Assembly (NCBI GenBank): GCA_035291665.1 | Contig: DATDRP010000002.1 | Coordinates: forward strand, 1,085 to 65,084 | From: Patescibacteria group bacterium | GTDB taxonomy: Bacteria; Patescibacteriota; Microgenomatia; UBA8517 | Direction of reading: 5' to 3' | Length of the DNA stretch: 64,000 nt | In this document: one piece after another, positions 1 to 64,000 of the stretch | Layout of the letters: every line of letters begins with the position of its first letter | Numbering within the stretch: the first letter of the stretch is position 1 | Notes under the pieces: model-generated | Databases searched by the model: none | What the model was told of the DNA's origin: nothing | The model's input: only the letters and a program-made list of their open reading frames with translations | Made by a program: the position numbers and the translations under genes

Positions 1-341
1 ATTTTCTCAACCGGAAAATACTCTTTATAATCAATAGGTCCTTCCAAGTCCAATGTTTCTCCAAGCGGATTAATGATTCTTCCCAGAAGCTTTTCTGAAA
101 CTCCCGTCTGATATATTATCCCTGAAGATTGTGCAATATCCCCGCTTTTAAGGTTTTCAAAACCATCAAAAACCAAAACACCTGCCCTGACTTCTTCCAA
201 ATTAAAGACAAGTCCTTGGATACCTTTCTTGAACAATACCTTCTCACCCAACATTAATCCGTCTAATCCGTTTATCCAAACGACTCCGTCTGAAAGCGCT
301 ATAATATTTCCTTCATCTACAATTTTAAGATCTTCATACAT
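1..341 (-). CDS. atpA: ATP synthase F1 alpha subunit, N-terminal part (runs off window start)
   Basis: Minus-strand translation from ATG at 339-341 gives MYEDLKIVDEGNIIALSDGVVWINGL..., matching the alpha N-terminal beta-barrel domain. It sits directly downstream of the delta and b genes. Confidence 0.8.
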   Translation of the reverse strand, partial: MYEDLKIVDEGNIIALSDGVVWINGLDGLMLGEKVLFKKGIQGLVFNLEEVRAGVLVFDGFENLKSGDIAQSSGIIYQTGVSEKLLGRIINPLGETLDLEGPIDYKEYFPVEK

Positions 342-345
342 ATTT

Positions 346-532
346 TTATATCTTTTCTAATAAGCTTTTTACGCTTAAATCCAATGTTTTCGATCCGAAC
401 TTAACAGTAAATCCGGCAATCAGGGTTTTGTCTATTTCATATATTACTTCAACTTTTTCCCCAAACATGCCATAAAGAGATTCCTGAATCTCTTTTTTAC
501 TTTGAGTACTAAGGATTTTCGAAGAAGCAACT

Positions 533-546
<14 letters not shown>
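346..546 (-). CDS. atpH: ATP synthase delta (OSCP)-like, C-terminal domain only (66 aa)
   Basis: ORF-track protein ends ...LIAGFTVKFGSKTLDLSVKSLLEKI, like the delta C-terminus. An in-frame stop at 577-579 limits the frame to 76 codons or fewer. It lies between atpF and atpA. Confidence 0.5.
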
Positions 547-1274
<728 letters not shown>

Positions 1275-1317
1275 TCACACCCCCTAACTGAGATCGATTT
1301 AAAAAATAAATAAATCT

Positions 1318-2061
1318 CTAATGATGTTCTTCTGTAGAAACAACTATAAATATAGTTGTCAGCATCGTAAATACTAAAGCTTGTATAAATCCAACAAAAA
1401 TTTCAAGTATTAAGAAAGGGACCGGTACAACTAAAGGAATCAAAAACGTCATGACCAGTAGGAGTACTTCTCCTGCAAAAACATTACCAAAAAGCCTGAA
1501 AGAAAAAGATAATACTTTTGAAATTTCCGAAATTAACTCAAGTATCCCAACAAAGAATTTTATCGGGTTAGAGATATTAATAAACTTCATGAAATATTTT
1601 TTTACCCCCAGCGATTTGATAGACATCACCTGAATGGTTACAACCGATACAATGGCTAATGCAAATGTGGTTGATAAATCGGCATTCGGACTTCGAAAAA
1701 GCGGAACCAATAACTTTTCATCGCCAAGATGCTCCCAAATCCCGATAGGACCAACCCCCGGAAGAAGGCCGATCCAATTTGAAAATATTATATAAATAAA
1801 AAAAGTTGTCAGGACCGGAAACAGAATATCAACTTTTTCTCGAGCAATATTTTTCAAAAAATCATAGAATCCCGTAAAGATAAACCTAACGATAAACGGG
1901 AGACCGCTTTTATCTTTTTTGCCTTTAATTTTTATTAATAATACTAAGGCAAACAAAATTAAAATTACCAGAAATGAAGTTATTGTTGAATTTGTGATCT
2001 GAAGATCACCAATATGCATTACCGGTTCCGGTGAAACTGAAATGTGTAAAGTTTTTTTCAT
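1318..2061 (-). CDS. atpB: ATP synthase F0 subunit a
   Basis: Polytopic membrane protein with conserved Arg region SFRLFGNVFAGEVLL and C-terminal LILEIFVGFIQALVFTMLT. Confidence 0.85.
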   Translation of the reverse strand: MKKTLHISVSPEPVMHIGDLQITNSTITSFLVILILFALVLLIKIKGKKDKSGLPFIVRFIFTGFYDFLKNIAREKVDILFPVLTTFFIYIIFSNWIGLLPGVGPIGIWEHLGDEKLLVPLFRSPNADLSTTFALAIVSVVTIQVMSIKSLGVKKYFMKFINISNPIKFFVGILELISEISKVLSFSFRLFGNVFAGEVLLLVMTFLIPLVVPVPFLILEIFVGFIQALVFTMLTTIFIVVSTEEHH

Positions 2062-2300
2062 TTTTGGTTAATTGTGTCTTTTGCTTTTATTATTTTATAG
2101 ACACTTGCGAAAACAGCTATCAAAGTACCAACTATTGTGAACAGCGGCATTGTTGTGAATTTCTTATCTAAAAAAATCCCAAATAAAAGAAATGCTACGG
2201 GTATTAAAGTTAAAGAAAATGCCAAGTCAGTAGCTTTGGAAATAACATACATCATATTTAATTGATTATTTTTAACTATTTTTTTAACTTTTTTGGACAT
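2058..2300 (-). CDS. AtpZ/AtpI-like small membrane protein
   Basis: 80 aa, two TM helices, immediately upstream of atpB with a 4-nt overlap. Confidence 0.5.
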   Translation of the reverse strand: MSKKVKKIVKNNQLNMMYVISKATDLAFSLTLIPVAFLLFGIFLDKKFTTMPLFTIVGTLIAVFASVYKIIKAKDTINQK

Positions 2301-2373
2301 AATTAAAGAGCAAAATCATTGCTCATCCGAAGCTTATTTTAATTTATAAGCACTGGTTGGTCAACCAAGGAAA

Positions 2374-3189
2374 TCAACCGGAGAATTCTCTAATTACTTC
2401 ATTAACTATTCTTTTATTTCTTTCTGCAATTTCCTTTGCAAGACATTTATCTGCGCGGCTTTCAGAAGCGTCAAAAGTCCTTATAAAATCTTCTTTACCC
2501 TGATATTTCTTTTTAATTTCGGGGGCAATCTCAACCGCAATTTTGAGTTGAACTTTTAGTATTTCTTTGATGTCGTTTTCAGAAACCCCGGCATCCAAGG
2601 CATACGTTACCCAATCGGCGCTTACTATTAATGCTTTACCACCCAAACTTCTTTTTTTATCTTCTTCATAACTAATTCCTCCACCCACTGTAAAATCCAA
2701 CCATTCAGCCTTATGATGGTGATCCTCAACACTTCTACCCATATAGCCGTATACCGAAAGACCGTTGATTTTCCCCGCCAAGAGCGGTTCATCAGCAATC
2801 GGCAGATGTCCGAAATAGCTATCGTTATACAATTTTGAGGTAGCGGTTTTTGACTCATTTTCATTAAACCCTTGTGCTGACGCAGCACCGCATCCCGGAT
2901 GACTGCACGCTCCGAATACACATCCCAACTTATCTGCGACATTTTTAAAGGCATTAATAATAGTATCTCTATTATTGTCAATAATATTTCGCGTACTTTC
3001 AGGAAAAAGCTCAGGTTTACCGGAATTGTGTTTGGTTATCAAAGACCCCAGGATTCCCAGTTTTATTCCCACGATCTTCGCGTCTTCATCCATGCATGCA
3101 ATAACCGCTACGTTCATAATATTACCTTCCTTTTCGTTATATTTAAGATTACCTTCTACCATGTTTGGATTCAAGAATTTTCTTGCCAC
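2374..3189 (-). CDS. hypothetical protein with conserved Cys/His motif (GACSHPGCGAAS, EDHHH)
   Basis: 271-aa ORF co-directional with and upstream of the atp operon. No family confidently recognised. Confidence 0.45.
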   Translation of the reverse strand: MARKFLNPNMVEGNLKYNEKEGNIMNVAVIACMDEDAKIVGIKLGILGSLITKHNSGKPELFPESTRNIIDNNRDTIINAFKNVADKLGCVFGACSHPGCGAASAQGFNENESKTATSKLYNDSYFGHLPIADEPLLAGKINGLSVYGYMGRSVEDHHHKAEWLDFTVGGGISYEEDKKRSLGGKALIVSADWVTYALDAGVSENDIKEILKVQLKIAVEIAPEIKKKYQGKEDFIRTFDASESRADKCLAKEIAERNKRIVNEVIREFSG

Positions 3190-3220
3190 ATAGGTGGTAT
3201 CGGATATAATATAAGCTTAG

Positions 3221-4372
3221 ATGAATAAATTCAAGACATTTTTTTTAATTTTCATTTTGTCTGCAATTCCCACTTTTTTTGTCTGGCTGCCTTTTTTTAT
3301 GCGATTAGAGAAATTTTGGACGATACCTCTACCCCGGGAGGGAATGGCAACAATTGTTGCCAATTACGACGGACCGCTTTATATTGCTGTGGCAAAGACT
3401 TTTTATAATACCGAAAGTCTATCAAAACTGCCGTTCACATTGCCGGTCGAATATTATGCTGCGCACTTCCCACTTTATCCCTTGTTGATCAGGGGATTTT
3501 CATACATCTTGGGTTACCCATACTCTATGCTCTTTGTTACTTTTATAACATCCATCCTGGCTATATGGTTCTTCTCAAAATATATTGCCGATTTTGTGGA
3601 TAAGGATGAAATAATATGGATGACCATTCTTTTCTCGGTCTTTCCCGCCCGATGGCTGGTTGTCCGATCAGTAGGATCACCTGAACCTCTTTTTTTGTTT
3701 GGTGTGATAGGCGCAATCTATTTTTTTCGTAAGGAAAAATACTTGCTTGCGGGCATAATGGGAGCGATTGCAACCCTCACAAAATCCCCCGGAATCTTAC
3801 TTTTCCCTGCATTATTTATGGCCATGATGGTTTCAAAATTTAACAAATCTGCAATTCTCAAAACTTCAAATATCTTAAAATCCATAAAACTTTCAAGTTT
3901 ATTGCCGCTATTTTTGATCCCTCTGGCATTGATCGGAGTTTTTTATATTTATCAAACTCAATTCGGAAGTTTTCTTGCTTATTTTAAGTCTGGCGACAAC
4001 ATTCACCTTTTCTTCCCACCTTTTCAGATATTTAATTACTCGGCGCCTTGGGTAGGAACTTTCTGGTTAGAAGAAGTAATATTTGTCTATCTCCTCGCGG
4101 CTATCGGAGTATATAAATTATTGGAGATCGATAAAGTCGGAAGCTGGTTTGCGGGGATATTTTTTATAAGTATTCTTTTTGTTGCTCATCGGGATCTTAT
4201 CCGATATTCTCTTCCTCTTATTCCTTTTATATTAGCCGGCTTTTCAAAATATCTTGTTAAAAAGGAATTCAAATTTGCTTTTGCTATTATAATCATTCCC
4301 ATTTATCTTTTCTCGCTGGCTTTTATATCTCAAAATGTAATGCCAATACCTGATTGGGCGCCGCTACTTTAG
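3221..4372 (+). CDS. polytopic membrane protein, putative GT-C-type (ArnT/PMT-like) glycosyltransferase
   Basis: 383 aa with about 10 predicted TM segments and an N-terminal loop carrying YDGPLYIAVAKTFY. The fold assignment is an inference. Confidence 0.4.
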   Translation: MNKFKTFFLIFILSAIPTFFVWLPFFMRLEKFWTIPLPREGMATIVANYDGPLYIAVAKTFYNTESLSKLPFTLPVEYYAAHFPLYPLLIRGFSYILGYPYSMLFVTFITSILAIWFFSKYIADFVDKDEIIWMTILFSVFPARWLVVRSVGSPEPLFLFGVIGAIYFFRKEKYLLAGIMGAIATLTKSPGILLFPALFMAMMVSKFNKSAILKTSNILKSIKLSSLLPLFLIPLALIGVFYIYQTQFGSFLAYFKSGDNIHLFFPPFQIFNYSAPWVGTFWLEEVIFVYLLAAIGVYKLLEIDKVGSWFAGIFFISILFVAHRDLIRYSLPLIPFILAGFSKYLVKKEFKFAFAIIIIPIYLFSLAFISQNVMPIPDWAPLL

Positions 4373-4614
4373 GAAAGATATTAAGAAATTACGATATTAG
4401 GATGAATGATAAATGGCAGTACCCAACTACCAATCTTTCAACCTTATCTCCTACAACCTACCGCTCATGCTTACTGCTTACCGTCTTTTCTCTTTGTACT
4501 ATTTACTTAAAACTTAAGACTTAATACTCAATAGTTTACGCTTTTATATTTTTAATTTATTGCTTTTCACTTTTGACTCTTCTCTTTTCTCTAATCAATA
4601 TGCTTTAATGTTGT

Positions 4615-4920
4615 ATGGGGGTTGAATATACACCACAACAAGCTTCAGTAGCGCTTCTTCCCCAAACCAGCCCCAGTCCGTCTGATGTTGAAGACCGTCT
4701 CACAAAATTAAACGCAAACAAGAAAGATCGCGGCAGAGTCTTGGCACAACTTTATAAAAAAGCAAAATCAGACTCTTCGTTTACCAACGATTTCGTAACT
4801 TTATGTGTGGACGATCCCGATTTGGGATGGCGTGCGTTTCATCACGGCGTAACCGTCGAAGCCAAAAAAACCGAGCATGGATATGAGTCAATACCCCACA
4901 TTATCCTTCCAAAACCCTGA
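4615..4920 (+). CDS. hypothetical protein (compositionally distinct island)
   Basis: 101-aa ORF in a locally higher-GC segment. No recognisable family. Confidence 0.3.
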   Translation: MGVEYTPQQASVALLPQTSPSPSDVEDRLTKLNANKKDRGRVLAQLYKKAKSDSSFTNDFVTLCVDDPDLGWRAFHHGVTVEAKKTEHGYESIPHIILPKP

Positions 4921-4959
4921 TAGTCTTTGAAAACCCCTAAGCTATAAAATTCATATACA

Positions 4960-5211
4960 ATGTCAACGGAAGGTTTCAGATGTTCTTGGGTTATGAGGTA
5001 TCACCAAAAAATAGGATTAGGCCCATGGCGGAAAGTTGGTTATGGCGCTACCATTAGTAAACCTACGGAAAATGTACCTTTAGTTTTGTCTGGTGGAAAT
5101 GGACACAAGCGGGAAATTCTAACGAAAGAAGAGCTAGATAAACAATCGATTGATGTCAATCTGTCAGGGAACGGCCACCGATCACTCTTCCGAGAACATA
5201 TTCCTTCCTAA
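4960..5211 (+). CDS. hypothetical protein
   Basis: 83-aa ORF in the same higher-GC segment. Confidence 0.25.
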   Translation: MSTEGFRCSWVMRYHQKIGLGPWRKVGYGATISKPTENVPLVLSGGNGHKREILTKEELDKQSIDVNLSGNGHRSLFREHIPS

Positions 5212-5217
5212 ATTGAC

Positions 5218-5544
5218 ATGGAACGACCACTATTAAGAGATTACATAGAAAAAGGATTACCGTTGCCTTCCCATGGAAAAGTTCTGACATTTACTACAAT
5301 TTATGACGCACCAGTCGGATATGAAGATCAAACTCCGTATGATATCGCAATCGTCGAACTTCAAAATGATAACGGTGACCCCGGTCCGTTTATTACGGCA
5401 CAACTTACTGATTTTGGAGATGAACCGGTTGAGATCAGTACCCGCGTTGAAATGGTTACCAGAAAAATAAGAATTGATGGAAATTCGGAGCGGGGGCTTA
5501 TTTTATACGGTGCAAAATTCAGACCGATTCTGAAAAAAGCGTAA
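5218..5544 (+). CDS. DUF35-like OB-fold protein (the Zn-ribbon N-terminus appears absent)
   Basis: GKVLTFTTIY...PYDIAIVEL...ISTRVEMVTRKIR resembles the OB-fold part of DUF35/ChsH2-like proteins. Confidence 0.4.
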   Translation: MERPLLRDYIEKGLPLPSHGKVLTFTTIYDAPVGYEDQTPYDIAIVELQNDNGDPGPFITAQLTDFGDEPVEISTRVEMVTRKIRIDGNSERGLILYGAKFRPILKKA

Positions 5545-5546
5545 CA

Positions 5547-6437
5547 CTATTCTTCTACCTCGATCGTAACTGTTGCTAACTCTTTATTCATAATCGATTT
5601 TTCCTGAAGAGGATTAATTGTCAGCTTTCTTTCAAGAAGCTTCAAATACTTCAGATACCCTTTGAGGGCGTCTTTAACTCCAGATCGTATTTTTACACCG
5701 TTATAAGTTTCACCCAAAACTTCAGTCACGGGTACAAATTCGAAATCCTGTAATTTGTAACTTGAGAATACTTTTTCCGAGGATAAATCTTTAGGTAGTT
5801 GGATATGATATACAGAAACGCGAATATCGGCAACTTCCAAGTACATAAAAGGGCTTAAGCTTTCCGATACAAGTTCCTCCGGAAATTCTCTATTTATTGA
5901 TTTGTCCGTAAAAACCTCTTGTTGGAGAATCCTCTTTATATTTTCGCTTCTTGATTCACCTTTTTTGGAATACCCCATCGGAATTGAATACGAACCGAAT
6001 GTTTTTCCGAGCTGAATTCTGGGAGTCGACACATCTCTGGCTACCAATATCCGGTTTATATTATCATATGGTGTAATCACGAGCGCGGTTCCTAATCTTC
6101 TTGTTATTCCTTCTTTGACATAAGCCAAAACACGATATAACGTAACGGCTGAAGTTTTGTAGTTTGGAGGAAGTTTTTTATACAATTTTTCAAAAGCTAT
6201 GTTGTCTTTTGCCAAATGGCCCAAAAAGTCAACAGCTTCAGAAAATTTATTGTTCGGACCGACCGCTTTTTTGATATCCCACCGATCCAATACTCTTTGA
6301 TAGTTGGCATACGAAATTGGCAGGAAATATTTATGCTTCCTATACACTTCATCAACTGTTCCGTATTTCATATATTCCCGGACCAGAAATTTATTAAATT
6401 CAATTTCATCGGTTGGAAATTTGTGGTTTTTACTCAT
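5547..6437 (-). CDS. Nudix-fold-like protein with degenerate Nudix box, N-terminal HTH-like region
   Basis: ALVITPYDN..RILVARDVS...LGKTFGSYSIPMGYSKKGESRSENIKRILQQEV fits the G-x5-E-x7-R..E pattern, but the catalytic Glu residues are replaced. Confidence 0.4.
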   Translation of the reverse strand: MSKNHKFPTDEIEFNKFLVREYMKYGTVDEVYRKHKYFLPISYANYQRVLDRWDIKKAVGPNNKFSEAVDFLGHLAKDNIAFEKLYKKLPPNYKTSAVTLYRVLAYVKEGITRRLGTALVITPYDNINRILVARDVSTPRIQLGKTFGSYSIPMGYSKKGESRSENIKRILQQEVFTDKSINREFPEELVSESLSPFMYLEVADIRVSVYHIQLPKDLSSEKVFSSYKLQDFEFVPVTEVLGETYNGVKIRSGVKDALKGYLKYLKLLERKLTINPLQEKSIMNKELATVTIEVEE

Positions 6438-6838
6438 GGAGTGTCTATTTTACTATAATCCACCAGTTATTTACATCTATTTACGTCTATTTGCATCACC
6501 TTCAATCTTCAGAATGTAAAAAATGTGAAGTGTGGATTTACATGCTAATAACGCATATGCGTTGCTATCTTGTCAAATTCTAAATATTGTCATTGAAAAT
6601 GCTTCATCTCAAATTCAATCTGAAAGGAAGAGGAATTGCTTAGCAAATTAAATTATTTGGCCTCAATAACAATTTGTATTTTGAAATTGATATTAAAAAT
6701 ACCTCGCTTCAGATAATATGAAGTTACCCGAGTTTCCAACTTTACTCACTTTTCTGGAAGGTTAAAAAGTTAATTTCGGAATATAAAGTTGTGATGTATT
6801 TGAAAAATTAATATCTTAATATCGAATCACTTAAAATA

Positions 6839-7981
6839 TTACTTCCTGCTCCAAGGCATTTTCCATGTCTTCCAAATTACAGCGTTGTACATGAAGTAAT
6901 TATACGGAAGTACCAGTAAAAGTATTATGAAAGGAAGAAGTAGTTGACGGGACCCTGTCCCGAAAAAAGCAACTCCCAAAGATCCAAATATCGCTTGAAT
7001 AATAAGAGCACCGGTCGAAGTTAAATTAAATTGGAAAAATTTCTTAAGAAGAAACCCTACTCCTGTTATCTTTTCGGATTTAAAAGTCCAAAGGTTATTA
7101 AGTATAAAATTTGATACAATCGCAACTTCTGTTGCTGCTGCCCAAATTCCCCATTCCGGAAAACCAAGCTTTGCAAAAACCGCCAATCCGACCGCATTAA
7201 CAACATATCCGATAAATCCTACAGTGCCGAACTTAATAAATCTTGCTTTATCCTTAATTCCCAAAATAGTTGCTACTTTTAAGGTTGACACAGTCTCTTT
7301 CATATTAAACTTTGATTGTTCTTTTGTGCGCGGTGCAAATTCCAAGGGGACTTCTTTCACCTTTTTGGCGTTTTTTATACTCTGGTATAAAAGATCAACT
7401 TTATAGGCAAATCTTTTCTGTTCCATAAGATGATCGATATCGATCTTGTCCAAAACACCTTTAACTTTAGTCAACCGAAATCCCGTTGTAAGGTCGTGTA
7501 TCGATGGTTTCAGAAGTACCAATCTTATGTATAAATTTCCAAAGTAGCTTACGGCTTTCCTGAAAAGCGCCCATTCTTTCGGAACGGATCCGCCGGGAAT
7601 ATAGCGCGAACCGATTACATATTCAGCACCTTCCAAATACGCGTCAACCATGGGTTTAACAAATCTGGGTGGATGCTGAAAATCAGCATCCATCTCCATA
7701 ACGGCATCGGCTGATAACTTATCAACGGCATATTTGAAACCTGCCACATAATCGGCTCCCAGTCCGCCTTTATCTTTTGAGAGTAAATGAAGATTTTTAT
7801 ATTTGCCCTGCTTATCTGAAACGATTTTTCCTGTTCCGTCGGGAGAATTAGCATCAACGACAAGAAGATGCATATCGGCATCTTTAATTTTGGGAAATTC
7901 CGTACCGCAAAGTGCTTCGACCATCGGACCGATATTTTCGGCTTCGTTGAAAGCCGGCATAACTATGACAATTTTGTCCAT
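6839..7981 (-). CDS. GT2 polyprenol-phosphate glycosyltransferase (DPM1-like) fused to a GtrA-like membrane domain
   Basis: N-terminus MPAFNEAENIGPMVEAL...VVDANSPDGT...EMDADFQHPP (GT2 DxD motif), C-terminal 4-TM GtrA-like region. Confidence 0.8.
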   Translation of the reverse strand: MDKIVIVMPAFNEAENIGPMVEALCGTEFPKIKDADMHLLVVDANSPDGTGKIVSDKQGKYKNLHLLSKDKGGLGADYVAGFKYAVDKLSADAVMEMDADFQHPPRFVKPMVDAYLEGAEYVIGSRYIPGGSVPKEWALFRKAVSYFGNLYIRLVLLKPSIHDLTTGFRLTKVKGVLDKIDIDHLMEQKRFAYKVDLLYQSIKNAKKVKEVPLEFAPRTKEQSKFNMKETVSTLKVATILGIKDKARFIKFGTVGFIGYVVNAVGLAVFAKLGFPEWGIWAAATEVAIVSNFILNNLWTFKSEKITGVGFLLKKFFQFNLTSTGALIIQAIFGSLGVAFFGTGSRQLLLPFIILLLVLPYNYFMYNAVIWKTWKMPWSRK

Positions 7982-8121
7982 AAATTAATCGTAGCAAAAA
8001 TCTATATAAAAAAACATTACGAAACTTCTATAACATCGTCCCCATCTTAAAAGATGGGGTAATAATGAAGATTTTATTCGTACCGTATTGCCTCAATCCG
8101 TTCAACAAGTTCAGGATTTCG

Positions 8122-9336
8122 TTATTCGTAACGAATGGCCTCAATCGGCGGAAGTTTTGCTGCACGACGGGCGGGGAAAACGCCAAAGAATATTCCGATA
8201 GCGGACGAAATAATAAGTGTAATCGCAACCGAAAAGAAATTGATAGCCGCCGGGAAAAATATCCTAACTATCAAGACTATTGCTGTTGAAAGCAGTAATC
8301 CCAATACACCACCGATGATGGACAATAAGATTGACTCCGCCAAAAATTGAGTTAAGATATCTCTTTCTGTTGCCCCAATTGCACGCCTGATTCCGACTTC
8401 TTTTGTTCTTTCGGTCACAGTCGCATACATGATATTCATAATTCCGATTCCGCCGACTAAAAGTGAAATCGACCCGATAGCGACAAGTATCGAGTTTACA
8501 ATACCGAATATCTGGTCAACAGTCGATAGAATTTCTGTTTGTTCTGTCACCGAAAACTCGTCCTCTTTGTATCTTTTCAAAAGTGTTTCTTTAGCTTTCG
8601 CTTTGACAATTTCGACATTGCCCTCATCTTTTGTTCCCAGGTATATCGTAAAAAAAGTTTTATCCGGATTTAAGGTTCCGAATACTGTTTTGTAGGGAAT
8701 AATAAGCGAAGCGTCCATTTCCCTGTCTCCCTTTTTCTTTGCAACACCAATTACCCGAAACCTCTGATCCCCGACTCTGACTGTTTTTCCTACTGCATTT
8801 TCAGGCTGTCCGAACAGTTTCTCTGCAATAGTAAATCCCATTACTCCGTTTTTGGACCTGGATGAAACTTCACTTTTCGTGAAGAATTCACCTGCGAGAA
8901 TCTCAAGATTCAAAATCTTGAATATTTCCTCATTCGATGATTCAATATAGCCGAGATATCTTTCTCCATCGGCCTCAACAACGCTGCTTTTGAAAAATAC
9001 GGGAACAACATAATCTGCTTCTCTGATTTTTTGAAGGTTAGCAACATCCCTTTCATCAAAATCAGCTCCCCCCGCAAAACCCGATCCGAATCCGCCACCG
9101 GCTCCGCCTTCGCTGGAAAATACGTTACCGGGAAAGATTATTATCAGGTTCGCACCTAAGCTTTCAAACTGCTGTTTAAGATAATTTTTCAGTCCCAACC
9201 CGAGGGCAATCAAAAGCACAACCGACATTACCCCGATCATAATTCCGAGAGACGTCAAAAATGTCCTGACTTTGTTTCTTTTGAAATCTGCAAAGGCTGA
9301 TTTTAATAGATCAGTAAATTCGTTTTTCATTAACAT
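8122..9336 (-). CDS. ABC transporter permease, MacB/FtsX family
   Basis: N-terminal TM, large periplasmic domain, C-terminal FtsX-type 3-TM bundle. Adjacent to the ATPase and HlyD genes. Confidence 0.8.
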   Translation of the reverse strand: MLMKNEFTDLLKSAFADFKRNKVRTFLTSLGIMIGVMSVVLLIALGLGLKNYLKQQFESLGANLIIIFPGNVFSSEGGAGGGFGSGFAGGADFDERDVANLQKIREADYVVPVFFKSSVVEADGERYLGYIESSNEEIFKILNLEILAGEFFTKSEVSSRSKNGVMGFTIAEKLFGQPENAVGKTVRVGDQRFRVIGVAKKKGDREMDASLIIPYKTVFGTLNPDKTFFTIYLGTKDEGNVEIVKAKAKETLLKRYKEDEFSVTEQTEILSTVDQIFGIVNSILVAIGSISLLVGGIGIMNIMYATVTERTKEVGIRRAIGATERDILTQFLAESILLSIIGGVLGLLLSTAIVLIVRIFFPAAINFFSVAITLIISSAIGIFFGVFPARRAAKLPPIEAIRYE

Positions 9337-9381
9337 AACAAAATTAACGGTATTAAGAAATTTTAATTTTTTACAATACCA

Positions 9382-10059
9382 TCATAAATACTTTTTAACA
9401 ACCACACCGTCTTTTATATAAATTTGTCTTTTTGTCCGAAGGGCAACATCGTGTTCGTGGGTTACCACGATAACAGTTACTTTGAGATCTTTATTCAAAT
9501 CTCCTAAAAGATCCATAATTTCATCACCGGTTTTGCTGTCAATGTTTCCTGTCGGTTCATCGGCAAGAATCACTTTCGGTTTCATGATGAGTGCTCTTGC
9601 AATTGCAACACGCTGCTGCTGACCGCCTGAAATTTTATTCGGGAAAAAATTTCTACGATCCCAAATTCCAAATCTTTTTAAAAGTTCGTCAGCTCTTTCC
9701 AAGGGATCAAAATCAAGTTTGACTTTTGAGTACTTGGCAGGAAGAAGAACGTTTTCGAGCACAGTAAATTTATTAATCAAATTGAACTGTTGAAAGACAA
9801 ACCCGACATTCTTATTTCTGATGTGAGAAAGCGTGTCATCATCCAATTTTGAAACGTCTTTTCCGTCCAGAAATACTTTCCCGACTGTCGGCTGTTCCAA
9901 AAGTCCTATCAGGTACATTAATGTAGATTTTCCCGATCCCGAAGAGCCCAGGATTCCGATATATTCACCATCTTCAATCTTTAAATTAACACCATTAACC
10001 GCTTTAACCTCTTCATCACCGAGGAAGTAAGATTTGCTGATATTTTGAAGCTTAATCAT
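9382..10059 (-). CDS. ABC transporter ATP-binding protein (MacB/LolD-like)
   Basis: Walker A GSSGSGKST, signature ISGGQQQRVAIARAL, Walker B ILADEPTGN. Confidence 0.85.
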   Translation of the reverse strand: MIKLQNISKSYFLGDEEVKAVNGVNLKIEDGEYIGILGSSGSGKSTLMYLIGLLEQPTVGKVFLDGKDVSKLDDDTLSHIRNKNVGFVFQQFNLINKFTVLENVLLPAKYSKVKLDFDPLERADELLKRFGIWDRRNFFPNKISGGQQQRVAIARALIMKPKVILADEPTGNIDSKTGDEIMDLLGDLNKDLKVTVIVVTHEHDVALRTKRQIYIKDGVVVKKYL

Positions 10060-10154
10060 TTCAAAAAAGTATCACAAGAATTTGAAGTATCAGAAGTATC
10101 ACAAGAATTAAATCGGCTCGTGGTACTCGTGATGCTCAGACTTCCCGTGATACA
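10060..10154. promoter_or_regulatory. intra-operon intergenic region with GTATCAC heptamer repeats (three direct, one inverted GTGATAC)
   Basis: aagtatcacaagaatt occurs twice, plus gaagtatcagaa and cccgtgatac. Lies between the HlyD and ABC ATPase genes. Confidence 0.3.
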
Positions 10155-11186
10155 TTAATCGTATATAGTCTCCCCTTCTTTAATATCTCCGCCGGTAATT
10201 TCTGTTCTGTCTTCCCCCTCAAGACCTATTTCAACAAAAACTTTTCCGTCTTTGTCCGATGTGTGGACAAAATATTTACCATTTTCGACGTTTACAAATC
10301 TTGGAGGAACAAATAATACGTTCTCTTTTTCTTGAAGTATAAATTTCGCATCACCGGATAATCCGATCCTGTATTTCTTGATATCCATGTTCTCATTCTC
10401 AAAACCCACCCTAACTTTATAAACGCTACCGACTTCACCTGCTCTCGGGGTGTACGAAATAAATACAATTTTACCTTTCAGGGTATCGTCAGGCAATGAG
10501 TCAAGCAAAATTTCAACATCCTGCCCGACAAAGAGGTTAAGTACCTCTGTTTGATCTGCAGTGACGTCAAAATACATCGTTTCCGGATTGATAAGTTCTA
10601 TTTGAGTTTCGCTGGCCAAAACAAATACGCCTGAATACGGATGGGCAACTGCAGTCACAATACCAGCAAATGGCGCTGTGATAGTTGCATTTCTCAAATT
10701 ATATTCTGCGGCGACAAACGCTTCATAAGCCTTATCTTTTGTTACTTCAGCTGTTGTACGTGTATCTTTTTGTAAAAATGTTTCATCATTGTCGTTATCC
10801 TTAACCTGGTCATGAACGTACTCAACTGTCGCTTCGGCTGCCCGTAAAGTAGCTTTAGCCTGCTGGTAATAAGTGTTTAGGACTGTTGTATCAAGTTTGG
10901 CAAGCGCCATCCCTTTTTTGACCGTATCACCTTCTTTAGCACTAATCCATGCAATATCTCCTGAAGTAGGGAATCCCAATTTGGCGTATTCATCCGCGGT
11001 AATTTCTCCTGATAGAACAAGCTCCTGCGTTACCTTACCCCACTCAACAACTGATTTTTCCTTACCGCTGTTTTTACCGACAGTGAGCTTATACCCAATA
11101 AACGCGGCTATTACTATTAATATAATGGTAAAAAACCAGAATTTTTTTGTTTTAAGAAAACTTTTCTTTTGATTTTTATCTTTCAT
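10155..11186 (-). CDS. HlyD/MacA-family periplasmic adaptor
   Basis: N-terminal TM anchor, coiled-coil hairpin, beta-barrel region. Operon with the ABC ATPase and permease. Confidence 0.75.
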   Translation of the reverse strand: MKDKNQKKSFLKTKKFWFFTIILIVIAAFIGYKLTVGKNSGKEKSVVEWGKVTQELVLSGEITADEYAKLGFPTSGDIAWISAKEGDTVKKGMALAKLDTTVLNTYYQQAKATLRAAEATVEYVHDQVKDNDNDETFLQKDTRTTAEVTKDKAYEAFVAAEYNLRNATITAPFAGIVTAVAHPYSGVFVLASETQIELINPETMYFDVTADQTEVLNLFVGQDVEILLDSLPDDTLKGKIVFISYTPRAGEVGSVYKVRVGFENENMDIKKYRIGLSGDAKFILQEKENVLFVPPRFVNVENGKYFVHTSDKDGKVFVEIGLEGEDRTEITGGDIKEGETIYD

Positions 11187-11351
11187 ATGATTTCTTCAGT
11201 TTCAGCTTTTTTGACAGCAAAATCGTGTAAGCTCTAAACAGCCAACTTAGTCGAGTATATCAATAAGTTGAGTTCTTCTCAAACCTATATTAATCATATT
11301 ATTAGCTCATCTGTTGGTAGCTTTTGTTACAATTTGATATCATATATTGCC

Positions 11352-11960
11352 ATGAATTCTTATACAGAAATCTTTTTTGATGTAGAAACAAAAAAGATAT
11401 TTGCCGATATTCCCGACTTTGATCCCGGGAAATTAGGTGTTTCAATCGTTTCCGTATACAAACGGATTATCGATGACAATTATACCGAAATTGAAGGTAA
11501 AATGGAAAGTTTTTGGGAAGAGGATTTTGACAAGATGTGGCCGGTTTTTAGCGATGCCAAAAGAATAATTGGCTTTAACACTTTGCGTTTTGATGTTGCC
11601 GCACTGAAACCTTATGCACCGCCATATTTTGCAAAACTTCCGCATTTTGATATCTATGCAGAGATTAAAAAAGTATCCGAACATGCAGCCGGTTTGTCTG
11701 CAATAGCAAAAGAAACGCTCGACAGGGATAAAATCGATGACGGACTTAATGCTGTGTATTACTGGGAAAAGGGTGATAAAGAAAGTCTTGAGAAATTAAA
11801 AAATTATTGTGAGGACGATGTCCTTTTGACAAAAGATATATATGAACATGCCCTGAAGCTTGGTGAAGTTTCATTCAAGGACCGATGGAATACACTCCGA
11901 AAAGTTAAGGTTGATTTTTCGTACCCGAAAGATGAAACACCTCAGTCCTCACTTTTTTAA
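11352..11960 (+). CDS. DEDDy-type 3'-5' exonuclease domain protein
   Basis: Exo I motif FFDVET, Exo III motif YCEDDVLLTKDIY. Start set at the internal ATG at 11352 (MNSYTEIFF); the ORF track extends it to 11268. Confidence 0.6.
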   Translation: MNSYTEIFFDVETKKIFADIPDFDPGKLGVSIVSVYKRIIDDNYTEIEGKMESFWEEDFDKMWPVFSDAKRIIGFNTLRFDVAALKPYAPPYFAKLPHFDIYAEIKKVSEHAAGLSAIAKETLDRDKIDDGLNAVYYWEKGDKESLEKLKNYCEDDVLLTKDIYEHALKLGEVSFKDRWNTLRKVKVDFSYPKDETPQSSLF

Positions 11961-12012
11961 TTTCAAATCTATTTTAAAAGATTCTTTTACTCCCTACTAT
12001 AGGAAATAGTAC

Positions 12013-12768
12013 CTATCTTAAACCCACGATACATGCAAAACGGCCTTGTTGGGAAATGGGTAGATTATGCTCCCGTACATGGGAAAAGAACCTTTCATCT
12101 TTGGCCGTATCTATTCCGCTTTCGAAAAAGTTATTTTTTGAAACACCGGAATCGATCAACTGCTTTTTTACAAAACCCTGCAAATCTACCTTAAACTGAT
12201 CTCCAGCGATTTTATGCATGAAATCTTTCCATCTCGGGTCATCTTTTTGCGAAGGATTAACTTTTATGAACGAATCCTGATGAACAGAAGGTCCGATCCC
12301 GACAACCAAGTCGCCAATCTTTGAGTTATACTTTGACTTGAACTTTTCTACTACCTTTCCGGCAATATTTTTGTCCACGCCTTTCCACCCGGCATGGACC
12401 AGAGCAACGACATTATTAACGGGGTCGTAAATAATAATTGGCAGACAATCGGCAATAAGAAGAAAAAGATAAATCTCCTTTTTATCTGTTATCAACCCGT
12501 CAACTTTTACGGCTTTGTGATAATCAAGAATGCTGACTCCGGCTAACTTCGGATCTGCATCAATGATTTCATCTCCATGGGTCACCCACATACAAACTGT
12601 ACTTTTTATATCAACGTCGATATTGTTTAAAAAGTGGGCTCTGTTCTCCGACACCTTTTCAAAATCGTTAACCACTCCGTTAATCGAATTTGCCATGTTT
12701 CCATCACTCTTATCCGAAAAAACATGGAATAAATACTTATACTTAAGGAGTTGTGGAATTTTATACAT
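12013..12768 (-). CDS. pgeF: PgeF/YfiH (DUF152) family purine nucleoside phosphorylase/laccase-domain protein
   Basis: Conserved HAGWKG motif and surrounding family pattern. Confidence 0.7.
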   Translation of the reverse strand: MYKIPQLLKYKYLFHVFSDKSDGNMANSINGVVNDFEKVSENRAHFLNNIDVDIKSTVCMWVTHGDEIIDADPKLAGVSILDYHKAVKVDGLITDKKEIYLFLLIADCLPIIIYDPVNNVVALVHAGWKGVDKNIAGKVVEKFKSKYNSKIGDLVVGIGPSVHQDSFIKVNPSQKDDPRWKDFMHKIAGDQFKVDLQGFVKKQLIDSGVSKNNFFESGIDTAKDERFFSHVREHNLPISQQGRFACIVGLR

Positions 12769-12777
12769 ATTAAAATA

Positions 12778-13326
12778 TTAAAGTAAATTTAAATCTTTTA
12801 TAAAATAATTGCCGGTCGCTACTTCCAGTCTTTTTTGATGTGTACCGTGTACAAATGCCTTTGCTTCATTGGAAGCCAAATCGATTGCTTTACCGATCCA
12901 TCCGTTCATTGTCGGAACGAATATTTCTTTAATGCCGTAGTTTTTCATATGTGGTATGCATCGAACACAAGTATAAACTTCCTTAAAAAATAACATTCCC
13001 GATTTCGGGAAAAAACCTGCCACATACAGTTGTGAGCGATTTATTGCATTGTTTTTTAATAGTGCATTGTTGATTGCTTCAATTTCAGCATGATTTGCCA
13101 TTCCCTGCCTTACGGGTCTAACAAGTTTCCCAATCGATAAATGAGCAATCGCACGATTAAATCCTTCGCCAACTACTATTCCATCATTAATAAGGATACT
13201 CCCATATCTTTCCACACCTTTTGACTGTCTGGCCAGTTTGATACATTGCAAATATTTTTCATCCTTCAAAATATCCGGGATGAACTTCTGCTCTACCGAA
13301 CCATTTTTCAATTCACAATACGTCAT
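12778..13326 (-). CDS. CMP/dCMP-type (cytidine/deoxycytidylate) zinc deaminase family protein
   Basis: HAEIEAI zinc-binding motif and downstream TCVRC (PCxxC-type) motif. Confidence 0.65.
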   Translation of the reverse strand: MTYCELKNGSVEQKFIPDILKDEKYLQCIKLARQSKGVERYGSILINDGIVVGEGFNRAIAHLSIGKLVRPVRQGMANHAEIEAINNALLKNNAINRSQLYVAGFFPKSGMLFFKEVYTCVRCIPHMKNYGIKEIFVPTMNGWIGKAIDLASNEAKAFVHGTHQKRLEVATGNYFIKDLNLL

Positions 13327-13456
13327 GATTTTTGATTAAGTAAATTATTATTGCCAATAAACACTTAACAAAGCCTGCTTGAAATACGTTAAATGCTTCA
13401 TAATTTTCAATATTTGATTACGAATTTATCAGCTTAGAAGGTATAATACAACCAGT

Positions 13457-14173
13457 ATGAAAATTGATATTTTGACACTTTTTCCCGATATGTTTACCGG
13501 CCCTTTTGGAACATCGATGCTCAAAAAAGCCCAAGATGACGGATTTGTTGAGATTAATATCCACAACCTTCGGGATTGGGCTACGGATAAACATAAAACT
13601 GTCGATGACCACCCGTATGGGGGTGGAGCGGGAATGGTAATCCGTGTTGATATTGTTGACCGGGCACTCCAAAATATTAAACCGAAAACAAAAAACCAAA
13701 AAACGAAAACTGTTTTGCTTTCAGCCAAAGGAGAGCTTTACACTCAACAAAAAGCTCTGGAATATTCAAAATTGGACCATCTTATATTGATTGCCGGACA
13801 TTATGAAGGTGTTGACGAAAGGGTTGCCCAGAATCTGATTGATGAGGAAATTTCCATCGGAGAATATGTTCTTACCGGTGGTGAAATCCCTACAATGGTG
13901 ATAACGGATTCGGTGGTACGGCTTATTCCGGGAGTTCTTAATCCCGATTCGTTATTGCAGGAGTCTCACTCCCCTATATCTCACTCACAGCCCACAACCC
14001 ACCCCCCACTTTCCTCTCCTACAACCTATAACCAACAACCCACAACTAATGTCGAGTATCCCCAATACACCCGTCCTGAAGATTACAACGGTTGGAAAGT
14101 TCCAGTTGTATTACTATCCGGCAACCACAAGGAAATAGAAAAGTGGAGAAAAGAAAAATCTTCCCATCCATAG
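13457..14173 (+). CDS. trmD: tRNA (guanine37-N1)-methyltransferase with a P/T/S-rich low-complexity insertion near the C-terminus
   Basis: MKIDILTLFPDMF...DHPYGGGAGMV...YTRPEDYNGWKVPVVLLSGNH. The insertion is HSPISHSQPTTHPPLSSPTTYNQQPTTN. Confidence 0.85.
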   Translation: MKIDILTLFPDMFTGPFGTSMLKKAQDDGFVEINIHNLRDWATDKHKTVDDHPYGGGAGMVIRVDIVDRALQNIKPKTKNQKTKTVLLSAKGELYTQQKALEYSKLDHLILIAGHYEGVDERVAQNLIDEEISIGEYVLTGGEIPTMVITDSVVRLIPGVLNPDSLLQESHSPISHSQPTTHPPLSSPTTYNQQPTTNVEYPQYTRPEDYNGWKVPVVLLSGNHKEIEKWRKEKSSHP

Positions 14174-14196
14174 AATTTGTCAGTCACTATTTAAGT

Positions 14197-16851
14197 TTAC
14201 TCACGGATTCTCTCCGGTAAGGGAAGTAGATTAACAATTTCCCATCCCCCGTAAAATTCGTCTTTTTTTATTTGAACATGCAAAAAGGTCCGTAAAAATT
14301 CTCTGTCATTCCGTTTTTTGAAATACAGGTCAAGCTCGGTCTTTTTATTCCGGTACAAATTTCCATCCAATTTACAATGAATAAGACCGTTTCGCTCCAA
14401 AGTTACAAAATGTGTTTGCGAAGGCTGAAAATATCTCCAAGAGGCAATGCTCCCAATTGTTTTTTGTAATTTTTTGTTCTCTTCAAATTGATAATCGGGA
14501 AATATTTCCTCTGAAGGATCACCTGTAAAACTGACACCGAAATGCTGCATTTGGTGAAGCCCCAAATCAATTGAATCAACTGCTGCATCTTTCTTCACCC
14601 ATAACAAATTGTATGCGGTTTTTTGAATGATATTTGAACCAATCAGGTCATAACCCAATATAACTTTTCCATTTTCTGAGTACGTTTTACTGAGGGTTTT
14701 TGCGGGTGTCAAAAGCCCAATCCCCGATTCTCTTCTGGCAGCATTGAGATACACTTGTAATGGATACATTCCACCTCTCCCGGTTGCTGCTCTTCTGAGT
14801 CTGGAACTCCAAAATTCTGCTGGTTCCTCTTGCTTTGAAACCATCTCATGCAAAACTTCTTCTGTTTTTGCATCAGAATGACCCCTGGCAAATCCATACC
14901 CCACCCTGAATACATCGCTGAAAAGCTGATCCGATATTCCTTTGGGGTATTTGGAAAATATTAAATTTTTAATTTTAACGAACAAAACATCCTGCTCTAT
15001 ACCCGGGAGATTTTTTGACAACATTTTCAAAACCCTGTACGAATTCTCTTCACCCAGACCTAAACTTCCGACAAGTTGCATAATTTGTTCAGGATATAAA
15101 AAAACGCCTTCCGTATTCTTTGTAATCTTGACCAATTCGGGGTAAGGAGCATATATACTTGTTATGTTTTCAATCCCCTGATAAAGAGAACTTTTCGCCT
15201 TGGCAGAAGCTGGTCGTATGCTTCCTTCGATATTTGAAAGATCTTTAAATTCAGGTTTTCTCCCCGCTTTTTTCAAAGATTTTCCCATATGATTTATGGC
15301 AAGCATTGCGGTTGGACTTTCAATGGTTCCGATTCCAATTGTTGAATTTCTATCGTAAAAAATAGAGTCCAGAGCTTTACTAATCTGTGTAGTATTTATT
15401 TCATAAGTGTTATTTACTTCTTCCACAATACCCAATCCGATATTCGTAGGGAAATCATATTTTGGTGCGTGTATCACATCTTCGGCATCTTTCTTCTGCA
15501 TCTGAAGTACACCCGAATGATATATGGGGGCAATATCAACAGCAACTACTCCGGGGTGTACTATCACTTTACCCTCAGGAATATCCGCTTTTTCAATAAT
15601 TTCTTTATCTTTGTCTTTGAGACCGGAATTCTTCAACGAATCCTTTCTTAAATGCGAAACTATTCCCAGCACATGTGTCCGACCGGAACGAGTTGCATAT
15701 TTTACGAGTTTGGGCCTTCCTGAATCTGAAACTGAGCGGTCAATATCCGGAAAATCAACCATCCCAACTGCACCCATTCTGTACTCATTGATGAACCTGT
15801 CAAAATTCGTTGCCATTGCATCACTTGTACCAAATAAAACACTCACAGCCTGGCTATTACGACCGCTACCTTCAATATTGTTTGCGATATTTTTATCAAT
15901 ACAAAATAGATGGTGATCATACGATTCCAAAATATACCCAGCCAGATTGTACTTGTTGATTAACCTAAGCTCCATATTAATTCTTTCAATTACTTCCGGA
16001 CCGACTTTTTTTTGTGAAAGTTTATTTTCAATCAAGGCTCGCAAAACCCCACCAGCGCTCATCCCGCTATCAAACCACTTCATGATCTCAGGCTCCAAAA
16101 TCTTCGGTTGGGGAATGGGAACGTTAATCCCATCAGTAATCTCAAACGAGCGCTGAATTACATCAAGCCCCAATTCATGATAAAGTTTATAAATTTCTTC
16201 TTTGTCCGGAAATGTATGGAGTTTTAGATCCAGCCCCTCATACAGCTGAGGAATACTTGGAAATGCTTTACGCAGTATTTGATAGATATGGGCATCTTTT
16301 TCAGTAGCAACAGTCGGATGTGTAAGCACAAGCTTATGGTATTTTTGTTCCAAATTAAGCAAATTCGGAAGTGTATCTTTTGAAGGTGGAGTGTCCACCG
16401 CAATAAATACACCTTTTTCTCTTAATAAACCTTCATCTTCCACGAAATTGCCTCTTACAAGAGTGATTACATCCGGCTGAATTATTTCATCCCGATTCAG
16501 ATTACGATTTTTTGAAGCCAGATCTGAAATATTTTTAAGGCCTTCGATTGATTTTGCAATGAAAGTTATTTTTTCCGGAGGTGATAAAAAGCTTCTTCTG
16601 ACAGCGGGAAGTTCAATTCCTGGAAGTGCCCTGACTTTGTTCAAATCACAAAGTGAAAGATAAGTCCAAATACCGAAAAAATTATGATCAGTCAAAGCAG
16701 AAGGAATTCCCAATCGGATTGACTCCTCAATTATGTTGAGGGGAGAAGCTGAAGCTTCGAATCTTTGTCCTTTAAAGTCTCTTATTCTGGAATATATACT
16801 GCACGTTCGAACTGCAGCATATTCGAATTGAGGTACCTTTTCCCGTTCCAT
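14197..16851 (-). CDS. family C DNA polymerase, DnaE-like, divergent and short (884 aa, degenerate PHP domain)
   Basis: GSGRNSQAVSVLFG...ATNFDRFINEYRMGAVGMVDFPDIDRS parallels the DnaE GRGSAAGSLV...LLFERFLNPER..MPDFDVDF block. PHP-like N-terminus lacks the His ladder (VRTCSIYS...TDHNFFG). A YGFARGHS block is also present. Confidence 0.55.
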   Translation of the reverse strand: MEREKVPQFEYAAVRTCSIYSRIRDFKGQRFEASASPLNIIEESIRLGIPSALTDHNFFGIWTYLSLCDLNKVRALPGIELPAVRRSFLSPPEKITFIAKSIEGLKNISDLASKNRNLNRDEIIQPDVITLVRGNFVEDEGLLREKGVFIAVDTPPSKDTLPNLLNLEQKYHKLVLTHPTVATEKDAHIYQILRKAFPSIPQLYEGLDLKLHTFPDKEEIYKLYHELGLDVIQRSFEITDGINVPIPQPKILEPEIMKWFDSGMSAGGVLRALIENKLSQKKVGPEVIERINMELRLINKYNLAGYILESYDHHLFCIDKNIANNIEGSGRNSQAVSVLFGTSDAMATNFDRFINEYRMGAVGMVDFPDIDRSVSDSGRPKLVKYATRSGRTHVLGIVSHLRKDSLKNSGLKDKDKEIIEKADIPEGKVIVHPGVVAVDIAPIYHSGVLQMQKKDAEDVIHAPKYDFPTNIGLGIVEEVNNTYEINTTQISKALDSIFYDRNSTIGIGTIESPTAMLAINHMGKSLKKAGRKPEFKDLSNIEGSIRPASAKAKSSLYQGIENITSIYAPYPELVKITKNTEGVFLYPEQIMQLVGSLGLGEENSYRVLKMLSKNLPGIEQDVLFVKIKNLIFSKYPKGISDQLFSDVFRVGYGFARGHSDAKTEEVLHEMVSKQEEPAEFWSSRLRRAATGRGGMYPLQVYLNAARRESGIGLLTPAKTLSKTYSENGKVILGYDLIGSNIIQKTAYNLLWVKKDAAVDSIDLGLHQMQHFGVSFTGDPSEEIFPDYQFEENKKLQKTIGSIASWRYFQPSQTHFVTLERNGLIHCKLDGNLYRNKKTELDLYFKKRNDREFLRTFLHVQIKKDEFYGGWEIVNLLPLPERIRE

Positions 16852-16904
16852 ATAGAGCTATATAGATCCAAACTCTTAAGCCACTGTAATCAGCCACTAA
16901 TTAT

Positions 16905-16949
16905 ATAACTCCATGCAACTGCACACCCTTAGGGTGATACATGCGTACA
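16905..16949 (+). repeat. REP-A element (CACCCTTAGGGTG hairpin plus ACACCCTTTACCC) 3' of the RAYT gene
   Basis: gcaactgcacacccttagggtgatacatgcgtacaccctttaccc. Near-identical copy at 19395-19440. Confidence 0.7.
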
Positions 16950-16963
16950 CCCTTTACCCAAAC

Positions 16964-17629
16964 TCAATCAATTAATAAATATTTAATATTTCCAAGTTTC
17001 CGTTGATAATCAACTTGATTAGCTACAAATTTTCGATACATTAATCTTGAGCCTATAATTTCAAGAATTAGTTTTGAATCTACAAGGGTCTCTTTTTTAC
17101 CGAGATAAATCGGAAATGAGGTTAAGACGCTGTCTTTTAATTCTTTTGTATCCATTAAGTATGATGTCACCGGATTCAAATGGATGTATCTGGATACATG
17201 AAGCAGGGTTTCATCACTGCTGATATGCTTAGCTTTAAACGGATTTTGAAATAGTGAACCATGTCTTTTGTTTTTAACATTAAAATATTTTGCATAGCTA
17301 TTTTGGAAATTCGATAAAAAATTGCGGATTCCATTTTCAGCTGTTTGTCTGAGAAGTAAATGAAAATGATCAGGCATAAAACAGTACGCGTAAATTTCTA
17401 CAATCTTTTTATCAAATGAATTATTTTTAAGATAGTCCAGTTTCTGAAAATCTTTTAATTTATTGAAAAAGGAGTACCTTATAGTTTGCTCATAATGGTA
17501 AAAGGAAATTAAATTTAGAGCTCTTTCTATGTCTCTTTTCTTCGAGAAAGTCCATTCATTGGCAGTTGTCCTATTGTAAACATGGTAGGTTTCACCATTT
17601 GCAAACACAAGGTTGCGTTTTCTCGGCAT
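16964..17629 (-). mobile_element. REP-associated tyrosine transposase (RAYT, IS200-like Y1 HuH transposase)
   Basis: YHVYNRT N-terminus, HuH motif MPDHFHLLL, catalytic Tyr motif SRYIHLNPV. Flanked on both sides by inverted REP-A copies. Confidence 0.75.
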
Positions 17630-17646
17630 AGAAGATTTATAATTTA

Positions 17647-17767
17647 TTTTACAGATTTGGGGGTAGGGTGTAAATACAATTTCACCCTTGGGGTGTAAGG
17701 ATTTATTATTTTACAGATTTGGGGGTAGGGTGTAAATACAATTTCACCCTTGGGGTGTAAGGATTTA
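17647..17767 (+). repeat. tandem duplication (2 x about 61 bp) of REP-A in inverse orientation, 5' of the RAYT gene
   Basis: ttttacagatttgggggtagggtgtaaatacaatttcacccttggggtgtaaggattta appears twice head-to-tail. Its reverse complement matches the 16905 copy. Confidence 0.75.
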
Positions 17768-18322
17768 CTCCGATAAAATTGCAGTTACAACGAAGCGTTT
17801 TGTATCAAAAAATCCGCTGCAAGTATAAAGAGTTATTCTTCTATCTTCGGTCGGATTAAGAATCGAGGATTGGTAAGGTCCCACCTCCTGAGTAAAATGG
17901 ACGACAAATTTTCTGGTTGCTCCGCTTGCAAAATCTACATAAATCTCGTCATCCGGCTTAACTTTTGTCAGACTTTTTAATAAATTTGGGAAATTATGCC
18001 CGTAGATGATGCTGTTTCCTATTTCACCGGGGACGGGTGACGTTTCCAAATAGGAAACACCCTTTTTTGTCGATTCCCATCGGTTATTCACAATCTTGGA
18101 AGGAATTATCGGTAAGCTGGAGTCAATTGAAGGAATCCTTAATATTGTAGGATTAGAAAAGTCTGCCGGAACATTCCCGCTTATCAAACTGCTATTTTGA
18201 ACTTCCGGTGCCTGATTAAATTGAAGTCTTACAGAACTATTCCTCTCCCATATCAAATATCCAAAAGCACCAAATCCGATTAAACCCAAAAGAATTAGAA
18301 GGTTGGCAAATGCTTTACGCAT
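17765..18322 (-). CDS. sortase family transpeptidase
   Basis: N-terminal TM anchor, His motif IYGHN, catalytic Cys motif TLYTC, conserved Arg near the C-terminus. Confidence 0.8.
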   Translation of the reverse strand: MRKAFANLLILLGLIGFGAFGYLIWERNSSVRLQFNQAPEVQNSSLISGNVPADFSNPTILRIPSIDSSLPIIPSKIVNNRWESTKKGVSYLETSPVPGEIGNSIIYGHNFPNLLKSLTKVKPDDEIYVDFASGATRKFVVHFTQEVGPYQSSILNPTEDRRITLYTCSGFFDTKRFVVTAILSE

Positions 18323-18354
18323 AAATAAATATAAAGAAAATTACTAACTTAAGC

Positions 18355-19188
18355 TTAGTTGGCTTTTTTACGAAGCGCAACTCCTGCACTTGTCAGAAGT
18401 AGTGAAGCTGCAAAGACTGAGTATAAAATAGCTGAATTTCCGGTTGTTGCCAATCCGAGGACCGATCCGCCTCCGATTACTCTGTTTGAAGAAGGTTCAG
18501 ATGGCATACAATTATTGACTGCGTAGACAACAAAGTAATAGGTTGCATTAGGATCAAGAGCCTCAACTGTATAGCTGGTTACGTTTCCGGTATTAGGTAC
18601 ACCGTAAGGGTATTCTCCCAATTTTGTTCCGTAAGCCAGTGTGTAATGAGTGGCAAATTCCTCTTTTGTCCAGGTTATGGTTGCTTTACTTCCTGACTTT
18701 ACGACTGAAAGGATTTCAGGTGCATCCGGCCTTCTTGAATCACAAACCGGTGCTCCGGGAGGATTGTGCGGAGGATTGTCAGGTGGATTTGATTTGCAGC
18801 TATAATTGGCATTTTGGGCCAAATAAGGTGAGGATTCCAATCCCCAATCTGCTCCTGACGGAACGTAGTACCAACCAAGTTTTGTTAAAATATCAATTGC
18901 TGTTTGTTCAAGAGAACTAATTTTCCACCAATTTGTTTGAATTCCGCTTCCGTCTTCAGCACAAAAACACTGAATAAGATTCTCTCCTGTGTAATATACT
19001 GCATCCGACCCGCTGACACCTGTTTCACGGCCGACAATATAATGAGTTCCTGAGTCATAACTTACTTTTTTTGTCCCTTGGGGATTTGAACATGAAGGAA
19101 AGCTTGGTGCCTCAGTTGCTGAAACTGCTGCGGCCAAGACAAATACTAAGATCACCTGTGCTACGATAAATGCGACTCTTTTCAACAT
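18355..19188 (-). CDS. secreted fibronectin type III domain protein with LAxTG-like (LATTG) C-terminal sorting signal
   Basis: Signal peptide, Pro-rich linker, FN3 domain (ATITWTKEEF...YYFVVYAVN). C-terminus LGLATTGNS, hydrophobic stretch, then RKKAN. Confidence 0.6.
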   Translation of the reverse strand: MLKRVAFIVAQVILVFVLAAAVSATEAPSFPSCSNPQGTKKVSYDSGTHYIVGRETGVSGSDAVYYTGENLIQCFCAEDGSGIQTNWWKISSLEQTAIDILTKLGWYYVPSGADWGLESSPYLAQNANYSCKSNPPDNPPHNPPGAPVCDSRRPDAPEILSVVKSGSKATITWTKEEFATHYTLAYGTKLGEYPYGVPNTGNVTSYTVEALDPNATYYFVVYAVNNCMPSEPSSNRVIGGGSVLGLATTGNSAILYSVFAASLLLTSAGVALRKKAN

Positions 19189-19394
19189 AAATTTTGTTTT
19201 TCTGGGCAGAAAACAGGGTACTAACTAACTATGGCGGAATTATATAACATTATAGGAAGTTATGTCAAGTATTTTATATATCTTGATATATCGACTATCA
19301 ACCAGTCTGGGATCAACATACAATGAGTGAGATACAAATAAATTTTTAATATAGGCTTATACTATTATATATACTTATCTCAAACACCATAATT

Positions 19395-19440
19395 GCACAC
19401 TTGCACACCCTTAGGGTGAAACATGCGTACACCCTTTACT
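19395..19440 (+). repeat. REP-A copy
   Basis: gcacacttgcacacccttagggtgaaacatgcgtacaccctttact. Confidence 0.7.
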
Positions 19441-19485
19441 CTCCGCATATAAACTTGATCATAACCTGAACGATTGAGGGTTTTC

Positions 19486-19528
19486 GGGGTAAAGGGTGTA
19501 AATATAATTTCACCCTTGGGGTGTAAAT
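19486..19528 (+). repeat. REP-A copy, inverse orientation variant
   Basis: ggggtaaagggtgtaaatataatttcacccttggggtgtaaatg. Pairs with the 19395 copy in a BIME-like arrangement. Confidence 0.65.
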
Positions 19529-19535
19529 GCATTGC

Positions 19536-20699
19536 TCACAACTCACAACTACTGACACTCTCTCCGTTTACGCACTGATCCGTATCTGAATTTCCATGAA
19601 GCGTATCCGTTTCGGTTCCTCCATCCAGAAAATCATTTCCTGAGTTTCCTCTCATCGTGTCGTTACCCGCTTCACCATAAACCTTATCGTTATCTGACCC
19701 CCCCCGAAGCTCATCATTCCCGGCTCCCCCGTAAATTTCATCATTTCCTGACTCACCGTCAATATTATCCTGTCCCTCGCCACCTTCAGCGTAGTCGTCA
19801 TCTGATCCGAGATCAATATTATCGTTTCCCAAACCTCCGTACGCTTTATCCTTCCCTGAACCTGTTTCTATTTTATCGTTCCCTTCCCCACCATAAACCG
19901 TGTCATTGCCATACCCGCCGTCTATCTTGTCATTTCCCGGTCCTCCCAAAATTACTTCATCGCCGGATTCACCGACCAGGTGGTCGTTTCCCTCACCGCC
20001 AACAATACAATCACTATCACTACTGGCCCAAACTTTATCATTTCCCCCATATGCCAGGATTAACTCCGGTTGAACCGACCCGTAAATACGCTCACTTTCG
20101 TCAGTTCCTTCAACAATCCTGCCAAAAGTCATATGCCGACACTCGGGTGGAATTTTATTGTCAGAAATTTCAGTCGACCAGGACAAATCAAATTTCAACC
20201 TGGCATTTTGATATTCATTACCCGCTTCGGGAGGAAATTTGACCGTCATACAAAAAGCTCTTTCCTGACCGGGATCAAAATTGCCCAAATTTACAGCTTC
20301 AAGCTCATCAAAAAAATTACGCATTGTCTTGAAGCCGTTTGATCCTCCATAAAAATCACCAAATCCGGTTTCATCAACAATCACTTCCAGTATTCCAGAA
20401 AAATCCTTCTCTTCGGATCCGAATATCGCTCGCATCAATACATCAAATGACTCAGTTTCATTTACATTTTTTATCTTGAAGCACCTCTTTTCAACGTCCC
20501 CCGGCTTCATGTCATCAAGTGTAAAAATGGGATCAGGCACTCCGCCACCTTCGTAAGTTACTTCAATAAGATCAACCTCCTCCACCTCGCTTGCTTGAGC
20601 CTGTTTTATAACAGTCATCACTCCGTAGGCCACAAATGGAAGCAACAATAATAACAATATTCTCTTATTCATTTTTATTCTATTTATTAGTTTCAGCAT
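19536..20699 (-). CDS. secreted RTX-type calcium-binding repeat protein
   Basis: Signal peptide. C-terminal half is about 12 tandem GGxGNDxI-type nonapeptide repeats (GGEGNDHLVGESGDEV..GGPGNDKIDGGYGNDTVYGG...). Confidence 0.7.
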   Translation of the reverse strand: MLKLINRIKMNKRILLLLLLPFVAYGVMTVIKQAQASEVEEVDLIEVTYEGGGVPDPIFTLDDMKPGDVEKRCFKIKNVNETESFDVLMRAIFGSEEKDFSGILEVIVDETGFGDFYGGSNGFKTMRNFFDELEAVNLGNFDPGQERAFCMTVKFPPEAGNEYQNARLKFDLSWSTEISDNKIPPECRHMTFGRIVEGTDESERIYGSVQPELILAYGGNDKVWASSDSDCIVGGEGNDHLVGESGDEVILGGPGNDKIDGGYGNDTVYGGEGNDKIETGSGKDKAYGGLGNDNIDLGSDDDYAEGGEGQDNIDGESGNDEIYGGAGNDELRGGSDNDKVYGEAGNDTMRGNSGNDFLDGGTETDTLHGNSDTDQCVNGESVSSCEL

Positions 20700-20835
20700 A
20701 TTCTTACTATATACACCGCTTCGACCTTGCTCAGTGTCTTTACTTACAGGGGTTCCCCTTTAAAGGTCGATACTCAAATTTCTAAGTACTCTAATTAACC
20801 TAATTTCTAATTAAAATCCAATACCCAATTACTAA

Positions 20836-22452
20836 TTAAGGTACACAAACATTATTGTTTGATATTCCTTTCGAAACACCAGTGCATGGAAGAGTCCATA
20901 TTGTATTTCTGTCCGTATTTCTTCCAGTAGACTTATCGTCCGTCAAAGCACCAAAAGTGTGTTGATCGATAATTTGACCAGATAGATTAATCAATTTCAA
21001 TGTTTCCCCGCCTGTATTATTTAACCACCCTTCTGATCTTTCATATACTGAATAAGTTAAGGAGTTAGCTGTACCTAGGGATGAGACATTTTCAATGTTG
21101 TTTGCAGCATCCACTAAAGTCCAGTTGGTAAGATCGATATTTTCTAAACTTGGATTATATAATTCCACCCACTCAGTTGTAAAAGTTGTATCGGGATTAG
21201 AAAGTAGTTCATTCAAAATTATATTCGATCCATATCCGGGAGTCGGTCTTTCGCGGACAATAAAGTCGCTCGGTTCAAAATCATCCCCCGTTACGGAATC
21301 AATGCCAATTGGCACTCTTTCGATAGATTGATTTTGGGATGGTATTGCATCCCCGTTAACGTTCCATCGGGTAACATCAATTACAGTTGTGCCATTCGTA
21401 TCAATTAACTTAAGCTGCCCTACGTCTATATTAAGAGTTCCTCCCAAATTTCCAGTTTGAGTTCCGTTATCGTCATAACAGCTATTCCAGATCGCAGAAC
21501 TATGGGCAAGAAGCAGAAATTCACCGGGTTGAATCGTCAAATTATTCGCTGTAACTAAATCGACGGTATTAGTACCATCTGTAATCTTGTAATTTTTAGG
21601 ATTAACGGCAAAATTATAACCGTTATAAAGCTCGATCCATTGGGCTTCAGTGTTACCCTGGGAACAACTCGAGTCAGGTAAAACTTCGTTGATTACCAAA
21701 GTTTGTGCAATTCGAGTCGGTGGCGACCACTCTCCAGCCCGGAATAGATTGCCAAGAGATCCTTCGGTGTCGGAGAAGAATGATGCCGAAAAAGAAAGCA
21801 TCACAATAGCTGCTCCGAAAACAGGAATGAAAGTAAACATTTTTTTGACTCCGCGTTCTGAATCTACGGCGTGTGCTTGACCTTTCCGATTTTTAATCTT
21901 TTTGACAATCTCCGATATCAAACTTCTCAGCTCTTCATATATAAGAATAGTAGCCGGGACTATAACTAATAGTATAAAACCCCAGGGTTTTTTGGCGTAA
22001 TTCGCCAAATACCCCACATAAGGCACAGCCAGCTGTACTTTGCCGATGATCTGGTCTGGCCTCACACTTGCGGAGTCAAGATCTTCATTGGCATCCCCTT
22101 TTGTAATAAAAACAGGATCTTTACCGATACCGTCCGGGAATTTTTTATAGGCAATTCTATGCGTAACAACGTTCTTCCCACGCCCGCTTACATCAAAAGT
22201 GACAACATCTCCGCTGACATAATTTTCCGATTTGACCACAAAGACAACACTGCCAACTTTTACTCCGGGCTCCATTGAACCGGATTCAACAATATACATT
22301 CGGGGGAGTATTGATTGCATCGATTGAAGCTGGTTTCCTTTTTGAAGATTGTCAATAAATTCTGCTCCATTCTGACCCAGCAGAAAAAACAAAGCTACCC
22401 AGATGGGGAGTACCAGTATTCCAAGTACTATCAGTAATATTTTCTTTAACAT
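20836..22452 (-). CDS. SipW-type signal peptidase I fused in frame to a SipW-cognate signal peptide and two lamin-tail domains (LTD)
   Basis: N-terminus ESGSMEP (catalytic Ser box) and KGDANEDLD box, TM segment, then SFSASFFSDTEGSLGNLFRAGEW (SipW-cognate motif), then INEVLPDSS...WIELYN and LNELLSNPD...WVELYN LTD motifs. Internal ATG at 21838-21840 with GGAG upstream. Confidence 0.7.
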   Translation of the reverse strand: MLKKILLIVLGILVLPIWVALFFLLGQNGAEFIDNLQKGNQLQSMQSILPRMYIVESGSMEPGVKVGSVVFVVKSENYVSGDVVTFDVSGRGKNVVTHRIAYKKFPDGIGKDPVFITKGDANEDLDSASVRPDQIIGKVQLAVPYVGYLANYAKKPWGFILLVIVPATILIYEELRSLISEIVKKIKNRKGQAHAVDSERGVKKMFTFIPVFGAAIVMLSFSASFFSDTEGSLGNLFRAGEWSPPTRIAQTLVINEVLPDSSCSQGNTEAQWIELYNGYNFAVNPKNYKITDGTNTVDLVTANNLTIQPGEFLLLAHSSAIWNSCYDDNGTQTGNLGGTLNIDVGQLKLIDTNGTTVIDVTRWNVNGDAIPSQNQSIERVPIGIDSVTGDDFEPSDFIVRERPTPGYGSNIILNELLSNPDTTFTTEWVELYNPSLENIDLTNWTLVDAANNIENVSSLGTANSLTYSVYERSEGWLNNTGGETLKLINLSGQIIDQHTFGALTDDKSTGRNTDRNTIWTLPCTGVSKGISNNNVCVP

Positions 22453-22539
22453 GCTACAAATGGCTACGAATTATTTAAAAAATCGGTTTCAAATAGTTCA
22501 TTAAACTGCTACAGATAGTTTACTGCCGACAACTTTATT

Positions 22540-22758
22540 TCATTTCCTCGTAAACATTCTTACTCTTGTTATTACTTTTCCGTCTTCATTGGGCCTCTCT
22601 GACAGCTGGACTTCAAATCCTAATCCGTCTTCGTTTTTCTCAACCAAATTCGAGGCTAATTTTGCCTCCTCATCACTGCCTCCTGCCGTCTTCACCCCGA
22701 TGAACGCCAGAATTTGAGAAGGCGAGTGGGTGTTTATATCAAGCATTTCGTCAGTCAT
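22540..22758 (-). CDS. hypothetical small protein (72 aa)
   Basis: One of three small overlapping co-directional ORFs between the TasA-like gene and the SipW fusion gene. Confidence 0.35.
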   Translation of the reverse strand: MTDEMLDINTHSPSQILAFIGVKTAGGSDEEAKLASNLVEKNEDGLGFEVQLSERPNEDGKVITRVRMFTRK

Positions 22759-22994
22759 GGTTCATTATTTTCGTGAAATACACTGAAACTGATCTTTTCA
22801 TTCGGTTTGTAAGTTTCGTTAACTACAATTCCAAAAGTTGTATCATTTTCGGGATCCAGTTCGTAAAGAAGTGCTGCCAGCGTTGCAGTTTTCTTATTTC
22901 CGCACAAAGACTCAACAAATGTATAAGCTAAACTTTGCGATTCATTCCAGCTTTTCCCTTCAGAAAAATCAGGATTTATTTTTTCGGCACACAT
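22755..22994 (-). CDS. hypothetical small protein (79 aa)
   Basis: 4-nt overlap with the downstream ORF, suggesting translational coupling. Confidence 0.35.
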   Translation of the reverse strand: MCAEKINPDFSEGKSWNESQSLAYTFVESLCGNKKTATLAALLYELDPENDTTFGIVVNETYKPNEKISFSVFHENNEP

Positions 22995-23191
22995 AATTTT
23001 CTTCTTGACGGGTTTACTTTACCGTCATTGACATTAACCGGCATAGATAGAATCCTTTTATATTCACTTTCAAGAGCCCGATAGGTTTCATATGTAATTG
23101 TTCCGGTAAGATACTGATCCGTTAGATCAATTAAACTCAAATCCTCTAATCGGACCTCTACCCCGTTATTCAAATGTTGCTCGATTATCAT
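22976..23191 (-). CDS. hypothetical small protein (71 aa)
   Basis: Overlaps the next ORF by 19 nt, co-directional. Confidence 0.35.
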   Translation of the reverse strand: MIIEQHLNNGVEVRLEDLSLIDLTDQYLTGTITYETYRALESEYKRILSMPVNVNDGKVNPSRRKLCVPKK

Positions 23192-23227
23192 TCGCGTTCA
23201 TACAATTTACTAATCAACCAATTAGGC

Positions 23228-23302
23228 AGACCACGTACTTCGACACTTTAAAGTACCTGGTCTGCCCTTCACCCTGAGTAATCTCATTGGGTGAAGAAAA
23301 CA
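23228..23302 (-). repeat. two consecutive stable hairpins 3' of the TasA-like gene
   Basis: ggcagaccacgtacttcgacactttaaagtacctggtctgcc (9+6 bp stem) and cttcaccctgagtaatctcattgggtgaag (8-bp stem with the CACCC/GGGTG core). Confidence 0.45.
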
Positions 23303-23308
23303 GACTTG

Positions 23309-24667
23309 CTAAGTACCCGGCAGTTCTGTACCACAAAACGTTTGGACACCATCCAAATCATATGCATCTGCCGTAGCTTCGAAAAGACTCTTATCGCTTT
23401 CGTCGGTAATTCTCAGGTATGCTGCCCAGGGTAGCCCTGATGTACTCAAGTCCAAAAATGAATCCCGAGCGGTACTAGCAGAAACTACGAAAAAGTTGAC
23501 TCCGTTCTGACTGGCTTCAACTTTGATCTTTTCATCGGGATAAACTCCTCCCGTTACTTCAAAGACCCTGAAGTCAAAACCCGCCATATCAACTATCGGA
23601 TTTGCAAAAGATAACACAATATTTCCTCCGCCTATATTTTCAGCTCCAAATCCCAAGCTGAAAAAAGTATCTGCAATAACTGGTGAATCTGAAGGAGCAC
23701 CCGTACTTTCCGGAGCACCCAGTGCATCATTCGGATCATCTCTATCTGCCAAAACTGCCGTCCCGTCTTTACGTAATCCTTGAGCAGACGACACAACACC
23801 TGTTGCGTATCCGGGGATACAAGCCACAGGAGTCGGTGTAACCGTTATTTCAGGAGGATTGCAAAGGAACCGGTCGTTATGTCTTGCTTGTTCAGCAAAA
23901 AACGTTAAATCAACCATAAAGTTATCTGTTTGAGATTGATTATCCAGTCCCGATCCATCACAAGTGAAACCACTACCTCTGTCATCGGGGGTACCATCTC
24001 CTTGTTGCAGCGGTGTTTCACCGATATCTCCATAACAGAAATATTTTGCTATATAGAATTTTTCAGGACCAATTGGCCCAAATGACCCACCGGAATCCCC
24101 TTTCAACCATTTTTCCTGTCCACCGAAAACGCTGAGAGCGTTGCCTCGTGTCAATACTTCTTCTTCTGTTTCAAATACATTATCTCCGTCATCTATCCAA
24201 AACACGAAGTTCAAATTTTGACCCAGCTCCCCAAGGTTTTCACCGGGATCTTGACATAATCCATTCTCATCAAGCATTTCGGGTTCGGTACAAGAAAGAT
24301 CGTTGTTTGCAGTAACTTTGAAGTCTCCGCAAAGCCATGCTGGATTGGCGACAGAAAACGAAATTGTGTCTTCTTCCCAATCGCCAGGCTTTAGGTCATG
24401 CAGATCAAAAAAAAGTTCTCCATCCAAACTTTTAGACCGCCATGTGCAGGAACATTCGTTCCCATCTTTATTTTCTCCATCCCAAAAACCTTCAATACAG
24501 GCATTCCCATTGTAATAACAAGTGTTATCAATCTCCAAATCAATTGCACCTGCTTGAAACAGGTTTCCGGATGAAGTTTCTTCATCAGAGAAGAAAGCTC
24601 CGGTCACCGCAAATGCGGTTAATCCAATTAATCCAAGTGTTATCAAACTAAATAATATTTTTTTCAA
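23309..24667 (-). CDS. secreted TasA/camelysin-like protein with SipW-cognate signal peptide, TTG start
   Basis: AFAVTGAFFSDEETSSGNLFQAGAIDL. Paralog of the 25152-26306 protein (shared NFVFWIDDGDNV, GSGFTCDG, QTDN..DL.FFA.Q.R.N..FLC). Start codon TTG at 24665-24667 preceded by AGGGAGGAGGTGA. Confidence 0.65.
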   Translation of the reverse strand: MKKILFSLITLGLIGLTAFAVTGAFFSDEETSSGNLFQAGAIDLEIDNTCYYNGNACIEGFWDGENKDGNECSCTWRSKSLDGELFFDLHDLKPGDWEEDTISFSVANPAWLCGDFKVTANNDLSCTEPEMLDENGLCQDPGENLGELGQNLNFVFWIDDGDNVFETEEEVLTRGNALSVFGGQEKWLKGDSGGSFGPIGPEKFYIAKYFCYGDIGETPLQQGDGTPDDRGSGFTCDGSGLDNQSQTDNFMVDLTFFAEQARHNDRFLCNPPEITVTPTPVACIPGYATGVVSSAQGLRKDGTAVLADRDDPNDALGAPESTGAPSDSPVIADTFFSLGFGAENIGGGNIVLSFANPIVDMAGFDFRVFEVTGGVYPDEKIKVEASQNGVNFFVVSASTARDSFLDLSTSGLPWAAYLRITDESDKSLFEATADAYDLDGVQTFCGTELPGT

Positions 24668-24684
24668 TTTTTATTTCACCTCCT

Positions 24685-24724
24685 CCCTGTGAAGTAGCGG
24701 TCTGCGCACTTCACGGGATCCCGT
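24685..24724. repeat. family C GC-rich hairpin (CCCTGTGAAGTAG...CACTTCACGGGATCCCGT) abutting the SD of the TasA-like gene
   Basis: 10-bp stem. Related copies at 24997, 25055, 26385, 26514 and 57503. Confidence 0.5.
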
Positions 24725-24856
24725 CCTGTTAGATAATTTCATATCTCATGGGACTGGGACCTCCATTCTAACTTCAGTTTACGGATGAAGCTCCGGATCT
24801 TTGAAAAATAAAAACTTAAAATTCAAAGCTCAAAACCATAATTTCAAACTTACTGA

Positions 24857-24914
24857 CACACCCTACGGGAGAAATCCTTATTAGATATTTCAAAGGTATT
24901 TCACCCCAAGGGTG
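24857..24914 (+). repeat. REP-B element (about 57 bp)
   Basis: cacaccctacgggagaaatccttattagatatttcaaaggtatttcaccccaagggtg. Confidence 0.7.
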
Positions 24915-24927
24915 TTTAAATTTTTAA

Positions 24928-24970
24928 TTTTATTCCGGGTTTCGGAGGGGCAAGCCTCCCGAAACCTTTG
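24928..24970. repeat. 11-bp-stem hairpin (ggtttcggagg...cctcccgaaacc)
   Basis: Inverted repeat read directly from the sequence. Sits in the 480-bp hairpin-dense spacer between the two TasA-like genes. Confidence 0.4.
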
Positions 24971-24996
24971 TCAAACTCTTTTTAAGGATTTTGCCA

Positions 24997-25032
24997 CCCC
25001 TGTGAGATAGTTTTTCACCACCTCACGGGGTG
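24997..25032. repeat. family C hairpin copy
   Basis: cccctgtgagatagtttttcaccacctcacggggtg. Confidence 0.45.
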
Positions 25033-25054
25033 ACTGAATTTTTCAAATTTTCTC

Positions 25055-25092
25055 CGACGAAGTAACGATTAACGTACTTCACGGAGTCCCGT
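25055..25092. repeat. family C hairpin copy
   Basis: cgacgaagtaacgattaacgtacttcacggagtcccgt. Confidence 0.45.
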
Positions 25093-25151
25093 AAGATATT
25101 AATTTATCTTACTGGGAGAAATTAGATTCCTTAACTAACTTCCTTGCGTGA

Positions 25152-26306
25152 CTAATTCGGTGCACAATCCAAATGAAAAGTGATACTGTTTCCCAAACTA
25201 TCTACCAAATCATGCACAACGTATCCTGTTTCACCAGCTGGGAATGTGTAATGTGGATAAACCGGATAGTTAAATCCATCCACTGCTAGAGCTCCTGGTT
25301 TAGCCATTCCATTACCTCCAACCAGATTAAGGCTTGAGTCGATTCCCCCACCGACAACATGTGTTCCGGCAGGACACGACCAACCAGCCCAACCTCCATC
25401 GCCAAATCCATCTTGAGTCCTACTTATTCTTGTAGGTTCAACAGGCCAAGTTGGTTTCCAATCAGAACAAAGGAAATTCGGATTGTTCCTGTGTTGGACC
25501 GCGTAGAATTGCAAATCACCGACAACTATGTCTGTTTGAGCTGCATTGTCTACTGGTTCGCCATCACAAGTGAATCCTGTTCCTCTTGCCAATGGACCGT
25601 TAGTTGCACCTTCAAGTTTTCCTTGTCCATCTTGAGCAACCGGATTTCTGGCTAAAGTTCCAAAACACCAGTATTTCCCGATGTGTACGGTTTCTCCACC
25701 TGGAAGAGGATTACCAGTACTCTGATCAGCCAATGCAATTTGACCCGAATCACCCATTCCACTCAGTGGTCCACTTAAGAACACACTTTCTGGACCGTTT
25801 TCCCCAATTTCGTAAACATTATCTCCATCATCCCACCAGAATACGAAATTCACTTCTTCGTCCAGTTCGCCATCTTCAAGTAATGGGTCTGCCCCGACTG
25901 TTAGATCGTCTCCAGTTTCAGGTTCAGTGTAAGTGTTGTCATTGTCATCTGTCAGCCTTGCAGCTGCACATACCCATGCATCATTATTATTTACATGAAC
26001 CGAAATTGTGTCTTCACCGTAATCTCCCGGTTTAAGATCAACAAAGTCAAAGAATTTTTGAACTGTTAAGTCCGCCAATTCCCATGATGTATTTTTACTT
26101 GCAACAAAAGCACCAATTGGTCTTTCGTATCCAGGAATGTTCCAATCGATTGCATAGCTTTCGTTATCGATCAAAAGGTCAATTGCACCTGCAACAAATG
26201 TATTTCCAGTTGATGTCTCTTCATCAGAGAAGAATGCACCGGTTGCGAGAACCGCACCTATTGCAACTACTCCGATAGAAAACGCACTTAATAAAATTTT
26301 TTTCAT
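25152..26306 (-). CDS. secreted TasA/camelysin-like protein with SipW-cognate signal peptide (paralog)
   Basis: MKKILLSAFSIGVVAIGAVLATGAFFSDEETSTGNTFVAGAIDL. Start taken at ATG 26304-26306 with SD AAAGGAGGTGA; the ORF track extends it to 26354. Confidence 0.65.
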   Translation of the reverse strand: MKKILLSAFSIGVVAIGAVLATGAFFSDEETSTGNTFVAGAIDLLIDNESYAIDWNIPGYERPIGAFVASKNTSWELADLTVQKFFDFVDLKPGDYGEDTISVHVNNNDAWVCAAARLTDDNDNTYTEPETGDDLTVGADPLLEDGELDEEVNFVFWWDDGDNVYEIGENGPESVFLSGPLSGMGDSGQIALADQSTGNPLPGGETVHIGKYWCFGTLARNPVAQDGQGKLEGATNGPLARGTGFTCDGEPVDNAAQTDIVVGDLQFYAVQHRNNPNFLCSDWKPTWPVEPTRISRTQDGFGDGGWAGWSCPAGTHVVGGGIDSSLNLVGGNGMAKPGALAVDGFNYPVYPHYTFPAGETGYVVHDLVDSLGNSITFHLDCAPN

Positions 26307-26317
26307 ATATTTCACCT

Positions 26318-26338
26318 CCTTTCTTCTTCGAAGAAAGG
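26318..26338 (-). promoter_or_regulatory. 5'UTR hairpin whose 3' arm overlaps the Shine-Dalgarno sequence of the TasA-like gene
   Basis: cctttcttcttcgaagaaagg gives a 9-bp perfect stem. On the mRNA its 3' arm continues directly into AGGAGGTGA. Confidence 0.45.
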
Positions 26339-26384
26339 AACCCGTTGGATGCATTTATGCTATCCAACTGGGTACCTCCTCCCC

Positions 26385-26420
26385 CTAAGAGATAGCTCCT
26401 GCGGAGCATCTCATGGGGTC
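26385..26420. repeat. family C hairpin copy
   Basis: cctaagagatagctcctgcggagcatctcatggggtc (GAGATaGCTCC / GGAGCaTCTC stem). Confidence 0.45.
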
Positions 26421-26513
26421 TTCGACCTAATTTTTAAATAAACAACCCATAATCATTTAGTAATATTCTTATTTAAATAATTTTTAATTCTGTTTTTGAT
26501 ATACCTCTTTCCC

Positions 26514-26556
26514 TTCCAGTGAAGTAGTCTTTCCGAGACACTTCACGGAATCACGT
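26514..26556. repeat. family C hairpin copy
   Basis: ttccagtgaagtagtctttccgagacacttcacggaatcacgt. Confidence 0.45.
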
Positions 26557-26575
26557 TAGATGTGCGAAGCACTAT

Positions 26576-26836
26576 CTAACTGTGACCACCAAAATAGTTT
26601 TTCAATCTACCTTTGATATACCGTTTTCCCCAAGCACTTTTTAGATAAACTTCCCTTTTATATGCATCTTTTAAATTTAATGATGCTTCGTAATAAACAA
26701 GTTTAAAAGGTCTCCTAAATTTCGTCGCTTTCACTAACCCTTTGTTGTGTCGTTCTAACCGTTTCTTTAAATCGTTTGATGTTCCTGTATATAACTTTTT
26801 ATCCTTCAAACTCTGTAATACATATACAAAATACAT
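26576..26836 (-). CDS. GIY-YIG nuclease domain protein (small, Slx1/YhbQ-like)
   Basis: MYFVYVLQSLKDKKLYTGTSNDLKKRLERHN is the GIY...YIG motif with the following Arg/His. Confidence 0.7.
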   Translation of the reverse strand: MYFVYVLQSLKDKKLYTGTSNDLKKRLERHNKGLVKATKFRRPFKLVYYEASLNLKDAYKREVYLKSAWGKRYIKGRLKNYFGGHS

Positions 26837-26875
26837 ACAGTAAAATGCATACCCTTTACCCCTTGCGCTTAACTC

Positions 26876-26932
26876 TCACCCTTCGGGAGAAATCCTTATT
26901 CTATATTTAAAGGTATTTCACTCCAAGGGTGG
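26876..26932 (+). repeat. REP-B element
   Basis: tcacccttcgggagaaatccttattctatatttaaaggtatttcactccaagggtgg, preceded by a REP-A fragment (accctttacccc). Confidence 0.7.
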
Positions 26933-27226
26933 TTATTTTATTAAACCCAGCTCACGTTTTCTTTGTTCTTCTTGTCTTTTATATTCTGCAATTTGCCGAT
27001 CCTGTTCTTGTGATAATTCATTGCGAACAATTTGCAATCTGGCAATAGCTAAATATTTATTTCCCTCGATTCCCGCTTCTCTTACTCTGGCAGATTCTTC
27101 CAAATTACCTTGCTCATTCAACAAGGCTTCATATTCTTTCAAAATAACGCTATCCTGTCTCCGGCATACTTCCGCAATTTTGTATATCATCGGATTATTT
27201 TCTCCTTCGAATTTAATTCCTACCAT
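26933..27226 (-). CDS. hypothetical small protein (97 aa), paralog of 27319-27588
   Basis: N-terminus MVGIKFEGENNPMIYKIAEV compared with MARIKNEGEKNPFEAKMEEV in the neighbour. Confidence 0.4.
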   Translation of the reverse strand: MVGIKFEGENNPMIYKIAEVCRRQDSVILKEYEALLNEQGNLEESARVREAGIEGNKYLAIARLQIVRNELSQEQDRQIAEYKRQEEQRKRELGLIK

Positions 27227-27245
27227 AGGATATGTTTTTTTATAC

Positions 27246-27302
27246 TCACCCTTCGGGAGAAATCCTTATTCTAAATTTCTTGGTATTTCACCCCAAGGGT
27301 GG
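27246..27302 (+). repeat. REP-B element
   Basis: tcacccttcgggagaaatccttattctaaatttcttggtatttcaccccaagggtgg. Confidence 0.7.
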
Positions 27303-27318
27303 TTATGTCAGCAGTAAT

Positions 27319-27588
27319 CTATTTTCGAAAACTCTTTTCAACTGTTATTCCCGGTTCTGCTGAATTCAATTCATCAAAAGCTATCCGGCTTTTTGCGATT
27401 GGCAAGGTCAAGGCAAGTTGAATCATAAGCTTCCCTATCAATGCCGCGTTAGTGAAATCTTTATTTTTTACTAATATACGTTTATATTCTGACAAAATCT
27501 CTTGAGCAGACCTCTGACTCACTTCTTCCATCTTTGCCTCAAATGGGTTCTTTTCTCCTTCATTTTTTATTCTTGCCATAACATTCAC
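27319..27588 (-). CDS. hypothetical small protein (89 aa), paralog of 26933-27226
   Basis: See the paralog. Flanked by REP-B on the 3' side and a REP-B half-site on the 5' side. Confidence 0.4.
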   Translation of the reverse strand: MNVMARIKNEGEKNPFEAKMEEVSQRSAQEILSEYKRILVKNKDFTNAALIGKLMIQLALTLPIAKSRIAFDELNSAEPGITVEKSFRK

Positions 27589-27595
27589 CTCTTTA

Positions 27596-27612
27596 TTTCA
27601 CCCCAAGGGTGG
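27596..27612 (+). repeat. REP-B half-site (tttcaccccaagggtgg)
   Basis: Matches the 3' arm of REP-B. Confidence 0.5.
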
Positions 27613-27633
27613 TTATTTGTACCGCTTCCAACT

Positions 27634-27661
27634 AAAAAACCCCAACGTTCGCTGGGGTTTT
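27634..27661. terminator. bidirectional rho-independent terminator-like hairpin
   Basis: aaaaaaccccaacgttcgctggggtttt: GC stem flanked by an A-run and a T-run. Confidence 0.5.
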
Positions 27662-27847
27662 AATGTTTGTATTAGGTTGAATTGGCCGCAGAAGGAATGT
27701 GGAGTATTGAGGCAGAAACTATCAGTCATAGTTATTCTTTATACAAAGCGTATATAGTTTTGTCAATAGGTCTTTCTATATAAATCTTATAGTTATCTTA
27801 ATGGGGATATATACTAATGATTCTTTCTGCCCTAAGTATCCCATAGG

Positions 27848-28432
27848 TTGTATTTGAAAACTAGCCAATGTAAAATACGCATCATGTCAAAAGAAAATAT
27901 TGAAAATGCATTCGATCAGCTTTTTAATGCTGATCCTAAAATTGCATACAATTATTTGGACAGGATTAACTTGGCAATTTTAAAAACCAGACATGCCCTT
28001 GATAACGGCTATCCCGGATGTGTCACGAGTACTGTTGCGTTTACACATCTTGGTGTAGCGGACAATTTTAACTACAATTCCACATTCCGTATAATCGATA
28101 TTGTAAATATGTCATTGGAAGTGTCCAAACTTTCTAAAGAAAAATTAAACCAAACATCCTTCCACGTATATGATCCTATATCTTCCGAAAAAATAAAATC
28201 AGCTCTGGGTAAATTTCATTCTGCATGGATAACCAATTCAAAAATAAAATCATCCGATTGCGGACATATGATTGGCTTAATACCGGGAAGGTTTTCGGGT
28301 GAGTTAATTATCTGGGATACAATGATGAAGTTTCTTTGTAACCAAACATACAACTATGAATCATTAATACTTGGAATCGAATCCGTAATAGACGAAAAGG
28401 ATAACTTCGGAACAATATTAACTTTCAAGTAG
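27848..28432 (+). CDS. hypothetical protein with conserved Cys...His...Asp signature, paralog of 28662-29267
   Basis: Shared blocks C(V/T)S(S/T)(V/I)AFTH, SAW(I/L), GH(M/L)IGL, (I/V)WDT(M/T)M(K/N)F. No known family recognised. Confidence 0.5.
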   Translation: MYLKTSQCKIRIMSKENIENAFDQLFNADPKIAYNYLDRINLAILKTRHALDNGYPGCVTSTVAFTHLGVADNFNYNSTFRIIDIVNMSLEVSKLSKEKLNQTSFHVYDPISSEKIKSALGKFHSAWITNSKIKSSDCGHMIGLIPGRFSGELIIWDTMMKFLCNQTYNYESLILGIESVIDEKDNFGTILTFK

Positions 28433-28435
28433 AAC

Positions 28436-28476
28436 TCCACACCCTAAGGGTGAAATTGTACTCACACCCTTTACCC
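28436..28476 (+). repeat. REP-A variant
   Basis: tccacaccctaagggtgaaattgtactcacaccctttacccc. Confidence 0.65.
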
Positions 28477-28490
28477 CGATCGTTAACATT

Positions 28491-28547
28491 CACCCTACGG
28501 GAGAAATCCTGATTCTATATTTAAAGGTATTTCACCCCAAGGGTGGT
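28491..28547 (+). repeat. REP-B element
   Basis: caccctacgggagaaatcctgattctatatttaaaggtatttcaccccaagggtgg. Confidence 0.7.
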
Positions 28548-28661
28548 TGGGGTGGTGTAGTTAAAACCATTTGTAAAAATTACCCCGACCAGAAATTATT
28601 TTTGATCGTAAATATGTTATAGGGTATAATACGTTTATTATAATAAAATCCAAACCCCCGG

Positions 28662-29267
28662 GTGGATTATAGCTATCATGAGTGGTATGATATTGCCTTA
28701 ATTATTAATATGGGAAAAGAATATCCCAAAGGATTTGATGAATTGAGAAAAACGCAAAATTATATTCTCGCTTTATCATTCTGCGACAGGCAACGTCAGG
28801 GTATCAAAGCAGCTGAAAAGTGTATTGACAATGAATTGGGTTCCATATGTGTTAGTTCATCAATTGCTTTCACCCACCCGAGAGAAAAAATTAATCAGCT
28901 TGATTATGTAAAAGTTTTGTATGGGCAAATATCCAGTATCGCTGCCTCAGTAGCTCTTAATCATATCCAAACATCAACACAGGTTCCATTTGATTCAAAA
29001 AATCCGCTCAAAACAAAGGTTTTTACTACTGCGCTCGATGAAGCCGTATCTGCTTGGATTTTATGGCATGGTCCAGAAGTTAAAGGGCACCTGATAGGTT
29101 TGGTTAAAGCAAGGACATCAGATGAATATTTTGTCTGGGATACTACAATGAATTTTAAATTTGAAAACCTGTATTCAACTTCTGATGTACTCAAAATTTT
29201 AGATTCTCAGCTGAAACGGAAGCAATATGAAGGAAAAGTCATTTCATTCAGAAATTTACCTACCTGA
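28662..29267 (+). CDS. hypothetical protein with conserved Cys...His...Asp signature (paralog)
   Basis: See 27848-28432. Confidence 0.5.
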   Translation: MDYSYHEWYDIALIINMGKEYPKGFDELRKTQNYILALSFCDRQRQGIKAAEKCIDNELGSICVSSSIAFTHPREKINQLDYVKVLYGQISSIAASVALNHIQTSTQVPFDSKNPLKTKVFTTALDEAVSAWILWHGPEVKGHLIGLVKARTSDEYFVWDTTMNFKFENLYSTSDVLKILDSQLKRKQYEGKVISFRNLPT

Positions 29268-29275
29268 AAAGAACT

Positions 29276-29316
29276 ACACACCCTAAGGGTGAAATTGTAT
29301 TCACACCCTTTACCCC
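29276..29316 (+). repeat. REP-A variant
   Basis: tacacaccctaagggtgaaattgtattcacaccctttacccc. Confidence 0.65.
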
Positions 29317-29328
29317 GTTCTTAAACAT

Positions 29329-29385
29329 TCACCCTTCGGGAGAAATCCTTATTCTAAATTTCTTGGTATTTCACCCCAAGGGTGG
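29329..29385 (+). repeat. REP-B element
   Basis: tcacccttcgggagaaatccttattctaaatttcttggtatttcaccccaagggtgg. Confidence 0.7.
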
Positions 29386-29393
29386 TTGAGTAT

Positions 29394-29789
29394 TCACCAG
29401 TTTCGTCCAGTGGAATTATTAATAGTGGGGCGGTAACCTCTAATTGGGACTTCATTTACAAAAAAAGATTTATTACCTTTATTCATTTCAAAATGAAAAT
29501 GTGCTGTATGACCCGCTCTTGGTTCCGTAGTAATTTGCCAATCACCATTTGAGTTAAAAATAACATTGCGATAAGTAACTCTGGCATCCACAGAATAATG
29601 CTTTTTACCCTCGTCGACTTCAACTGAACCGATAGGTTTGTACGCCCTAAGAAGCCCAGACGAAGCTTTTTTTGGAAACGGACATGGACCACATTCAAGT
29701 CCACGCTGACAAATATCATTTAAAAAAGGACACCAGAATTCTTTCGCCATATTAATGCAAATTATAACAATGAAAACCGGATAAATCAA
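29394..29789 (-). CDS. small M23 (LytM-type) metallopeptidase domain protein with Cys-rich N-terminus
   Basis: HYSVD (HxxxD) followed by GHTAHFHFE (HxH). N-terminal CPFLNDICQRGLECGPCPF. Confidence 0.55.
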   Translation of the reverse strand: MIYPVFIVIICINMAKEFWCPFLNDICQRGLECGPCPFPKKASSGLLRAYKPIGSVEVDEGKKHYSVDARVTYRNVIFNSNGDWQITTEPRAGHTAHFHFEMNKGNKSFFVNEVPIRGYRPTINNSTGRNW

Positions 29790-29814
29790 TATTATAGGCT
29801 GTATTACAACATAA

Positions 29815-29872
29815 TCACCCTTCGGGAGAAATCCTTATTCTATTTTTCTTGGTATTTCACCCCAAGGGTGGT
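29815..29872 (+). repeat. REP-B element
   Basis: tcacccttcgggagaaatccttattctatttttcttggtatttcaccccaagggtggt. Confidence 0.7.
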
Positions 29873-29933
29873 CCTACAGGTAGACAGCGCAGCAAAAAGT
29901 TGACTTACCACAAGCTAGTCGTAAAATATCTTC

Positions 29934-30284
29934 ATGTCCCACGAAAGAAGACTTACATTAAACACATTTATTGAATCTTCAGAAATAAATATTGATGAAA
30001 TTTTTGCCGTTATTTGGCAAGTTAACGAACAGGGGAAAGTAACAAAATGTCTGGGTATGGGAGTTGGTGTAGGTAAAGAAGATGCATTAGGTGCTGCGTT
30101 TACTATGGGAATGAGGATAGAAAATATTCAGCCGGGAGATAGGCTCGAGGAAAAAGAAGCAATTACATTCAGAGAAATCAGCTATCCGCAATTGGTAGGT
30201 AACCTTCTCAAAATTGGCCGTATAAACAAAGACCAAGCTGTGGAACTAATGGCAGCACTAAAGGAAAAAACAGGCAGAGGTTAA
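29934..30284 (+). CDS. hypothetical protein (116 aa)
   Basis: ORF with reasonable composition in the cassette-like region. No family recognised. Confidence 0.4.
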   Translation: MSHERRLTLNTFIESSEINIDEIFAVIWQVNEQGKVTKCLGMGVGVGKEDALGAAFTMGMRIENIQPGDRLEEKEAITFREISYPQLVGNLLKIGRINKDQAVELMAALKEKTGRG

Positions 30285-30329
30285 CTCCATAAAAAGAAAA
30301 TGCAAACTAAACGCACACTACCTGTATAA

Positions 30330-30812
30330 TTGACACAAAATATGGTAAGAGAATTGAATTATGATGGACTGGTAACACCCCCTGAATTTGAAGACCGATG
30401 CAATATGTTTCTTGATGAAATTGAAAAAGTTATAACACCAAAATATCCGGATTTGGAAATATCTCAAAGGAATGAAACGACTGAAGGCTATGCAATTGAT
30501 GAAGAAGTTAAAAAAACAATGATACAACTAATCGGACCTGAGAAGTTCCGAAAATATTTTAACCGGAATACACTCCTACAAAGGCTGAATGACCAACTAT
30601 CGATAAGTGAAAATACCGCAGTTGTTGATATTTGTGGAAACAGTGAATTGTCTATTCCCCGGATTGTAACCTCTGCCCACGAGGTTATCGAGCTTGCGGA
30701 GAAATACCGGGGTATTTATCAGCCATATGGGGGTAACGAAGAATTAGTCAAAGTTTTAATGGAAATACCTGAAAGTCCATTTGCATATCTTCACTTTATT
30801 TTCAGGGATTAA
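30330..30812 (+). CDS. hypothetical protein (160 aa)
   Basis: ORF. No family recognised. Confidence 0.4.
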   Translation: MTQNMVRELNYDGLVTPPEFEDRCNMFLDEIEKVITPKYPDLEISQRNETTEGYAIDEEVKKTMIQLIGPEKFRKYFNRNTLLQRLNDQLSISENTAVVDICGNSELSIPRIVTSAHEVIELAEKYRGIYQPYGGNEELVKVLMEIPESPFAYLHFIFRD

Positions 30813-30821
30813 TTTGTATAG

Positions 30822-33140
30822 TTACTTTCCCGATACAGCCTTCAGAAGGAGAAGTTTTTTCTTTAAGATGAACGCTCCCGGGATCAAAGGAAGTCCCAAA
30901 AGGGCATATGCCAAATTAATTCTGACTTTATTTGCAGTTTGCGCTCCTTCAACAACTCCGCCTGTTGTTTCGTCAGACGCTGCATCTGCCAGAAGCGATC
31001 CTCCGCCAATTCCTGTTCCGAAAGCTTTTGGTTTGGTGAAGATTGCGCTTACCAAGGTTGTTGCAACACTTCCTCCGCTGGAACCCGATCCGCCTGAATT
31101 GTTTCCGCTACCTCCTCCTGATCCTCCGCCGCCATTGCCTACCGGATTTGTGACAGGATCAGTGGTCGGATCCAAAATTCCGGGATCTCCTCCTCCAATT
31201 GCCGGTTCCGGATCTGGTTCCTGTTCAAACCCGGGTGGAACAATATCACCCAACCAGCTACCGAATACATTTACAACCGTGACAAAGAGCTTGCCTGTAC
31301 CTATAATATTATTGTTCACAAAGTTGACTATGTTGGCAACTATCTTCGCATCTCCCGTTACTATTGATGAACCACCCATATTCTTCTCAGCTGAGTTGTC
31401 GCCTGTATTTGCGGTGAGAACTACGTTATTAACAACATTGGCGTTGTTGACTTGCGTGAATGTATCGTTATCGTTAACCGTCACATTAGTCGTGTTTACC
31501 GAATCGGTTCCATTGCCATCATTGACTGCCAAAATATCACCCGCATCGTTGACGATAAATTCAAATCCTTCAGAACCCGCCAGGTTGGAACCGTCGCCGC
31601 CGATAATTTTACCTATCCATTTCCCTGCTTCATTAACGATCACCAACCATGCATTTCCACCAATAATATTGGTGTTGGCAACATTCAGAACCTGCGCCAC
31701 AATCCCGGCATCTCCGCTTGTGATGGACGTGTCTCCACCCATGACTTTCGAAAGTCCGTTGTCGCCGGTTGAGGCATCGTAATAAAGATTGTTGTCGATG
31801 TTTGCATTGTTCAGTTGGTTAATAAGATCACTCTGGTTGATATCAACATTTGCAGTATTTGTGGAACCTGAATTATTATTTGTATTTGCTACGGTTACAT
31901 CGGATCCTGTGCAGCAGGCTTCAAGCATCCCGACCGGGATAATAATATCTCCGACCAAGTTTCCGAAAATATTGACAACCGCATAGACAACATCTCCGGC
32001 AATGTTGTTGTTTACCATGTTTACAATATTCGCCTCAATATTGGCATCTCCGGTTGTTATCGAAGCTTCACCCATATTTTTGTCAGCCTCGTTTTTGCCG
32101 GTAATGGCGGTCAATACCATATTGTTTTCCACATTGGCGTCATTCTGCTGGAACGTTGTATCGTTGTTGTTGACTTCCAAATTTCCGGTATTGGTTGAGT
32201 CGGAACCATTTCCGGTATTCAAAACAGCTATCTCTCCCGTACCGCAATTAGAAATGCAGCTATCGGCAAAATTAAGAATAATATCTCCAACCTGATCATC
32301 GACAACGTTAAACTCGGAAACCATAATCCCATCGATATTGGTGTTAACAGCATTAATAATCGTTCCTGTAACATTGGCATCTCCTGTTGTGATTTGTGCA
32401 TCTCCCATATTTTTTTCTACCAGGTTGTTTCCGGAATCCGAAACGTTGTCCATATTGTTTACAACGGTAGTCGTATTTGTCTGAGAATGATTGGAGTCGT
32501 TGTTGATTGTGGCTGAACCGGTATTCGTACTGCCTGTGCCGTTCCCTGAGGATTTGACAACAATTCCGCCGTCAACTCCTGTGTCTGAAGATGTCAAAAC
32601 ATTTTCAATTCCCGTATTTATTATCGCTCCGGTATTATCCGCATTGCCGGTTACAATTGAGGCGTTACCCATTAAGTCGCTTTGAACTTCATCGCCAGTC
32701 GACTGAACAACGGGGGCTACAAGCCCGGAGGAAGTAAGCGGTCCTGGGATTTCCGCTGTCGAAGTCTGAACCGGCTCTTCAGAAGTCGCCGGTGAAGTTG
32801 GTTCTTCCGTAGTTGTTTCTTGGTTTGGTCCTTCCTGAGTTTGTGGAATTTCCCCGGAGGATGTTCCTTCTCCGCTAACAGCTGGCTCTGTTGTCTGATC
32901 CGTACCGTAAACCGGCGCATCGGGTGCAATCGGCGCATTGCTCTCATAAGTTGGTGCATCGGGGGCTGTTGGCACTGATGGGGTATCGCCTTCATACGTT
33001 GGTGCCGTTGGCGCTTCAGGCGCACCCGGGGGAGTTGGAACTGCATAGGTATATCTGGCTCCATTTAAGATTACCATCATAGCAACCAAATAGATTGCAA
33101 CTACCCTTTTGACTATTTTCTTATTAAAAAACTTCCTCAT
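30822..33140 (-). CDS. large secreted N/T/G/S-rich repeat protein (4 x about 110-aa repeats, PT-rich N-terminal linker, Gly-rich C-terminal stalk, hydrophobic tail)
   Basis: Signal peptide MRKFFNKKIVKRVVAIYLVAMMVILNGARYTYA, APxAPTYE repeats, then four repeats sharing NTGNGSDSTNTGN...ANV.NN..L.A.TG.N.A.KNMG.A.ITTGDA.I.ANIVN.VN.NI.G. C-terminus GGGGSGGGSGNNSGGSGSSGG, hydrophobic stretch, KKK. Confidence 0.65.
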   Translation of the reverse strand: MRKFFNKKIVKRVVAIYLVAMMVILNGARYTYAVPTPPGAPEAPTAPTYEGDTPSVPTAPDAPTYESNAPIAPDAPVYGTDQTTEPAVSGEGTSSGEIPQTQEGPNQETTTEEPTSPATSEEPVQTSTAEIPGPLTSSGLVAPVVQSTGDEVQSDLMGNASIVTGNADNTGAIINTGIENVLTSSDTGVDGGIVVKSSGNGTGSTNTGSATINNDSNHSQTNTTTVVNNMDNVSDSGNNLVEKNMGDAQITTGDANVTGTIINAVNTNIDGIMVSEFNVVDDQVGDIILNFADSCISNCGTGEIAVLNTGNGSDSTNTGNLEVNNNDTTFQQNDANVENNMVLTAITGKNEADKNMGEASITTGDANIEANIVNMVNNNIAGDVVYAVVNIFGNLVGDIIIPVGMLEACCTGSDVTVANTNNNSGSTNTANVDINQSDLINQLNNANIDNNLYYDASTGDNGLSKVMGGDTSITSGDAGIVAQVLNVANTNIIGGNAWLVIVNEAGKWIGKIIGGDGSNLAGSEGFEFIVNDAGDILAVNDGNGTDSVNTTNVTVNDNDTFTQVNNANVVNNVVLTANTGDNSAEKNMGGSSIVTGDAKIVANIVNFVNNNIIGTGKLFVTVVNVFGSWLGDIVPPGFEQEPDPEPAIGGGDPGILDPTTDPVTNPVGNGGGGSGGGSGNNSGGSGSSGGSVATTLVSAIFTKPKAFGTGIGGGSLLADAASDETTGGVVEGAQTANKVRINLAYALLGLPLIPGAFILKKKLLLLKAVSGK

Positions 33141-33353
33141 AACTGTGATTTATTACTTATTATAAAATTCCAATTCTTAAATTCTAAATTCCTCATTTCC
33201 TGTCTCTTCCTACCTCCTATTTCCTACCTCTTACCGCATTCTCTTTTCTTTTCTCTATATACTTTTCGCTTTTCCCTAAAGTATCGTCTTTTGGTAGCGG
33301 AGGAATTTACTGAAGTGCTAGTAATTCCCCCCGCTAACCAAATGAAACACCTT

Positions 33354-34667
33354 TTATGCTAGATGTAAAAAAGCCAAGAGTTCACTTAAATCTAAAGTTA
33401 AATTTAGATTAAATCCCTCCAAAGGCAATTCCCAATCCCAATCAGGTGCTTCGCCGTAGACGTTAACGTTTCCGCTATTGCCTACTTCGACTGTTGTTGC
33501 TGCATCACCGGTATCCACTGAAGGATCTCCGTCGTGTGAGCCTACAACTTCTTCTGCTTCGTTGTAACCTGTTTTTGCGTATGCATCAACATCGTTATCA
33601 ACTCCGCATTTGTGATGTCCACCGTTAAATCCACCGAACCATAAAGAGAATGGATACTCATATTGAGGTAGTCCACAATTATCTTGAAAGACTGCCACCT
33701 CGTCCTCCAAATCGGCTTTGATCTTGTTCTCCGAGTCTGAGTTGTTTCCGGCGATTTTTGCGGTCAAATCCCACAAACATCCGTCACAATCAACGTTTGC
33801 CCAGTTAAAGTTGACCATATTGTCAACGGTAACTGTTGTGTCTGCATTACCAGTATCGATTGAAACCTCCCCACCGGCGGCCTCTTCAATCTCGTTTTTA
33901 CCAGTTGATGAAGACGCGTCGACATCGTTATCGATGTGACCATTGTTATCTTGAGACAGATAGACTGATCTATCTAAATCGAGATAAATTTTGTTTGTTG
34001 TGTCTGTACCGTTACCAAGTATCTTCAATGAAACCAAACCACTTCCTCCTTGACCGCCGCTCAAAACTGCAGAATTTGCATTCGCAAAAGTTGAGACAGT
34101 CACGGTTGTGGTTGCGTCGCCGGTATCAATAGATGAATCTCCACCGGTAACTTCTTCGATCTCATTTTTTCCTGTTGATGAACTTGCATCGACATCGTTG
34201 TCAACGTCGGCGTGGTTATCCTGGAAAATAGCAACTCCTGATCCTTCTTCATTGTTAACATCAAGGTCAACTTTGTTGTAGGAATCAGAACTGTTACCGC
34301 TAATTAAAACATCAACATCAGATGCACATGATCCGCAACCTTCCACCGATGCGGCGTTTGAGTTTACGGAATTGACTACTGTGACATCAGTTGTTGCTTC
34401 ACCGGTTTCAATAGATGCTTCTCCACCGGCAGATTCTTTGATCTCGTTGCCTCCGGTACTAGCGGATGCATCGACATCATTGTCGATATTAGCGTTGTTG
34501 CTTTGTGAAACATAAGTAGAATTATTCAAGTCTACATTAGCTTGATTTGTCGTATCTGTATTATTACCAGAAATTTCAATAGTTACAGCAAGTGCCGGGG
34601 CCGCGGTATATACCAAGGTCGCAGCAGTTGCGATTATCGAAATTGCTTTCTTTTGTAGTTTATTCAT
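33354..34667 (-). CDS. secreted N/D/T-rich repeat protein (paralogous repeat architecture to 30822-33140)
   Basis: Start taken at ATG 34665-34667 (MNKLQKKAISIIATAATLVYTAAPALA signal peptide) with SD AAGGGGGGTGA. About 4 repeats of GN..D..N...LD......Q.N.A..DNDVDA...TG.NEI.E..GG..SI.TG.A.T.VTV.N. Confidence 0.6.
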   Translation of the reverse strand: MNKLQKKAISIIATAATLVYTAAPALAVTIEISGNNTDTTNQANVDLNNSTYVSQSNNANIDNDVDASASTGGNEIKESAGGEASIETGEATTDVTVVNSVNSNAASVEGCGSCASDVDVLISGNSSDSYNKVDLDVNNEEGSGVAIFQDNHADVDNDVDASSSTGKNEIEEVTGGDSSIDTGDATTTVTVSTFANANSAVLSGGQGGSGLVSLKILGNGTDTTNKIYLDLDRSVYLSQDNNGHIDNDVDASSSTGKNEIEEAAGGEVSIDTGNADTTVTVDNMVNFNWANVDCDGCLWDLTAKIAGNNSDSENKIKADLEDEVAVFQDNCGLPQYEYPFSLWFGGFNGGHHKCGVDNDVDAYAKTGYNEAEEVVGSHDGDPSVDTGDAATTVEVGNSGNVNVYGEAPDWDWELPLEGFNLNLTLDLSELLAFLHLA

Positions 34668-34774
34668 TAAGTATATTTTCACCCCCCTTCTATCTTGACT
34701 ATTTCCCCCTTCGATGAACTCAGGGAGGCACTTCGTCAAGATTAATGTTCAAATTAAATTAAGTACCCCGTTTT

Positions 34775-34848
34775 ACAAAAAAACGGAGGCGCCCCGATTC
34801 GAAATCTTCTATCCAAATTCAAATCGGCGAGCCTCCGTTTGCGGTCGG
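34775..34848 (-). terminator. long composite hairpin followed by a T-run on the minus strand (terminator or leader structure)
   Basis: aaacggaggcgccccgatt...aaatcggcgagcctccgttt: 10-bp outer and 7-bp inner stems. The minus-strand reading is followed by TTTTTTTG. Confidence 0.45.
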
Positions 34849-35116
34849 CAACGTCCTACAAATATCTAAAACCAAGATTCTTATTTGGGGCAGAAAATTT
34901 TCAAATAACAATTTATATTGATATAGGACTTATTACAAATAATTTGTAATATATTATATAGTCGAAAAAAAAATGTTTGTCAATAACCTAAAAGACTAAT
35001 TTTTCAGCCATTTTTAAGCCCGTTTTATAATTGTTTTGTAATTTAAATTACTATAGTGTAGCTAAAATATATTATCCTAATAAGTAATAAAATAACATTA
35101 CTTTATAATTATGAAG

Positions 35117-35284
35117 TTATCCTTTTTTTCTTGTTGTTTTTATTATTTTCCTGAAGGTTATCTGACTGACCGATCCTTTCTGGATATAGATCTCTACACT
35201 ACCAAAATTTCCCACGCTCTGAAGTGCATTTGAAATATCTTCAATCAAACGAGGTGACATCTTCCTTGTAGAGTACTGATCCAT
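35117..35284 (-). CDS. unannotated small ORF, YezD/DUF2292-like (55 aa)
   Basis: Minus-strand translation MDQYSTRKMSPRLIEDISNALQSVGNFGSVEIYIQKGSVSQITFRKIIKTTRKKG. The GSVEIYIQKG.V.QI pattern resembles the DUF2292 small-protein family. Below the ORF-track size cutoff. Confidence 0.45.
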   Translation of the reverse strand: MDQYSTRKMSPRLIEDISNALQSVGNFGSVEIYIQKGSVSQITFRKIIKTTRKKG

Positions 35285-35310
35285 TTTTTATATATGGCCG
35301 GAGGCAGGTA

Positions 35311-36153
35311 TTAAAAATTAAGCTCGACTTTTTCCTTATCGCCATTAATTTCTCCAACCCGAAGGAAAAGTTGTTTATCGCTCTCATTCAAGGGGAAACC
35401 AATCCGGGTTGTTTTTGTTGACTGTGCCTGCACTTCAACCGGATCGTTATGAATGTCCGGTGCCAGCCATTCTGTCTCGTTTCCGTTGATTGAAAGACGG
35501 ACATAATCACGCGTATTAATATCCACATTCGAGGAATATTCATTTGTTACCTTGAGATAGACTATCAGGAAGGTTCGCCCTTTGACTGCAGTTGCCTTTT
35601 GACCTTTGACAATTATTTCATCCCGAAGTTCTGCTTTTTCAATTGTATATTTGATTTTACTCAGTTCCTCTCCTTTTGCATCCTTCAAAGGGAAATAAAA
35701 ATCCCTGTTTATAGAAATCGATTTTTGCGGACCACCGACCTCAATTTTGTCGCCGGCTACGGATCCGCCTCCACCAAATTTAATTTTATTTCTAATGAAT
35801 AAAAATGCCGAAACCAAAACCAATAAAGTTATCAACAATAGTATAGTTTTTTTAAATTTTTTTGAATCACCTGAGAATGGATTTTGGATCCTTCTTGGAC
35901 TCCCTGCATCTGAGAAATCAGATGACCTGTGTTTGGCAAATGACATCATATTCCGAAGTCCCAGCGAAAATTTCAAAATAAGTGACTTGAAAGCACCGGG
36001 AACTGTTTTTAATTTTAGCACTAACACTTTTATTTTTGTCGAAAATTCCGGGAAGTGAAAGGTTCGCCTGGCTGTCGGCGCGTCAATTACACCTGCCGAT
36101 TCAGTTACCTGGTCATGGATGTGTGCTGAAAACGCCAATTTCTTAAATATCAT
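35311..36153 (-). CDS. membrane-anchored DUF4352-like extracellular protein
   Basis: TM anchor KTILLLITLLVLVSAFLFI, then a beta-rich domain (TFLIVYLKVTNEYSSNVDINTRDYVRLSINGNE). An internal start at 35949 (MMSFAKH) may be the true start, since the track start abuts a terminator. Confidence 0.5.
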   Translation of the reverse strand: MIFKKLAFSAHIHDQVTESAGVIDAPTARRTFHFPEFSTKIKVLVLKLKTVPGAFKSLILKFSLGLRNMMSFAKHRSSDFSDAGSPRRIQNPFSGDSKKFKKTILLLITLLVLVSAFLFIRNKIKFGGGGSVAGDKIEVGGPQKSISINRDFYFPLKDAKGEELSKIKYTIEKAELRDEIIVKGQKATAVKGRTFLIVYLKVTNEYSSNVDINTRDYVRLSINGNETEWLAPDIHNDPVEVQAQSTKTTRIGFPLNESDKQLFLRVGEINGDKEKVELNF

Positions 36154-36159
36154 TTTTTA

Positions 36160-36186
36160 AATTAAAAAACCCCTTTTTCAGGGGCA
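36160..36186 (-). terminator. rho-independent terminator of the 36246-36839 gene
   Basis: Minus strand reads GCTGCCCCTGAAAAAGGGGTTTTTTAATTT: CCCCT/AGGGG stem followed by a T-run. Confidence 0.55.
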
Positions 36187-36245
36187 GCTAAAGTGGTAGT
36201 TATGTTATCGTTAAAGTCTTTGATTTGTCAAGGGCAATTCCAAAG

Positions 36246-36839
36246 CTAATTACCAATCTCCACTTTGATGTGGGTTATTGATTCACCGGGATTTCTGGAA
36301 ATTTCAACATTTACCTCAAACGATCCCGATGCGGCCGATAGCTTATTAAGGATCTTGTCATCAGCGCTGGATTTAACGAAAGAGTTGACGTTCAGATCAA
36401 ATGATTGAATTTTATTTTTATACCAATCTGTAACCTTGTTCGGATGATCCGGACTTTCCAAATTAAGAGTTTTAGTACTGCTCCCAATATTACCAGCTCC
36501 GGGATAATAAAAATCATTTATTGGCGGGTTTGAGGCTGAATTATTATTGCTATCCGATTCCACATCGTTTTTGATTTCTATTTTTTGCTGAACCGGTTGG
36601 GGAGTTTGCGTTGTAGATGGGAGTGAAACTTCTTCCGATATTATACGTGGAGTATCTGTCGGGGAAATCTCATCAGTAGACTTTGCATCGTTTGACTCCG
36701 ACAGGACTTTTTTTTCTAAATTCAGACTATAACTTTCAGGAGATGGGTTATTCTTGATTTCTTTGTACCGAAGATATGAAAATCCCAAAAATAATATTAA
36801 TGTAGCTGAAAAAACTAGGGCATGTTTTTTTAGAGTCAT
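36246..36839 (-). CDS. secreted/anchored hypothetical protein, S/N/P-rich
   Basis: N-terminal signal/anchor MTLKKHALVFSATLILFLGFSYL, low-complexity middle, structured C-terminus. Confidence 0.5.
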   Translation of the reverse strand: MTLKKHALVFSATLILFLGFSYLRYKEIKNNPSPESYSLNLEKKVLSESNDAKSTDEISPTDTPRIISEEVSLPSTTQTPQPVQQKIEIKNDVESDSNNNSASNPPINDFYYPGAGNIGSSTKTLNLESPDHPNKVTDWYKNKIQSFDLNVNSFVKSSADDKILNKLSAASGSFEVNVEISRNPGESITHIKVEIGN

Positions 36840-36940
36840 GATCTTTTCTTTGTAAAAATCATTATACCTTGTTTGGCAAGAGTGAATTATTTATATAATA
36901 TCACTTACTTCAAGAGCATCTTTCACATCCTTACTGTCAC

Positions 36941-37213
36941 CTAACTATGTTGTTGAACGTCTGATTTTTTTAAATTGATAGCTTCAGCTCGGATTATCCG
37001 TCTTTGAATTAAATTTCTGTGTTTGCAAGCGGTAATCACAGGATGTATCCCGGATTGCATCGAAGCTCGCCTTCCGTTGACAGGCATAAATTTCAACCGT
37101 ACTTCCAGCATCTCACCGTCAAGCATAATTTTCGCGTCCCGGCAAAAAATACCCGGACATAAATCACATTTTCCAATATCATACCCTAGTATTTCAAAGT
37201 TATATAATTTCAT
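36941..37213 (-). CDS. Cys-rich hypothetical protein (possibly the 3' half of a split gene)
   Basis: CDLCPGIFC motif. Overlaps the upstream ORF by 10 nt in a different frame. Confidence 0.3.
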   Translation of the reverse strand: MKLYNFEILGYDIGKCDLCPGIFCRDAKIMLDGEMLEVRLKFMPVNGRRASMQSGIHPVITACKHRNLIQRRIIRAEAINLKKSDVQQHS

Positions 37214-37221
37214 TAATGTAA

Positions 37222-37566
37222 TCAGGCTTTACGCCTTGCCAAAACCGCTTTGGTTTGCATTATCCTGAAAATACAGGTATTGATACTCCCATGCTCACCC
37301 AACGACGTTATTTCATCTGCTCTGATAAAATATGCTTTTCGCTGTTCGGATCCCGGATTTTGCGCACAGATTACATTTACACAGTTACTGCAAAATTGCG
37401 CATCAGGTGAAACTTTGTACCACTTAACCAATTTTTGTTTAATAACTTCCATCAATCTCACACTCCTTTTTGATTCATCGGTTTTCCAAACTGTTGCGGT
37501 TCCGGCAATGATGAATCTTTGACAGGGATTTTCTTGAAAATACAGCATTTTAATGTTTTTTACCAT
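37222..37566 (-). CDS. Cys-rich hypothetical protein (possibly the 5' half of a split gene)
   Basis: FCSNCVNVICAQNPG motif. Adjacent frame-shifted partner downstream. Confidence 0.3.
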   Translation of the reverse strand: MVKNIKMLYFQENPCQRFIIAGTATVWKTDESKRSVRLMEVIKQKLVKWYKVSPDAQFCSNCVNVICAQNPGSEQRKAYFIRADEITSLGEHGSINTCIFRIMQTKAVLARRKA

Positions 37567-37604
37567 TCCGAAAGATGGGAACTTAGAAAATGAAGTAAAT
37601 TATT

Positions 37605-38612
37605 TTATTTCCAACCTTTGGGGTGGATTTTATACCATTTTACAAGGCTTTCGACTGAATCTTTTATCGTACGCTTGGGCGTCCAACCGAGTACTTTTTT
37701 CGCTTTTTTGATATCACCTATTAACTTTGTCGGTTCCCCTTTCCTGGGTTCGCCTCTTTTTGTATCAAATTTAACACCTGTAATCTCCTGAACCGTATTT
37801 ACAATTTCAAGCACAGAATTTCCTTCCCCCGTACCCAAATTAATGATTTCCTGACATTTATTTTTTTGCAAATATTCCAAAGCTTTTATGTGAGCTTCAT
37901 TCAGATCGACCACATTTATATAATCTCTGATCGGCGTACCATCCGGCGTGTCAACTTTACGGTAAGTCAGAAAAAACGGTTCTATCCCCATGGCACCTCT
38001 CACTGCATTTTGAATCAACAAGACTGACGGATCTTTTGAATCACCAATCTCTCCGTCATCGCTGGCGCCGCAGACGTTAAAATAACGAAGGATTACGAAG
38101 TTGAGTCCTTTACGCTTTCCATAAGTTTCAATCATCATTTCCACAATTCTTTTTGAAATGCCATATGGGGTACCTGAATTTATCGGATGGTTTTCGTCTA
38201 CCGGCACATACTTAGCCTCGCCATATACTTCACATGTTGAAGAAAAAACAAGATTTTTAATACCTGCCTCAAGAAGAGCAGTAAGAAGATTGTGCGAACC
38301 GACCACATTATTTTCGAAATACTTTTGCGGATTTTCCATTGATTCATTGACAAGGCAGGACGCGGCATAATGCAAAACAGCATCAACATTTTTCTCTTTC
38401 GAGAAAACTTTTTTAAGAGAGACCGGGTCTTTTAAATCAGCATCATAATAGGTAATTTTTGAACCGAACTTCGATTTCAAAAATTCAAGAGGCTGCCTGT
38501 GACCAGTGGTAAAATTGTCAATCACAACAACCGTATATCCTTTTTGTAGTAGGAGATAGCAAGAAACGGAACCAATATATCCGCCGCCGCCAGTTACGAG
38601 AACTTTCTTCAT
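37605..38612 (-). CDS. galE: UDP-glucose 4-epimerase
   Basis: MKKVLVTGGGGYIGS Rossmann motif. Extended SDR with YxxxK (YGISKRI), 335 aa. Confidence 0.85.
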   Translation of the reverse strand: MKKVLVTGGGGYIGSVSCYLLLQKGYTVVVIDNFTTGHRQPLEFLKSKFGSKITYYDADLKDPVSLKKVFSKEKNVDAVLHYAASCLVNESMENPQKYFENNVVGSHNLLTALLEAGIKNLVFSSTCEVYGEAKYVPVDENHPINSGTPYGISKRIVEMMIETYGKRKGLNFVILRYFNVCGASDDGEIGDSKDPSVLLIQNAVRGAMGIEPFFLTYRKVDTPDGTPIRDYINVVDLNEAHIKALEYLQKNKCQEIINLGTGEGNSVLEIVNTVQEITGVKFDTKRGEPRKGEPTKLIGDIKKAKKVLGWTPKRTIKDSVESLVKWYKIHPKGWK

Positions 38613-38688
38613 AATTTCAAAGTTATTTTACCTGACATTATTTTATATTACTAATTCAAAAAAACTATTAGTTTAAACTAGTTGAGTT

Positions 38689-39120
38689 TTATACTAACTC
38701 CAGTTTTTTAAGCAAGTATTTTGGTTTACCCGAGAGTTTGGGTGCAATTCTATATATAAACAAAGCCGTGAGAATGGAGCCGGAGATATCAATAAGAACA
38801 TCTCTCAACTTGGGTTCGCGACCGGGAGTAAATGATTGGTGAAATTCGTCAGAAAAAGCGTAAATCATTGCAATTATAACTGATATAATGGCTGCTTTCT
38901 TTTTATTAACTGAACTTTTAATTAAAGCTCTAAACAATAAAACGGTAAATGTCGAATATTCAATCAGGTGGGCAGTTTTTTTGATTATGAAATCCTTCCA
39001 GTGAATTTCCGATGCCCTGCCGGTCGGGCTCGCGGAAAAAAGAAATATTACCGCTGCCCATAAGACAAAAGGAAGCCAATAATATAGAAATAATTTTTTG
39101 GGGATATATGTATTTTCCAT
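38689..39120 (-). CDS. VanZ-like family membrane protein
   Basis: 4 TM segments with conserved HxxEY (AHLIEYS) and SDEFHQSFTPGR. Confidence 0.65.
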   Translation of the reverse strand: MENTYIPKKLFLYYWLPFVLWAAVIFLFSASPTGRASEIHWKDFIIKKTAHLIEYSTFTVLLFRALIKSSVNKKKAAIISVIIAMIYAFSDEFHQSFTPGREPKLRDVLIDISGSILTALFIYRIAPKLSGKPKYLLKKLELV

Positions 39121-39238
39121 GGCATCCTCCTACGAGCCAAGTCAAACTTGGTTGTCGAGTCAGACTCGATCTGACTCGGGAGTTTCTTGAACACTGATAT
39201 TAATTATATTGTAAACGTGATGGGGAAATTAAGGAAGT

Positions 39239-40144
39239 CTAGTTTCTCGAAAATATTTTTCTAATATCTTTTATCGACCATTTTTTCTTCTGGGCGACAT
39301 AGGCAAATGCCGAAAGACCCAAAACTCCCGCACCTGACCCTATAAGTATAATCGGAACAAAATCCGTTTTTCCGGAATCGCTTTCATACCCCATGACACT
39401 GGCGCTACCCACTCCGTTTGAGTCTACTATTTCGGATGGTTCGCTTTCTTTTAGGTCTAACTTGATCTCTTCCGTAGGCTTTGCCATTGTGAGAACTTTG
39501 GTGGGCTTGGCAGTAGGCATGGGAGTTGATGTCGGCTTGGGGGTCGGTGTTGCCGTCGGAGTGGGCGTGTTGGTTGGCTGTGGTGTTGCCGTCGGAGTAT
39601 TGGTTGGTTGTGGGATAGAAGTGGGAGACGGGCATGGAGCTAATGTAACTCCATAATTACTTGTTCCTTTGGTTGCTGCAGCTAACCTTTCAATTGTGTT
39701 GCCAGGATCTGATCCTTCCGTCACAACAATTCTTCCTACGGTTTGGCCATGATCAGGGGGGCATACATTTCCTGCACCTCCATAAGTTATCGAATCTATG
39801 GGATTATCAGGATCTGAAATTAAAATCAACTTAATTGTGTCACCTGAATTTCCCAATCTATTCGACCAATCAATAGTACAAAAATTGCCTGTACACGTAG
39901 CTTCAGACAAATTTTTAACATTATCAGAGTCATCAATTATTTGATAGTTAGTCAGTTCCTCACTGTCGTGATAAATTTCTACCCAATCCGGCCAGTCTGA
40001 ATCATCACTAGTTCCAGCAGCTGAACTAAACTCATTAATCACAACAACGGCTCTGGTAACTGAAACCGACATCAGTAAAAATAAAAAGCTGAAAATCAAA
40101 ACTGCAGGCAGGTTTAAAAATGTTGCTCGCCCAATTGTTCTCAT
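39239..40144 (-). CDS. surface protein with lamin-tail domain, PT-rich linker and C-terminal TM anchor
   Basis: VVINEFSSAAG...DWVEIYH LTD signature, TNTPTATPQPTNTPTPTATPTPKPTSTP linker, C-terminal hydrophobic segment then KKKW. Confidence 0.65.
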   Translation of the reverse strand: MRTIGRATFLNLPAVLIFSFLFLLMSVSVTRAVVVINEFSSAAGTSDDSDWPDWVEIYHDSEELTNYQIIDDSDNVKNLSEATCTGNFCTIDWSNRLGNSGDTIKLILISDPDNPIDSITYGGAGNVCPPDHGQTVGRIVVTEGSDPGNTIERLAAATKGTSNYGVTLAPCPSPTSIPQPTNTPTATPQPTNTPTPTATPTPKPTSTPMPTAKPTKVLTMAKPTEEIKLDLKESEPSEIVDSNGVGSASVMGYESDSGKTDFVPIILIGSGAGVLGLSAFAYVAQKKKWSIKDIRKIFSRN

Positions 40145-40162
40145 GAATTAATTAAAAATACT

Positions 40163-41338
40163 CTAATAATTAATGTGAAGATAGTATGTTTCAAGGTCCG
40201 AGTCATCATGGTTGACTTTAACGTAACGCAGTGCGCAGCCGTTCGATCCCGAAAAGCTTCCTCTATATAGCTCACCTGCCTTAACTGCTTTGACGCTTGG
40301 AGAACTATTGCTATCAATATCGATTCCGTTATGGAACGAATAAACCCTGCCTACCCAGGTATTTCTCACCGCCCATGTGCTTCCAAAACCCTGCGAATAT
40401 TTTATAGGTTCGTTCAAAGGCCAACTCCAAGATCCGCTCGGGTTAAAAGGATCTCCGTCAGAACTCCCGCAAGCCGATCCCGAACAGTTTTCATAACCAA
40501 TTCCGCCTCTTAAATAATTGAATGGATTTTGAGCTGCTCCATTGGTACTCACAATAAAATGAAGATGCTCGCCGCTGCTGTTGCAGGAAGGTCCCTGGAT
40601 AACTGATGCAATCCGATCTCCTTCATTGACATGCCCCACCCGGGTTTCCGTACCTTTCCCTGAAATGATGGCAACGATTGCTTCGTATTCCGAACGAGCC
40701 GATGCTAAAAGCTGTTGGTATTTCTTTTCATCATTTTTTGTTTGTTCCAGGAGTTTCGCTTTTGCTGTTTTTTGAGAATTCAACGATTTTTGCTGGACAA
40801 TCAGTTCGTTCTGTAAAGTCTCCTGATCAGATTTTTGCTCTTCATATGTCACTTTTGCTTTGTTGAGTCTCTCCAAAAGATCAACATCTGATTGTTGGAT
40901 GCGTTTGAGGTAGTGGAAACTGGAAAATGCATCAGATATTGTATCGAACTGCAGGAATAACATATATCCTTCGGAAAAACGGGACATCTTGTAGGTTTTA
41001 CTTGCACGCTCAGAAAAAGCATCACCCAAAGCGCTTACCGAAATTTCAAGTTGGTCAATCCGCCCACCCAGAAGATTTATTTTTTCTTCGGTTTGGGAAA
41101 TTTTCAAAAGAGTCAGCTTAATCTGCGCATCGTATTGAGCTACCTGGTTGGATAATGTATCAGCCTCCGCAGAAAGCCTTTTTATCTCGTTTTCGTATTG
41201 TTGAATTTCCTGCGATAGTCTCTGAAGTTTCTCTTCTTCGGTCTCAGCGCTGACACTTTTTGTTCTTAACAAAACCGCAGCCGAAATTAGAACGGCTATC
41301 AAAAGTAATAAACCGAGTTTTTTTAGGTAACATTTCAT
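40163..41338 (-). CDS. EnvC/PcsB-like coiled-coil protein with (apparently circularly permuted) M23 peptidase domain
   Basis: Signal/TM, about 200-aa coiled coil, then GEHLHFIVSTNGAAQNPFNYL (the M23 C-terminal HxH block) before FHNGIDID...AVKAGEL...YYLHI (M23 N-terminal blocks). Immediately downstream of ftsEX. Confidence 0.7.
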   Translation of the reverse strand: MKCYLKKLGLLLLIAVLISAAVLLRTKSVSAETEEEKLQRLSQEIQQYENEIKRLSAEADTLSNQVAQYDAQIKLTLLKISQTEEKINLLGGRIDQLEISVSALGDAFSERASKTYKMSRFSEGYMLFLQFDTISDAFSSFHYLKRIQQSDVDLLERLNKAKVTYEEQKSDQETLQNELIVQQKSLNSQKTAKAKLLEQTKNDEKKYQQLLASARSEYEAIVAIISGKGTETRVGHVNEGDRIASVIQGPSCNSSGEHLHFIVSTNGAAQNPFNYLRGGIGYENCSGSACGSSDGDPFNPSGSWSWPLNEPIKYSQGFGSTWAVRNTWVGRVYSFHNGIDIDSNSSPSVKAVKAGELYRGSFSGSNGCALRYVKVNHDDSDLETYYLHINY

Positions 41339-42252
41339 TTCTTCTTTCCGGCACGGGATACGGCTATAAAACTACCCACTAAACAAAGAAGTGTTCCGAT
41401 AAAAAGCTCGATTCCCAGAATGATTCCAAAAATGCTTAAAAGCGTAATAGTATCACCCGGAAGTATCGGTATTTCGCCAAAATATTTAAGGAGCGACGGG
41501 GTGCTGTAAAGTATGATCAAGAGCGAAATTAACCAACCGGCAAAGACACCTGTGAATGCGTAAAGCAGAGCTTCAAGCATGATCGGGGATCGAATGAACC
41601 CGGGTGTAGCCCCAATAAGCGATAAAATCTCTACTTCATTTCTTCTGGTGGTCATACGCATACCCATGATGACCAAAATCAAAATGAACGATGTTCCGAG
41701 TAAAAATCCGGCAAAAATTCCCCCTCCAAGACGGATGTAATAACTGATCTGGCGCAGTCTTGCCACAACGTCGGTTAAGCTCTCTTCACCCCCGAGGCTT
41801 GCCGTAAAACCAACCTCATCGACAATTGATTCATTCTTAAGTTCGGTAATCATCCCTTCAGCATATGAAAGATCATTCAGTGTAAACTCTACGCTGGCAG
41901 GAAATATGGAAGGGGATACCAATTCAGTTAAGAGGGGATTTTCCGATGTGGCGTTTTTGTATATTTCCAATGCTTGTTCTTTTGAAACGTAAGTTACGTT
42001 TCTGATTTTTGAATCTGACTTCAACTTATTTATAAGGTCTTGGCTTTCCAGTTCCGTTGCCGTGTCAGTTAAAAAAGCTATGATTTGAGGCCTTGTTTCA
42101 AAATATCTGATTACCTGATTCGAAGAATATACAAAAATCAGAAGTATAGTTGTCACAAAAAAAGTTATCATCAGAACAAAGAGAGCCGATAACGCCTGAA
42201 AAGGGGTTCTTCGAATATTATTTAATGCTGTTTTAACGTGTATATTTGCCAT
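41335..42252 (-). CDS. ftsX: cell division ABC transporter permease FtsX
   Basis: N-terminal TM, periplasmic domain, C-terminal 3-TM FtsX bundle. 4-nt overlap with the downstream gene. Confidence 0.8.
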   Translation of the reverse strand: MANIHVKTALNNIRRTPFQALSALFVLMITFFVTTILLIFVYSSNQVIRYFETRPQIIAFLTDTATELESQDLINKLKSDSKIRNVTYVSKEQALEIYKNATSENPLLTELVSPSIFPASVEFTLNDLSYAEGMITELKNESIVDEVGFTASLGGEESLTDVVARLRQISYYIRLGGGIFAGFLLGTSFILILVIMGMRMTTRRNEVEILSLIGATPGFIRSPIMLEALLYAFTGVFAGWLISLLIILYSTPSLLKYFGEIPILPGDTITLLSIFGIILGIELFIGTLLCLVGSFIAVSRAGKKK

Positions 42253-42254
42253 AT

Positions 42255-42989
42255 TTATTTTTTTACCGGCTCAACGGATTCGATTATTTTATTCTCATCT
42301 GATTTTACACTTTTATTATCTTCAGTCTTCTTTTTCGAATCAAATGTTAAGACTCCTTTGTCCAACTTAATCACCCGCTTCTTATGTTTTTCAATAATTC
42401 CCTGATGATGGGTAGCAATAATTATCGTTTTTCCTTCTTTATTAATTTTCTCAAAAAGGTCAATTATTCCCTCTGCCGTATCCCAATCAAGATTTCCGGT
42501 TGGTTCGTCTGCCAAAACCACCTTCGGATTAACAACCAACGCTCTTGCAAGGGAAACCCTTTGAAGCTCTCCGCCGGATAATTGTGACGGGAAAAAGTCT
42601 TCCCGGTTTTTGATGTCCACCAAACTTAAAACATGCGCAATCCTGTCTTTCCAATCTTTTTCCGGTACTTTTGAGACCGCAAGAGCAATTTCTACATTTT
42701 CCCATAAAGTTTTTTCCGGTATAACTTTAAAATCCTGAAAAACAACTCCGATTTTTTGACGCAAACCGGGAATGTCTTTGATTTTCAATTTCGAAAGATC
42801 CTGTCCATCAAAAATTACCTGACCTTTATCGGGGAGGATCTCCTGAAGGATCAACCTCAAAAGAGTAGTTTTTCCGCTGCCGGATGGTCCTGTTATATAA
42901 ACAAATTCACCGCTTTCTATACTGAGATTTATGCTTTCCAGAGCTCTTACTTTACCGAAACTTTTAGTGACATTTTTAAATTCAAACAT
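42255..42989 (-). CDS. ftsE: cell division ATP-binding protein FtsE
   Basis: Walker A GPSGSGKTT, signature LSGGELQRVSLARAL, Walker B VLADEPTGNLD. Confidence 0.85.
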   Translation of the reverse strand: MFEFKNVTKSFGKVRALESINLSIESGEFVYITGPSGSGKTTLLRLILQEILPDKGQVIFDGQDLSKLKIKDIPGLRQKIGVVFQDFKVIPEKTLWENVEIALAVSKVPEKDWKDRIAHVLSLVDIKNREDFFPSQLSGGELQRVSLARALVVNPKVVLADEPTGNLDWDTAEGIIDLFEKINKEGKTIIIATHHQGIIEKHKKRVIKLDKGVLTFDSKKKTEDNKSVKSDENKIIESVEPVKK

Positions 42990-43134
42990 AAGTCTTAATG
43001 CATCTTAAGAGTAGCAAAATTCGAACCCGACGACAAACCCGAAAAACATTTTTAGCCACGAAAATTCAGTTTCTTTTTACCCTTAACTTCGGAAAAGCGG
43101 GTGGTTCTCCGGGGAAAATTCATGAAGAATTCTT

Positions 43135-43662
43135 TCATTCAACCACTTTTATTTTACCAACATCCATCAGCCAACCTGCAGATTTTGCAGAAATTGTCTC
43201 ACCCCAGACTGTAACTTTCTTATCTATAAACACATCCAAATCAATCACAGTTGAAGTCAAATAAACATATTTTTCCTCACCCATATCACGATCAAGGTAG
43301 TGAGTGCCTTCTCCTTTGATGCCCCCGGACTTGAGAACCCCCTCGGCAGAATCTCTGAACGTGGACTCATCCGTTACTCCCGCTTCAGTCACCTGCTTTT
43401 TATCGTCTACAACTACATCACCGCCGGATTTTGATATGCTTGATTTAGCCTGGGTTCCCGACAAAAACCAACCCGTTGCCACACCTGCCAAAACAACAAC
43501 TAAAGAACCCAGAATCAAAGAAAGTGTCTTTTTTATATTTTTTTTCGGCATCACTTCCTTAACCAATGGTTTTTCAGCTGGAACTTGAGCCTCGGGGTGA
43601 ACTTCCGGAGTCAGAAGGGAATCTGTTTTTACAACTTCTTGGGGTTTCGTTTTTTCGTCCAT
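43135..43662 (-). CDS. membrane-anchored hypothetical protein
   Basis: Charged N-terminus, single TM, extracytoplasmic C-terminal domain. Confidence 0.4.
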   Translation of the reverse strand: MDEKTKPQEVVKTDSLLTPEVHPEAQVPAEKPLVKEVMPKKNIKKTLSLILGSLVVVLAGVATGWFLSGTQAKSSISKSGGDVVVDDKKQVTEAGVTDESTFRDSAEGVLKSGGIKGEGTHYLDRDMGEEKYVYLTSTVIDLDVFIDKKVTVWGETISAKSAGWLMDVGKIKVVE

Positions 43663-43774
43663 ACAAATAAGTTCTATTTCAATATATCACAAGCGAAATT
43701 TAAATGAAAATACTGAAATTACGTTTAGTAAAAAGTAAAGGGATCGCCTAAAAAAATACGGACTTACCTTATAC

Positions 43775-43816
43775 GGGGTAAAGGGTGTACGCATGTTGCA
43801 CCCTAAGGGTGTAAGG
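43775..43816 (-). repeat. REP-A copy (reverse orientation)
   Basis: ggggtaaagggtgtacgcatgttgcaccctaagggtgtaagg, 3' of prfB. Confidence 0.7.
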
Positions 43817-44890
43817 CTATAATCCCAGCTCAGCTTCGATAAATTTATCAATTTCACCATCCAGAACTTTATCGGGGTCGGAAGTTTCAACGTTAGTACG
43901 AAGATCTTTCACCATTTTATACGGATGAAGTACATACGAACGGATTTGGTTTCCCCATGAAGCCGGCCGATATTCTCCTTTGAGTTTTTCCACTTGGTTT
44001 TTTTCCTCTTCCTGTTTCCGAATCCAAAGCAGCGCACGGAGATGTTCCAGAGCAAATTTCCGGTTTTGTTCCTGAAAACGTTCTGTCTGAGAGGTTACCA
44101 CTATTCCTGACGGAATATGCTTCAATCTTACTGCAGTCGAAACCTTCTGAACATTTTGACCACCCTGAGTTGAAGCGCGGTAGAATTGCCAATCAAGATC
44201 TTCCTCTTTTATCTGAATATCCGGAAGGTCGGTTTCTTCCAGTTCGGGAAGCACTTCGACCAGTGCAAATGAAGTTTGTCTCAAATTGTCCGCATTGAAA
44301 GGGGATTGGCGGACCAGTCTGTGGGTGCCGGCTTCATTTTTAAGATATCCGTAGGCATACTTCCCTTCAATTTTTACTGAAACACTTTTTAACCCGGCTT
44401 CCTCACCTTCGCTTACCGACAAAACAATCGTATTCCATTTTCTTATTTCACAAAAACGAAGATACATCCTATATAACATGCTTGCCCAATCCATAGCCTC
44501 TGTTCCTCCCTGACCGGCATGGATTGAAATTATCGCGCTACGCTTGTCAAAGGGCTCGGACAGAAGCAGTTCAACCTTAAGCTTATCCAACATACGTTTG
44601 GTGTCCGAAACGCTTTTTTCCATATCATCGCTTAGGGAATTTTGCTTGGCCAAATCGGAAAGAAGCGTGATATTAGACTCAATTTCTTTGAATCTTTGAA
44701 TTTCATCATTCAGGTCGGAAAGCTCCTGCATTACTTTTCTTGCTGATTCCTGGTTATTCCAAAATTCAGGATCAGTTGATTTCCCTTCCAAAATATGAAG
44801 ATCTTCCTCTTGCTTCGCCAAATTGTAATTCTTCCTGATATTCTCAAAAGAGGCTACTAACTCATCAACTTTTTCTTTAATAGTGATCAT
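43817..44890 (-). CDS. prfB: peptide chain release factor 2 (uninterrupted, no +1 frameshift site)
   Basis: SPF tripeptide (RQSPFNA), GGQ motif (TQGGQNVQKVSTAVRL), 357 aa in one frame. Confidence 0.85.
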   Translation of the reverse strand: MITIKEKVDELVASFENIRKNYNLAKQEEDLHILEGKSTDPEFWNNQESARKVMQELSDLNDEIQRFKEIESNITLLSDLAKQNSLSDDMEKSVSDTKRMLDKLKVELLLSEPFDKRSAIISIHAGQGGTEAMDWASMLYRMYLRFCEIRKWNTIVLSVSEGEEAGLKSVSVKIEGKYAYGYLKNEAGTHRLVRQSPFNADNLRQTSFALVEVLPELEETDLPDIQIKEEDLDWQFYRASTQGGQNVQKVSTAVRLKHIPSGIVVTSQTERFQEQNRKFALEHLRALLWIRKQEEEKNQVEKLKGEYRPASWGNQIRSYVLHPYKMVKDLRTNVETSDPDKVLDGEIDKFIEAELGL

Positions 44891-44932
44891 AACGTTGTTA
44901 GTATATTAAATTATCCAAAAATGATAAAGAAT

Positions 44933-45403
44933 TCATGGTTTACAAATGAGGTCGGTAAATTTTTCAGCTTCTTTCTGGGAAAGTTTTGTATAAACCGAAT
45001 ACACCTGATCGGCGCTGACCGGATTTTTTGAATCCAAGGACGTGCCGGAATTTTGTGTTCCCAAAACTTTAACAAAACGGCTCCGTCCGATATCCAAAAT
45101 AGTTGATATTGGTTTCGGAGCGCTTTCGATTCCTAATACTTCCGTAAATATTGTGCGACCATATAGCATAAATAATCCCTCAACTCCAACCGCGAGAATG
45201 AATCCCCAAAACAAGAATGCAATCGTTTGTTTTCCCATACTCCAATTGACATACAAAAACCTGATCCTCGCAAAAGTGAAAACAATCATAAACAATAGAA
45301 GAATTAATACTCCCACCAGCCAATAAGTCGCATCAATATTAAAAGATCCAACCTTAAAAGATGTAACGGTTTTATTAAGTAGAACCAGAATTTTCTGCCA
45401 CAT
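44933..45403 (-). CDS. hypothetical membrane protein
   Basis: Three predicted TM segments. No family recognised. Confidence 0.4.
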   Translation of the reverse strand: MWQKILVLLNKTVTSFKVGSFNIDATYWLVGVLILLLFMIVFTFARIRFLYVNWSMGKQTIAFLFWGFILAVGVEGLFMLYGRTIFTEVLGIESAPKPISTILDIGRSRFVKVLGTQNSGTSLDSKNPVSADQVYSVYTKLSQKEAEKFTDLICKP

Positions 45404-45471
45404 ACTCCAAGCCTAATTTTATCACAGCTACAAATAAAGATAATTACTTTTGAAGATTTCAAAAAATCTCA

Positions 45472-45987
45472 TTATCCTTTACGAACCGAAAGGAGTTCAA
45501 CTTCGAAGATTAAAGTTGCATTCGAAGGAATATCGGGAGGAGACCCGGCTTCTCCGTATCCCAAATCAGGCGGGATGGTCAACTTTCTTTTTCCGCCCAC
45601 TTTCATTCCGTTAACACCCTGATCCCAACCCTGAATAACTCTTCCTTGGCCCAGGGGAAAATCAAAAGGTTTCTGCCTTTCATACGACGAATCAAATACG
45701 GTTCCGTCCGTCAGAGTTCCTTTGTAATTCACAGTTACCAAATCTCCGGATTTTGCTTCCTCACCCGAACCAACCACAAGATCTTCAATTTGAAGATCGG
45801 CCGATTGAGTTGTATTTTGCGAATCGTTATTCATATTGAATTCAGGAATAGGGTTTTCAACTTTACCTTTCCCATTAATTAAATACGCAAAAAGCCCTCC
45901 TGTCAAAAGCAAAAAAAATCCTAATATGATCGCTGCGTTTTTCAAATCAAAAGCGATTTTTGTATTTTTCAAATCTTCTTCAACCAT
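45472..45987 (-). CDS. FKBP-type peptidyl-prolyl cis-trans isomerase
   Basis: [45 protein letters not shown]...[10 protein letters not shown]. Confidence 0.8.
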
Positions 45988-47147
45988 AATTTCATTAAAT
46001 CCAAAAAGTCTCCGGCATCAAGTGCAACTCTTATTTTATACATCAGATTATTATAAAAATAAATATTATGAATCGTTGCCAGGCGTGATCCCAGAATCTC
46101 ATCAGACGTTAATAGGTGGTTAATATAAGCTTTCGAGAAGGTTTTACAGGTATAACAGGAACAGCTTGAGCTCACAGGTTTTTTATCATTTCTAAAGGAA
46201 GAATTCTTTATATTTATTCTGAATTTGTTTTCTACGGAACCGCCATCCTCCGGGAATATAAACAAAAGACCTGTTCTTGCCATTCGGGTTACTGAACTAT
46301 TGTCGAAAATGTCCACTCCCCTCTTGACAGCCTCAAAAACTCCTTCCGGTCCCCCACCCAGCCCGAGCGCGTGGAGTGGTTTGTCATCCGGAATATTTCC
46401 TGCAATAGTATCGAGGGATTTTGCAGTTATTTTCGGATCGGAGCCTATGGTCTCGTCCCCTATTGCAATTCCGGGAAATCCCATTCTTATTATAAATTTT
46501 AAACATTCGTTTCTTAATTTTTTATCAAGTTGACCTTGAATTATTCCGAAAAGCGCCTGATACTTTCCGTATTTACTCTTCTTCCTTGATTTTTCCCAAA
46601 AACGAAACGATTGCTCTTCCCACTTCAAAGATCTTTTAAAAGCCTCAGCGTTTTCCTTTTTTGTGTACTCATAACCCATCGGCTGGTCCAATGACATAAT
46701 AATATCTGCTCCCAATACGCTTTGAATTTTCATTGACAGTTCGGGGGTTAAAAAATGTTTTGATCCATCAATGTGCGAATAAAAATACATACCAAAGTCT
46801 GAAATTTTTGATTTTGGCTTCACTCTTACTTTCCTGTTCCATAAAAAAGACACTTGATATCCGCCGCTATCGGTTATTGCCGGACCGTTCCAACCCATAA
46901 ACGGCGCAAAACCGCCAAAATTCTCTATCGTTTCTATACCGGGTTTGAGATATAAATGATAGGCATTTCCCAGAACCACCTGTGTTTTAATGTTTTTCAA
47001 ATCAACAGGGTCAAGGGACTTTACTGTAGCTTTTGTTCCGACTGGAGAAAAAGCCGGTGTTTCAATATCACCGTGCGGGGTTTTTATTACACCCCCTCTT
47101 GCAAAACTTTTTTTGTCAAATTTCTTAACCTTAAATTCAAAATCCAT
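45969..47147 (-). CDS. tgt: queuine/archaeosine-type tRNA-guanine transglycosylase
   Basis: DSGGYQV and the zinc motif [17 protein letters not shown]. Confidence 0.8.
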
Positions 47148-47169
47148 GTGGTGATTATATCAATTTGTG

Positions 47170-48003
47170 CTACAAGTTTCGAAGTAGGGCAATTCCACCG
47201 TAGATCCCGCTGTACTCTCCAAGCGATGACTTACGAAGGAAGGGAAGTTTTGGAAACTTTCTGTTGAGTTTTTCCATTTCGGTTCGCACTTGATTCAAAT
47301 CAAAATAATCGGATGAAGAAACTCCTCCGCCCAAAATAATTATATCCGGAGACCAAAAGACTGTTACGTTTGTTAAACCCACTGCTGTCTTTTTTACAAT
47401 ATCTTTCCAGACCCGTTTCTCCGTCAAACTTTCAGCATCTTTTTTATAAATTCGTTTGATTGAACTGCCGGAAATCAAATCTTCTAATGTGGCAATTCTT
47501 TTTCCGCTTTTTCCCAGACTTAAACTTTGGCTTAGACTTAGACTGATAATCTGTGACCCTGGTTCGAATCCGAAAGATTTTTCATCAATCTTGCCGTTAA
47601 CAATTCTCGCCCCTCCGACGCCGGTGCTGATAGTAATATATGCAGCAATTCTGAACCCCTTTCCTGCTCCGTAAACTGCTTCACCCAAAGCAGCAAGAGC
47701 TGCATCGTTCTCAAGAAAAACTTCTGATCCAAGCTGCTTTTCCAAGCTGCTTTTTAACTTGAAACCCTCCCATCCGTGAAGATTCGGACTTTTGAAAATC
47801 GTATTTCTATCTTTATCAAAAACTCCCGCAATTCCTCCGACTGTTTTATAAATCTTTTGTTCACCGACAAATTCCAATATTCTGTCCAAGCCATCAACTG
47901 CCGATTCCGGAGTGTTTATGATTTTTGAAGATACCAACTTCAGCGACTCATTAACAAGTCCCAGCCGTATATGCGTTCCTCCTATGTCAAAGACAAGATA
48001 CAT
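47170..48003 (-). CDS. ROK family sugar kinase (glucokinase-like)
   Basis: MYLVFDIGGTHIRLGLV N-terminal ATPase motif, ROK-like core. Confidence 0.7.
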   Translation of the reverse strand: MYLVFDIGGTHIRLGLVNESLKLVSSKIINTPESAVDGLDRILEFVGEQKIYKTVGGIAGVFDKDRNTIFKSPNLHGWEGFKLKSSLEKQLGSEVFLENDAALAALGEAVYGAGKGFRIAAYITISTGVGGARIVNGKIDEKSFGFEPGSQIISLSLSQSLSLGKSGKRIATLEDLISGSSIKRIYKKDAESLTEKRVWKDIVKKTAVGLTNVTVFWSPDIIILGGGVSSSDYFDLNQVRTEMEKLNRKFPKLPFLRKSSLGEYSGIYGGIALLRNL

Positions 48004-48092
48004 AAATTAAAGATATAAAGATATTAAGATACTTGGGTATTAAGAAATAATTTCTCCTAATATCCTAATATCCCATCACCTAATATCTTCCC

Positions 48093-50069
48093 CTATTTTA
48101 TTGGGTAGCAAGCTTTGCAGATTCCCAACTCCTCAAGCTTCTCAAGATAATCAACTACAGTGATGACATACTCTGCATGACTCCAGGTAAGAGGTGTTGC
48201 CGAAAGCGATTCGCCCGTATATGCATTTACCTGTTCAGGTAATACCCCGGAGGCAAGCGCTCTTTTGGCAACCCAGGTAAAATCTTTTACTATTTCAGGA
48301 AGTTCCGACTCGCTTTTTACAAACTCTAATTTATACTGCGTTGACCAAAGTGTTGTGATTATCCAAGGATTACCCGGAATATTGCCGCCCGGATTATGAT
48401 AAATATCACCCTCAAATCGCGCGATTCCGCCGATATTCGTATTCAGAGACAGCCTTTTTTTCATCACCTCATGGGCTTTCACCAGAAGTGGGTCGTCAAA
48501 CGGCAGCACCTTATATCTGTAAAGACCATAAAAACTAGAGACATCAATAGTTTCATCAATTAAACCGCCGTCAAGCGACCGCTGTTTATAAAAATAATTA
48601 TTCTTTTGATCATATAAATGCTTCAATATTCCGTTTTTGATTGTTTCCGCAGCATTTTTATATTTCTCTTTATGACTTGTTTTTCCCAACATTTCTGCAA
48701 ATTTTGATGCCTTTTCCAACGCCCCGTAAACGGTCGAGGAAGTAAAAGTTGAAATTCCGTATTTCATTTCCCAAAGATCATAGCTCGGTTTCGGAAGGCC
48801 TGTAATACTATCAGTATAATAAGTCATAAAATCAGCTGAAATTTTTATAAGGTCATTGTATACACTTTCAATAAATTCCAGGTCTTTTGAAAGTTCGTAA
48901 TATTTCCAAAGCGCAAGAATAATCAATGCTGTTCCATCTTCCTGGATTGGAAGATGCGGTTTTCCATCACTGACCCATGCGTGCCACGAACTCCCCAGCG
49001 ATTTATCGGGTCTGTATTTTTGTAAAAAATATCCTTCAGGAGATATAACGTCACGGCAAAATTCAAAAAACCTCCTCGAAGCGTTAAAATCACCGGCTTT
49101 TGCAAGGGCTAAAGCTGAAATTGCTCCGTCGCGAGGCCAGATATAAGAATAGGTATCCCTTCCATAAAACAGCATATCCGAATCGCAGGATGCCAGGATT
49201 GCGCCGTTATCAGCAACATGCGTGCGAATAAAAAGAAGCGATTTGTTAAATAAATTTATTATTTCATCGCTTAGGGAATAAAAAGAGAAGTTTTGATTTT
49301 TTACCCACGCACGCCAATAATTTTGCGTTGAACGCAATATGTAAGAAGGGGTTTTTTTTAATACCAGAAGATTCAGGCTTTTTACATCGCTAATTGATTT
49401 ACCGACAGTCATAAAATAACAAACGGATTGACTTTTTTTCGGAGGAATCTCAAAAGACATTGAAATAACGGAGTCCACTTGTCCATGTTCAATTGGATTT
49501 TTTGAAAGGATTCCATCCTCTGCGTCTTTAAAAGTGCCCTCTTTTCCTTCCAAACCAAGTATTCCGACGCTGTAATCGTCAAACTTATCCTTATCCGTGA
49601 CCAGATTTATCAAAAAAACACGTCTTCCCTTGTAATGAATAATAACCTCGTCAAAAGGATCATAATATGCGGTATCGCCTGTGTGGGTTTGCGAAATGTT
49701 GAACTGTTGATTAAAAAATATCTTTACGCTTCTTTTAACATCGTATAGGTTTATTATTTCTATATCGCGGACAAACACATTTTTCTCATTGTAAACAACA
49801 TCTTTAAAAATAAGCTTTATCCCCAAGTCTTTGCTTTCAGCCGTTATGACCGATGACATCGTGTCGTTCTCATATTCGACAACTACACCGAATTTTCCGC
49901 CATCCAGCCAATGCAAAGCCCCATCCACAAATATTCCTATTTTGTGAGTCTGATATTCGTCAATGTGATTTTCCAAACCCGGATAATGAAAGTATAAGTC
50001 TTTCACCTGACCAAAACGGTCATAACCGATAAGCATATTTCCGTTTCCCAGGCAGGCGTATTTAGGCAT
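48093..50069 (-). CDS. GH15 family glycoside hydrolase (glucoamylase/glucodextranase-like)
   Basis: N-terminal beta domain plus an (alpha/alpha)6 region with the IWPRDGA motif. Confidence 0.7.
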   Translation of the reverse strand: MPKYACLGNGNMLIGYDRFGQVKDLYFHYPGLENHIDEYQTHKIGIFVDGALHWLDGGKFGVVVEYENDTMSSVITAESKDLGIKLIFKDVVYNEKNVFVRDIEIINLYDVKRSVKIFFNQQFNISQTHTGDTAYYDPFDEVIIHYKGRRVFLINLVTDKDKFDDYSVGILGLEGKEGTFKDAEDGILSKNPIEHGQVDSVISMSFEIPPKKSQSVCYFMTVGKSISDVKSLNLLVLKKTPSYILRSTQNYWRAWVKNQNFSFYSLSDEIINLFNKSLLFIRTHVADNGAILASCDSDMLFYGRDTYSYIWPRDGAISALALAKAGDFNASRRFFEFCRDVISPEGYFLQKYRPDKSLGSSWHAWVSDGKPHLPIQEDGTALIILALWKYYELSKDLEFIESVYNDLIKISADFMTYYTDSITGLPKPSYDLWEMKYGISTFTSSTVYGALEKASKFAEMLGKTSHKEKYKNAAETIKNGILKHLYDQKNNYFYKQRSLDGGLIDETIDVSSFYGLYRYKVLPFDDPLLVKAHEVMKKRLSLNTNIGGIARFEGDIYHNPGGNIPGNPWIITTLWSTQYKLEFVKSESELPEIVKDFTWVAKRALASGVLPEQVNAYTGESLSATPLTWSHAEYVITVVDYLEKLEELGICKACYPIK

Positions 50070-51306
50070 ATTTTTTGTGATCTATTTTTTTCTTGTTAAT
50101 TCTCAGCTTCAGATCAGAAAGTGCGTTCATGTAGCTTATGAATGCATCATACGGACTTTCATATGGATTAAAATATTTGTGAACATCACCGTCTGAATAC
50201 CATTTCGTACACATGTAATAGAAATGGTCTGAAGTTTGAAGCCGCCTCCAATCGTCGACAATTTTTTGATCACCGGAATTAAGAACTTTACCTTCCAGTG
50301 AATATATGCTTTGGAGAGCACTCGACTGAATATTATTACCGATCCAGGCAGACAAATCCCGCTCTGTATCCGCCCAGGTTATAACGTCCGGTACATCGAT
50401 AATATCCCTAACCGGATATTTTTTAACCGCCTCCGTCGGGGTAACAAAATTATTATCCGGATTTTTCAATACTTCGCCCGGAAAATGGCGTAAAAATTCA
50501 AAAATTCCCTTATCTTCCCATTGATGTTCGCCAAAAGTCTCATAATCCATAAATAAATTAATAACTTCCGCATTTCCATTGTGTTCATTTACCCAACCGG
50601 AGAATTTATCTGCTGTCAGAGGCCAGCTTTTCCAGCTTTTTTCGGAAAATCTGAAAGCGATATCGTCCGATAACTTGTAATTCTTAAGAAGTAATTTTAT
50701 TACCGGTTTATTATATTTTTTTATTGTCTGTCCGATATTCGGTTCATAAATAAAATTCGGACTTCTCCACCCCAGTATGCGATCCCAACCTTCAGCCAAT
50801 ATTGCTTTGTAGCCTTTCCTGTGAGCCCACCAGGCAAGAGAATTGGTATATGCAAGTTCGGTGTTGCGAAAGACTGCCGGTTCAAACTTAAATAATTTTT
50901 TAATTAATTTCCTGTGAAGATTTACCTGATTTTCAAATTCGGTGAGTGAATAAAAATAGGCAAGCGAGTGATAATATGTTTCGGATAAAAGTTCCACCCT
51001 GCCGGTGGCAACCAGCTCCTGGAATGACTCCAAAACCTGGGGATAGTGTTCCTGGATTTGTTCCAAAAAAACTCCCGAAAAAGAATAACTGACTTTGAAA
51101 TCTTTGTGCTTTTTCAGAAGTTCCAAAATTACTTTATTCGCAGGAAGATAGCTCTTATCGGAAACTTTAGTAAGTATTCTTTTATTATTAAGATCGGTAT
51201 CCGAATTATCGTTAAAATATTCGTGATCTTTGCCAATATCAAAAATCCGATATTTTTTTATTCTTAACGGCTGGTGAACCTGAAAATATAAACAAATGGA
51301 TGGCAT
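50062..51306 (-). CDS. GH57 family alpha-glucan enzyme (amylase/branching-type)
   Basis: N-terminus CLYFQVHQPLR (GH57 HQP motif), 414 aa. Adjacent to the GH15 and glycogen synthase genes. Confidence 0.7.
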   Translation of the reverse strand: MPSICLYFQVHQPLRIKKYRIFDIGKDHEYFNDNSDTDLNNKRILTKVSDKSYLPANKVILELLKKHKDFKVSYSFSGVFLEQIQEHYPQVLESFQELVATGRVELLSETYYHSLAYFYSLTEFENQVNLHRKLIKKLFKFEPAVFRNTELAYTNSLAWWAHRKGYKAILAEGWDRILGWRSPNFIYEPNIGQTIKKYNKPVIKLLLKNYKLSDDIAFRFSEKSWKSWPLTADKFSGWVNEHNGNAEVINLFMDYETFGEHQWEDKGIFEFLRHFPGEVLKNPDNNFVTPTEAVKKYPVRDIIDVPDVITWADTERDLSAWIGNNIQSSALQSIYSLEGKVLNSGDQKIVDDWRRLQTSDHFYYMCTKWYSDGDVHKYFNPYESPYDAFISYMNALSDLKLRINKKKIDHKKYA

Positions 51307-51418
51307 AATATTAAAATCAAAAATTAAAAATATTGTTTGGTTCTTGAATTTTGATTATTGGTCATTATCAGAATTAATAGATCTTCGTTGTGTTATATTA
51401 ATTTGAGTAGTCCATTAA

Positions 51419-52639
51419 TCATCTGATTAGTTGCTGGTAAATTCCCACCATGTCATCTGCAGATTTATCCCAAGTCAGATTCATAAGTTCTTTGACACTT
51501 TCGTTTCTTAAATCTTTCGGCAGGGAATCGTATTTCAAAACTGCAATAATTTTATTGGCTAATTCTTCAACATCCCAATAATCAACTTTGAGAGAGTTTT
51601 TCAGTACTTCTGATACTCCTGATTGTTTTGAAATGATAACCGGCGTTCGGTTCTTTACCGATTCCAACGCCGTAATGCCAAAAGGTTCGGAAACAGACGG
51701 CATTACAAAAACATCTGCCGCTTGGTAAATCTGATTTTTTTCATCACCCCGGATAAACCCGGTAAATATATATTTATCTATTACTCCAAGTCTGGCCGCT
51801 TCGGACATCATGTAGCCTTGCATATCACCCGATCCGGTCACAACAAATGTCGCTTTGGGGTAATAATCGGAAACAATTTTTGACGCCCGGACAAAATAAT
51901 CAGGACCTTTCTGAAGCGTAATCCGTCCGAGGAATAAAACCAGTTTATAGCCTAACTTTTTAAGTTCCGTCAGGGATTGGGAGACGTTCGGCATCGAAGC
52001 GTCGTCAACACCATTGTAAACCACATGAACTTTATTCGGATCCACGCCATATTTTTCCTGAAGCGTATTTTTCATGAATCCCCCCACTGGAACAATCACA
52101 TCGGCATTATCAAACCCGTATTTTTCGACTTCATAAACGTACATATTCGGATTATTCCCACCCGTCCTATCAAATTCAGTAGAATGAATATGTGCAACAA
52201 CCGGTTTTTTCATTATGCTTTTTGCAACAATCCCCGCCGGATAGGTCAGCCAATCGTGCATATGAATAATATCGCTGTTGGTTTTTTGGGCAATCGATTT
52301 TATATTTCGGGCATACTCAAAAACCTTCGCAAGGAATTCTTTTTGGGAGAACTTACTTCCCTTGCTGCCGAATAATTTTTTCCATTCGGGATATGTTGTA
52401 TAAGTGCTTTGGAGAGATTTAAGAATGTCGGTTTCTTTCGTATCGGCAAAAATTACATTCATAAAATCCGCTTTGACATTCATCTTATACGGGAGGACAA
52501 AATTAATATTGACACCTTTTTTTGAAAGAGCTTTAGCAAGACCGTAACAAGCCTCTCCCAAACCGCCGCTATTAAAAGGCGGAAGTTCCCAACCCACCAT
52601 TAATATATTCATATTTTTAAGTATAAAAAAACTAATCAA
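51419..52639 (-). CDS. glgA: glycogen/starch synthase-like glycosyltransferase (GT4/GT5)
   Basis: ILMVGWELPPFNSGGLGEACYGLAKAL N-terminal motif, C-terminal GT-B fold (SVSEPFGITALES). Confidence 0.65.
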   Translation of the reverse strand: MISFFILKNMNILMVGWELPPFNSGGLGEACYGLAKALSKKGVNINFVLPYKMNVKADFMNVIFADTKETDILKSLQSTYTTYPEWKKLFGSKGSKFSQKEFLAKVFEYARNIKSIAQKTNSDIIHMHDWLTYPAGIVAKSIMKKPVVAHIHSTEFDRTGGNNPNMYVYEVEKYGFDNADVIVPVGGFMKNTLQEKYGVDPNKVHVVYNGVDDASMPNVSQSLTELKKLGYKLVLFLGRITLQKGPDYFVRASKIVSDYYPKATFVVTGSGDMQGYMMSEAARLGVIDKYIFTGFIRGDEKNQIYQAADVFVMPSVSEPFGITALESVKNRTPVIISKQSGVSEVLKNSLKVDYWDVEELANKIIAVLKYDSLPKDLRNESVKELMNLTWDKSADDMVGIYQQLIR

Positions 52640-52823
52640 TCAAATTACTTATGTAAAGTTTTATTTTTTAGATTGATTTTGTTACTTTTTTCAACTCCCG
52701 AAAACGAATAAATTGTGCTTAAAAGTAGTTTAAAATTTATCCTCTGAATTCAGTATCAATTAAGATTTCTGCTATTGCAATAGCTAATGACTCTCAGCGG
52801 TACATTAATGTACCGGTTTATCT

Positions 52824-53744
52824 TTAAGGAAGTTCAATGAAACTGGATGGTGAGGCTATTTTGAGTTCGGACATATCATATCCCAAAAAATTAATGTCAA
52901 AGGAGAAATCAATATACTTTTTATCAGACCCGAAAGCTTTCGCCATGGTTTTTCCTTTAATTTTCGAAATTTCCCGATTTTTTTGTTTTATCCATATATC
53001 AAATTCTTTAAGTTCATCAAAACCCGTTTGGTGAGTATCTTTGAATGAGATTTTGTAATGATAATTTTGTTCTCCTTCAATTACATCTTTGGGCAGCGAT
53101 CCTGCATATAAAAGGTTTGACGGCTGTAATAGTTGGGACAGGTTATCGGTCAACTTATCAATCCCGGTTGCCTCGCTAACGTTGTTAAGATCAATCTTCA
53201 CATAATCTTTCAAAAATTCTTTGTTAACCAAACCTTCATCAAAAAATTTAGTTATTTTCCAATATAAATCTCCGTTAAAGCTGATTACATCCAAGACAAC
53301 TTCTTTATCGGTATTTTTGTTCCAGTTAATTGTGGAGCTAAAACGTAGATCGTCAGACTTTTCATATACGCCTGCGATATCAATACTGTGTTCCTGAGTC
53401 ATGATATCAGTTGGAATATTCATATATTCTAAATCTACAAATTTACTATTAACATTTTCTGGATCAACAAAATCTAACTTCAATGTGCCTTTGAAAGAAT
53501 AAATATCATGCTTTAAAAAATTATTAAATGCGTTTTTTAGGATAAACTCCGGAGAATTATATATTTTCAGATACGAATAAAAGTAAAATCCCATGAGCGT
53601 AAGAGTTATCACACCCATAATGATTACAATTTTTTTAAAATTGTTACGAAGAAAGTTTTTCAGGATAAATAAATTATCAGGTTTCAGAGTTTTTGGAATC
53701 TTTTTCGGATTAGGAATAATTTCGGGTTTATTGTTTTCTTCCAT
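52824..53744 (-). CDS. membrane-anchored hypothetical protein
   Basis: Single TM (IVIIMGVITLTLMGFYFYSYL) and a large extracytoplasmic domain. Overlaps the AAA+ gene end by 17 nt. Confidence 0.4.
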   Translation of the reverse strand: MEENNKPEIIPNPKKIPKTLKPDNLFILKNFLRNNFKKIVIIMGVITLTLMGFYFYSYLKIYNSPEFILKNAFNNFLKHDIYSFKGTLKLDFVDPENVNSKFVDLEYMNIPTDIMTQEHSIDIAGVYEKSDDLRFSSTINWNKNTDKEVVLDVISFNGDLYWKITKFFDEGLVNKEFLKDYVKIDLNNVSEATGIDKLTDNLSQLLQPSNLLYAGSLPKDVIEGEQNYHYKISFKDTHQTGFDELKEFDIWIKQKNREISKIKGKTMAKAFGSDKKYIDFSFDINFLGYDMSELKIASPSSFIELP

Positions 53745-56208
53745 TTTGGCTAATAAGTTTGTAATCGAAACCTTTTCCGTCAGCTGAAGGAACTATTTCA
53801 AATTTATCGCCGGGTCTTATTTTATTTTCAATGATTGCCTTTCCGACAACATCACCAATCTCAAGATCCACCAACCTTCGAATAGATCTTGCACCGAATG
53901 TCGGATCAAAACCGATTTTAACAAGCGCCTGACAAACTTCATCATTCACTAATAAATGGACGTTTCGTTTCAGAAGATTTGCTCCAAAATCAGTCAGAAT
54001 CAACTTCGCAACCTTTACCAAATTATCAAAACTCAGCGGTTCATATACAACTACGCCGTCAAAACGGTTCAGAAGCTCAGGAGAAAATATTTTATCCTGA
54101 AGGATCTTATTGACCACTTTATCCTGTAAATCAGTTATACCGGGTTCTTTGTTGACCAAGTCCCGGATGAATTCGGCACCGGCATTGGAAGTGGCAATGA
54201 TAAAAAGATGCCTGCAGTTGATGCGGTTACCGAATGCATCCGTGAAAAAACCTTCATCAAGTATGGAGAGAAATAAATTTATAATATTACTTGTTGCTTT
54301 TTCAAATTCATCCAGAAGAAGCAGTGATGCCGGCTTATTTTTTATTAATGTTGCAAGTCTTCCGGGAATATTTTTGTTGACCGAACCGATCAACCTCTCA
54401 AAGCCTTCACTTCCTGCAAATTCAGCCATATCGAAACGAAGAATTGCATCAGTGCTGCCAAAATAGACATTTGAGAGAACTTTTGCTGTTTCTGTTTTCC
54501 CGACACCCGTCGGACCCAAAAAAAGGAAAGATCCGATCGGCTTTGATTCTTTCGCACCACCCACATTTCTGGCACGCAGACTTTTTGAAATCAAACTGAC
54601 AGCTGCATTTTGATTAATTAGTCGTTCATGAATTGTTTCTTCAAGGTTTGAAAGTCTCGACTTATCCTCGGATGTCAGTGCCGAAAATTTGACTCCCGTC
54701 TTTTCCGTTAAAACCGCTTCGGCGTCTTCATAGGTTACTGTTCCACCTCCTTTTTGATCACGGTAGTTAACAACTGCGTCCATCAGCTCAATTGCTTTCT
54801 CCGGAAAAGGTGTTTCCGTAATATACCTATCGCTCTCATCAAGTATTTTTCTGATTGCGGGTAGACTCACGGTTACCTTTGAGGTGTGTTCCCAGTTTTT
54901 TGCCACTTCAATCATAATTTCAAGAGCCAGCTCCTTGGAGGGCGGGGTCACTTCTATATTTTCAAAATACTTTCTCAACCTCATATTTGGAGCTATAAAC
55001 CTTTCATACTCAACCGGAGTAGTAGGAACAATGATTTTGAGATTCTTTTTTTCCAAATATTCTTCAAAAACATCCGTAAAATCATATCCTTCAACCTCCG
55101 GATTGGTCAACCTTTGGATATCTCTGATCATTAATATAATATTTCCGGCTGCTGCGGTTTCATGAAATACATAGGCCAGATTTGTTTTTTTAGAGTTGAG
55201 ATCAGACGATCCCGACAATAGAAAATTGTAGTCAAATTCCAAGACGCGTTTGAAGCTTGCTTTTACACCCAGTTCGCCCGTCATTGATTTCTGAGCAAAT
55301 TCCAAAACAACTGTTTTCTTACCGACTCCGGGTTGTCCGAGAAGGATTATACTGCTGCCACCCGATATCACACGCTCCATTCGCTCTACAACTTCATCTC
55401 TTCCGATCAACCGATGGGCAAATGACTTGGCTTCGCTTAAATCAATTGAATATTGCGATAAAATAGGAATATAACCAAAGAGAAGGTCCAGTCCGATACC
55501 CGGTCGGCCGAATTTTTCCGTTTCACCCATATCAGACAAATCTTTCTTGATGCCGTCCCACCATCTTGCTGTTTGGAGTAAATCATCCGGAGTCAAATGG
55601 AGCGACCTTAAAGCATCTTCATTCCAAGTTTCCTCATCAACTAATTTTTGAATAAGTTCTTCAAAATTTTTTATTCTTGATAAACCACCCGATAATCCGT
55701 CCTTGAATACCGTAATTTGCTCAAACTCATTTTGTGAAATATTCAAGTGATTCAGGAAGAATTTACCGGCATCACTTTCAAAAACTGCTTCAAAGAGTTT
55801 GGTTCCGCTTTTGAGTTTTTGATTGATATTTTGGATAAACAGAATCGGTTTATTCTTATACCTCGTATATGCCGAAAGTCCGATTGGCGGAAGCAATAAC
55901 CAAATCAATACTCCCAATCCGCCTCCGAGAAATACAAAAACCAAAACAACTGATCCGGCAACAAATAATAAACCCCGAACCACCGCACCAATTCCTCTTG
56001 AAATAAGATCGAAAGTAAAATTTTCAAAGGCGCGGCTTATGGAAAATCCGGGTTTATTATCGTACGCAACCAGCCGCTTCCAGGGTGAAAATAGGGTTGA
56101 TATAAGAAGAGGAAGCGAAAAATAATGCTCAATATATTTGACGGAATAGATCCACCTTCGTATATAAAATAAAAGTCCATCCGTATAATGCCAACGAATA
56201 AAATCCAT
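53728..56208 (-). CDS. ClpA/B/C-family double AAA+ ATPase with N-terminal transmembrane region and degenerate D1 Walker motifs
   Basis: N-terminal 110 aa with two TM segments replaces the Clp N-domain. D1 has GQPGVGKKT and ILMIRDIQ (non-canonical). D2 has GPTGVGKTE and LLLDEFEKA (canonical), with a sensor region. Confidence 0.7.
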   Translation of the reverse strand: MDFIRWHYTDGLLFYIRRWIYSVKYIEHYFSLPLLISTLFSPWKRLVAYDNKPGFSISRAFENFTFDLISRGIGAVVRGLLFVAGSVVLVFVFLGGGLGVLIWLLLPPIGLSAYTRYKNKPILFIQNINQKLKSGTKLFEAVFESDAGKFFLNHLNISQNEFEQITVFKDGLSGGLSRIKNFEELIQKLVDEETWNEDALRSLHLTPDDLLQTARWWDGIKKDLSDMGETEKFGRPGIGLDLLFGYIPILSQYSIDLSEAKSFAHRLIGRDEVVERMERVISGGSSIILLGQPGVGKKTVVLEFAQKSMTGELGVKASFKRVLEFDYNFLLSGSSDLNSKKTNLAYVFHETAAAGNIILMIRDIQRLTNPEVEGYDFTDVFEEYLEKKNLKIIVPTTPVEYERFIAPNMRLRKYFENIEVTPPSKELALEIMIEVAKNWEHTSKVTVSLPAIRKILDESDRYITETPFPEKAIELMDAVVNYRDQKGGGTVTYEDAEAVLTEKTGVKFSALTSEDKSRLSNLEETIHERLINQNAAVSLISKSLRARNVGGAKESKPIGSFLFLGPTGVGKTETAKVLSNVYFGSTDAILRFDMAEFAGSEGFERLIGSVNKNIPGRLATLIKNKPASLLLLDEFEKATSNIINLFLSILDEGFFTDAFGNRINCRHLFIIATSNAGAEFIRDLVNKEPGITDLQDKVVNKILQDKIFSPELLNRFDGVVVYEPLSFDNLVKVAKLILTDFGANLLKRNVHLLVNDEVCQALVKIGFDPTFGARSIRRLVDLEIGDVVGKAIIENKIRPGDKFEIVPSADGKGFDYKLISQNGRKQ

Positions 56209-56407
56209 AGTTAATTAAGATATCAAAGCCGGATTAAAATTTCCCCGACGTTTCGTCCGCGATAATGAAAAAATAGTACAACAACCCACCCATACATGCA
56301 TATTTCATGATACCACAAGCAAGGCTGACTTGAGCTTTTTTCTGATGTTTACTGGGAAGATTGTTATTGTTAAATTAGGATTAATGAAATGAAGGTTACA
56401 AATGAAA

Positions 56408-57463
56408 TTACTCAAGCCGATTTGCTTCGTACAGTGCAACAACAAAAAGAGATTCACTCCACCCAAGTGGGGTGTTTTGGTTATATTCATAAGAATTTGA
56501 AAAATAGAGTTCAGGTATACCATCGGGGGTATCCAAAACAATCAAATCCTTGATAAGCTCAGCTGCTTTTTCTTTCATACCCAGCCGTTCATAAATTATT
56601 GCCAGCCATGCAAGACCAAAAGTCCATTCGGCTTCTTCACTGACGCTATCCTTATTTTTATTATAGTAGCGGTCGCCTTTATACCGGATGACTCCCCGAT
56701 CGCGCATCAAATGATATTCAACATTTTTAAGTATCATTTCTTTTTGCTCCTCGTTTACAACATCATATGGCCAAATTAATGAAAGCTGCGCCAAATCCGT
56801 AAACTTTTTTTGCGATTCTCGGGGAAGAAGAAGTTTCAATGCGTCTTCACCTTTTTTGATAAGCCACCTTGGGACTTCAACTCTCGGATGTTTCAAGATT
56901 GACTTAAGTCCTGCAACACATGCGCCTACAGAAGACGAATGAATTTCTTCATCTTCCTCCCACATACCGGAATCGGGGTCTTTATAATATTCGATTGATG
57001 CGAGGTACTTTATTAATTTGTTGACTATCCGTATATGATCCTCCGTTTTTAAAATTGAACGTTTTTGATTTGTTTCAAGTTCTCCAATCCTGAATAAAAT
57101 ACAACCGACGGCATCATTCTGTTTGTTCCCCCACTCTTCCCAAAATTCATCAAAAGTGTCGGGGTCAAAACGTGCGTGAATATAACCAGAGCTATATTGG
57201 GGTTTTTGCTTTATTGCGTCATCAATTTTATGCTCGTGTTTGATCAGAAGTTTTAATATTGCATGGTAGGTTTTTTCTACGGTTTCCCAATCGCCTATCA
57301 CTTCAAAAGCTATAGTTTCATAAAAATTATCCCTCAGCCAAGACTTGTCGTATCCTGTTCCCACCCCTTTGGACGAAGCCAAAAAAAGACCTGATTTTGT
57401 TTGAAGATTTTTCAGGATTTTTATATGCTTTTTGATTAAATCATCGTAAGTCAATCTTGCCAT
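56408..57463 (-). CDS. GH15-related (alpha/alpha)6 glycoside hydrolase-like protein, catalytic domain only
   Basis: YDKSWLRDN (WxRD-type motif), 351 aa. Confidence 0.5.
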   Translation of the reverse strand: MARLTYDDLIKKHIKILKNLQTKSGLFLASSKGVGTGYDKSWLRDNFYETIAFEVIGDWETVEKTYHAILKLLIKHEHKIDDAIKQKPQYSSGYIHARFDPDTFDEFWEEWGNKQNDAVGCILFRIGELETNQKRSILKTEDHIRIVNKLIKYLASIEYYKDPDSGMWEEDEEIHSSSVGACVAGLKSILKHPRVEVPRWLIKKGEDALKLLLPRESQKKFTDLAQLSLIWPYDVVNEEQKEMILKNVEYHLMRDRGVIRYKGDRYYNKNKDSVSEEAEWTFGLAWLAIIYERLGMKEKAAELIKDLIVLDTPDGIPELYFSNSYEYNQNTPLGWSESLFVVALYEANRLE

Positions 57464-57502
57464 AAATTATAAATATTATATTATTAATAATCATAATAAG
57501 GG

Positions 57503-57542
57503 AGTCCCAGTGAGATAGCCTTCGTCATCTCACGGGATCCTA
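57503..57542. repeat. family C hairpin copy in divergent promoter region
   Basis: gagtcccagtgagatagccttcgtcatctcacgggatcct, followed by atgagatgctccg, which is related to the 26385 copy. Confidence 0.45.
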
Positions 57543-57592
57543 TGAGATGCTCCGATTAATCCGGAACCATCTCTTAGGGGGGTGATATAAAT

Positions 57593-57979
57593 ATGGCAGG
57601 TTATTTTGGACACATCGAAGACTTAACATTAAAGAATTCGTTTTTCAGACAGGTTGTGTTCACCGGCAAGCATACGCAATTGGTTCTTATGAGCCTTAAA
57701 CCGGGAGAAGAAATCGGAGCTGAGGTTCACACCGGACTTGATCAATTTTTCAGATTCGAAAAAGGATCCGGAAAGGTGGTTATTGAAGAAACCGAATATT
57801 TGGTTAAAGACGGCGACGTTGTTATTGTCCCCGGGGGAAGTCTGCATAACATTATTAATACATCAGACAAAGATGAATTGAAGCTATATACTCTCTATTC
57901 ACCGCCCAATCATCCAGAAAGAACTATCCATAAGACTAAGGATGAAGCAGTGGAAGCAGAAAAGTCGGAGCACCACTAA
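57593..57979 (+). CDS. cupin domain protein
   Basis: Small beta-barrel signature (G.EIGAEVHTGLDQFF...GDVVIVPGGSLHNI). Confidence 0.6.
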   Translation: MAGYFGHIEDLTLKNSFFRQVVFTGKHTQLVLMSLKPGEEIGAEVHTGLDQFFRFEKGSGKVVIEETEYLVKDGDVVIVPGGSLHNIINTSDKDELKLYTLYSPPNHPERTIHKTKDEAVEAEKSEHH

Positions 57980-58284
57980 CCGAGTTTGTTTTTGATAACT
58001 AAGTTCTTAAACAAACAGCGTTCGCATCCGGTTTTACTAATCCTGATAAAATTTTTAAAGGGGTAAAATCCGGGAGTAAGTTTTTTTGTATCAAAGAGAA
58101 TTTGGATTACGTTCTTTTCAGAAAGCGGGATACTACCGCTGCGGGAGGCTTGTATTGGAATATCAAAATTCTTCATCATGCTTAAAAATGGTTCGTATAA
58201 TAAATCCTTTTTGGCACATCTTCCGCTATACGTCCATAAACAAGGAGGCGTCGAATAAAATATATTGGAATTTTCTTTAACCAT
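57976..58284 (-). CDS. hypothetical protein (102 aa)
   Basis: ORF with a 4-nt overlap to the cupin gene end. No family recognised. Confidence 0.3.
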   Translation of the reverse strand: MVKENSNIFYSTPPCLWTYSGRCAKKDLLYEPFLSMMKNFDIPIQASRSGSIPLSEKNVIQILFDTKKLTPGFYPFKNFIRISKTGCERCLFKNLVIKNKLG

Positions 58285-58385
58285 AAAAAATTAACTGAAT
58301 TCTACCACGCCTGCTGCTTCAATACACAAATGTCAGATATTTTATCAATTTTTATTATTATGATAGAATCGGATTTGCTTTAGAT

Positions 58386-59567
58386 ATGGATAAATATAAG
58401 TGGATTAAAGAAGTATTAAACACCCAAAAAGAAAATAATTTATATATTAATTTCCGGGAAATCCAATCTTCAATGGGTTCTTCACTGAAAGTGGACGGTA
58501 AAATAGTTATAAATCTTTGTGCTAATAATTATCTTGGTTTAGCGTCTGATGAAAGACTGAAAAAAGCTGCCGTTGATGCAATAAAAAAGTTCGGTATAGG
58601 TCCGGCTGCAGTCCGGACGATTGCGGGAACCACGCTCCTTCATAATGAATTGGAAAGGAAACTGGCAAAATTCAAAAAGTCTCAAGATGTCATTACTTTC
58701 CAATCGGGATTCGTTGCCAATATGGCAGTAATACCAATCCTGGTATCGGAAAACGATGTAATTTATTCAGATGAACTGAATCACGCATCAATAATAGACG
58801 GCTGTAAACTCAGTAAAGCCGAGGTCATTCGGTATAAACATTTGGATACAAAAGATTTGGAAAATAAGATAAAAAACCGAAAATTAAAAACCGACACCAG
58901 GCAACTAATAATAACCGATGGAGTATTTTCGATGGATGGTGATATTGCACCACTTCCGGAAATTGTAAAAGTAGCTAGAAAATACAATGCTTATACATTT
59001 GTGGATGATGCGCACGGTGAAGGAGTCCTCGGAAATAACGGCCGCGGAATTGTGGACCATTTCAATTTACACGGACAGGTTGATGTTGAAATCGGAACTC
59101 TTTCCAAAGCATTCGGAGTAGTAGGGGGTTTTGCCAGCGGTAAAAAAATCATAATTGATCTTTTACGTCAAAAAGCAAGACCCTTCTTATTTTCTTCCGC
59201 CCTTACTATTCCTGACACGGCTGCGGCGATAGCCGCAGTTGATATTCTCACAAAATCAGGAAGTCTTGTCAAAAAACTTTGGAGCAACTCGGATTATTTC
59301 AAGTCTCAAATGAAAAACAACGGTTTTGACATCGGAACAAGTGCTACGCCAATTACTCCTGTCATGCTGGGAGATGAAAAACTGGCAAAAAACTTTGCAA
59401 AGAAACTCTTCGAAAACGGCATTTTTGCAACTCCGATAACTTATCCGACGGTTGCGTTGGGAAAAGCCAGAATCAGAGTAATGATTAGCGCCTCCCATTC
59501 CAAAAAGGAACTTGATAAAGCTGTTAAAGAATTTGAAAAGGTGGGAAGAGATTTAAATGTAATTTAA
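58386..59567 (+). CDS. kbl: 2-amino-3-ketobutyrate CoA ligase (glycine C-acetyltransferase), class II aminotransferase
   Basis: PLP-Lys motif GTLSKAFG, fold-type I AOS-family pattern. Paired with an SDR-type threonine dehydrogenase. Confidence 0.7.
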
Positions 59568-59577
59568 CCTTCTAGCT

Positions 59578-60600
59578 ATGAAAAGTAACCAAGACAAACA
59601 AATCCTTGTGACCGGGGCGAATGGTGAAATCGGACACGGACTTTTAACTGAGCTTCACAAAAAAGGTTACCTTATCGTTGCTATAGATATTAATGCGTTA
59701 GACAGGCGGCTCTACCCTTTCATTAAAAAGTTCCATAAAGTAAATATCACATCATCAATAACACTTGAGAAAATCTTTCAGAAATATAATTTCTCATCAA
59801 TATTTCACCTTGCTGCAGTTCTTTCAACAGGCGGAGAAAAAAATCCGGAGCTCGCCCATACGGTTAACGTAGAGGGAACTTTCAACCTATTGTCTCTCGC
59901 AAACAAATACGCACGAAGAAATAATCAGGTAATAAAATTTATTTATCCTTCCACAATTGCAGTATACGGAATGGGCAGTATTAAAGCAAAAAATCAATCT
60001 ATAAAAGTAAAAGAAAACGAATATCTTAAACCAATCACTATGTATGGTATTAATAAGCTATATTGCGAAAATCTCGGTAATTACTTTTCAACTTATTACT
60101 CACAGCTTAATGCTAAAAATTTATTCATCGATTTCCGGAGCGTGAGATTTCCGGGAATCATCAGTGCCGATACGATTCCGTCAGGAGGAACAAGTGATTA
60201 CGGACCCGAAATGCTGCATCATGCAGCAAAAGGACTTACGTACAAATGTTTTGTACGCCCGGACACGACTATGCCTTTCATGGTGATGTCAGACGCCGTA
60301 AAAGCATTAATTCAATTGAATGAAGCAGATATTAAATCACTAAAAACCAAAATTTATAATTTAACCTCATTTTCCGTAAGTGCAAGCGATTTTGAAAAAA
60401 TAATAAAAAAATATTTTTCATCTTTCGTGATAGATTATTTTGTTGATCAAAAAAGACAGCATATTGTCGACTCCTGGCCAAAAGATATGAATGACTCCAG
60501 TGCGAGAAAGGATTGGGGTTGGAAACCAAGATTTAATTTTGAAAAATCCTTCAAGGAATACCTCATCCCCGCGATAATGAAGAAGTATATGGAAATATAA
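59578..60600 (+). CDS. tdh: L-threonine 3-dehydrogenase, extended-SDR (GalE-like) type
   Basis: ILVTGANGEIGHGL Rossmann motif, YxxxK (YGINKLY), 340 aa, directly downstream of kbl. Confidence 0.65.
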   Translation: MKSNQDKQILVTGANGEIGHGLLTELHKKGYLIVAIDINALDRRLYPFIKKFHKVNITSSITLEKIFQKYNFSSIFHLAAVLSTGGEKNPELAHTVNVEGTFNLLSLANKYARRNNQVIKFIYPSTIAVYGMGSIKAKNQSIKVKENEYLKPITMYGINKLYCENLGNYFSTYYSQLNAKNLFIDFRSVRFPGIISADTIPSGGTSDYGPEMLHHAAKGLTYKCFVRPDTTMPFMVMSDAVKALIQLNEADIKSLKTKIYNLTSFSVSASDFEKIIKKYFSSFVIDYFVDQKRQHIVDSWPKDMNDSSARKDWGWKPRFNFEKSFKEYLIPAIMKKYMEI

Positions 60601-60702
60601 CGCTTCTTATTGAGTAATTATCATCCGGAACCAATAGCCTCCACTCTTTTATCAATTGCATTTAAGCCTTGCTTTTGGCAACATTAACAAAAGGGGTTTT
60701 AA

Positions 60703-61932
60703 ATGAAAACTAAATTACCGAAATTACCCGATCTTTCACAAAATAATTTTATTAAACACTTTTCACTTTCAAACAAGCTTGTCGCTATTATTTTTGCAGT
60801 CTCAACATTGGCACTGGTTTCCCTTTTGTACCTGACTTTTCAAAAATCACTTAAAGTCCAAAAGGAATTGGGAAATTTGGGAAAGGAAAAATCCGATTTG
60901 ACAACTTCTTTGGAGCAAAGCCAAAAAGCCTTAGCTGAATTGGAAAATCAGGATCAATATAAAATTAATAAAGATCTCGAAAAAGAAATATTAAACATTC
61001 AAAATACATACAAAAAGGCAGTTGATGTATACGAAGACCTATTGGACTTGAAAACCAAGACCAAAGATACAGAAAAATTGGACGACTCTTTGGCAAAAGT
61101 ATTCACACTCCTATCCAAAAGGGATTATGAATCAGCCGAAAGCGAGCTTGCTTCTTTGAGTACTGAGATAAAAAAGCAGGAAGATGCAATTGCATCAACT
61201 TTTAAAATACCCGAAAATGTTCCGGCGTCCAATACTCCCCCAGGTTCGGGTTATTCAAGACAATCTGTCACAACCGATGCGGGAACGTTTCTTGTTTCCA
61301 TGGTTGCAGCGAACCTTTCTTCAACTAAAGTGATAGTTGATACAGCTTCCGATTCCAACTGTTCAGACAATTGTCCTGTATTGTCATTGGCGGAATATAT
61401 TTCAAGAAATGGAGCTTTTGCGGGAATAAACGGGTCGTATTTTTGTCCTGCAAGCTATCCATCTTGTGCCGGAAAAACCAATTCGTTTGATCTTTTAGTC
61501 ATGAATTACAAAAAAACATATTTTAATTCGGATAACAACGTCTATAGCAGCAATCCCGCCGTAATTTTCGGCGACGGCTATGTTCGCTTCGTTTCATCTG
61601 CATCAGAATGGGGACGCGACACTTCACCGTACGGAGTTCTATCCAATTACCCACTGCTTTTGATGAATAGCGAAATCAAATTCAGCGGCGGCGGAGACGA
61701 CAAATCAGTTGCCAAAGGTGGTCGAAGTTTCGTTGCCAACAAAGGCGGCACCATTTATATCGGAGTTGTTTTTTCGGCAACGATCGCAGAATCTGCAAAA
61801 GCCATGAAGTCGCTTGGTTTTGAAAATGCACTTAACCTGGACGATGGCGGTTCAACTGCACTCTGGAGCGGAGGCTACAAAGCAGGACCTGGCAGAAATA
61901 TTCCAAATGCAATTTTGTTTGTGGGAAAGTAG
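60703..61932 (+). CDS. secreted phosphodiester glycosidase (NAGPA-like, DUF2233) domain protein
   Basis: TM/signal, coiled-coil linker. C-terminal domain carries GINGSYF and NLDDGGSTALW. Confidence 0.6.
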   Translation: MKTKLPKLPDLSQNNFIKHFSLSNKLVAIIFAVSTLALVSLLYLTFQKSLKVQKELGNLGKEKSDLTTSLEQSQKALAELENQDQYKINKDLEKEILNIQNTYKKAVDVYEDLLDLKTKTKDTEKLDDSLAKVFTLLSKRDYESAESELASLSTEIKKQEDAIASTFKIPENVPASNTPPGSGYSRQSVTTDAGTFLVSMVAANLSSTKVIVDTASDSNCSDNCPVLSLAEYISRNGAFAGINGSYFCPASYPSCAGKTNSFDLLVMNYKKTYFNSDNNVYSSNPAVIFGDGYVRFVSSASEWGRDTSPYGVLSNYPLLLMNSEIKFSGGGDDKSVAKGGRSFVANKGGTIYIGVVFSATIAESAKAMKSLGFENALNLDDGGSTALWSGGYKAGPGRNIPNAILFVGK

Positions 61933-61957
61933 AAATATAAAACTTCAAAAAATTTCA

Positions 61958-62302
61958 TTATGAGGAATATTTTAAAAACAGTCTCTCCCAATCAACATCC
62001 AGTTTTTTAATTTGTTTTTCAATATTTTTCAACGCCATGGCCAATTGGGGTTTTAAGTGAAAGTCCGGGGTGTTATTGACTTCCGCCCATTGAAGCCATA
62101 ACTGACGCCGTCTGTTATCTAAACCTTGTTTCACAAATTGGAATTGGACATGTTTACTCAAAGTGTTAAATTCGGGAAATGTCGCCAAATATTCGGGTTC
62201 ATATTCTCCGAGATCAACAGCTTTTTGGAGCGTCATGAACTGCTTAACCCGCGGTCTTCCGCCTTTTATTTGTTCACCTTTTTCCATTCCTTCAAATGCC
62301 AT
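61958..62302 (-). CDS. hypothetical protein (114 aa)
   Basis: ORF. No family recognised. Confidence 0.35.
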   Translation of the reverse strand: MAFEGMEKGEQIKGGRPRVKQFMTLQKAVDLGEYEPEYLATFPEFNTLSKHVQFQFVKQGLDNRRRQLWLQWAEVNNTPDFHLKPQLAMALKNIEKQIKKLDVDWERLFLKYSS

Positions 62303-62321
62303 ATTTAAGGGTATTTTACAA

Positions 62322-63143
62322 CTATATTATTACTTTACATAATGTGCCGGGATATTCTATTTCATTTCCTCCGAAACTTCTTTTAAATCTTGTAAACCCT
62401 TTCCAGGATTTTAATGGATATCGCTCATCATAAATTCCTTCAAAATCGAATATCTTTTTTCCCTCTTTTTTTGCAGATTTAATCGCATCCCAGGCAACGA
62501 GCGTAGGAGTATAAGATTTTTTACCCTTATTGGTTGAAGCGGCATACATATAGTATGATATTTCCTTTGTGCTGACCCTGAGGATTGCAGACATCCAACC
62601 ACCGTCATCTTCAACAAAGTGAACCGAAGCATCTTTACCAAAAGATTTCGCCAGAGCGACAATTTCTTTTTTCTGACTGATAAACATACCCCTATTAAGA
62701 GCGCACCTCTGCCAAAAATCCGCAAACTTGTCAAAATTATTATTACTTTTCACTTTTAACTTTTCGCTTTGTACTTTTCGGATATTGTATCTTGTCTTAT
62801 GGTGCATCTCTTTCAAAAGCAGTTCTTCCGACTTTCCCAAATCAAGTTCCAGAGTTTTACTGGGTAGAAATGGTGAATTATTTTCTTTAAACCCCGATTT
62901 TATCAATTCATTAAACTGTATTTGGCTGCTCGGTTCAACATAAACTGTGGAAAGTTTAAAATTTTTTTCCAAAAAATGAATTAACGAATTCACGTTTAAC
63001 GAAGTCGGTCTTTGGATTTTTATAAACTTCCAAAATAAAACTCTTTTTACATGAATTTTAATACCATCAACCGTTTCCAACTCCCAACCAAGTTTCTTCA
63101 GATATTCGCCATATTTGTTGTTTTGTCTTAGATCGGCCAACAT
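62322..63143 (-). CDS. FemAB-family peptidyltransferase (peptidoglycan interpeptide bridge formation)-like
   Basis: YYMYAASTNKGKKSYTPTLVAWDAIKSAKKEGKKIFDFEGI resembles the FemABX C-terminal GNAT-like block. Confidence 0.6.
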   Translation of the reverse strand: MLADLRQNNKYGEYLKKLGWELETVDGIKIHVKRVLFWKFIKIQRPTSLNVNSLIHFLEKNFKLSTVYVEPSSQIQFNELIKSGFKENNSPFLPSKTLELDLGKSEELLLKEMHHKTRYNIRKVQSEKLKVKSNNNFDKFADFWQRCALNRGMFISQKKEIVALAKSFGKDASVHFVEDDGGWMSAILRVSTKEISYYMYAASTNKGKKSYTPTLVAWDAIKSAKKEGKKIFDFEGIYDERYPLKSWKGFTRFKRSFGGNEIEYPGTLCKVII

Positions 63144-63264
63144 TAATCAAAATAATATCATGATGGTGCCTGCGGGCATAGTCCGCTAAAATCCCCTCGT
63201 TAAATACGTTTTGAAAAATATCCTCCTTCAAGTATGTATATTTTTTTAATATAATTATTCGAAC

Positions 63265-64000
63265 ATGAACCAACTTGTGGCAATACTTTTACTATCAACT
63301 CTCGGGAGCATACTCGGGCTTGTGGGTGGAATAATTTTCTTGGCCACAAAAGGACTTGCAATAAAGCTTCGTCGTTATGCCGTTCCTTTCGCAGCCGGTG
63401 TGATTCTCTCTGCGACTTTTCTGGAACTTATCCCTGAATCGGTGGAGGCAATAGGTGAAAAGAGCTTTGTTTATATTCTATTTGCTTTTCTCGGATCGTT
63501 TTTATTCGAACAGTATTTCGCTACCATGCACCATCACGAAGGTAGAATATCGTCTCTTAACAATTCTATACCGTTAGTTTTATTCGGCGACACGATCCAT
63601 AATTTTATCGACGGAGTTACAATTGCTTCAGCCTATCTGACAAATCCATTTTTCGGGTTGACAGTCGCACTGGCGACATTTTTACATGAAGTTCCCCATG
63701 AAATAGGTGATTTTGGAATACTTTTATCTGCCGGTTGGAAAAAATCACACGCACTTCTGGCAAATTTATTTTCCGCATTTGCAACATTTGTCGGATCTGT
63801 AGTAGTCTACCTGTTCCTTCGCGATTTCAAAGATGTAATTGGGGTCCTTATTTCAATTTCGGCCGGTATATTTTTGTTTTTGGGAGCAACAGATTTCTTA
63901 CCCGAAGTGGGATCGGTTGCTAACCGGAAGAATAACAGGAAAGAAATATTAGTTGTTATACTGGGTGTATTGGCAATCTTCTTTTTGATTCGTTTGACCT
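63265..64000 (+). CDS. ZIP family metal transporter (ZupT-like), runs off window end
   Basis: ATG at 63265. Translation MNQLVAILLLSTLG..., with HNFIDGV and HEVPHEIGDFGILL motifs. Not in the ORF track because no stop codon lies within the window. Confidence 0.7.
   Translation, partial: MNQLVAILLLSTLGSILGLVGGIIFLATKGLAIKLRRYAVPFAAGVILSATFLELIPESVEAIGEKSFVYILFAFLGSFLFEQYFATMHHHEGRISSLNNSIPLVLFGDTIHNFIDGVTIASAYLTNPFFGLTVALATFLHEVPHEIGDFGILLSAGWKKSHALLANLFSAFATFVGSVVVYLFLRDFKDVIGVLISISAGIFLFLGATDFLPEVGSVANRKNNRKEILVVILGVLAIFFLIRLT

Follow-up and report, generated by a model that had tools for sequence, protein, structure and literature searches.

According to the operational definition that Nunvar in 2010 and Bertels and Rainey in 2011 are said to have given, a REP-associated tyrosine transposase (RAYT) and its REPtron are recognised by inverted repeats which flank the gene and are dispersed outside genes in tens to hundreds of copies. 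To our knowledge, nearly all work on REP/RAYT systems concerns Proteobacteria. The genomes of Patescibacteria are very small and densely packed. In the IS200/IS605 elements, the hairpins at the two ends lie on the same strand.

[quoted passage not shown] The subclass 2.1 proteins, which carry the motifs NH[YF]H, FQ and Y[IV]HLNP in about 238 aa (PMC6006769 Table 1), are equated with Bertels' Group 1 and with the majority of the TIRYTs described by Di Nocera et al. in 2013 (PMC6006769; PMC3733652). REP-like hairpins were reported to be absent for this subclass (Quentin et al. 2018, PMC6006769), and the TIR motif published for the TIRYT/TIRtron is GGGGWSAS (PMC3733652). For the Group 1 RAYTs, a role in the host that is independent of repeat spread has been proposed. 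The REPtron, TIRtron and REPIN architectures are already known. What is new in the locus described here is the CPR host (a literature search for RAYT or REP in CPR bacteria found nothing relevant), the association of hairpin repeats with a protein bearing subclass 2.1 motifs, the three-part arm of non-GTAG type and the breadth of the comparison.

The HUH/Y1 protein and its relatives

The window, i.e. the whole stretch of 64,000 nucleotides that was analysed, carries on its minus strand an ORF encoding a 221-aa HUH/Y1 protein (Table 1), which was originally predicted to be a RAYT on the basis of two motifs. Both were found, MPDHFHLLL at residues 85-93 and RYIHLNPV at residues 147-154; the HuH corresponds to H88/H90, the catalytic tyrosine to Y148 and the Y-motif to YIHLNP. 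The comparison with Pfam PF01797 (Y1_Tnp) that had been proposed as a check gave 39.6 bits for a cut-off of 23 (E 6.7e-10), and the same family is matched by 32 of 32 aligned homologues (49-64% identity), among which H88, H90, Y148, N152 and P153 are invariant, as is the class-2 Y-motif Y-x3-N-P that they form (Y148-I-H-L-N152-P153). The sequence search of the PDB gave marginal ISDra2 matches alone (E 0.005) and the search with the family profile gave CdtB matches that were rejected as spurious, so that a fold search was needed. The AlphaFold model of the protein has a pLDDT of 88, and its first Foldseek match in the PDB is 4er8_A, the E. coli RAYT with its REP hairpin (E 6e-7), followed by the IS608 and ISDra2 TnpA; every one of the best 30 matches is a RAYT or an IS200/IS608/ISDra2-type transposase.

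The predicted RAYT identity was supported, with qualifications. The Y1_Tnp match and the HUH/Y1 fold, with 4er8_A as best structural match, are shared with the RayT (YafM) of the E. coli REPtron, which belongs to RAYT Group 2 and TnpA_REP subclass 2.2, and in hhalign the HuH and Y motifs of both proteins line up. In contrast, the identity in this alignment is about 25% over 95 columns, and the protein scores 51.3 bits with the NCBIfam equivalog NF047646 (REP_Tyr_transpos), below the cut-off of 80, whereas E. coli RayT reaches 179 bits; the scores of four relatives (44-55 bits) are likewise below 80. The length is 221 aa compared with 165 aa for RayT, and the motifs read DHFH/FQ/YIHLNP instead of DHLH/WE/YIHYNP (PMC6006769 Table 1). 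Judging from these sequence features, the protein is not of the canonical E. coli/Pseudomonas RAYT type.

The family consensus, about 221 aa long, reads MPNHFHLLL, LFQ and SRYIHLNPV, the window copy having D for N (DHFH), and the family motifs NH[FY]H, FQ and Y[IV]HLNP match, by eye, the subclass 2.1 row of PMC6006769 Table 1. The protein could thus be placed in subclass 2.1/Group 1/TIRYT, an assignment made by motifs only and not with the authors' profiles. Like the TIRYT/TIRtron systems (PMC3733652; subclass 2.1), the locus combines a protein of the 220-240 aa range with long inverted flanking repeats, some with self-complementary tracts, and with moderately abundant families of copies occurring as singles, dimers or clusters. 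It differs from them in that GGGGWSAS is absent from the arms, which read GGGGGTAGGGTGT and GGGTAAAGGGTGT with GGGGTGT as the nearest sequence, and in that the hairpin is nearly universal here. The HTH-like C-terminal domain of subclass 2.1, which resembles Bac_DnaA_C, HTH_23 or HTH_28, may be a further difference: Pfam matched no such domain in 32 members at E up to 1, and the C-terminal region (residues 153-219) is helical in the AlphaFold model.

A 100% identical protein is present at NCBI under the name "transposase [Patescibacteria group bacterium]", and all 10 contigs encoding the identical protein show one common neighbourhood. At this locus, the neighbours of the gene are a sortase ORF (upstream) and an ORF with a weak DNA_pol3_alpha match, and no tnpB is adjacent. 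The gene appears to be single-copy: tblastn within the window matched the gene itself only, without a second copy, and one copy is present in the 82 kb examined. Among 5.8 billion sequences the next-closest protein is 64% identical, and near-identical copies are therefore lacking. Relatives of about 221 aa number more than 1,275, the named ones being Microgenomates, Woesebacteria or Patescibacteria, and the exhaustive search gave 195 representatives of 50%-identity clusters at E <=1e-30, and 3,726 at E <=1e-10.

Hairpin arms and repeat families in the window

The arms flanking the gene share one build of about 45 nt, made of a half-stem X, a 3-nt loop, X', a spacer of 10-11 nt and X again, and this X/X'/X layout makes two alternative hairpins possible. 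On the + strand the 3' arm reads TGC ACACCC TTA GGGTG ATACATGCGT ACACCC TTTACCC, and on the gene strand the 62-nt unit of the 5' arm reads CTT ACACCC CAA GGGTG AAATTGTATTT ACACCC TACCCCC AAATCTG TAAAAT. Since the 3' arm lies on the + strand and the 5' arm on the - strand with a matching X-loop-X' layout, the two sides are inverted, with their tails toward the gene. Repeats of one family are therefore inverted around the gene, at 16920-16963 (+) and at 17644-17767 (-, two copies), as the original prediction had described them with one REP on the 3' side and two head-to-tail copies of the reverse-complement form on the 5' side; the two 62-nt units are indeed head-to-tail and 100% identical, with a reverse-complement REP inside each at 17650-17698 and 17712-17760. 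The GT[AG]G foot is absent from the repeats, in which (T/C)(G/T/A)(C/T)A stands beside the stem on one side and A/T-rich sequence on the other. The single-copy gene, the inverted hairpin flanks, the intergenic copies and the presence of some inverted doublets are in common with the E. coli RayT REPtron. The repeats differ from those of the latter by the missing GT[AG]G foot and by the 5-bp stem and 3-nt loop followed by a second copy of the half-stem, and the host is a CPR bacterium here and a proteobacterium there.

The tandem duplication is not an artefact of a single assembly, since the assemblies L001 and L003, obtained by JGI from other samples, are 100% identical across it; L002 breaks inside the repeat. 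Among the four assemblies, which are 99.95-100% identical, no presence/absence polymorphism of any repeat was observed and the differences fall solely outside the repeat region. That the system is active or recently active, as originally predicted, may be inferred only from the intact gene, the exact duplication and the 97%-identical copies.

Table 1. Positions of the gene, its flanking arms and the REP-A and REP-B copies, counted from the first nucleotide of the window.
Feature	Positions	Strand	REP-A pattern site	Remarks
3' arm, REP-A type 1 (loop TTA, 10-nt spacer ATACATGCGT)	16920..16963	+	16923+	Abuts the stop codon, tail toward the gene; nhmmer E 8e-13
HUH/Y1 (IS200-like fold) gene, 221 aa	16964..17629	-		Pfam Y1_Tnp pass, invariant catalytic residues, AlphaFold model, top PDB match 4er8_A
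5' arm, exact 62-nt tandem repeat, copy nearer the gene; REP-A type 3 (loop CAA)	17644..17705	-	17696-	TTTACA-17-TAAAAT inside, ending 16 nt before the ATG
5' arm, distal 62-nt copy, REP-A type 3, identical to the proximal copy	17706..17767	-	17758-	Overlaps the stop codon of the upstream sortase ORF
Inverted REP-A doublet (REPIN-like), tails inward	19403..19526		19405+, 19524-	Type 1 arm 19403-19448 (+), type 3 arm 19483-19526 (-); 97% identity to the 3' arm
REP-B, quasi-palindromic inverted pair of short arms (hairpin + AAAT)	24858..24918	+
REP-B	26876..26935	+		Degenerate 3' half of REP-A before it (26845-26868)
REP-B	27246..27307	+		Fold -11/-13 kcal/mol, z -3/-4
Partial REP-B, right arm only	27594..27616	+		Profile E 2e-5
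REP-A type 2 (loop TAA; 28438-28485), then directly REP-B (28490-28550)	28438..28550	+	28439+	Starts 6 nt past the stop of ORF 27848-28432
REP-A type 2 (29276-29322), then REP-B (29329-29390)	29276..29390	+	29278+	Starts about 10 nt past the stop of ORF 28662-29267
REP-B	29815..29874	+
Solo REP-A type 1	43770..43814	-	43812-	Between ORFs 43135-43662 and 43817-44890

Away from the gene, the repeats fall into two related families. REP-A, about 45 nt long, consists of ACACCC-N3-GGGTG, 10-11 nt and ACACCCTTTACCCC, and its pattern ACACCC-N3-GGGTG-N8-13-ACACCCT occurs 8 times in the window for 0.00 expected from shuffles. The bare CACCC-N3-GGGTG hairpin, which according to the original prediction recurs in the window, is found 14 times for 0.03 expected. 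All the recurrences then listed, at 19395, 19486, 28436, 29276 and 43775, are real, and so is the REP-B family sharing the hairpin, for which 6.5 quasi-palindromic copies extend from 24858 to 29874. A profile made from the copies and run over 81.8 kb recovered exactly 8 full REP-A (E 1e-12 to 2e-15), 6 full REP-B and 1 partial REP-B. REP-B (CACCCTWCGGGAGAAATCC, about 18 nt, GGTATTTCACCCCAAGGGTGG) consists of two short arms in inverted orientation, both made of a hairpin with AAAT, and its profile matches its own reverse strand. Comparison with the ORFs places every REP-A and REP-B unit in intergenic sequence, and the boundaries of solo copies are sharp, about 3 nt before ACACCC and directly after ACCCC(G). 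The Rfam scan of the whole window gave no family at the gathering score, so that no known RNA family accounts for the repeats.

The folding of the hairpins, also proposed as a check, differs between the composite units and the isolated ones. As single-stranded DNA, the segment 19395-19540 forms a single long hairpin (-27.4 kcal/mol, z -5.7), and the doublet that it contains is a REPIN arrangement, i.e. two inverted REP units in one long hairpin. This doublet has the arm types and the relative orientation seen around the gene, with a gap of about 35-45 nt instead of 666 nt. The REP-B units reach -11 to -13 kcal/mol (z -3 to -4), whereas the fold of a REP-A unit on its own is weak (about -6 kcal/mol, z -0.2 to -2.1), GGGTG pairing in the predicted structure with the downstream CACCC and not with the upstream one. 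The doublet and REP-B are therefore, like the REPINs of Pseudomonas and Enterobacteria, inverted units forming one long imperfect hairpin, and inverted arms flank the gene in both cases. Compared with REPIN populations, a single REP-A doublet and 6 REP-B units are present here, all within 27 kb.

The scan covered the window and 10 kb on each side, i.e. 81.8 kb of a contig of about 516 kb. The positions of all 15 hairpins range from 16.9 to 43.8 kb within these 81.8 kb, 13 of them falling within 13 kb; the added 10-kb flanks hold no further copies, and the other 55 kb of the 81.8 kb are empty. As all copies fall in 27 kb of the stretch examined, the family may form a cluster confined to this region and not a population spread over the genome.

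Each copy of the 5' arm contains on the gene strand a sigma-70-like TTTACA-17-TAAAAT, the proximal one ending 16 nt before the ATG, and a TTGACA-like hexamer stands at the corresponding place in 19 of 25 related 5' arms. The hairpin of the 5' arm with its A/T-rich tail was flagged as terminator-like; promoter and terminator calls are consensus matches only. The arm promoter may be used by the gene and could be subject to autoregulation. Among the solo copies, 12 of 41 start within 21 nt past the stop of a co-oriented ORF. We also considered solo REPs as portable promoters and rejected this as a general property, a -10-like box with a correctly placed downstream ORF being found in a minority of them only. 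Regulatory use and mobilisation are not mutually exclusive.

Arms and copies in homologous loci

The comparative data, which are the strongest new evidence, come from the loci of 4 close homologues and of 80 more distant ones (33-48% identity) in metagenomes. The 4 close homologues lie each in a different gene neighbourhood and have a common layout: upstream, a small perfect palindrome, about 8-10 nt, and then (T)TGACAC(C); downstream, an inverted copy of the upstream element directly past the stop. Hairpin conservation, by which the original prediction was to be judged, extends far beyond the window, with stems that differ by lineage. Among the 60 CPR homologous loci with both flanks present, 37 carry on both flanks a perfect palindrome (5 bp or more) with a matching inner stem, compared with 0.0 in shuffled flanks, and the other loci have, by eye, mostly imperfect versions of the palindrome pair. 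The hairpin ends at a median of 43 nt before the ATG on the 5' side and 23 nt after the stop on the 3' side.

Nine inner stems were found among the lineages (CACCC, CACCT, AACAC, AACCT, AAAGC, CACAC, CGATC, CGAGC and GAAGC), self-complementary throughout. Because the arms had been picked for having a palindrome, the inner five pairs would be a circular argument, and the test was made instead on the outer stem positions 6-8, which were not used for selecting arms, and on the shuffled-flank control. The outer positions pair in 72, 63 and 46% of the arms, for 25% by chance. In addition, 26 of 103 arms repeat the inner 5-mer of their left half-stem at 6-12 nt on the side of the gene and 5 do so on the outer side, about 2 being expected. 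A stem varying by lineage at a fixed position is what co-evolution between the protein and a hairpin substrate would produce. The co-varying arms provide a map of the nucleotides that matter (variable stem, fixed spacing, repeated half-stem), which could serve as a starting point for testing a subclass-2.1-type enzyme biochemically for the first time.

Copies of the arms away from the gene were also observed in relatives. An extra arm copy is present within 6-10 kb in 6 of 34 related loci, most relatives having the two flanking arms alone. In the related MAG CAYWKL01, a variant of its own (ACACCC TCC GGGTG RTTTAGCTTK ACACCC TTTCT) occurs in at least 8 copies, which are spread over at least 6 contigs, and on a Daviesbacteria scaffold copies lie about 15 and about 120 kb (about 100 kb) from the gene. 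The REP-A pattern scan of genome contigs has to be read with about 100 chance matches from high-GC genomes among the matches listed, which do not include the source genome. Given the extra copies in the 6 of 34 loci, in CAYWKL01 and on the Daviesbacteria scaffold, copying of the arms away from the gene appears to recur in the family and to be frequent in some lineages only, the source genome included.

Possible mechanism and rival explanations

The REP/RAYT reading of the locus is supported by the fold, the catalytic motifs, the arm architecture, its family-wide conservation with differing stems and the extra copies here and in some relatives. We propose that the locus is probably a REPtron or TIRtron, i.e. 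a stationary single-copy HUH/Y1 enzyme flanked by cognate hairpin arms which are occasionally copied elsewhere. In such a mechanism, the protein would most likely recognise the arm hairpin in single-stranded DNA and could cut beside it through Tyr148, with His88 and His90 holding the metal. Re-ligation might then occasionally copy the arms to new intergenic sites, singly, as tandem units or as inverted doublets, and the gene proper would stay put while its arms are copied. The enzyme would thereby be a single-strand DNA endonuclease-ligase. As the 5' arm carries the sigma-70-like promoter of the gene itself, binding to the arm could also regulate its expression.

An autonomous insertion sequence of IS200/IS605 type, in which the gene would be mobile with its two arms and the solo arms and doublets would be MITE-like deletion derivatives relying on its transposase, shares with this locus the catalytic fold, the HuH and Tyr motifs and the hairpins beside the gene (IS608, ISDra2). 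The arms bracket the gene as tightly as IS ends, the doublet at 19403-19526 resembles the unit minus its gene, the homologues lie each in a different gene neighbourhood, and two paralogues are found within some 8-kb loci (L027 and L116). However, the paralogues of L027 are only 39-51% identical to the query, all 10 contigs with the gene have it at one locus, one copy being present in 82 kb, and the next protein in 5.8 billion sequences, at 64% identity, leaves no near-identical copies. The Y-motif is of the class-2 Y...NP type and not the Y...Q of IS200 (PMC6006769 Table 1). Neither Y-x3-Q, nor several near-identical copies, nor an adjacent tnpB was found for the gene and its locus, and the arm ends are inverted repeats, unlike same-strand IS200/IS605 hairpins. 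We regard such an element as unlikely. It is quite unlikely, too, that the protein is an HUH enzyme domesticated for a role in the host that is independent of repeat spread, in which case the arms would serve only for its binding or for regulation, and local duplication or recombination would have produced the extra copies. This is the explanation with which the motif set of a subclass reported as REP-less (PMC6006769), the many relatives having two flanking arms alone and the clustered, partly tandem copies of the window would agree, whereas local duplication does not account for the copy at 43.8 kb or for those of the relatives that lie on other contigs or at a distance of about 100 kb, and the sharp boundaries of the solo copies are those expected of a mobilised unit.

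The hairpins could also be ordinary regulatory elements (terminator, promoter or operator) belonging to the gene and its neighbours, the other copies being similar terminators and not products of the protein, and the 5' arm, with a terminator-like hairpin and A/T-rich tail followed by a promoter-like site, has the appearance of one, as have the 12 of 41 solo copies located within 21 nt past the stop of a co-oriented ORF. Against this, about 45 nt are common to the copies, including parts outside the hairpin, with up to 97-100% identity, and the sequence of the arm changes with the protein lineage while its position is fixed. The element is moreover inverted on both flanks, which gives the wrong direction for a terminator on one side, and there is no T-run on the gene strand in the 3' arm. 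We consider this explanation very unlikely.

Beyond this locus, it is possible, although we hold it as rather doubtful, that a large CPR-wide branch of Y1 proteins with 2.1/Group 1 motifs lies nearly always between co-varying, promoter-bearing arms, and that some of its lineages, this one included, seed REP- or REPIN-like families. If true, partnerships between REPs and transposases are not confined to the Group 2/3 RAYTs of large proteobacterial genomes and would also persist in the streamlined genomes, of about 1 Mb, of episymbionts. The protein family holds about 200 clusters at 50% identity, and annotation pipelines call the gene simply "transposase". The repeats also break assemblies, L002 ending inside one of them.

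Loops and tandem duplications of the arms

In REP-A, the hairpin repeat of about 45 nt whose inverted copies form the arms flanking the gene for the RAYT-like protein, the loop of type 1 (TTA) is the reverse complement of that of type 2 (TAA). Read toward the gene, the two arms of seven relatives (L131, L132, L133, L141, L156, L157 and L164) have loops, 5' and 3', that are reverse complements of each other; in others the two loops are identical. This flipping of the loops suggests either an unread loop sequence or strand switching mediated by the palindrome.

The left half-stem or the entire 5' arm was found to be tandemly duplicated, partly or completely, and repeatedly across unrelated lineages, as in L148 (GAGATTCGCCACCT GAGATTCGCCACCT GAAAGGTG). 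These duplications resemble the 62-nt duplication of the window itself.

Solo repeats and the gene in other genomes

Solo repeats often follow closely on an ORF of the same orientation, with 12 of 41 copies starting at most 21 nt past its stop codon, in agreement with reports on classical REPs.

In some related genomes, two diverged paralogues of the gene, with 39-51% identity to the query protein of the window, are located within 8 kb of DNA. This CPR-type gene (41-42% identity) is present together with its repeat, on many contigs, in MAGs labelled 'uncultured Gammaproteobacteria'. The GC content of these MAGs is 34-44%, and their label looks doubtful.

Positions of the features in the window and in other assemblies
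Feature	Location	Position or locus
Type 1 loop	window	16933-16935
Type 2 loop	window	28449-28451
Tandem duplications upstream of the gene	L120	~9870-9930
	L148, L154, L157, L179	
Solo repeats starting shortly after ORF stops	window	28438, 29276, 43814, 19526
	L015, L043, L073, L089, L092	
Paralogue pairs	L027	27-461 + 6606-7268
	L116	2-385 + 4929-5396
MAGs labelled 'uncultured Gammaproteobacteria'		L033, L043, L059, L073, L077, L095, L103, L109 (CAYWKL01); also L028, L066, L032
884-aa ORF	window	14197-16851 (-)
Repeats of 128-140 nt	window	31305-34505
ORFs containing these repeats	window	30822-33140 (-), 33354-34739 (-)
Adjacent similar ORFs	window	23309-24667 (-), 25152-26354 (-)
TTGACA-18-TATAAT	window	19239-19268 (-)
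fn3-domain ORF	window	18355-19188
Divergent end	L207 vs L208	1-2198 vs 1-2119 (~71-73 kb, shortly past the window's right end)

Other features in and beyond the window

The neighbour of the element is an 884-aa ORF whose sole recorded match is a weak one to PF07733 (DNA_pol3_alpha), and which may encode a divergent polymerase-like protein. The repeats of 128-140 nt, spaced by 270-696 nt within two ORFs, probably encode repeated protein domains without relation to the REPs. Two adjacent ORFs are likely paralogues because they have in common DNA stretches that are about 71-72% identical; the spacers of the gene array holding them are occupied by units of REP-B, the related quasi-palindromic repeat. 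Between the REP-A doublet and the fn3-domain ORF, upstream of the latter, there is a perfect TTGACA-18-TATAAT.

The two assemblies L207 and L208 are 99.95% identical across 18.6 kb and divergent at one end. There, one assembly carries small ORFs, HTH and Terminase_2-like (weak); the second carries HAD/NUDIX and RNase_T genes. This end may correspond to a strain-variable mobile element.

Follow-up and report, generated by a model that had tools for sequence, protein, structure and literature searches.

A candidate TasA-type fibre operon with a putative SipW-borne starter strand, and an adjacent sortase cassette, in a CPR bacterium

In Bacillus, a dedicated signal peptidase of the S26B (ER) type is encoded together with TasA-superfamily proteins, i.e., in B. 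subtilis tapA-sipW-tasA and B. cereus sipW-calY1-calY2. The donor strand of B. subtilis TasA comprises residues 28-38, and the first strand is predicted to come from TapA (PMC9674648). TapA, a protein of Ig-type fold whose translation is coupled to that of SipW, acts as donor through its N-terminus (PMC10151520). Sortases are near-ubiquitous in Microgenomates (PMC6744442). The locus described here lies in a 64-kb stretch of the ultra-small genome of a Patescibacteria (CPR) bacterium, analysed as a whole and termed the window, and shares with Bacillus the pairing of such a peptidase with TasA-superfamily proteins. It comprises two modules, a TasA-superfamily fibre operon (19536-26306) and a sortase cassette (17765-19268). 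In our reading, the first encodes surface fibres of the TasA type and is an operon conserved CPR-wide, yet unstudied, in which the peptidase is fused to a predicted TapA-like starter strand. We infer, and consider probable, that the operon builds a fibre by donor-strand exchange and that the sortase cassette beside it is autonomous.

Layout, boundaries and synteny

All nine ORFs listed in the initial annotation were found at their coordinates on the minus strand, and its boundaries were borne out, with the RAYT gene and REP palindromes on one side and a repeat-rich cassette region from ~26.8 kb on the other. Family scans recovered the sortase and its FN3/LATTG substrate, the SipW-type signal peptidase and the RTX nonapeptide-repeat protein (Table 1), and the two paralogous TasA-like proteins with an AFFSD-type motif, TAS1 and TAS2, are present. 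Table 1 also holds features absent from that annotation: the SipW fusion, in which the peptidase is followed by another membrane segment (the third), an AFFSD-type motif and a pair of LTD domains, as well as the TasA-like N-domain of the RTX protein, the lectin-like C-domain of TAS1 and the REP elements within the locus. The TAS2 start at 26306 is preceded by the SD sequence AGGAGGTGA (repeat D11).

Table 1. Features of the locus (positions in the window; indented rows are parts of the gene above)
Feature	Position	Strand	Remarks
RAYT gene	16964-17629		PF01797 39.6 bits; NF047646 51.3, below 80
Two identical tandem 62-nt REP units	17644..17767		Between sortase and RAYT genes; locus boundary; repeat family D5
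Sortase, membrane-anchored	17765..18322	-	PF04203 80 bits; YGHN and TLYTCSG motifs
Sortase substrate (FN3 protein)	18355..19188	-	fn3 E 2e-9; C-terminal end ...LGLATTGNSAILYSVFAASLLLTSAGVALRKKAN
 Sorting signal	18355-18453	-	Residues 246-277; LATTG, hydrophobic segment, RKKAN
 FnN domain	18796-19101	-	~Residues 30-131, behind signal peptide; GIQTNWW motif, conserved Cys
Sigma-70 consensus TTGACA-18-TATAAT	19239..19268	-	12/12; ~50 nt upstream of FN3 gene
Two REP-type elements	19402..19533		Directly past RTX gene stop; repeat families D5, D9, I5, I6
RTX protein gene	19536-20699	-	HemolysinCabind (PF00353) 118.6 bits
 RTX beta-roll C-terminal region	19536..20144	-	14 GGxGxDxUx nonapeptides, residues 226-349
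 RtN, N-terminal part	20145..20699 (alternative start 20672)	-	Ordinary signal peptide (…KQAQA/SE), compact TasA/camelysin-type domain
Signal peptidase gene	20836-22452	-	TIGR02228 (archaeal/ER-type SPase I) 92.3 bits, cutoff 51.85
 Two lamin-tail (LTD, Ig-like) domains	20836..21726	-	After internal motif; PF00932 80.8 bits, two stretches
 C-terminal extension	21727..21924	-	Basic linker, third hydrophobic segment (~residues 204-223), internal motif
 SipW-type (S26B, archaeal/ER-type) module	21925..22452	-	Residues 1-176; TM1, catalytic domain, TM2
Small ORF, 72 aa	22540-22758	-	Three small ORFs span 22540..23191
Small ORF, 79 aa	22755-22994	-
Small ORF, 71 aa	22976-23191	-
TAS1 gene	23309-24667	-	TasA-like
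 C-terminal domain	23309..23815	-	Residues ~285-452; galactose-binding-like/discoidin/CBM32-type jelly roll
 N-terminal part	23852..24667	-	Residues 1-272, TTG start; SipW-type signal peptide, donor-strand motif, TasA-like jelly-roll domain
REP-type palindromic element	24859..24921		Core CACCCCAAGGGTG; TAS2-TAS1 spacer; repeat families D3, D4
TAS2 gene, TasA-superfamily subunit	25152..26306	-	384 aa; ATG with SD support; ORF reaches 26354

Both REP sites within the locus include a terminator-like hairpin, at 19511-19523 and, in the TAS2-TAS1 spacer, at 24902-24914. The REP pair behind the RTX gene separates the fibre operon from the sortase cassette, and a 50-aa ORF that overlaps it (19380-19532) is probably a translation of the repeats.

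The synteny set was picked by similarity to TAS1 and scored by ORF-level phmmer/HMM searches. SipW is present in 73 of 78 species-level TAS loci, and in 71 of the 72 that have both, all TAS genes (1-4 per locus) lie upstream of SipW and are co-directional with it; the proposed SipW/TasA-like fibre locus is thus syntenic in relatives. The operon order is TasA-like genes, SipW-type peptidase, TasA-like RtN gene. RtN occurs in 25 loci and starts within ±120 nt of the SipW stop in 17 of them, which makes the RTX protein a member of the operon.

The fibre operon

TAS1 and TAS2 are 41% identical, with KPGD, DDGDNV.E and Q.D..F..Q motifs invariant, and their N-termini share GAFFSDEETS(S/T)GN(L/T)F(Q/V)AGAIDL, a SipW-cognate motif that is equivalent to the donor segment of B. 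subtilis TasA. In TAS2 the SipW-type signal peptide and donor-strand motif (GAFFSDEETSTGNTFVAGAIDL) are followed by a TasA-like N-domain (E 1.7e-109 with the family N-domain HMM) and a small C-terminal domain of unassigned fold, and the C-terminal domain of TAS1 is a putative glycan-binding module. The assignment of the SipW-cognate motif to TIGR04088 stood in part: the alignments span model positions 2-33 of 34, and N-terminal fragments of TAS1 and TAS2 score 20.6 and 20.0 bits (cutoff 19), but the full-length proteins reach 15.8 and 15.6 bits only, thus the match is borderline. These full-length scores count against the preferred reading, as do PF12389 scores below cutoff for both proteins (19.9 and 16.2 vs 22.5); TAS homologues are annotated with PF12389 and with NCBI/JGI "SipW-dependent signal peptide" names.

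The window SipW, with hydrophobic segments at residues 1-30 and 157-176, scores 87 on the Bacillus SipW equivalog model, below 190. The linker of its extension carries 9 K/R vs 3 D/E, and by charge and hydropathy the sequence fits an in-to-out third membrane segment. Behind it lies an internal SipW-cognate, donor-strand-like motif, SFFSDTEGSLGNLFRAGEW (residues 224-242; 21727-21783), matched by the family motif HMM with i-E 2.5e-7. The same site was found in 28 SipW ORFs of other loci and in 62 of 87 SipW homologues that are 215 aa or longer; TIGR04088 gives it no score, which speaks against the preferred reading. The tails past the motif are from 5 to ~200 aa long and PF00932 is found in ~40 of 120 SipW homologues; with tails so variable in length, the constant element is the strand and not the LTD.

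The TapA-like role is better assigned to this extension than to the three tiny ORFs of the 856-nt TAS1-SipW gap, for which it had been proposed initially. These ORFs, overlapping by 19 and 4 nt, gave zero matches in family scans, contain no hydrophobic segment and no signal peptide, and, contigs of the same strain aside, have no homologues in 124 related loci. A search of 1.84 billion representatives found no homologue of the 72-aa ORF, which also shows no BLASTP similarity to either the 71- or the 79-aa ORF. They are lineage-specific ORFans, not a conserved part of the system.

In the RTX protein the 14 nonapeptide repeats keep a strict 9-residue register, and its score on the RTX-toxin model NF033943 (82.8) is far under the cutoff of 1000. 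The sole PDB matches of the RtN profile are TasA structures, 8AUR (E 0.015) and 5OF1 (E 0.058), both with weak E-values; PF12389 is matched by 11 of 24 RtN family members (best E 5e-6), and hhalign aligns RtN with the TAS profile (87%, E 3.8e-6). Both this alignment and those with the PDB sequences begin behind the motif. No RtN ORF matches the donor-motif HMM, and the AFFSD donor-strand segment is absent from RtN.

In the mechanism that we propose, the TAS proteins, as the major subunits, would be exported by Sec, cleaved by SipW and then polymerised by donor-strand exchange, every TAS1 subunit in the fibre displaying its lectin-like domain. The SipW-borne strand, a donor without a TasA groove, would fill the groove of the first subunit and so play the role of TapA, by which cleavage and nucleation would be coupled at the membrane; as an anchor it would remain tethered there, or else it would be released as a starter tagged with the LTDs. 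RtN-RTX, having a groove and no donor strand, would take up the last strand still free, and its Ca2+-dependent beta-roll would cap the fibre, probably in the role of a FimH-like tip adhesin. With such a fibre the episymbiont would likely attach to glycans of its host or of the matrix. Against this, the co-occurrence of RtN with the SipW extension is moderate (odds ratio 4.1, P 0.009, uncorrected for phylogeny) and many loci have neither by the criteria used.

The motif may be cleavage determinant and donor strand at once, so that the extension may simply be a fused substrate. On such a reading, which we hold to be somewhat unlikely, the extension is a mere peptidase-substrate fusion or a pseudo-substrate/autoregulatory tail; SipW cuts at A223/S224, and the soluble LTD-LTD protein so freed has no part in fibre nucleation. 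The RTX protein would then be a Ca2+-binding surface protein in its own right, with a TasA-like domain that is incidental. The motif indeed coincides with the class-defining SipW cleavage region (TIGR04088), the fusion partners of SipW vary (LTD, TasA-like modules, short tails), and in other lineages RtN or TAS is the fusion partner of LTD, as expected of a shuffled adhesion module. However, in tail-less variants found on long contigs (P0131 and the L012 SipW) only 5-20 aa follow the motif, so that nothing besides the strand would be freed, and F-F/Y-S-D-x-E-x-S-x-x-N-x-F/L-x-A past the cleavage point is conserved as strongly as in polymerising subunits. The position of RtN directly after SipW is fixed, and TapA is a precedent in which the essential part is the N-terminal strand (PMC9674648).

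The sortase cassette and its link to the operon

The sortase and its LATTG substrate are a self-contained, almost invariant two-gene cassette; sortase and LAxTG substrate are adjacent in 42 of 46 metagenome loci. The substrate has its FN3 domain at residues 155-234, and its FnN domain has no relative in Pfam, NCBIfam or PDB; homologues all end in LGLATTGN/LASTGN, a TM segment and a basic tail, directly before a sortase. There is no second sorting signal in the window. As a curated member of classes A-F the sortase was rejected, all class HMMs of NCBIfam giving 29-41 bits vs cutoffs of 140-166. The sigma-70 site suggests that the cassette has its own promoter, which is a consensus match in a sequence whose total of promoter-like sites is not above shuffled expectation. 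The cassette would attach the FnN-FN3 protein to the cell wall, and FnN is probably an adhesion domain, to be displayed on the wall or on the fibre cap.

The initial annotation saw in the locus a single combined anchoring/fibre system. In such an integrated machine the sortase would anchor the TasA-like fibre covalently to peptidoglycan, with the FN3/LATTG protein as basal subunit or the sortase acting on fibre subunits, and the tiny ORFs would be TapA-like; this we consider unlikely. What stands in its favour is that the genes are all co-directional and adjacent, and that the FnN-sortase cassette abuts a TasA/SipW operon in 7 of the 21 cassette loci whose flanks reach 8 kb or more, compared with a rough expectation of ~5%. 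The cassette lies directly beside the fibre operon in L026, L040 and L106, and in one genome (L052) FnN is fused to the RtN cap domain. In the other 14 of these 21 loci, however, the cassette stands alone; a sortase lies within 10 kb of TAS in only 9 of 78 TasA-anchored loci, and the cassette is absent from 69, among them L005, which is the closest relative. In the window, the cassette is divided from the operon by REP hairpins and a 12/12 promoter match, the only protein with a sorting signal has neither donor motif nor TasA domain, TAS1, TAS2, RtN-RTX and the LTD module carry no LAxTG signal, and the tiny ORFs lack a signal peptide and homologues. The link is thus real but loose: cassette and operon are recurrent, not obligatory, neighbours.

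Filament systems compared

It is quite improbable that the TasA-like proteins do not polymerise and are secreted monomeric lectins or adhesins, or camelysin-type (M73) proteases, SipW being an export peptidase only. The Pfam family name, Peptidase_M73, favours this, as do the TAS N-domain, which is much bigger than TasA owing to insertions and has many conserved cysteines, and the modest fold similarity seen in structural comparison. Yet the nearest structural neighbours are all donor-strand filament subunits, with TasA as the best match, the donor-strand segment is the best-conserved part of the TAS family, and direct reading of the TasA-like sequences found no HExxH or other metalloprotease motif. 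Moreover, the locus has 2-4 paralogous subunits with donor-only and acceptor-only variants, which is a typical pilus-locus arrangement. It is very improbable that the locus represents, in Microgenomates, the recently described "Pam" pili of CPR bacteria (Ig-like pilins, chaperone-usher-like membrane chaperones). The Pam pilins, which are two-domain, beta-rich and CPR-specific (39-55 kDa), are reported from Saccharimonadia and Microgenomatia and do polymerise by exchanging strands, but the operon as published includes a tip pilin, an RbmA-like anchor and chaperones of the PapD/FimC type, the linker between the two domains acts as donor strand, and the paper does not mention SipW, TasA or signal peptidase (bioRxiv 10.64898/2026.03.03.709456). 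In the window there is a SipW, the donor motif is N-terminal and the best structural match is TasA, and no scanned locus protein matched a PapD/FimC-like chaperone family.

The donor-strand-exchange operon that we favour resembles that of Bacillus in the SipW-cognate motif at the signal-peptide/mature junction, doubling as N-terminal donor strand, in several paralogous subunits, and in a minor component that combines a donor strand with a non-TasA Ig-like body (TapA in Bacillus, the LTD module in the window). Unlike in Bacillus, the gene order is reversed, subunits coming first, and the TapA-like element is no separate gene, being fused to the SipW C-terminus behind the third membrane segment. 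The subunits are ~2x larger, cysteine-rich, with invariant DDGDNV.E, and bear appended modules (CBM32-like in the window; vWA, SpaA-like or LTD in relatives); an acceptor-only TasA-like RTX cap follows SipW, whereas no such cap is described for Bacillus, and the window proteins lie below the PF12389 and Bacillus SipW equivalog cutoffs. Archaeal TasA-superfamily filaments (Pyrobaculum AbpA/AbpB bundling pili, Sulfolobus threads, Pyrodictium AbpX/cannulae and Tafi pili) share jelly-roll subunits and donor-strand complementation; signal peptidase I is often encoded in their loci together with minor subunits for the tip or anchor, and Ca2+ plays a part in some (AbpX). The SipW-substrate fusion, RTX cap and lectin-type C-terminal domains are not described there, and sequence similarity to the CPR family is undetectable save through profiles or structure.

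With chaperone-usher (Fim/Pap) pili only the working logic is shared: the FimH-type tip adhesin has an acceptor groove, no donor strand and an adhesin domain, as matched by RtN-RTX, and another component gives a strand without extending the fibre. There is no homology, usher or periplasmic chaperone, the window organism is monoderm, and processing is by SipW and not by the general pathway. The cassette resembles class E (LAxTG) housekeeping sortases and dedicated Gram-positive sortase-substrate pairs in the TLxTC motif, the N-terminal membrane anchor, LA(T/S)TG with hydrophobic segment and basic tail, and one sortase beside one substrate; it differs from class E and other sortases in scoring below cutoff on every NCBIfam class model and in its FnN partner domain. 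Pam pili of Ca. Mycosynbacter amalyticus are likewise a CPR-specific surface filament, Sec-exported and built by strand exchange, and are thought to mediate host contact; their pilins form several paralogues, and subunits for tip and anchor are predicted (bioRxiv 10.64898/2026.03.03.709456). Their Ig-like pilins, linker donor strand and membrane-anchored PapD-like chaperones, with no SipW/TasA fold reported, set them apart by description, thus CPR bacteria appear to have, in the system of the window, another filament that is distinct from Pam.

Gene content and conservation of the operon

In the locus (17765-26354) all the ORFs named in the initial annotation were found in place on the minus strand, and their products are present in NCBI as HLE48781-89 (exact-sequence matches); exact-sequence look-up also showed that the gene order of the window recurs in groundwater metagenome contigs. 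The synteny scan was anchored on the family alignment of the TasA-like proteins (A1) and run against a library of one genome per species, the resulting set being biased by the retrieval mode. Relatives of TAS1 and TAS2, the 452-aa and 400-aa TasA-like proteins, were confirmed by tblastn at 369 stretches of this library, with only two search patterns, and homologous protein clusters number at least 662. The 78 best loci with informative names all belong to CPR, with names such as Woesebacteria, Levybacteria, Gottesmanbacteria, Zambryskibacteria, Kaiserbacteria, Paceibacterota and others. When the gene content of the loci was mapped per ORF with phmmer and HMMs, SipW (in the window a signal peptidase fused to lamin-tail domains, LTD) was found adjoining the TAS genes in 73 of the 78 loci. 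The genes are syntenic and not scattered in relatives: of the 72 loci that hold both, 71 have all their TAS genes 5' of SipW and co-directional with it; the TAS copies per locus range from one to four, two or three being commonest. Homologues of RtN, the TasA-like N-terminal domain of the RTX protein, occur in 25 loci, and in 17 of these the gene starts no more than 120 nt either side of the SipW stop, often with an overlap. The closest relative, a Woesebacterium locus (L005), has the order TAS (C2-type), TAS (C1-type), SipW-LTD, RtN-RTX, as in the window, and is without the three tiny ORFs and without the sortase. From order and position in relatives it follows that the RTX protein belongs to the operon, and the core of TAS, SipW and RtN genes is a conserved operon.

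In five Woesebacteria-type loci (L005, L007, L010, L036 and L064) a short second SipW paralogue (218-266 aa) lies divergently on the opposite strand, 5' of the TAS genes; L005 has, along with it, a second short gene of RtN type (223 aa). No second SipW, further TAS or further sortase-substrate gene was found in the 64-kb window, where the side on which relatives place the second SipW is filled by REP/cassette DNA. Some TPA_asm MAGs carrying the CPR-specific operon (e.g., L007, L012, L020 and L022) are titled 'uncultured Gammaproteobacteria' or 'Pseudomonadales', titles that probably reflect mislabelled taxonomy in the source records.

Features of the locus and its surroundings
Feature	Coordinates	Strand	Observation
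884-aa hypothetical ORF	14197-16851		weak DNA polymerase III alpha matches (NTPase domain 31.7 bits, finger domain 23.2 bits)
RAYT gene	16964-17629		PF01797 39.6 bits (above 23); NF047646 51.3 (below 80)
REP-like family sites	16920-16957, 17644-17767, 19402-19533, 24859-24921, 26817-29877		
REP elements of the cassette	17644-17767, 19402-19533		bracket cassette; one forms a terminator-like hairpin directly past the RTX stop
Sortase	17765-18322	minus	PF04203 80 bits (cutoff 26.6); TLYTCSG
FN3 protein	18355-19188	minus	277 aa; fn3 domain; ends LGLATTGN + 22 hydrophobic residues + RKKAN
Sigma-70 consensus	19268-19239	minus	12/12 match, 5' of cassette; consensus match only
50-aa ORF	19380-19532		overlaps REP repeats
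RTX protein	19536-20699	minus	387 aa; PF00353 118.6 bits; 14 nonapeptides in strict register
SipW fusion	20836-22452	minus	538 aa; TIGR02228 92.3 bits (cutoff 51.85); two LTD domains
TAS N-domain	23852-24667		conserved motifs in family alignments A1/A4
GIY-YIG gene	26576-26836		
Cassette-like region	26576-30300		composite repeats, each trailing a small ORF
LTD-like ORF	39239-40144		301 aa; adjoins M23 peptidase gene and FtsX gene

The N-termini of TAS1 and TAS2 both contain GAFFSDEETS(S/T)GN.F.AGAIDL. The initial annotation had regarded this segment as a SipW-cognate signal, and the TIGR04088 model bore this out narrowly for N-terminal fragments (20.6 and 20.0 bits against a cutoff of 19, with model positions 2-33 of 34 aligned) but not for the full-length proteins (15.8 and 15.6 bits). 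The PF12389 (Peptidase_M73) scores of TAS1 and TAS2 are 19.9 and 16.2 bits, below the gathering cutoff of 22.5, and many homologues at 40-65% identity carry precomputed PF12389 matches. The TAS profile searched against PDB sequences did not recover TasA. In structure models, which are of moderate confidence, TAS shows the TasA-type jelly-roll fold, and the structural neighbours that follow the top match are all donor-strand filament subunits, i.e., Sulfolobus thread (5.4), Pyrodictium CanX (4.6) and Pyrobaculum AbpA (4.1). Residues 11-42 of the monomer models have pLDDT <50, which is compatible with an undocked strand and proves nothing. In the family alignments the signal/donor motif is joined by KPGD, an invariant W.DDGDNV.E and about ten conserved cysteines, the last suggesting disulfide stabilisation. 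The W.DDGDNV.E motif resembles a Ca2+-binding loop, a likeness of possible relevance, as Ca2+ is reported to trigger the assembly of AbpX, a member of the TasA superfamily. The C-terminal modules of TAS relatives vary, being CBM32-like, vWA, SpaA-like or none; vWA domains were seen in P0008 and P0102, and SpaA-like PF19403 domains in P0040, P0075 and others.

The three tiny ORFs (71, 79 and 72 aa), which occupy an 856-nt gap, had been proposed as TapA-like factors, and this proposal did not hold: they are without hydrophobic segment, motif, family matches or homologues. In relatives the same gap is missing or holds a short TAS gene. Nothing credible was found for the tiny ORFs in Pfam, NCBIfam or PHROGs, there were zero homologues in 124 related loci, and an exhaustive HMMER search with the 72-aa ORF gave none among 1.84 billion representatives. 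Separate assemblies of the same population contain them unchanged, hence they are real sequence; still, they do not belong to the conserved part of the system and are not TapA-like. The likeness between the 79-aa and 72-aa ORFs, apparent by eye, was unsupported by BLASTP, which also gave no similarity between the 72-aa ORF and the 71-aa one, so paralogy of the 72-aa ORF with either of the other two was rejected; so was a frameshifted TAS remnant, of which the TAS HMM and phmmer showed no trace in the region.

The SipW fusion protein and the TasA-like domain of the RTX protein

The assignment of SipW to the archaeal/ER-type S26B peptidases was upheld by the type model TIGR02228, above its cutoff, together with the adjacency to TAS genes in relatives, and its GSMEP and VTHR segments appear, on direct reading, to hold the catalytic Ser and His. 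The equivalog model of Bacillus SipW (NF046067) gave 87.1 bits, under its cutoff of 190. Proteins of the latter type have ~190 aa and two TM segments, whereas the window SipW, at 538 aa, adds a third hydrophobic segment, its internal motif and the two LTD domains; canonical Bacillus SipW stops approximately at the end of the NF046067 model, and the CPR extension lies beyond it. The hydrophobic segments span residues 1-30, 157-176 and 204-223, and the linker between the second and the third is basic (9 K/R vs 3 D/E). Directly past the third segment comes the internal motif, SFFSDTEGSLGNLFRAGEW, and then the LTD domains. TIGR04088 gave no match on this internal motif, and because it misses the site a family-specific motif HMM was built; made from TAS N-termini alone, it scores the window SipW site with an i-E of 2.5e-7 among 7,524 ORFs and also finds the site in 28 SipW ORFs from other loci. 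Among the 120 closest homologues, 62 of the 87 SipW proteins of at least 215 aa contain it. The part after the motif varies and may be a tail of 5-20 residues, LTD domains or a TasA-like module (L018, L047, L008, L017), and in L018:11378-12946 a complete TasA-like module is fused to SipW. The constant element is the strand-bearing extension, and the topology predicts its display outside the membrane. Elsewhere in the window, the one further match to proteins of the locus is an LTD-like ORF (39239-40144) with weak similarity to the LTD region of the SipW fusion (phmmer E 2.7e-6), without Pfam match and without the SipW motif.

The simplest rival explanation of the extension is that it is a substrate fused to its own peptidase and nothing more. 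The reading preferred here draws on TapA, the B. subtilis nucleator, which acts by donating its N-terminal strand (PMC9674648, PMC10151520), has a complete Ig-type fold and SipW-like low abundance, and is encoded by a gene translationally coupled to sipW (PMC10151520, PMC9674648). By analogy, the CPR SipW extension can be read as a fused counterpart of TapA, made up of a donor strand to which an Ig-like LTD body may be added; the likeness drawn here is one of functional features, which are those of TapA.

The RTX protein has an N-terminal Sec-type signal, RTX toxin and serralysin models remain far under cutoff (82.8 vs 1000, and similar), and no type I secretion system was matched among the locus proteins scanned, so that, given its repeats, it is an RTX-repeat protein and not an RTX toxin. 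RtN is a compact domain in its first ~185 residues. Among 177,635 PDB sequences the RtN profile (A2) matches only TasA (8AUR, E 0.015; 5OF1, E 0.058), with an N-terminal strand-PGD-N block and a C-terminal N.YQ block aligned in order. With PF12389 the window RtN scores 15.3 bits, under the cutoff, and 11 of 24 RtN relatives match (best E 5e-6), and hhalign aligns RtN with the TAS profile over the whole domain (87% probability, E 3.8e-6). In both alignments, to PDB TasA and to the TAS profile, RtN begins past the AFFSD...GN segment. The N-terminal signal sequence is an ordinary one in all 24 RtN proteins, as a rule with an Ala immediately ahead of the first strand, and none of them carries the motif; the motif HMM that recovered 172 TAS ORFs matched zero RtN ORFs. 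Since the donor strand of B. subtilis TasA comprises residues 28-38 (PMC9674648) and the equivalent segment is missing, RtN is a TasA-type domain without a donor strand. Its partner modules differ by lineage (RTX, LTD, FnN or larger ones), a variety that by analogy reads as that of tip adhesins. One RtN-FnN fusion was seen at L052:12774-13601, FnN being the N-terminal domain of the FN3 protein, and RtN-LTD fusions lie beside divergent FnN-sortase cassettes in L095, L096, L102, L104 and L109.

The sortase-substrate cassette and the flanks of the locus

The sortase scores 36.7 bits with TIGR01076, under 39.35, and no class model matched it, classes C, D, E, F and GN giving 29-41 bits vs cutoffs of 140-166. 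The LATTG of its substrate resembles the preference of class E sortases, for which the model score is below cutoff. The substrate, the FN3 protein, is the sole ORF with a sorting signal in the 64-kb window. A profile search of PDB found no relative of its FnN domain, which matches nothing in Pfam or NCBIfam either, and the fn3 insert is confined to the window's lineage group. When the FnN alignment (A3, with a GIQTNWW motif and conserved cysteines) was searched in metagenomes, 46 loci were retrieved, and in 42 of them the FnN gene is directly followed by the sortase, the remaining four stopping at contig edges; the homologues examined end in LGLATTGN or SLASTGN, followed by a hydrophobic segment and a basic tail. 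FnN with its sortase is thus an autonomous sortase-substrate cassette. Sortases as such are near-ubiquitous in Microgenomates (PMC6744442).

The initial annotation had combined this cassette and the fibre genes into one anchoring/fibre-assembly locus. Linkage to the fibre operon does recur: a sortase is found within 10 kb in 9 of the 78 TAS-anchored loci; of the 21 FnN-sortase loci whose flank spans at least 8 kb, 7 abut TasA/SipW/RtN genes (binomial P ~5e-5 vs an assumed 5% background, a rough value; the loci are partly redundant and phylogeny is ignored); and the RtN-FnN fusion of L052 sits in the RtN-RTX position. A direct role of the sortase in fibre anchoring is not supported by any sorting signal on the fibre proteins, and FnN is read as an adhesion or docking domain that can be displayed on the wall via sortase or on the fibre cap.

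REP-like palindromes with CACCC-N3-GGGTG cores flank the RAYT gene at the boundary of the locus, a putative Y1 transposase gene, and recur across 16.9-29.9 kb. Elements of this family (cores CACCCTTGGGGTG, CACCCTTAGGGTG and CACCCTTCGGGAG) are spread in the intergenic spacers of the locus and in its flanks, where several form terminator-like hairpins, and the 50-aa ORF overlapping the repeats looks like their translation ('HPKG' peptides). On the other side, beside the GIY-YIG gene, a cassette-like region holds a composite repeat of 58-119 nt in 5-7 copies, spaced by 370-1244 nt, each trailing a small ORF (97, 89, 194, 201 and 131 aa) without Pfam or PHROG match; the 194-aa and 201-aa ORFs are alike by eye only. 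The 884-aa ORF could encode a DnaE-like protein that is truncated or has diverged strongly. An Rfam scan of 16.5-30.5 kb found nothing.

A putative fibre and its relation to known systems

The fibre mechanism that we infer as a whole is as follows. TAS1 and TAS2 would be exported, cut by SipW and then polymerised by donor-strand exchange. The SipW-borne strand, a donor without a groove, would fill the first groove and so nucleate the fibre, and when uncleaved it would also tether it. RtN-RTX, which has a groove and no donor, would take the last strand and form a cap with a Ca2+-folded beta-roll, while the lectin-like domain on each TAS1 would make the fibre multivalent and adhesive, which fits an episymbiont. 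It is possible, if somewhat short of probable, that in much of CPR a SipW fused to a starter strand serves as a built-in, membrane-tethered TapA and an acceptor-only TasA-like RTX, LTD or FnN protein caps the other end, giving fully polar, tip-to-base adhesive pili that need no chaperone, usher or ATP, in which a single polypeptide links cleavage to nucleation and every major subunit carries a lectin domain for attaching to the host.

The CPR, or Patescibacteria, are mostly uncultured episymbionts, and how they attach to their hosts is a central open question. To our knowledge, molecular identities have so far been given to two kinds of CPR filament only, type IV pili and the recently described Pam pili, and the window locus would represent a third, widespread surface-fibre system. 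In databases its parts bear no labels but 'signal peptidase I', 'hypothetical protein' and 'SipW-dependent signal peptide protein', the last given to some members by NCBI and JGI. Host adhesion that depends on glycans and Ca2+ is suggested by the lectin-like and RTX modules, and the architecture yields testable predictions on the start, cap and anchoring of TasA-type fibres, matters unsettled even in Bacillus. There the association of TapA with SipW has so far been hinted only from translational coupling, and a SipW-starter fusion would be direct 'Rosetta-stone' evidence of it.

Wang et al. (2022; PMC9245690) gave a single sentence to TasA homologues (PF12389) in Patescibacteria. In the searchable literature, which is incomplete, there was no paper pairing SipW with CPR names and none on a CPR TasA/SipW operon, a SipW-starter fusion, an acceptor-only RTX cap or an FnN-sortase cassette. 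The Pam pilus, presented in a preprint of June 2026 (bioRxiv 10.64898/2026.03.03.709456), is a CPR filament of Ig-like pilins with PapD-like chaperones. Compared by description only, it differs from the present locus in that its pilins PamA/B carry a linker donor strand, PamC/D are PapD-like membrane chaperones and there is no SipW/TasA component; among the window-locus proteins scanned, the PapD/FimC-like chaperone family gave no match. The locus is a variant of the known TasA/SipW fibres, adjoining a new sortase with a dedicated substrate.

Follow-up and report, generated by a model that had tools for sequence, protein, structure and literature searches.

Type I signal peptidases usually find their substrates through membrane diffusion and, to our knowledge, no other enzyme of this type is hard-wired to its cognate pre-protein. 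In the eukaryotic signal peptidase complex, SEC11 works in a hetero-tetramer, and we know of no SEC11 protein fused to a substrate. Moreover, SipA/LepA from Streptococcus pyogenes (PDB code: 4N31), a signal-peptidase homolog that lacks the catalytic residues and has a chaperone role, is required for pilus polymerization. For the Gn/Gc precursors of bunyaviruses, an internal signal peptide spans the membrane and a signal peptidase cut separates the two products (PMC7926653). In the tapA-sipW-tasA system of Bacillus subtilis, the stop codon of tapA and the start codon of sipW overlap, and TapA acts as a strand donor through its N terminus, with TapA residues 44-57 being enough on their own for a biofilm to form (PMC10151520). 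Mature TasA begins at residue 28, with F29 at the P2' position (PMC10151520, PMC9674648, PMC10269814).

The locus described here was found in the window, that is, the whole 64-kb stretch of DNA that was analyzed, and a comparison with the B. subtilis system reveals several common elements: an ER/archaeal-type signal peptidase (SPase) with a C-terminal transmembrane helix (TM), special signals with an aromatic P2' residue and a conserved post-cleavage segment, fiber subunits that are probable TasA homologs, an accessory protein with a donor-like N terminus and a complete Ig-like domain, and translational coupling of the accessory and peptidase genes (PMC10151520). However, the host is a CPR bacterium, the peptidase and the accessory protein share one polypeptide, with the cargo behind the peptidase, and the accessory domain is a lamin-tail domain (LTD) instead of the V-set Ig fold of TapA. 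SEC11A and SEC11C are the best structure and sequence matches of the peptidase, with the Ser, His, and Asp residues aligned, but the CPR enzyme differs in carrying a second TM of its own and a substrate tethered to it. SipA/LepA, the third fold match, has the same SPase I fold in a surface-fiber locus, whereas the CPR protein retains all the catalytic residues. With the viral glycoprotein polyproteins, the shared trait is an internal signal peptide cut between products (here predicted), the difference being that the viral peptidase is supplied by the host and the one reported here precedes the substrate within a single chain. Neither another fusion of a signal peptidase with a pre-protein nor a published description of a peptidase-substrate fusion was found in the literature searched.

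Domain content of the fused protein

A single open frame on the minus strand, starting with ATG, encodes in this order the peptidase, a second membrane helix, a basic loop, an internal SipW-type signal peptide, the segment FFSDTEGSLGNLF, and two LTDs (Table 1). A sequence-only reading of this DNA, in which the strand was missing, had described the frame as a SipW-type peptidase joined to its own cognate cargo, and all the strings on which it relied are found in the translation: ESGSMEP, KGDANEDLD, the hydrophobic segment aa 157-175, INEVLPDS...WIELYN, and LNELLSNPD...WVELYN, as well as SFFSDTEGSLGNLFRAGEW, whose first residue is aa 224.

Table 1. Features of the fused gene and its neighbors, with positions in the window
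Feature	Position	Strand	Residues or sequence	Basis and remarks
Whole fused ORF (signal peptidase, internal signal peptide, two LTDs)	20836..22452	minus	538 aa	Coordinates include the stop
TM1, N-terminal membrane anchor of the peptidase	22384..22440	minus	aa 5-23	Hydropathy 3.05; AF2 helix 2-27
ER/archaeal-type SPase I catalytic domain	21988..22320	minus	aa 45-155	TIGR02228
Ser59 of the ESGSMEP box	22276-22278	minus	S59	SEC11C/A alignment
His98	22159-22161	minus	H98	SEC11C/A alignment
Asp120 (KGDANEDLD box)	22093-22095	minus	D120	SEC11C/A alignment
Asp126 (KGDANEDLD box)	22075-22077	minus	D126	SEC11C/A alignment
TM2, SipW-type C-terminal helix, predicted to return the chain to the cytoplasm	21928..21984	minus	aa 157-175, WGFILLVIVPATILIYEEL	AF2 helix 156-190
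Basic loop ending in Met205, predicted cytoplasmic	21838..21927	minus	aa 176-205	Net charge of aa 176-206, +6; pLDDT <50 at aa 192-200
Internal signal-peptide h- and c-region (TM3)	21781..21837	minus	aa 206-224, FTFIPVFGAAIVMLSFSAS	AF2 helix 203-227
Post-cleavage SipW-type motif, putative TasA-type donor strand	21730..21780	minus	aa 225-241, FFSDTEGSLGNLFRAGE	
LTD 1	21238..21699	minus	about aa 252-405	Pfam LTD stretch; lamin Ig-fold matches
LTD 2	20893..21228	minus	about aa 409-520	Pfam LTD best stretch 409-501; AF2
Downstream secreted protein, conserved gene after the fusion	19536..20699	minus		RTX repeats (Pfam HemolysinCabind); synteny
Upstream putative TasA/camelysin-family protein 2	23309..24667	minus	N-terminal SipW-type signal …AFAVTGA/FFSDEETSSGN	Strong SD; TIGR04088 20.5 bits (cut-off 19)
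Upstream putative TasA/camelysin-family protein 1	25152..26306	minus	Same N-terminal signal	Strong SD; TIGR04088 20.0 bits

The N-terminal part had been taken for an ER/archaeal-type SPase, and the domain models and the alignments bear this out. TIGR02228 (sigpep_I_arch) matches aa 45-175 with 92.3 bits (cut-off 51.85), and the protein has the Ser nucleophile of the SGSMEP box, a His (not Lys) general base, and the Asp residues of the GDxNxxxD box that are typical of the S26B/TIGR02228 class. Its top PDB matches, both by sequence and by fold, are SEC11C and SEC11A, and the catalytic Ser and His are both in place in the alignment. Across the family, S59, H98, D120, and D126 are kept in 111-114 of about 115 sequences containing the domain, and the Ser, His, and Asp residues hardly vary, if at all, among 85-120 homologs. 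Also, the catalytic domain is modeled with a pLDDT of 93-97 (AF2). Based on the TIGR02228 score, the retention of the four residues, and the SEC11C/A matches, an active peptidase is predicted. As in SipW, the enzyme has a second, C-terminal TM (aa 157-175) and lies in a TasA-family locus, with two such genes upstream; however, the SipW equivalog model from Bacillus (NF046067) gives 87.1 bits, below its cut-off of 190. By these sequence features, the peptidase is SipW-like in type and context and not an equivalog of Bacillus SipW.

For the C-terminal half, Pfam LTD (PF00932) scores 80.8 bits (cut-off 34.3) over two stretches, and the AF2 model shows an Ig-like beta-sandwich, the LTD 1 region being all-beta with a pLDDT of 94-98. 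The tail that follows LTD 2 carries a Cys pair conserved in homologs. An LPCTG string in this C-terminal region was considered as a sorting signal for the neighboring sortase and rejected for its lack of conservation and of a following TM; homologs have NPCSMV, EPCAGV, or KNCTTP at this position, and the Cys pair stays. The sortase substrate at the locus is an fn3 protein with LATTG, a TM, and a basic tail. An Rfam scan of the 64-kb window gave no match.

Internal signal peptide and predicted membrane topology

The segment behind the peptidase had been read as a SipW-type signal, and it does match the N-terminal signals of the neighboring TasA-like genes before running into the two LTDs. It has an h-region, small residues at -3 (S222) and -1 (S224), and the motif [FY]FxDxExSxxN; a cut is predicted between S224 and F225 (bases 21781 and 21780). 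The conserved positions after the cut are F at +2, D at +4, E at +6, S at +8, N at +11, F/L at +13, and A at +15, a pattern that agrees with F29 at P2' in TasA. Unlike an ordinary SipW-dependent signal, this one begins at about aa 206 of 538, whereas the unfused orthologs carry it at the N terminus. Exactly three copies of the motif occur in the six-frame translation of the window, at the N termini of the two upstream genes and internally here. Moreover, an HMM built exclusively from 66 stand-alone N-terminal signals taken from related loci matches aa 207-242 with 28.8 bits, against at most 3.9 for shuffled sequences. TIGR04088 gives no match to the internal segment, whereas both upstream neighbors pass its cut-off (Table 1). 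In the alignment of the junction, S/T/A is found at -3 and S/A/G at -1 (118 of 120 sequences in each case), -2 is variable, F occupies +2 in 102, and D occupies +4 in 109. The stand-alone signals share this pattern.

The fused chain has three hydrophobic helices, the first directly preceded by MLKK (+2). The loop between the second and the third is positively charged in 77 of 77 homologs (median +8, with +6 in the window protein), and 72 of 77 have a net negative charge in the segment C-terminal to the cleavage site. By the positive-inside rule, sequence and comparison show a predicted topology with the N terminus in the cytoplasm and the catalytic domain outside; TM2 would bring the chain back inside, leaving the basic loop cytoplasmic, and the former signal peptide would cross outward as TM3. 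In sequence terms, the loop is the counterpart of two elements, the basic tail of the stand-alone peptidases and what was once the n-region of the cargo signal. This three-helix arrangement would place the conserved -3/-1 site at the outer face of the membrane, adjoining the already folded catalytic domain.

Topology and conservation of the cleavage site together suggest that the peptidase probably cleaves itself. The cut between S224 and F225 would be made in cis or between copies, the spent signal peptide would stay on the membrane-held enzyme as its third helix, and the two-LTD protein would be freed with the new N terminus FFSDTEGSLGNLF. For this cut, the predicted semi-tryptic peptide is FFSDTEGSLGNLFR. 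A spent signal peptide that stays tethered might compete with other substrates of the peptidase.

Conservation, origin and rival explanations

An error of sequencing or assembly that erased a stop or shifted the frame between two genes could have produced such a frame, all the more as two genes are present at this place in related lineages. Nonetheless, we give this explanation practically no weight and reject it, because at least 10 contigs, built by independent assemblers from independent JGI and Logan samples, carry the identical 538-aa protein, and because more than 100 diverged homologs share the fused junction. The source samples include JGI 3300025327 and 3300002503 as well as SRR3990171 and SRR3989307. 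The check for a missed stop and the search for the same fusion in related genomes, both suggested by the sequence-only reading, thus speak for a genuine fusion. The homologs (30-58% identity) keep the peptidase, TM2, the basic loop, the h-region, and the motif, and the junction is kept in 90 of 122 further representatives of 50% clusters. The named carriers are Woesebacteria, Chisholmbacteria, Amesbacteria, and the Microgenomates group; among lineage-named genomes, the fusion is found in the Microgenomates branch of CPR/Patescibacteria.

On the other hand, eleven loci (L038, L039, L041, L043, L046, L047, L050, L052, L054, L057, and L059), those named being from Berkelbacteria, have the TasA-like protein, the peptidase, and the LTD pre-protein as separate genes. 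The parts are orthologous and stand in the identical order at the identical locus; the difference is that there are two genes, most with overlapping stop and start codons, and that the signal peptide is N-terminal. Their stand-alone peptidases have 182-219 aa (the one in L050 is cut by the contig end), and in eight of the eleven the peptidase stop and the following gene share 1, 4, or 14 nt, with the ATGA pattern seen in six. The halves of the window protein are colinear with the two genes of L052 (E values of 6e-22 and 8e-11). That the cargo is cognate, as had been claimed, agrees with these sister lineages, where a separate LTD gene with the same kind of SipW-type N-terminal signal lies right after the peptidase. 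Because other CPR lineages have the same pieces as adjacent genes, the separate pair is, by this sequence comparison, the ancestral state, and the fusion is derived from the loss of a stop codon that joined the peptidase to the next pre-protein gene.

The same ancestry bears on an internal start. It had been proposed that the ATG at 21838-21840 (Met205), with an upstream GGAG, could express the cargo separately; both elements exist, the GGAG being 8 nt upstream, but such a start is not a feature of the family. If most of the cargo were translated from Met205, with the long product being minor, one frame would give two proteins. This would fit with the scarcity of SD motifs in the genome (3 of 45 genes, both upstream pilin (TasA-like) genes among them) and with the position expected for the ancestral start codon. 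However, Met is absent from the six commonest residues of the alignment column, the frame stays open across the junction family-wide, and a signal beginning at Met205 would leave out the Lys residues, which are encoded farther upstream, and with them any basic n-region. Moreover, 23 of 208 internal in-frame ATGs in the window (11%) have an SD-like motif by chance, which makes the GGAG unremarkable. We therefore regard translation mostly from Met205 as very improbable; the ATG may be what is left of an ancestral start.

The remaining rivals accept one long product and differ on the fate of the site. In a permanent tether, the signal-like helix would remain uncleaved and act as a third membrane anchor, keeping the LTDs attached to the peptidase (in short-tail relatives, keeping just the donor-strand motif attached); as a corollary, the peptidase would itself anchor or nucleate a TasA-like fiber at the membrane. 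Cargo length in the fused homologs ranges from 20 to more than 600 aa, and the motif is constant, as if the motif and not the release of a domain were under selection. Also, Pro210 is invariant among close homologs, whereas the two stand-alone signals of the window have no Pro in the h-region, which hints at a specialized TM3, and the AF2 helix continues unbroken through the predicted site, with a modest pLDDT of 64-80. Nonetheless, an uncleaved segment would not be expected to have -3 and -1 residues as strictly small as those of the cleaved stand-alone signals, with -2 free, and the TasA donor strand starts at the mature N terminus (PMC9674648); we consider the tether unlikely. Cleavage by another enzyme, either a housekeeping LepB-type peptidase or only copies acting in trans, would make the fusion neutral and without functional coupling. 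A single small mutation would have been enough to create it, given the ATGA overlap of the ancestral genes, and its topology would be harmless because the peptidase C terminus and the signal n-region are both predicted to be cytoplasmic; moreover, frameshifted copies occur (L007 and L025). Against this, the fusion persists down to about 30% identity in more than 100 clusters, LepB processes TasA-type sites poorly owing to their aromatic P2' (PMC10269814), and the six-frame translation of the 64-kb window has just one Ser-box and no second. This explanation appears quite improbable. The best joint explanation, which we consider likely, is a genuine and conserved fusion that processes itself and carries a TapA-like donor cargo for TasA-family subunits.

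Putative fiber locus and significance

The relationship of the two upstream proteins to TasA becomes visible through their relatives. In PF12389 the two proteins score 19.9 and 16.2 bits, below the cut-off of 22.5, whereas 25 of 27 relatives match this family (best E value of 1.6e-13). A phmmer search of a single upstream neighbor against the PDB gave nothing; the profile of the 27 relatives was required to reach TasA, matching the structures 8AUR and 5OF1 over the whole jelly-roll with an E value of 1e-7. By analogy with B. subtilis, both subunits are presumably matured by the same peptidase, protein 2 being a presumed further substrate. Protein 1 probably starts with MKKILL at 26306. The protein encoded downstream of the fusion has a region similar to the C-terminal strands of the TasA-like jelly-roll (hhalign against the TasA-like profile, 90% probability), and the SipW-type motif is absent from it.

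The post-cleavage segment aligns, with a one-residue gap, with the N-terminal donor strand of TasA (PMC9674648). Because the upstream genes are probable TasA homologs, the released N terminus is probably a TapA-like donor strand, and the peptide FFSDTEGSLGNLFRAGEW would fit the TasA-family subunits encoded upstream, by analogy with TapA and TasA of B. subtilis. The cargo has no TasA acceptor domain and so would, on the same analogy, initiate or cap purely as a donor, with one copy made per peptidase and at the site of the peptidase. The resemblance to TapA would be functional only, consisting of a donor-like N terminus and a complete Ig-like domain, and the TapA/YqxM family is absent among the Pfam and NCBIfam matches of the fused protein. 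A further parallel with TapA is seen in complete fused genes with just 20-45 aa after the motif (L034, L029, L026, and L027), although some short-tail metagenomic homologs may be truncated genes. More tentatively, and as a possibility we hold with less than even confidence, each peptidase could carry and self-release one donor-strand initiator where the TasA-like subunits mature, a built-in fiber primer with one seed per enzyme. One polypeptide would then couple export, maturation, and nucleation, and the minimal form of such a primer would be seen in the relatives whose cargo is the motif of about 20 aa and a short Pro/Thr tail.

If self-cleavage is true, the protein would show that a membrane protease polyprotein occurs naturally, and in compact form, in a cellular organism. 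Moreover, we know of no solved complex of a type I signal peptidase with a signal peptide, and in that case the S59A form would be a tethered 1:1 enzyme-signal-peptide complex, useful to structural biologists. Fused and unfused states in sister lineages document the fusion of translationally coupled genes where membrane topology permits it. Finally, the surface appendages of CPR bacteria are thought to be important for their episymbiotic lifestyle and are poorly understood; self-cleavage of this protein would extend the TasA/TapA donor-strand fiber paradigm to these bacteria.

The fused reading frame and its conservation

A single ATG-initiated frame of 538 residues in the ORF listing of the window encodes a signal peptidase followed by an internal SipW-type signal and two lamin-tail domains (LTDs), and its translation contains every string quoted in the sequence-only reading. 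Residues 45-175 match NCBIfam TIGR02228 (archaeal/ER-type signal peptidase I; 92.3 bits, cut-off 51.85), both LTDs are matched by Pfam (80.8 bits vs 34.3), and human SEC11C and SEC11A rank first in the PDB in both sequence and fold comparisons, with Ser, His and Asp boxes that align with those of the fusion. The residues S59, H98, D120 and D126 are kept in 111-114 of about 115 domain-containing sequences; in an alignment of 85 sequences, the last three never vary and S59 has a conservation of at least 90%. Judged by sequence, the enzyme belongs to the ER/archaeal-type SPase I family and is SipW-like by its residues, second transmembrane segment (TM2) and locus; against NF046067, the equivalog model of Bacillus SipW, it reaches 87 bits, short of the cut-off of 190. 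In the six frames of the window there is a single signal-peptidase Ser-box, and the SipW-type motif occurs three times in all: twice at the N-termini of the upstream TasA-like genes and once inside the fusion.

A spurious read-through caused by an assembly error had been considered, and the fusion proves genuine: independent JGI and Logan samples provide at least 10 contigs that encode the identical protein, each time called as one gene with unchanged neighbours, and the junction is kept in homologues. The fusion, its domains and its catalytic residues are conserved at the sequence level. A search over 5.8 billion proteins gave 169 matches, and among the best 120 of these 169, nearly all have kept the peptidase as well as the internal motif, with identities of 30-58%. 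Also, residues 1-250 searched against 1.84 billion 50%-identity representatives gave 201 matches at E<=1e-30, with TM2 and then the motif in 90 of the 122 representatives new to this search.

Features of the window and of related loci (L0xx) found by scanning one genome per species
Sequence	Coordinates	Strand	Feature
Window	17765-26354	minus	whole locus
Window	16964-17629 and 26576-26836		locus flanks: IS200/IS605-type Y1 transposase (PF01797) and small GIY-YIG protein
Window	26307-26330 and 24668-24690		strong SD (GGAGGTG) before the TasA-like genes
Window	25152-26306 and 23309-24667	minus	TasA-like genes
Window	22540-23191	minus	three small ORFs (71, 79, 72 aa), overlapping end to end, between TasA-like genes and fusion
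Window	20836-22452	minus	fusion
Window	21838-21840		internal ATG (Met205)
Window	19536-20699		counterpart of the fourth gene of unfused lineages
L047	1992-2954		fourth gene
L044	7869-9311		peptidase fused to jelly-roll protein
L007	7809-8976		split fused gene (Daviesbacteria MAG)
L025	7956-9156		split fused gene (Chisholmbacteria MAG)
L034	7977-8642		short-cargo fusion
L029	7896-8594		short-cargo fusion
L026	7899-8633		short-cargo fusion
L027	390-1193		short-cargo fusion

Predicted cleavage site and topology

In the family alignment, the conserved TM2 (GFILLVIVPATIIIYEEL) is followed by a variable basic linker, an h-region with conserved Pro and Gly, and the motif [SA][FY]FxDxExSxxNx[FL]xA. 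Read as a cleavage site, position -3 is S, T or A in 118 of 120 sequences and position -1 is S, A or G in the same proportion (118/120), with -2 free, and downstream +2 is F in 102/120 and +4 is D in 109/120. An identical pattern is present in 73 stand-alone N-terminal signals of neighbouring genes. Mature B. subtilis TasA begins at residue 28, placing F29 at P2' (PMC10151520, PMC9674648, PMC10269814), and because the site pattern of the family fits this start, the cut is predicted, to within about one residue, between S224 and F225. Moreover, a lineage HMM trained only on 66 stand-alone signals matches residues 207-242 of the fusion with 28.8 bits (shuffled sequences, at most 3.9 bits) and gives an internal match in 216 of 242 family proteins. 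The curated TIGR04088 passes on both TasA-like neighbours (20.5 and 20.0 bits vs 19) and gives no detection on the internal copy. By these comparisons, the internal segment is homologous to genuine signals and its cleavage-site pattern is conserved.

The fusion has three hydrophobic segments (residues 5-23, 157-175 and 208-226). Its N-terminus has a charge of +2 and its TM2-TM3 loop of +6, this loop being positive in 77 of the 77 homologues measured (median +8), and in 72 of the 77 the 25 residues past the cleavage site carry a net negative charge. The positive-inside rule puts the catalytic domain outside the cell together with the cleavage site and the LTDs, and since they would lie on the same side, the geometry permits cutting of the own chain. 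The AF2 model (mean pLDDT 89) has a confident catalytic domain and two confident beta domains, with helices at 156-190 and 203-227 and disorder at 192-200 and 234-242. The main rival explanation is that the internal signal stays uncleaved and acts as a tether, against which the strictly small residues at -3 and -1 speak. In the reading favoured here, the bond between S224 and F225 would be cut by the catalytic domain of the protein itself, in cis or in trans, and the LTD cargo would then be released.

Unfused loci and the origin of the fusion

The scan recovered 60 loci, and all lineage-named ones are Patescibacteria. About 30 contain the third hydrophobic segment and the motif, the named genomes including Woese-, Chisholm- and Amesbacteria and the Microgenomates group. 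Eleven loci (L038, L039, L041, L043, L046, L047, L050, L052, L054, L057 and L059; the named ones are Berkelbacteria) have a stand-alone peptidase gene of 182-219 residues, ending in a short hydrophilic basic tail (the L050 gene is cut by the end of its contig), and then a separate LTD-protein gene with an N-terminal SipW-type signal. In 8 of the 11, the gene downstream begins before the end of the peptidase stop codon, with an overlap of 1, 4 or 14 nt, and six show an ATGA pattern. In other unfused loci (e.g. Beckwith-, Moran- and Parcubacteria), the peptidase has about 190-233 residues and no obvious LTD gene adjoins it. The N-terminal half of the fusion shares 39% identity with the L052 peptidase (E 6e-22), and its C-terminal half, beginning with the h-region, is colinear with the LTD pre-protein of L052 from its signal peptide (E 8e-11). 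These separate overlapping genes and the colinear alignment indicate that the unfused arrangement is ancestral and that the fusion arose later, when the stop codon separating two translationally coupled genes was lost. The join is topologically seamless, the C-terminus of the peptidase and a signal n-region both being cytoplasmic.

Met205, flagged in the sequence-only reading as a possible separate start of the cargo, sits with its GGAG at the expected place of the ancestral start and ribosome-binding site. In its alignment column, however, Met is outside the six commonest residues; an SD-like motif precedes 23 of the 208 internal in-frame ATGs in the window, and a signal peptide begun at Met205 would be without a basic n-region.

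In one Patescibacteria genome (L044), the peptidase is fused instead to another secreted protein, the jelly-roll one usually encoded next after the LTD gene; the internal signal at the join looks ordinary (…LIIAPSTYA/ITKD) and is without the SipW-type motif. Given this different cargo, peptidase-substrate fusion seems to have arisen more than once. The fused genes of L007 and L025 are split into two overlapping frames, which may reflect a frameshift error, a pseudogene or recoding. Also, the CPR-type locus is found in many TPA MAG records titled 'uncultured Gammaproteobacteria', 'Pseudomonadales' or 'Bdellovibrionales' (L002, L003, L008, L009, L013 and others), titles that are probably wrong taxonomic labels in public records.

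The TasA-type locus and the putative role of the cargo

The whole locus resembles a surface-fibre operon, transcribed in the order two TasA-like genes, three small ORFs, fusion, jelly-roll and RTX protein, fn3 protein and sortase, and this gene order is also found in a Woesebacteria locus (L004). The fn3 protein ends in LATTG, a transmembrane segment and a basic tail. The three small ORFs are called as genes in 4/4 independent assemblies and show no signal peptide and no recorded Pfam match. SD motifs are rare in the genome (3 of 45 gene starts), and the strong ones before both TasA-like genes suggest that the fibre subunits are translated at an unusually high level. In unfused lineages (L046-L057), the LTD gene is followed by a gene of 313-349 residues. 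Its product combines a signal and a TasA-like 'GPL.I.Y.G.GP.F' core with a C-terminal transmembrane segment plus basic tail, and may serve the fibre as an acceptor-only membrane anchor; the window counterpart has RTX repeats instead and a C-terminal C..GE..SSCEL.

A profile built from the upstream genes plus 25 relatives matches B. subtilis TasA (fibre 8AUR, monomer 5OF1) over the width of the jelly roll (E 1e-7), and 25 of its 27 members match Pfam PF12389, which identifies the upstream neighbours as predicted TasA homologues and the locus as TasA-type. In B. subtilis, the donor strand linking TasA subunits is formed by the first mature residues, 28-38 (PMC9674648), and TapA, which has a complete Ig fold and is no shaft subunit, starts the fibre by donating a similar N-terminal strand, its residues 44-57 being sufficient for biofilm formation (PMC10151520). 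In the cargo, a conserved N-terminal segment leads directly into two Ig-like LTDs, without a TasA acceptor domain; thus, by analogy, it would be a donor-only protein in the TapA sense, TapA homology being absent, and it may act as a donor-strand initiator. Family members differ in the modules of the cargo, which may be a single LTD, a pair of LTDs, an LTD together with an unknown domain, or unknown domains without an LTD; the motif is its constant part, as the initiator reading predicts. In four complete genes (L034, L029, L026 and L027) the cargo extends only 20-45 residues beyond the predicted cleavage site, namely the motif and a Pro/Thr-rich tail, and the next gene starts normally. Of the 90 new representatives with the fusion, about 40 have tails below 90 residues, and truncated genes may account for some of these.

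The CPR system would share its mode of working with tapA-sipW-tasA of B. subtilis, where the tapA stop and the sipW start overlap (PMC10151520), whereas in CPR one polypeptide comprises both the peptidase and the accessory substrate, and an LTD serves as the accessory domain. Earlier work noted TasA homologues in Patescibacteria (10.1101/2022.04.22.489182), databases name these fusion proteins plainly 'signal peptidase I', and no description of the fusion was found in the literature searched. The component parts are all known already; what we infer is the function of the fusion and its selective advantage, if any. A signal peptidase fused to its own substrate is unexpected to a specialist, and a form with the catalytic serine mutated (S59A) would give a tethered enzyme-signal-peptide complex for structural work.
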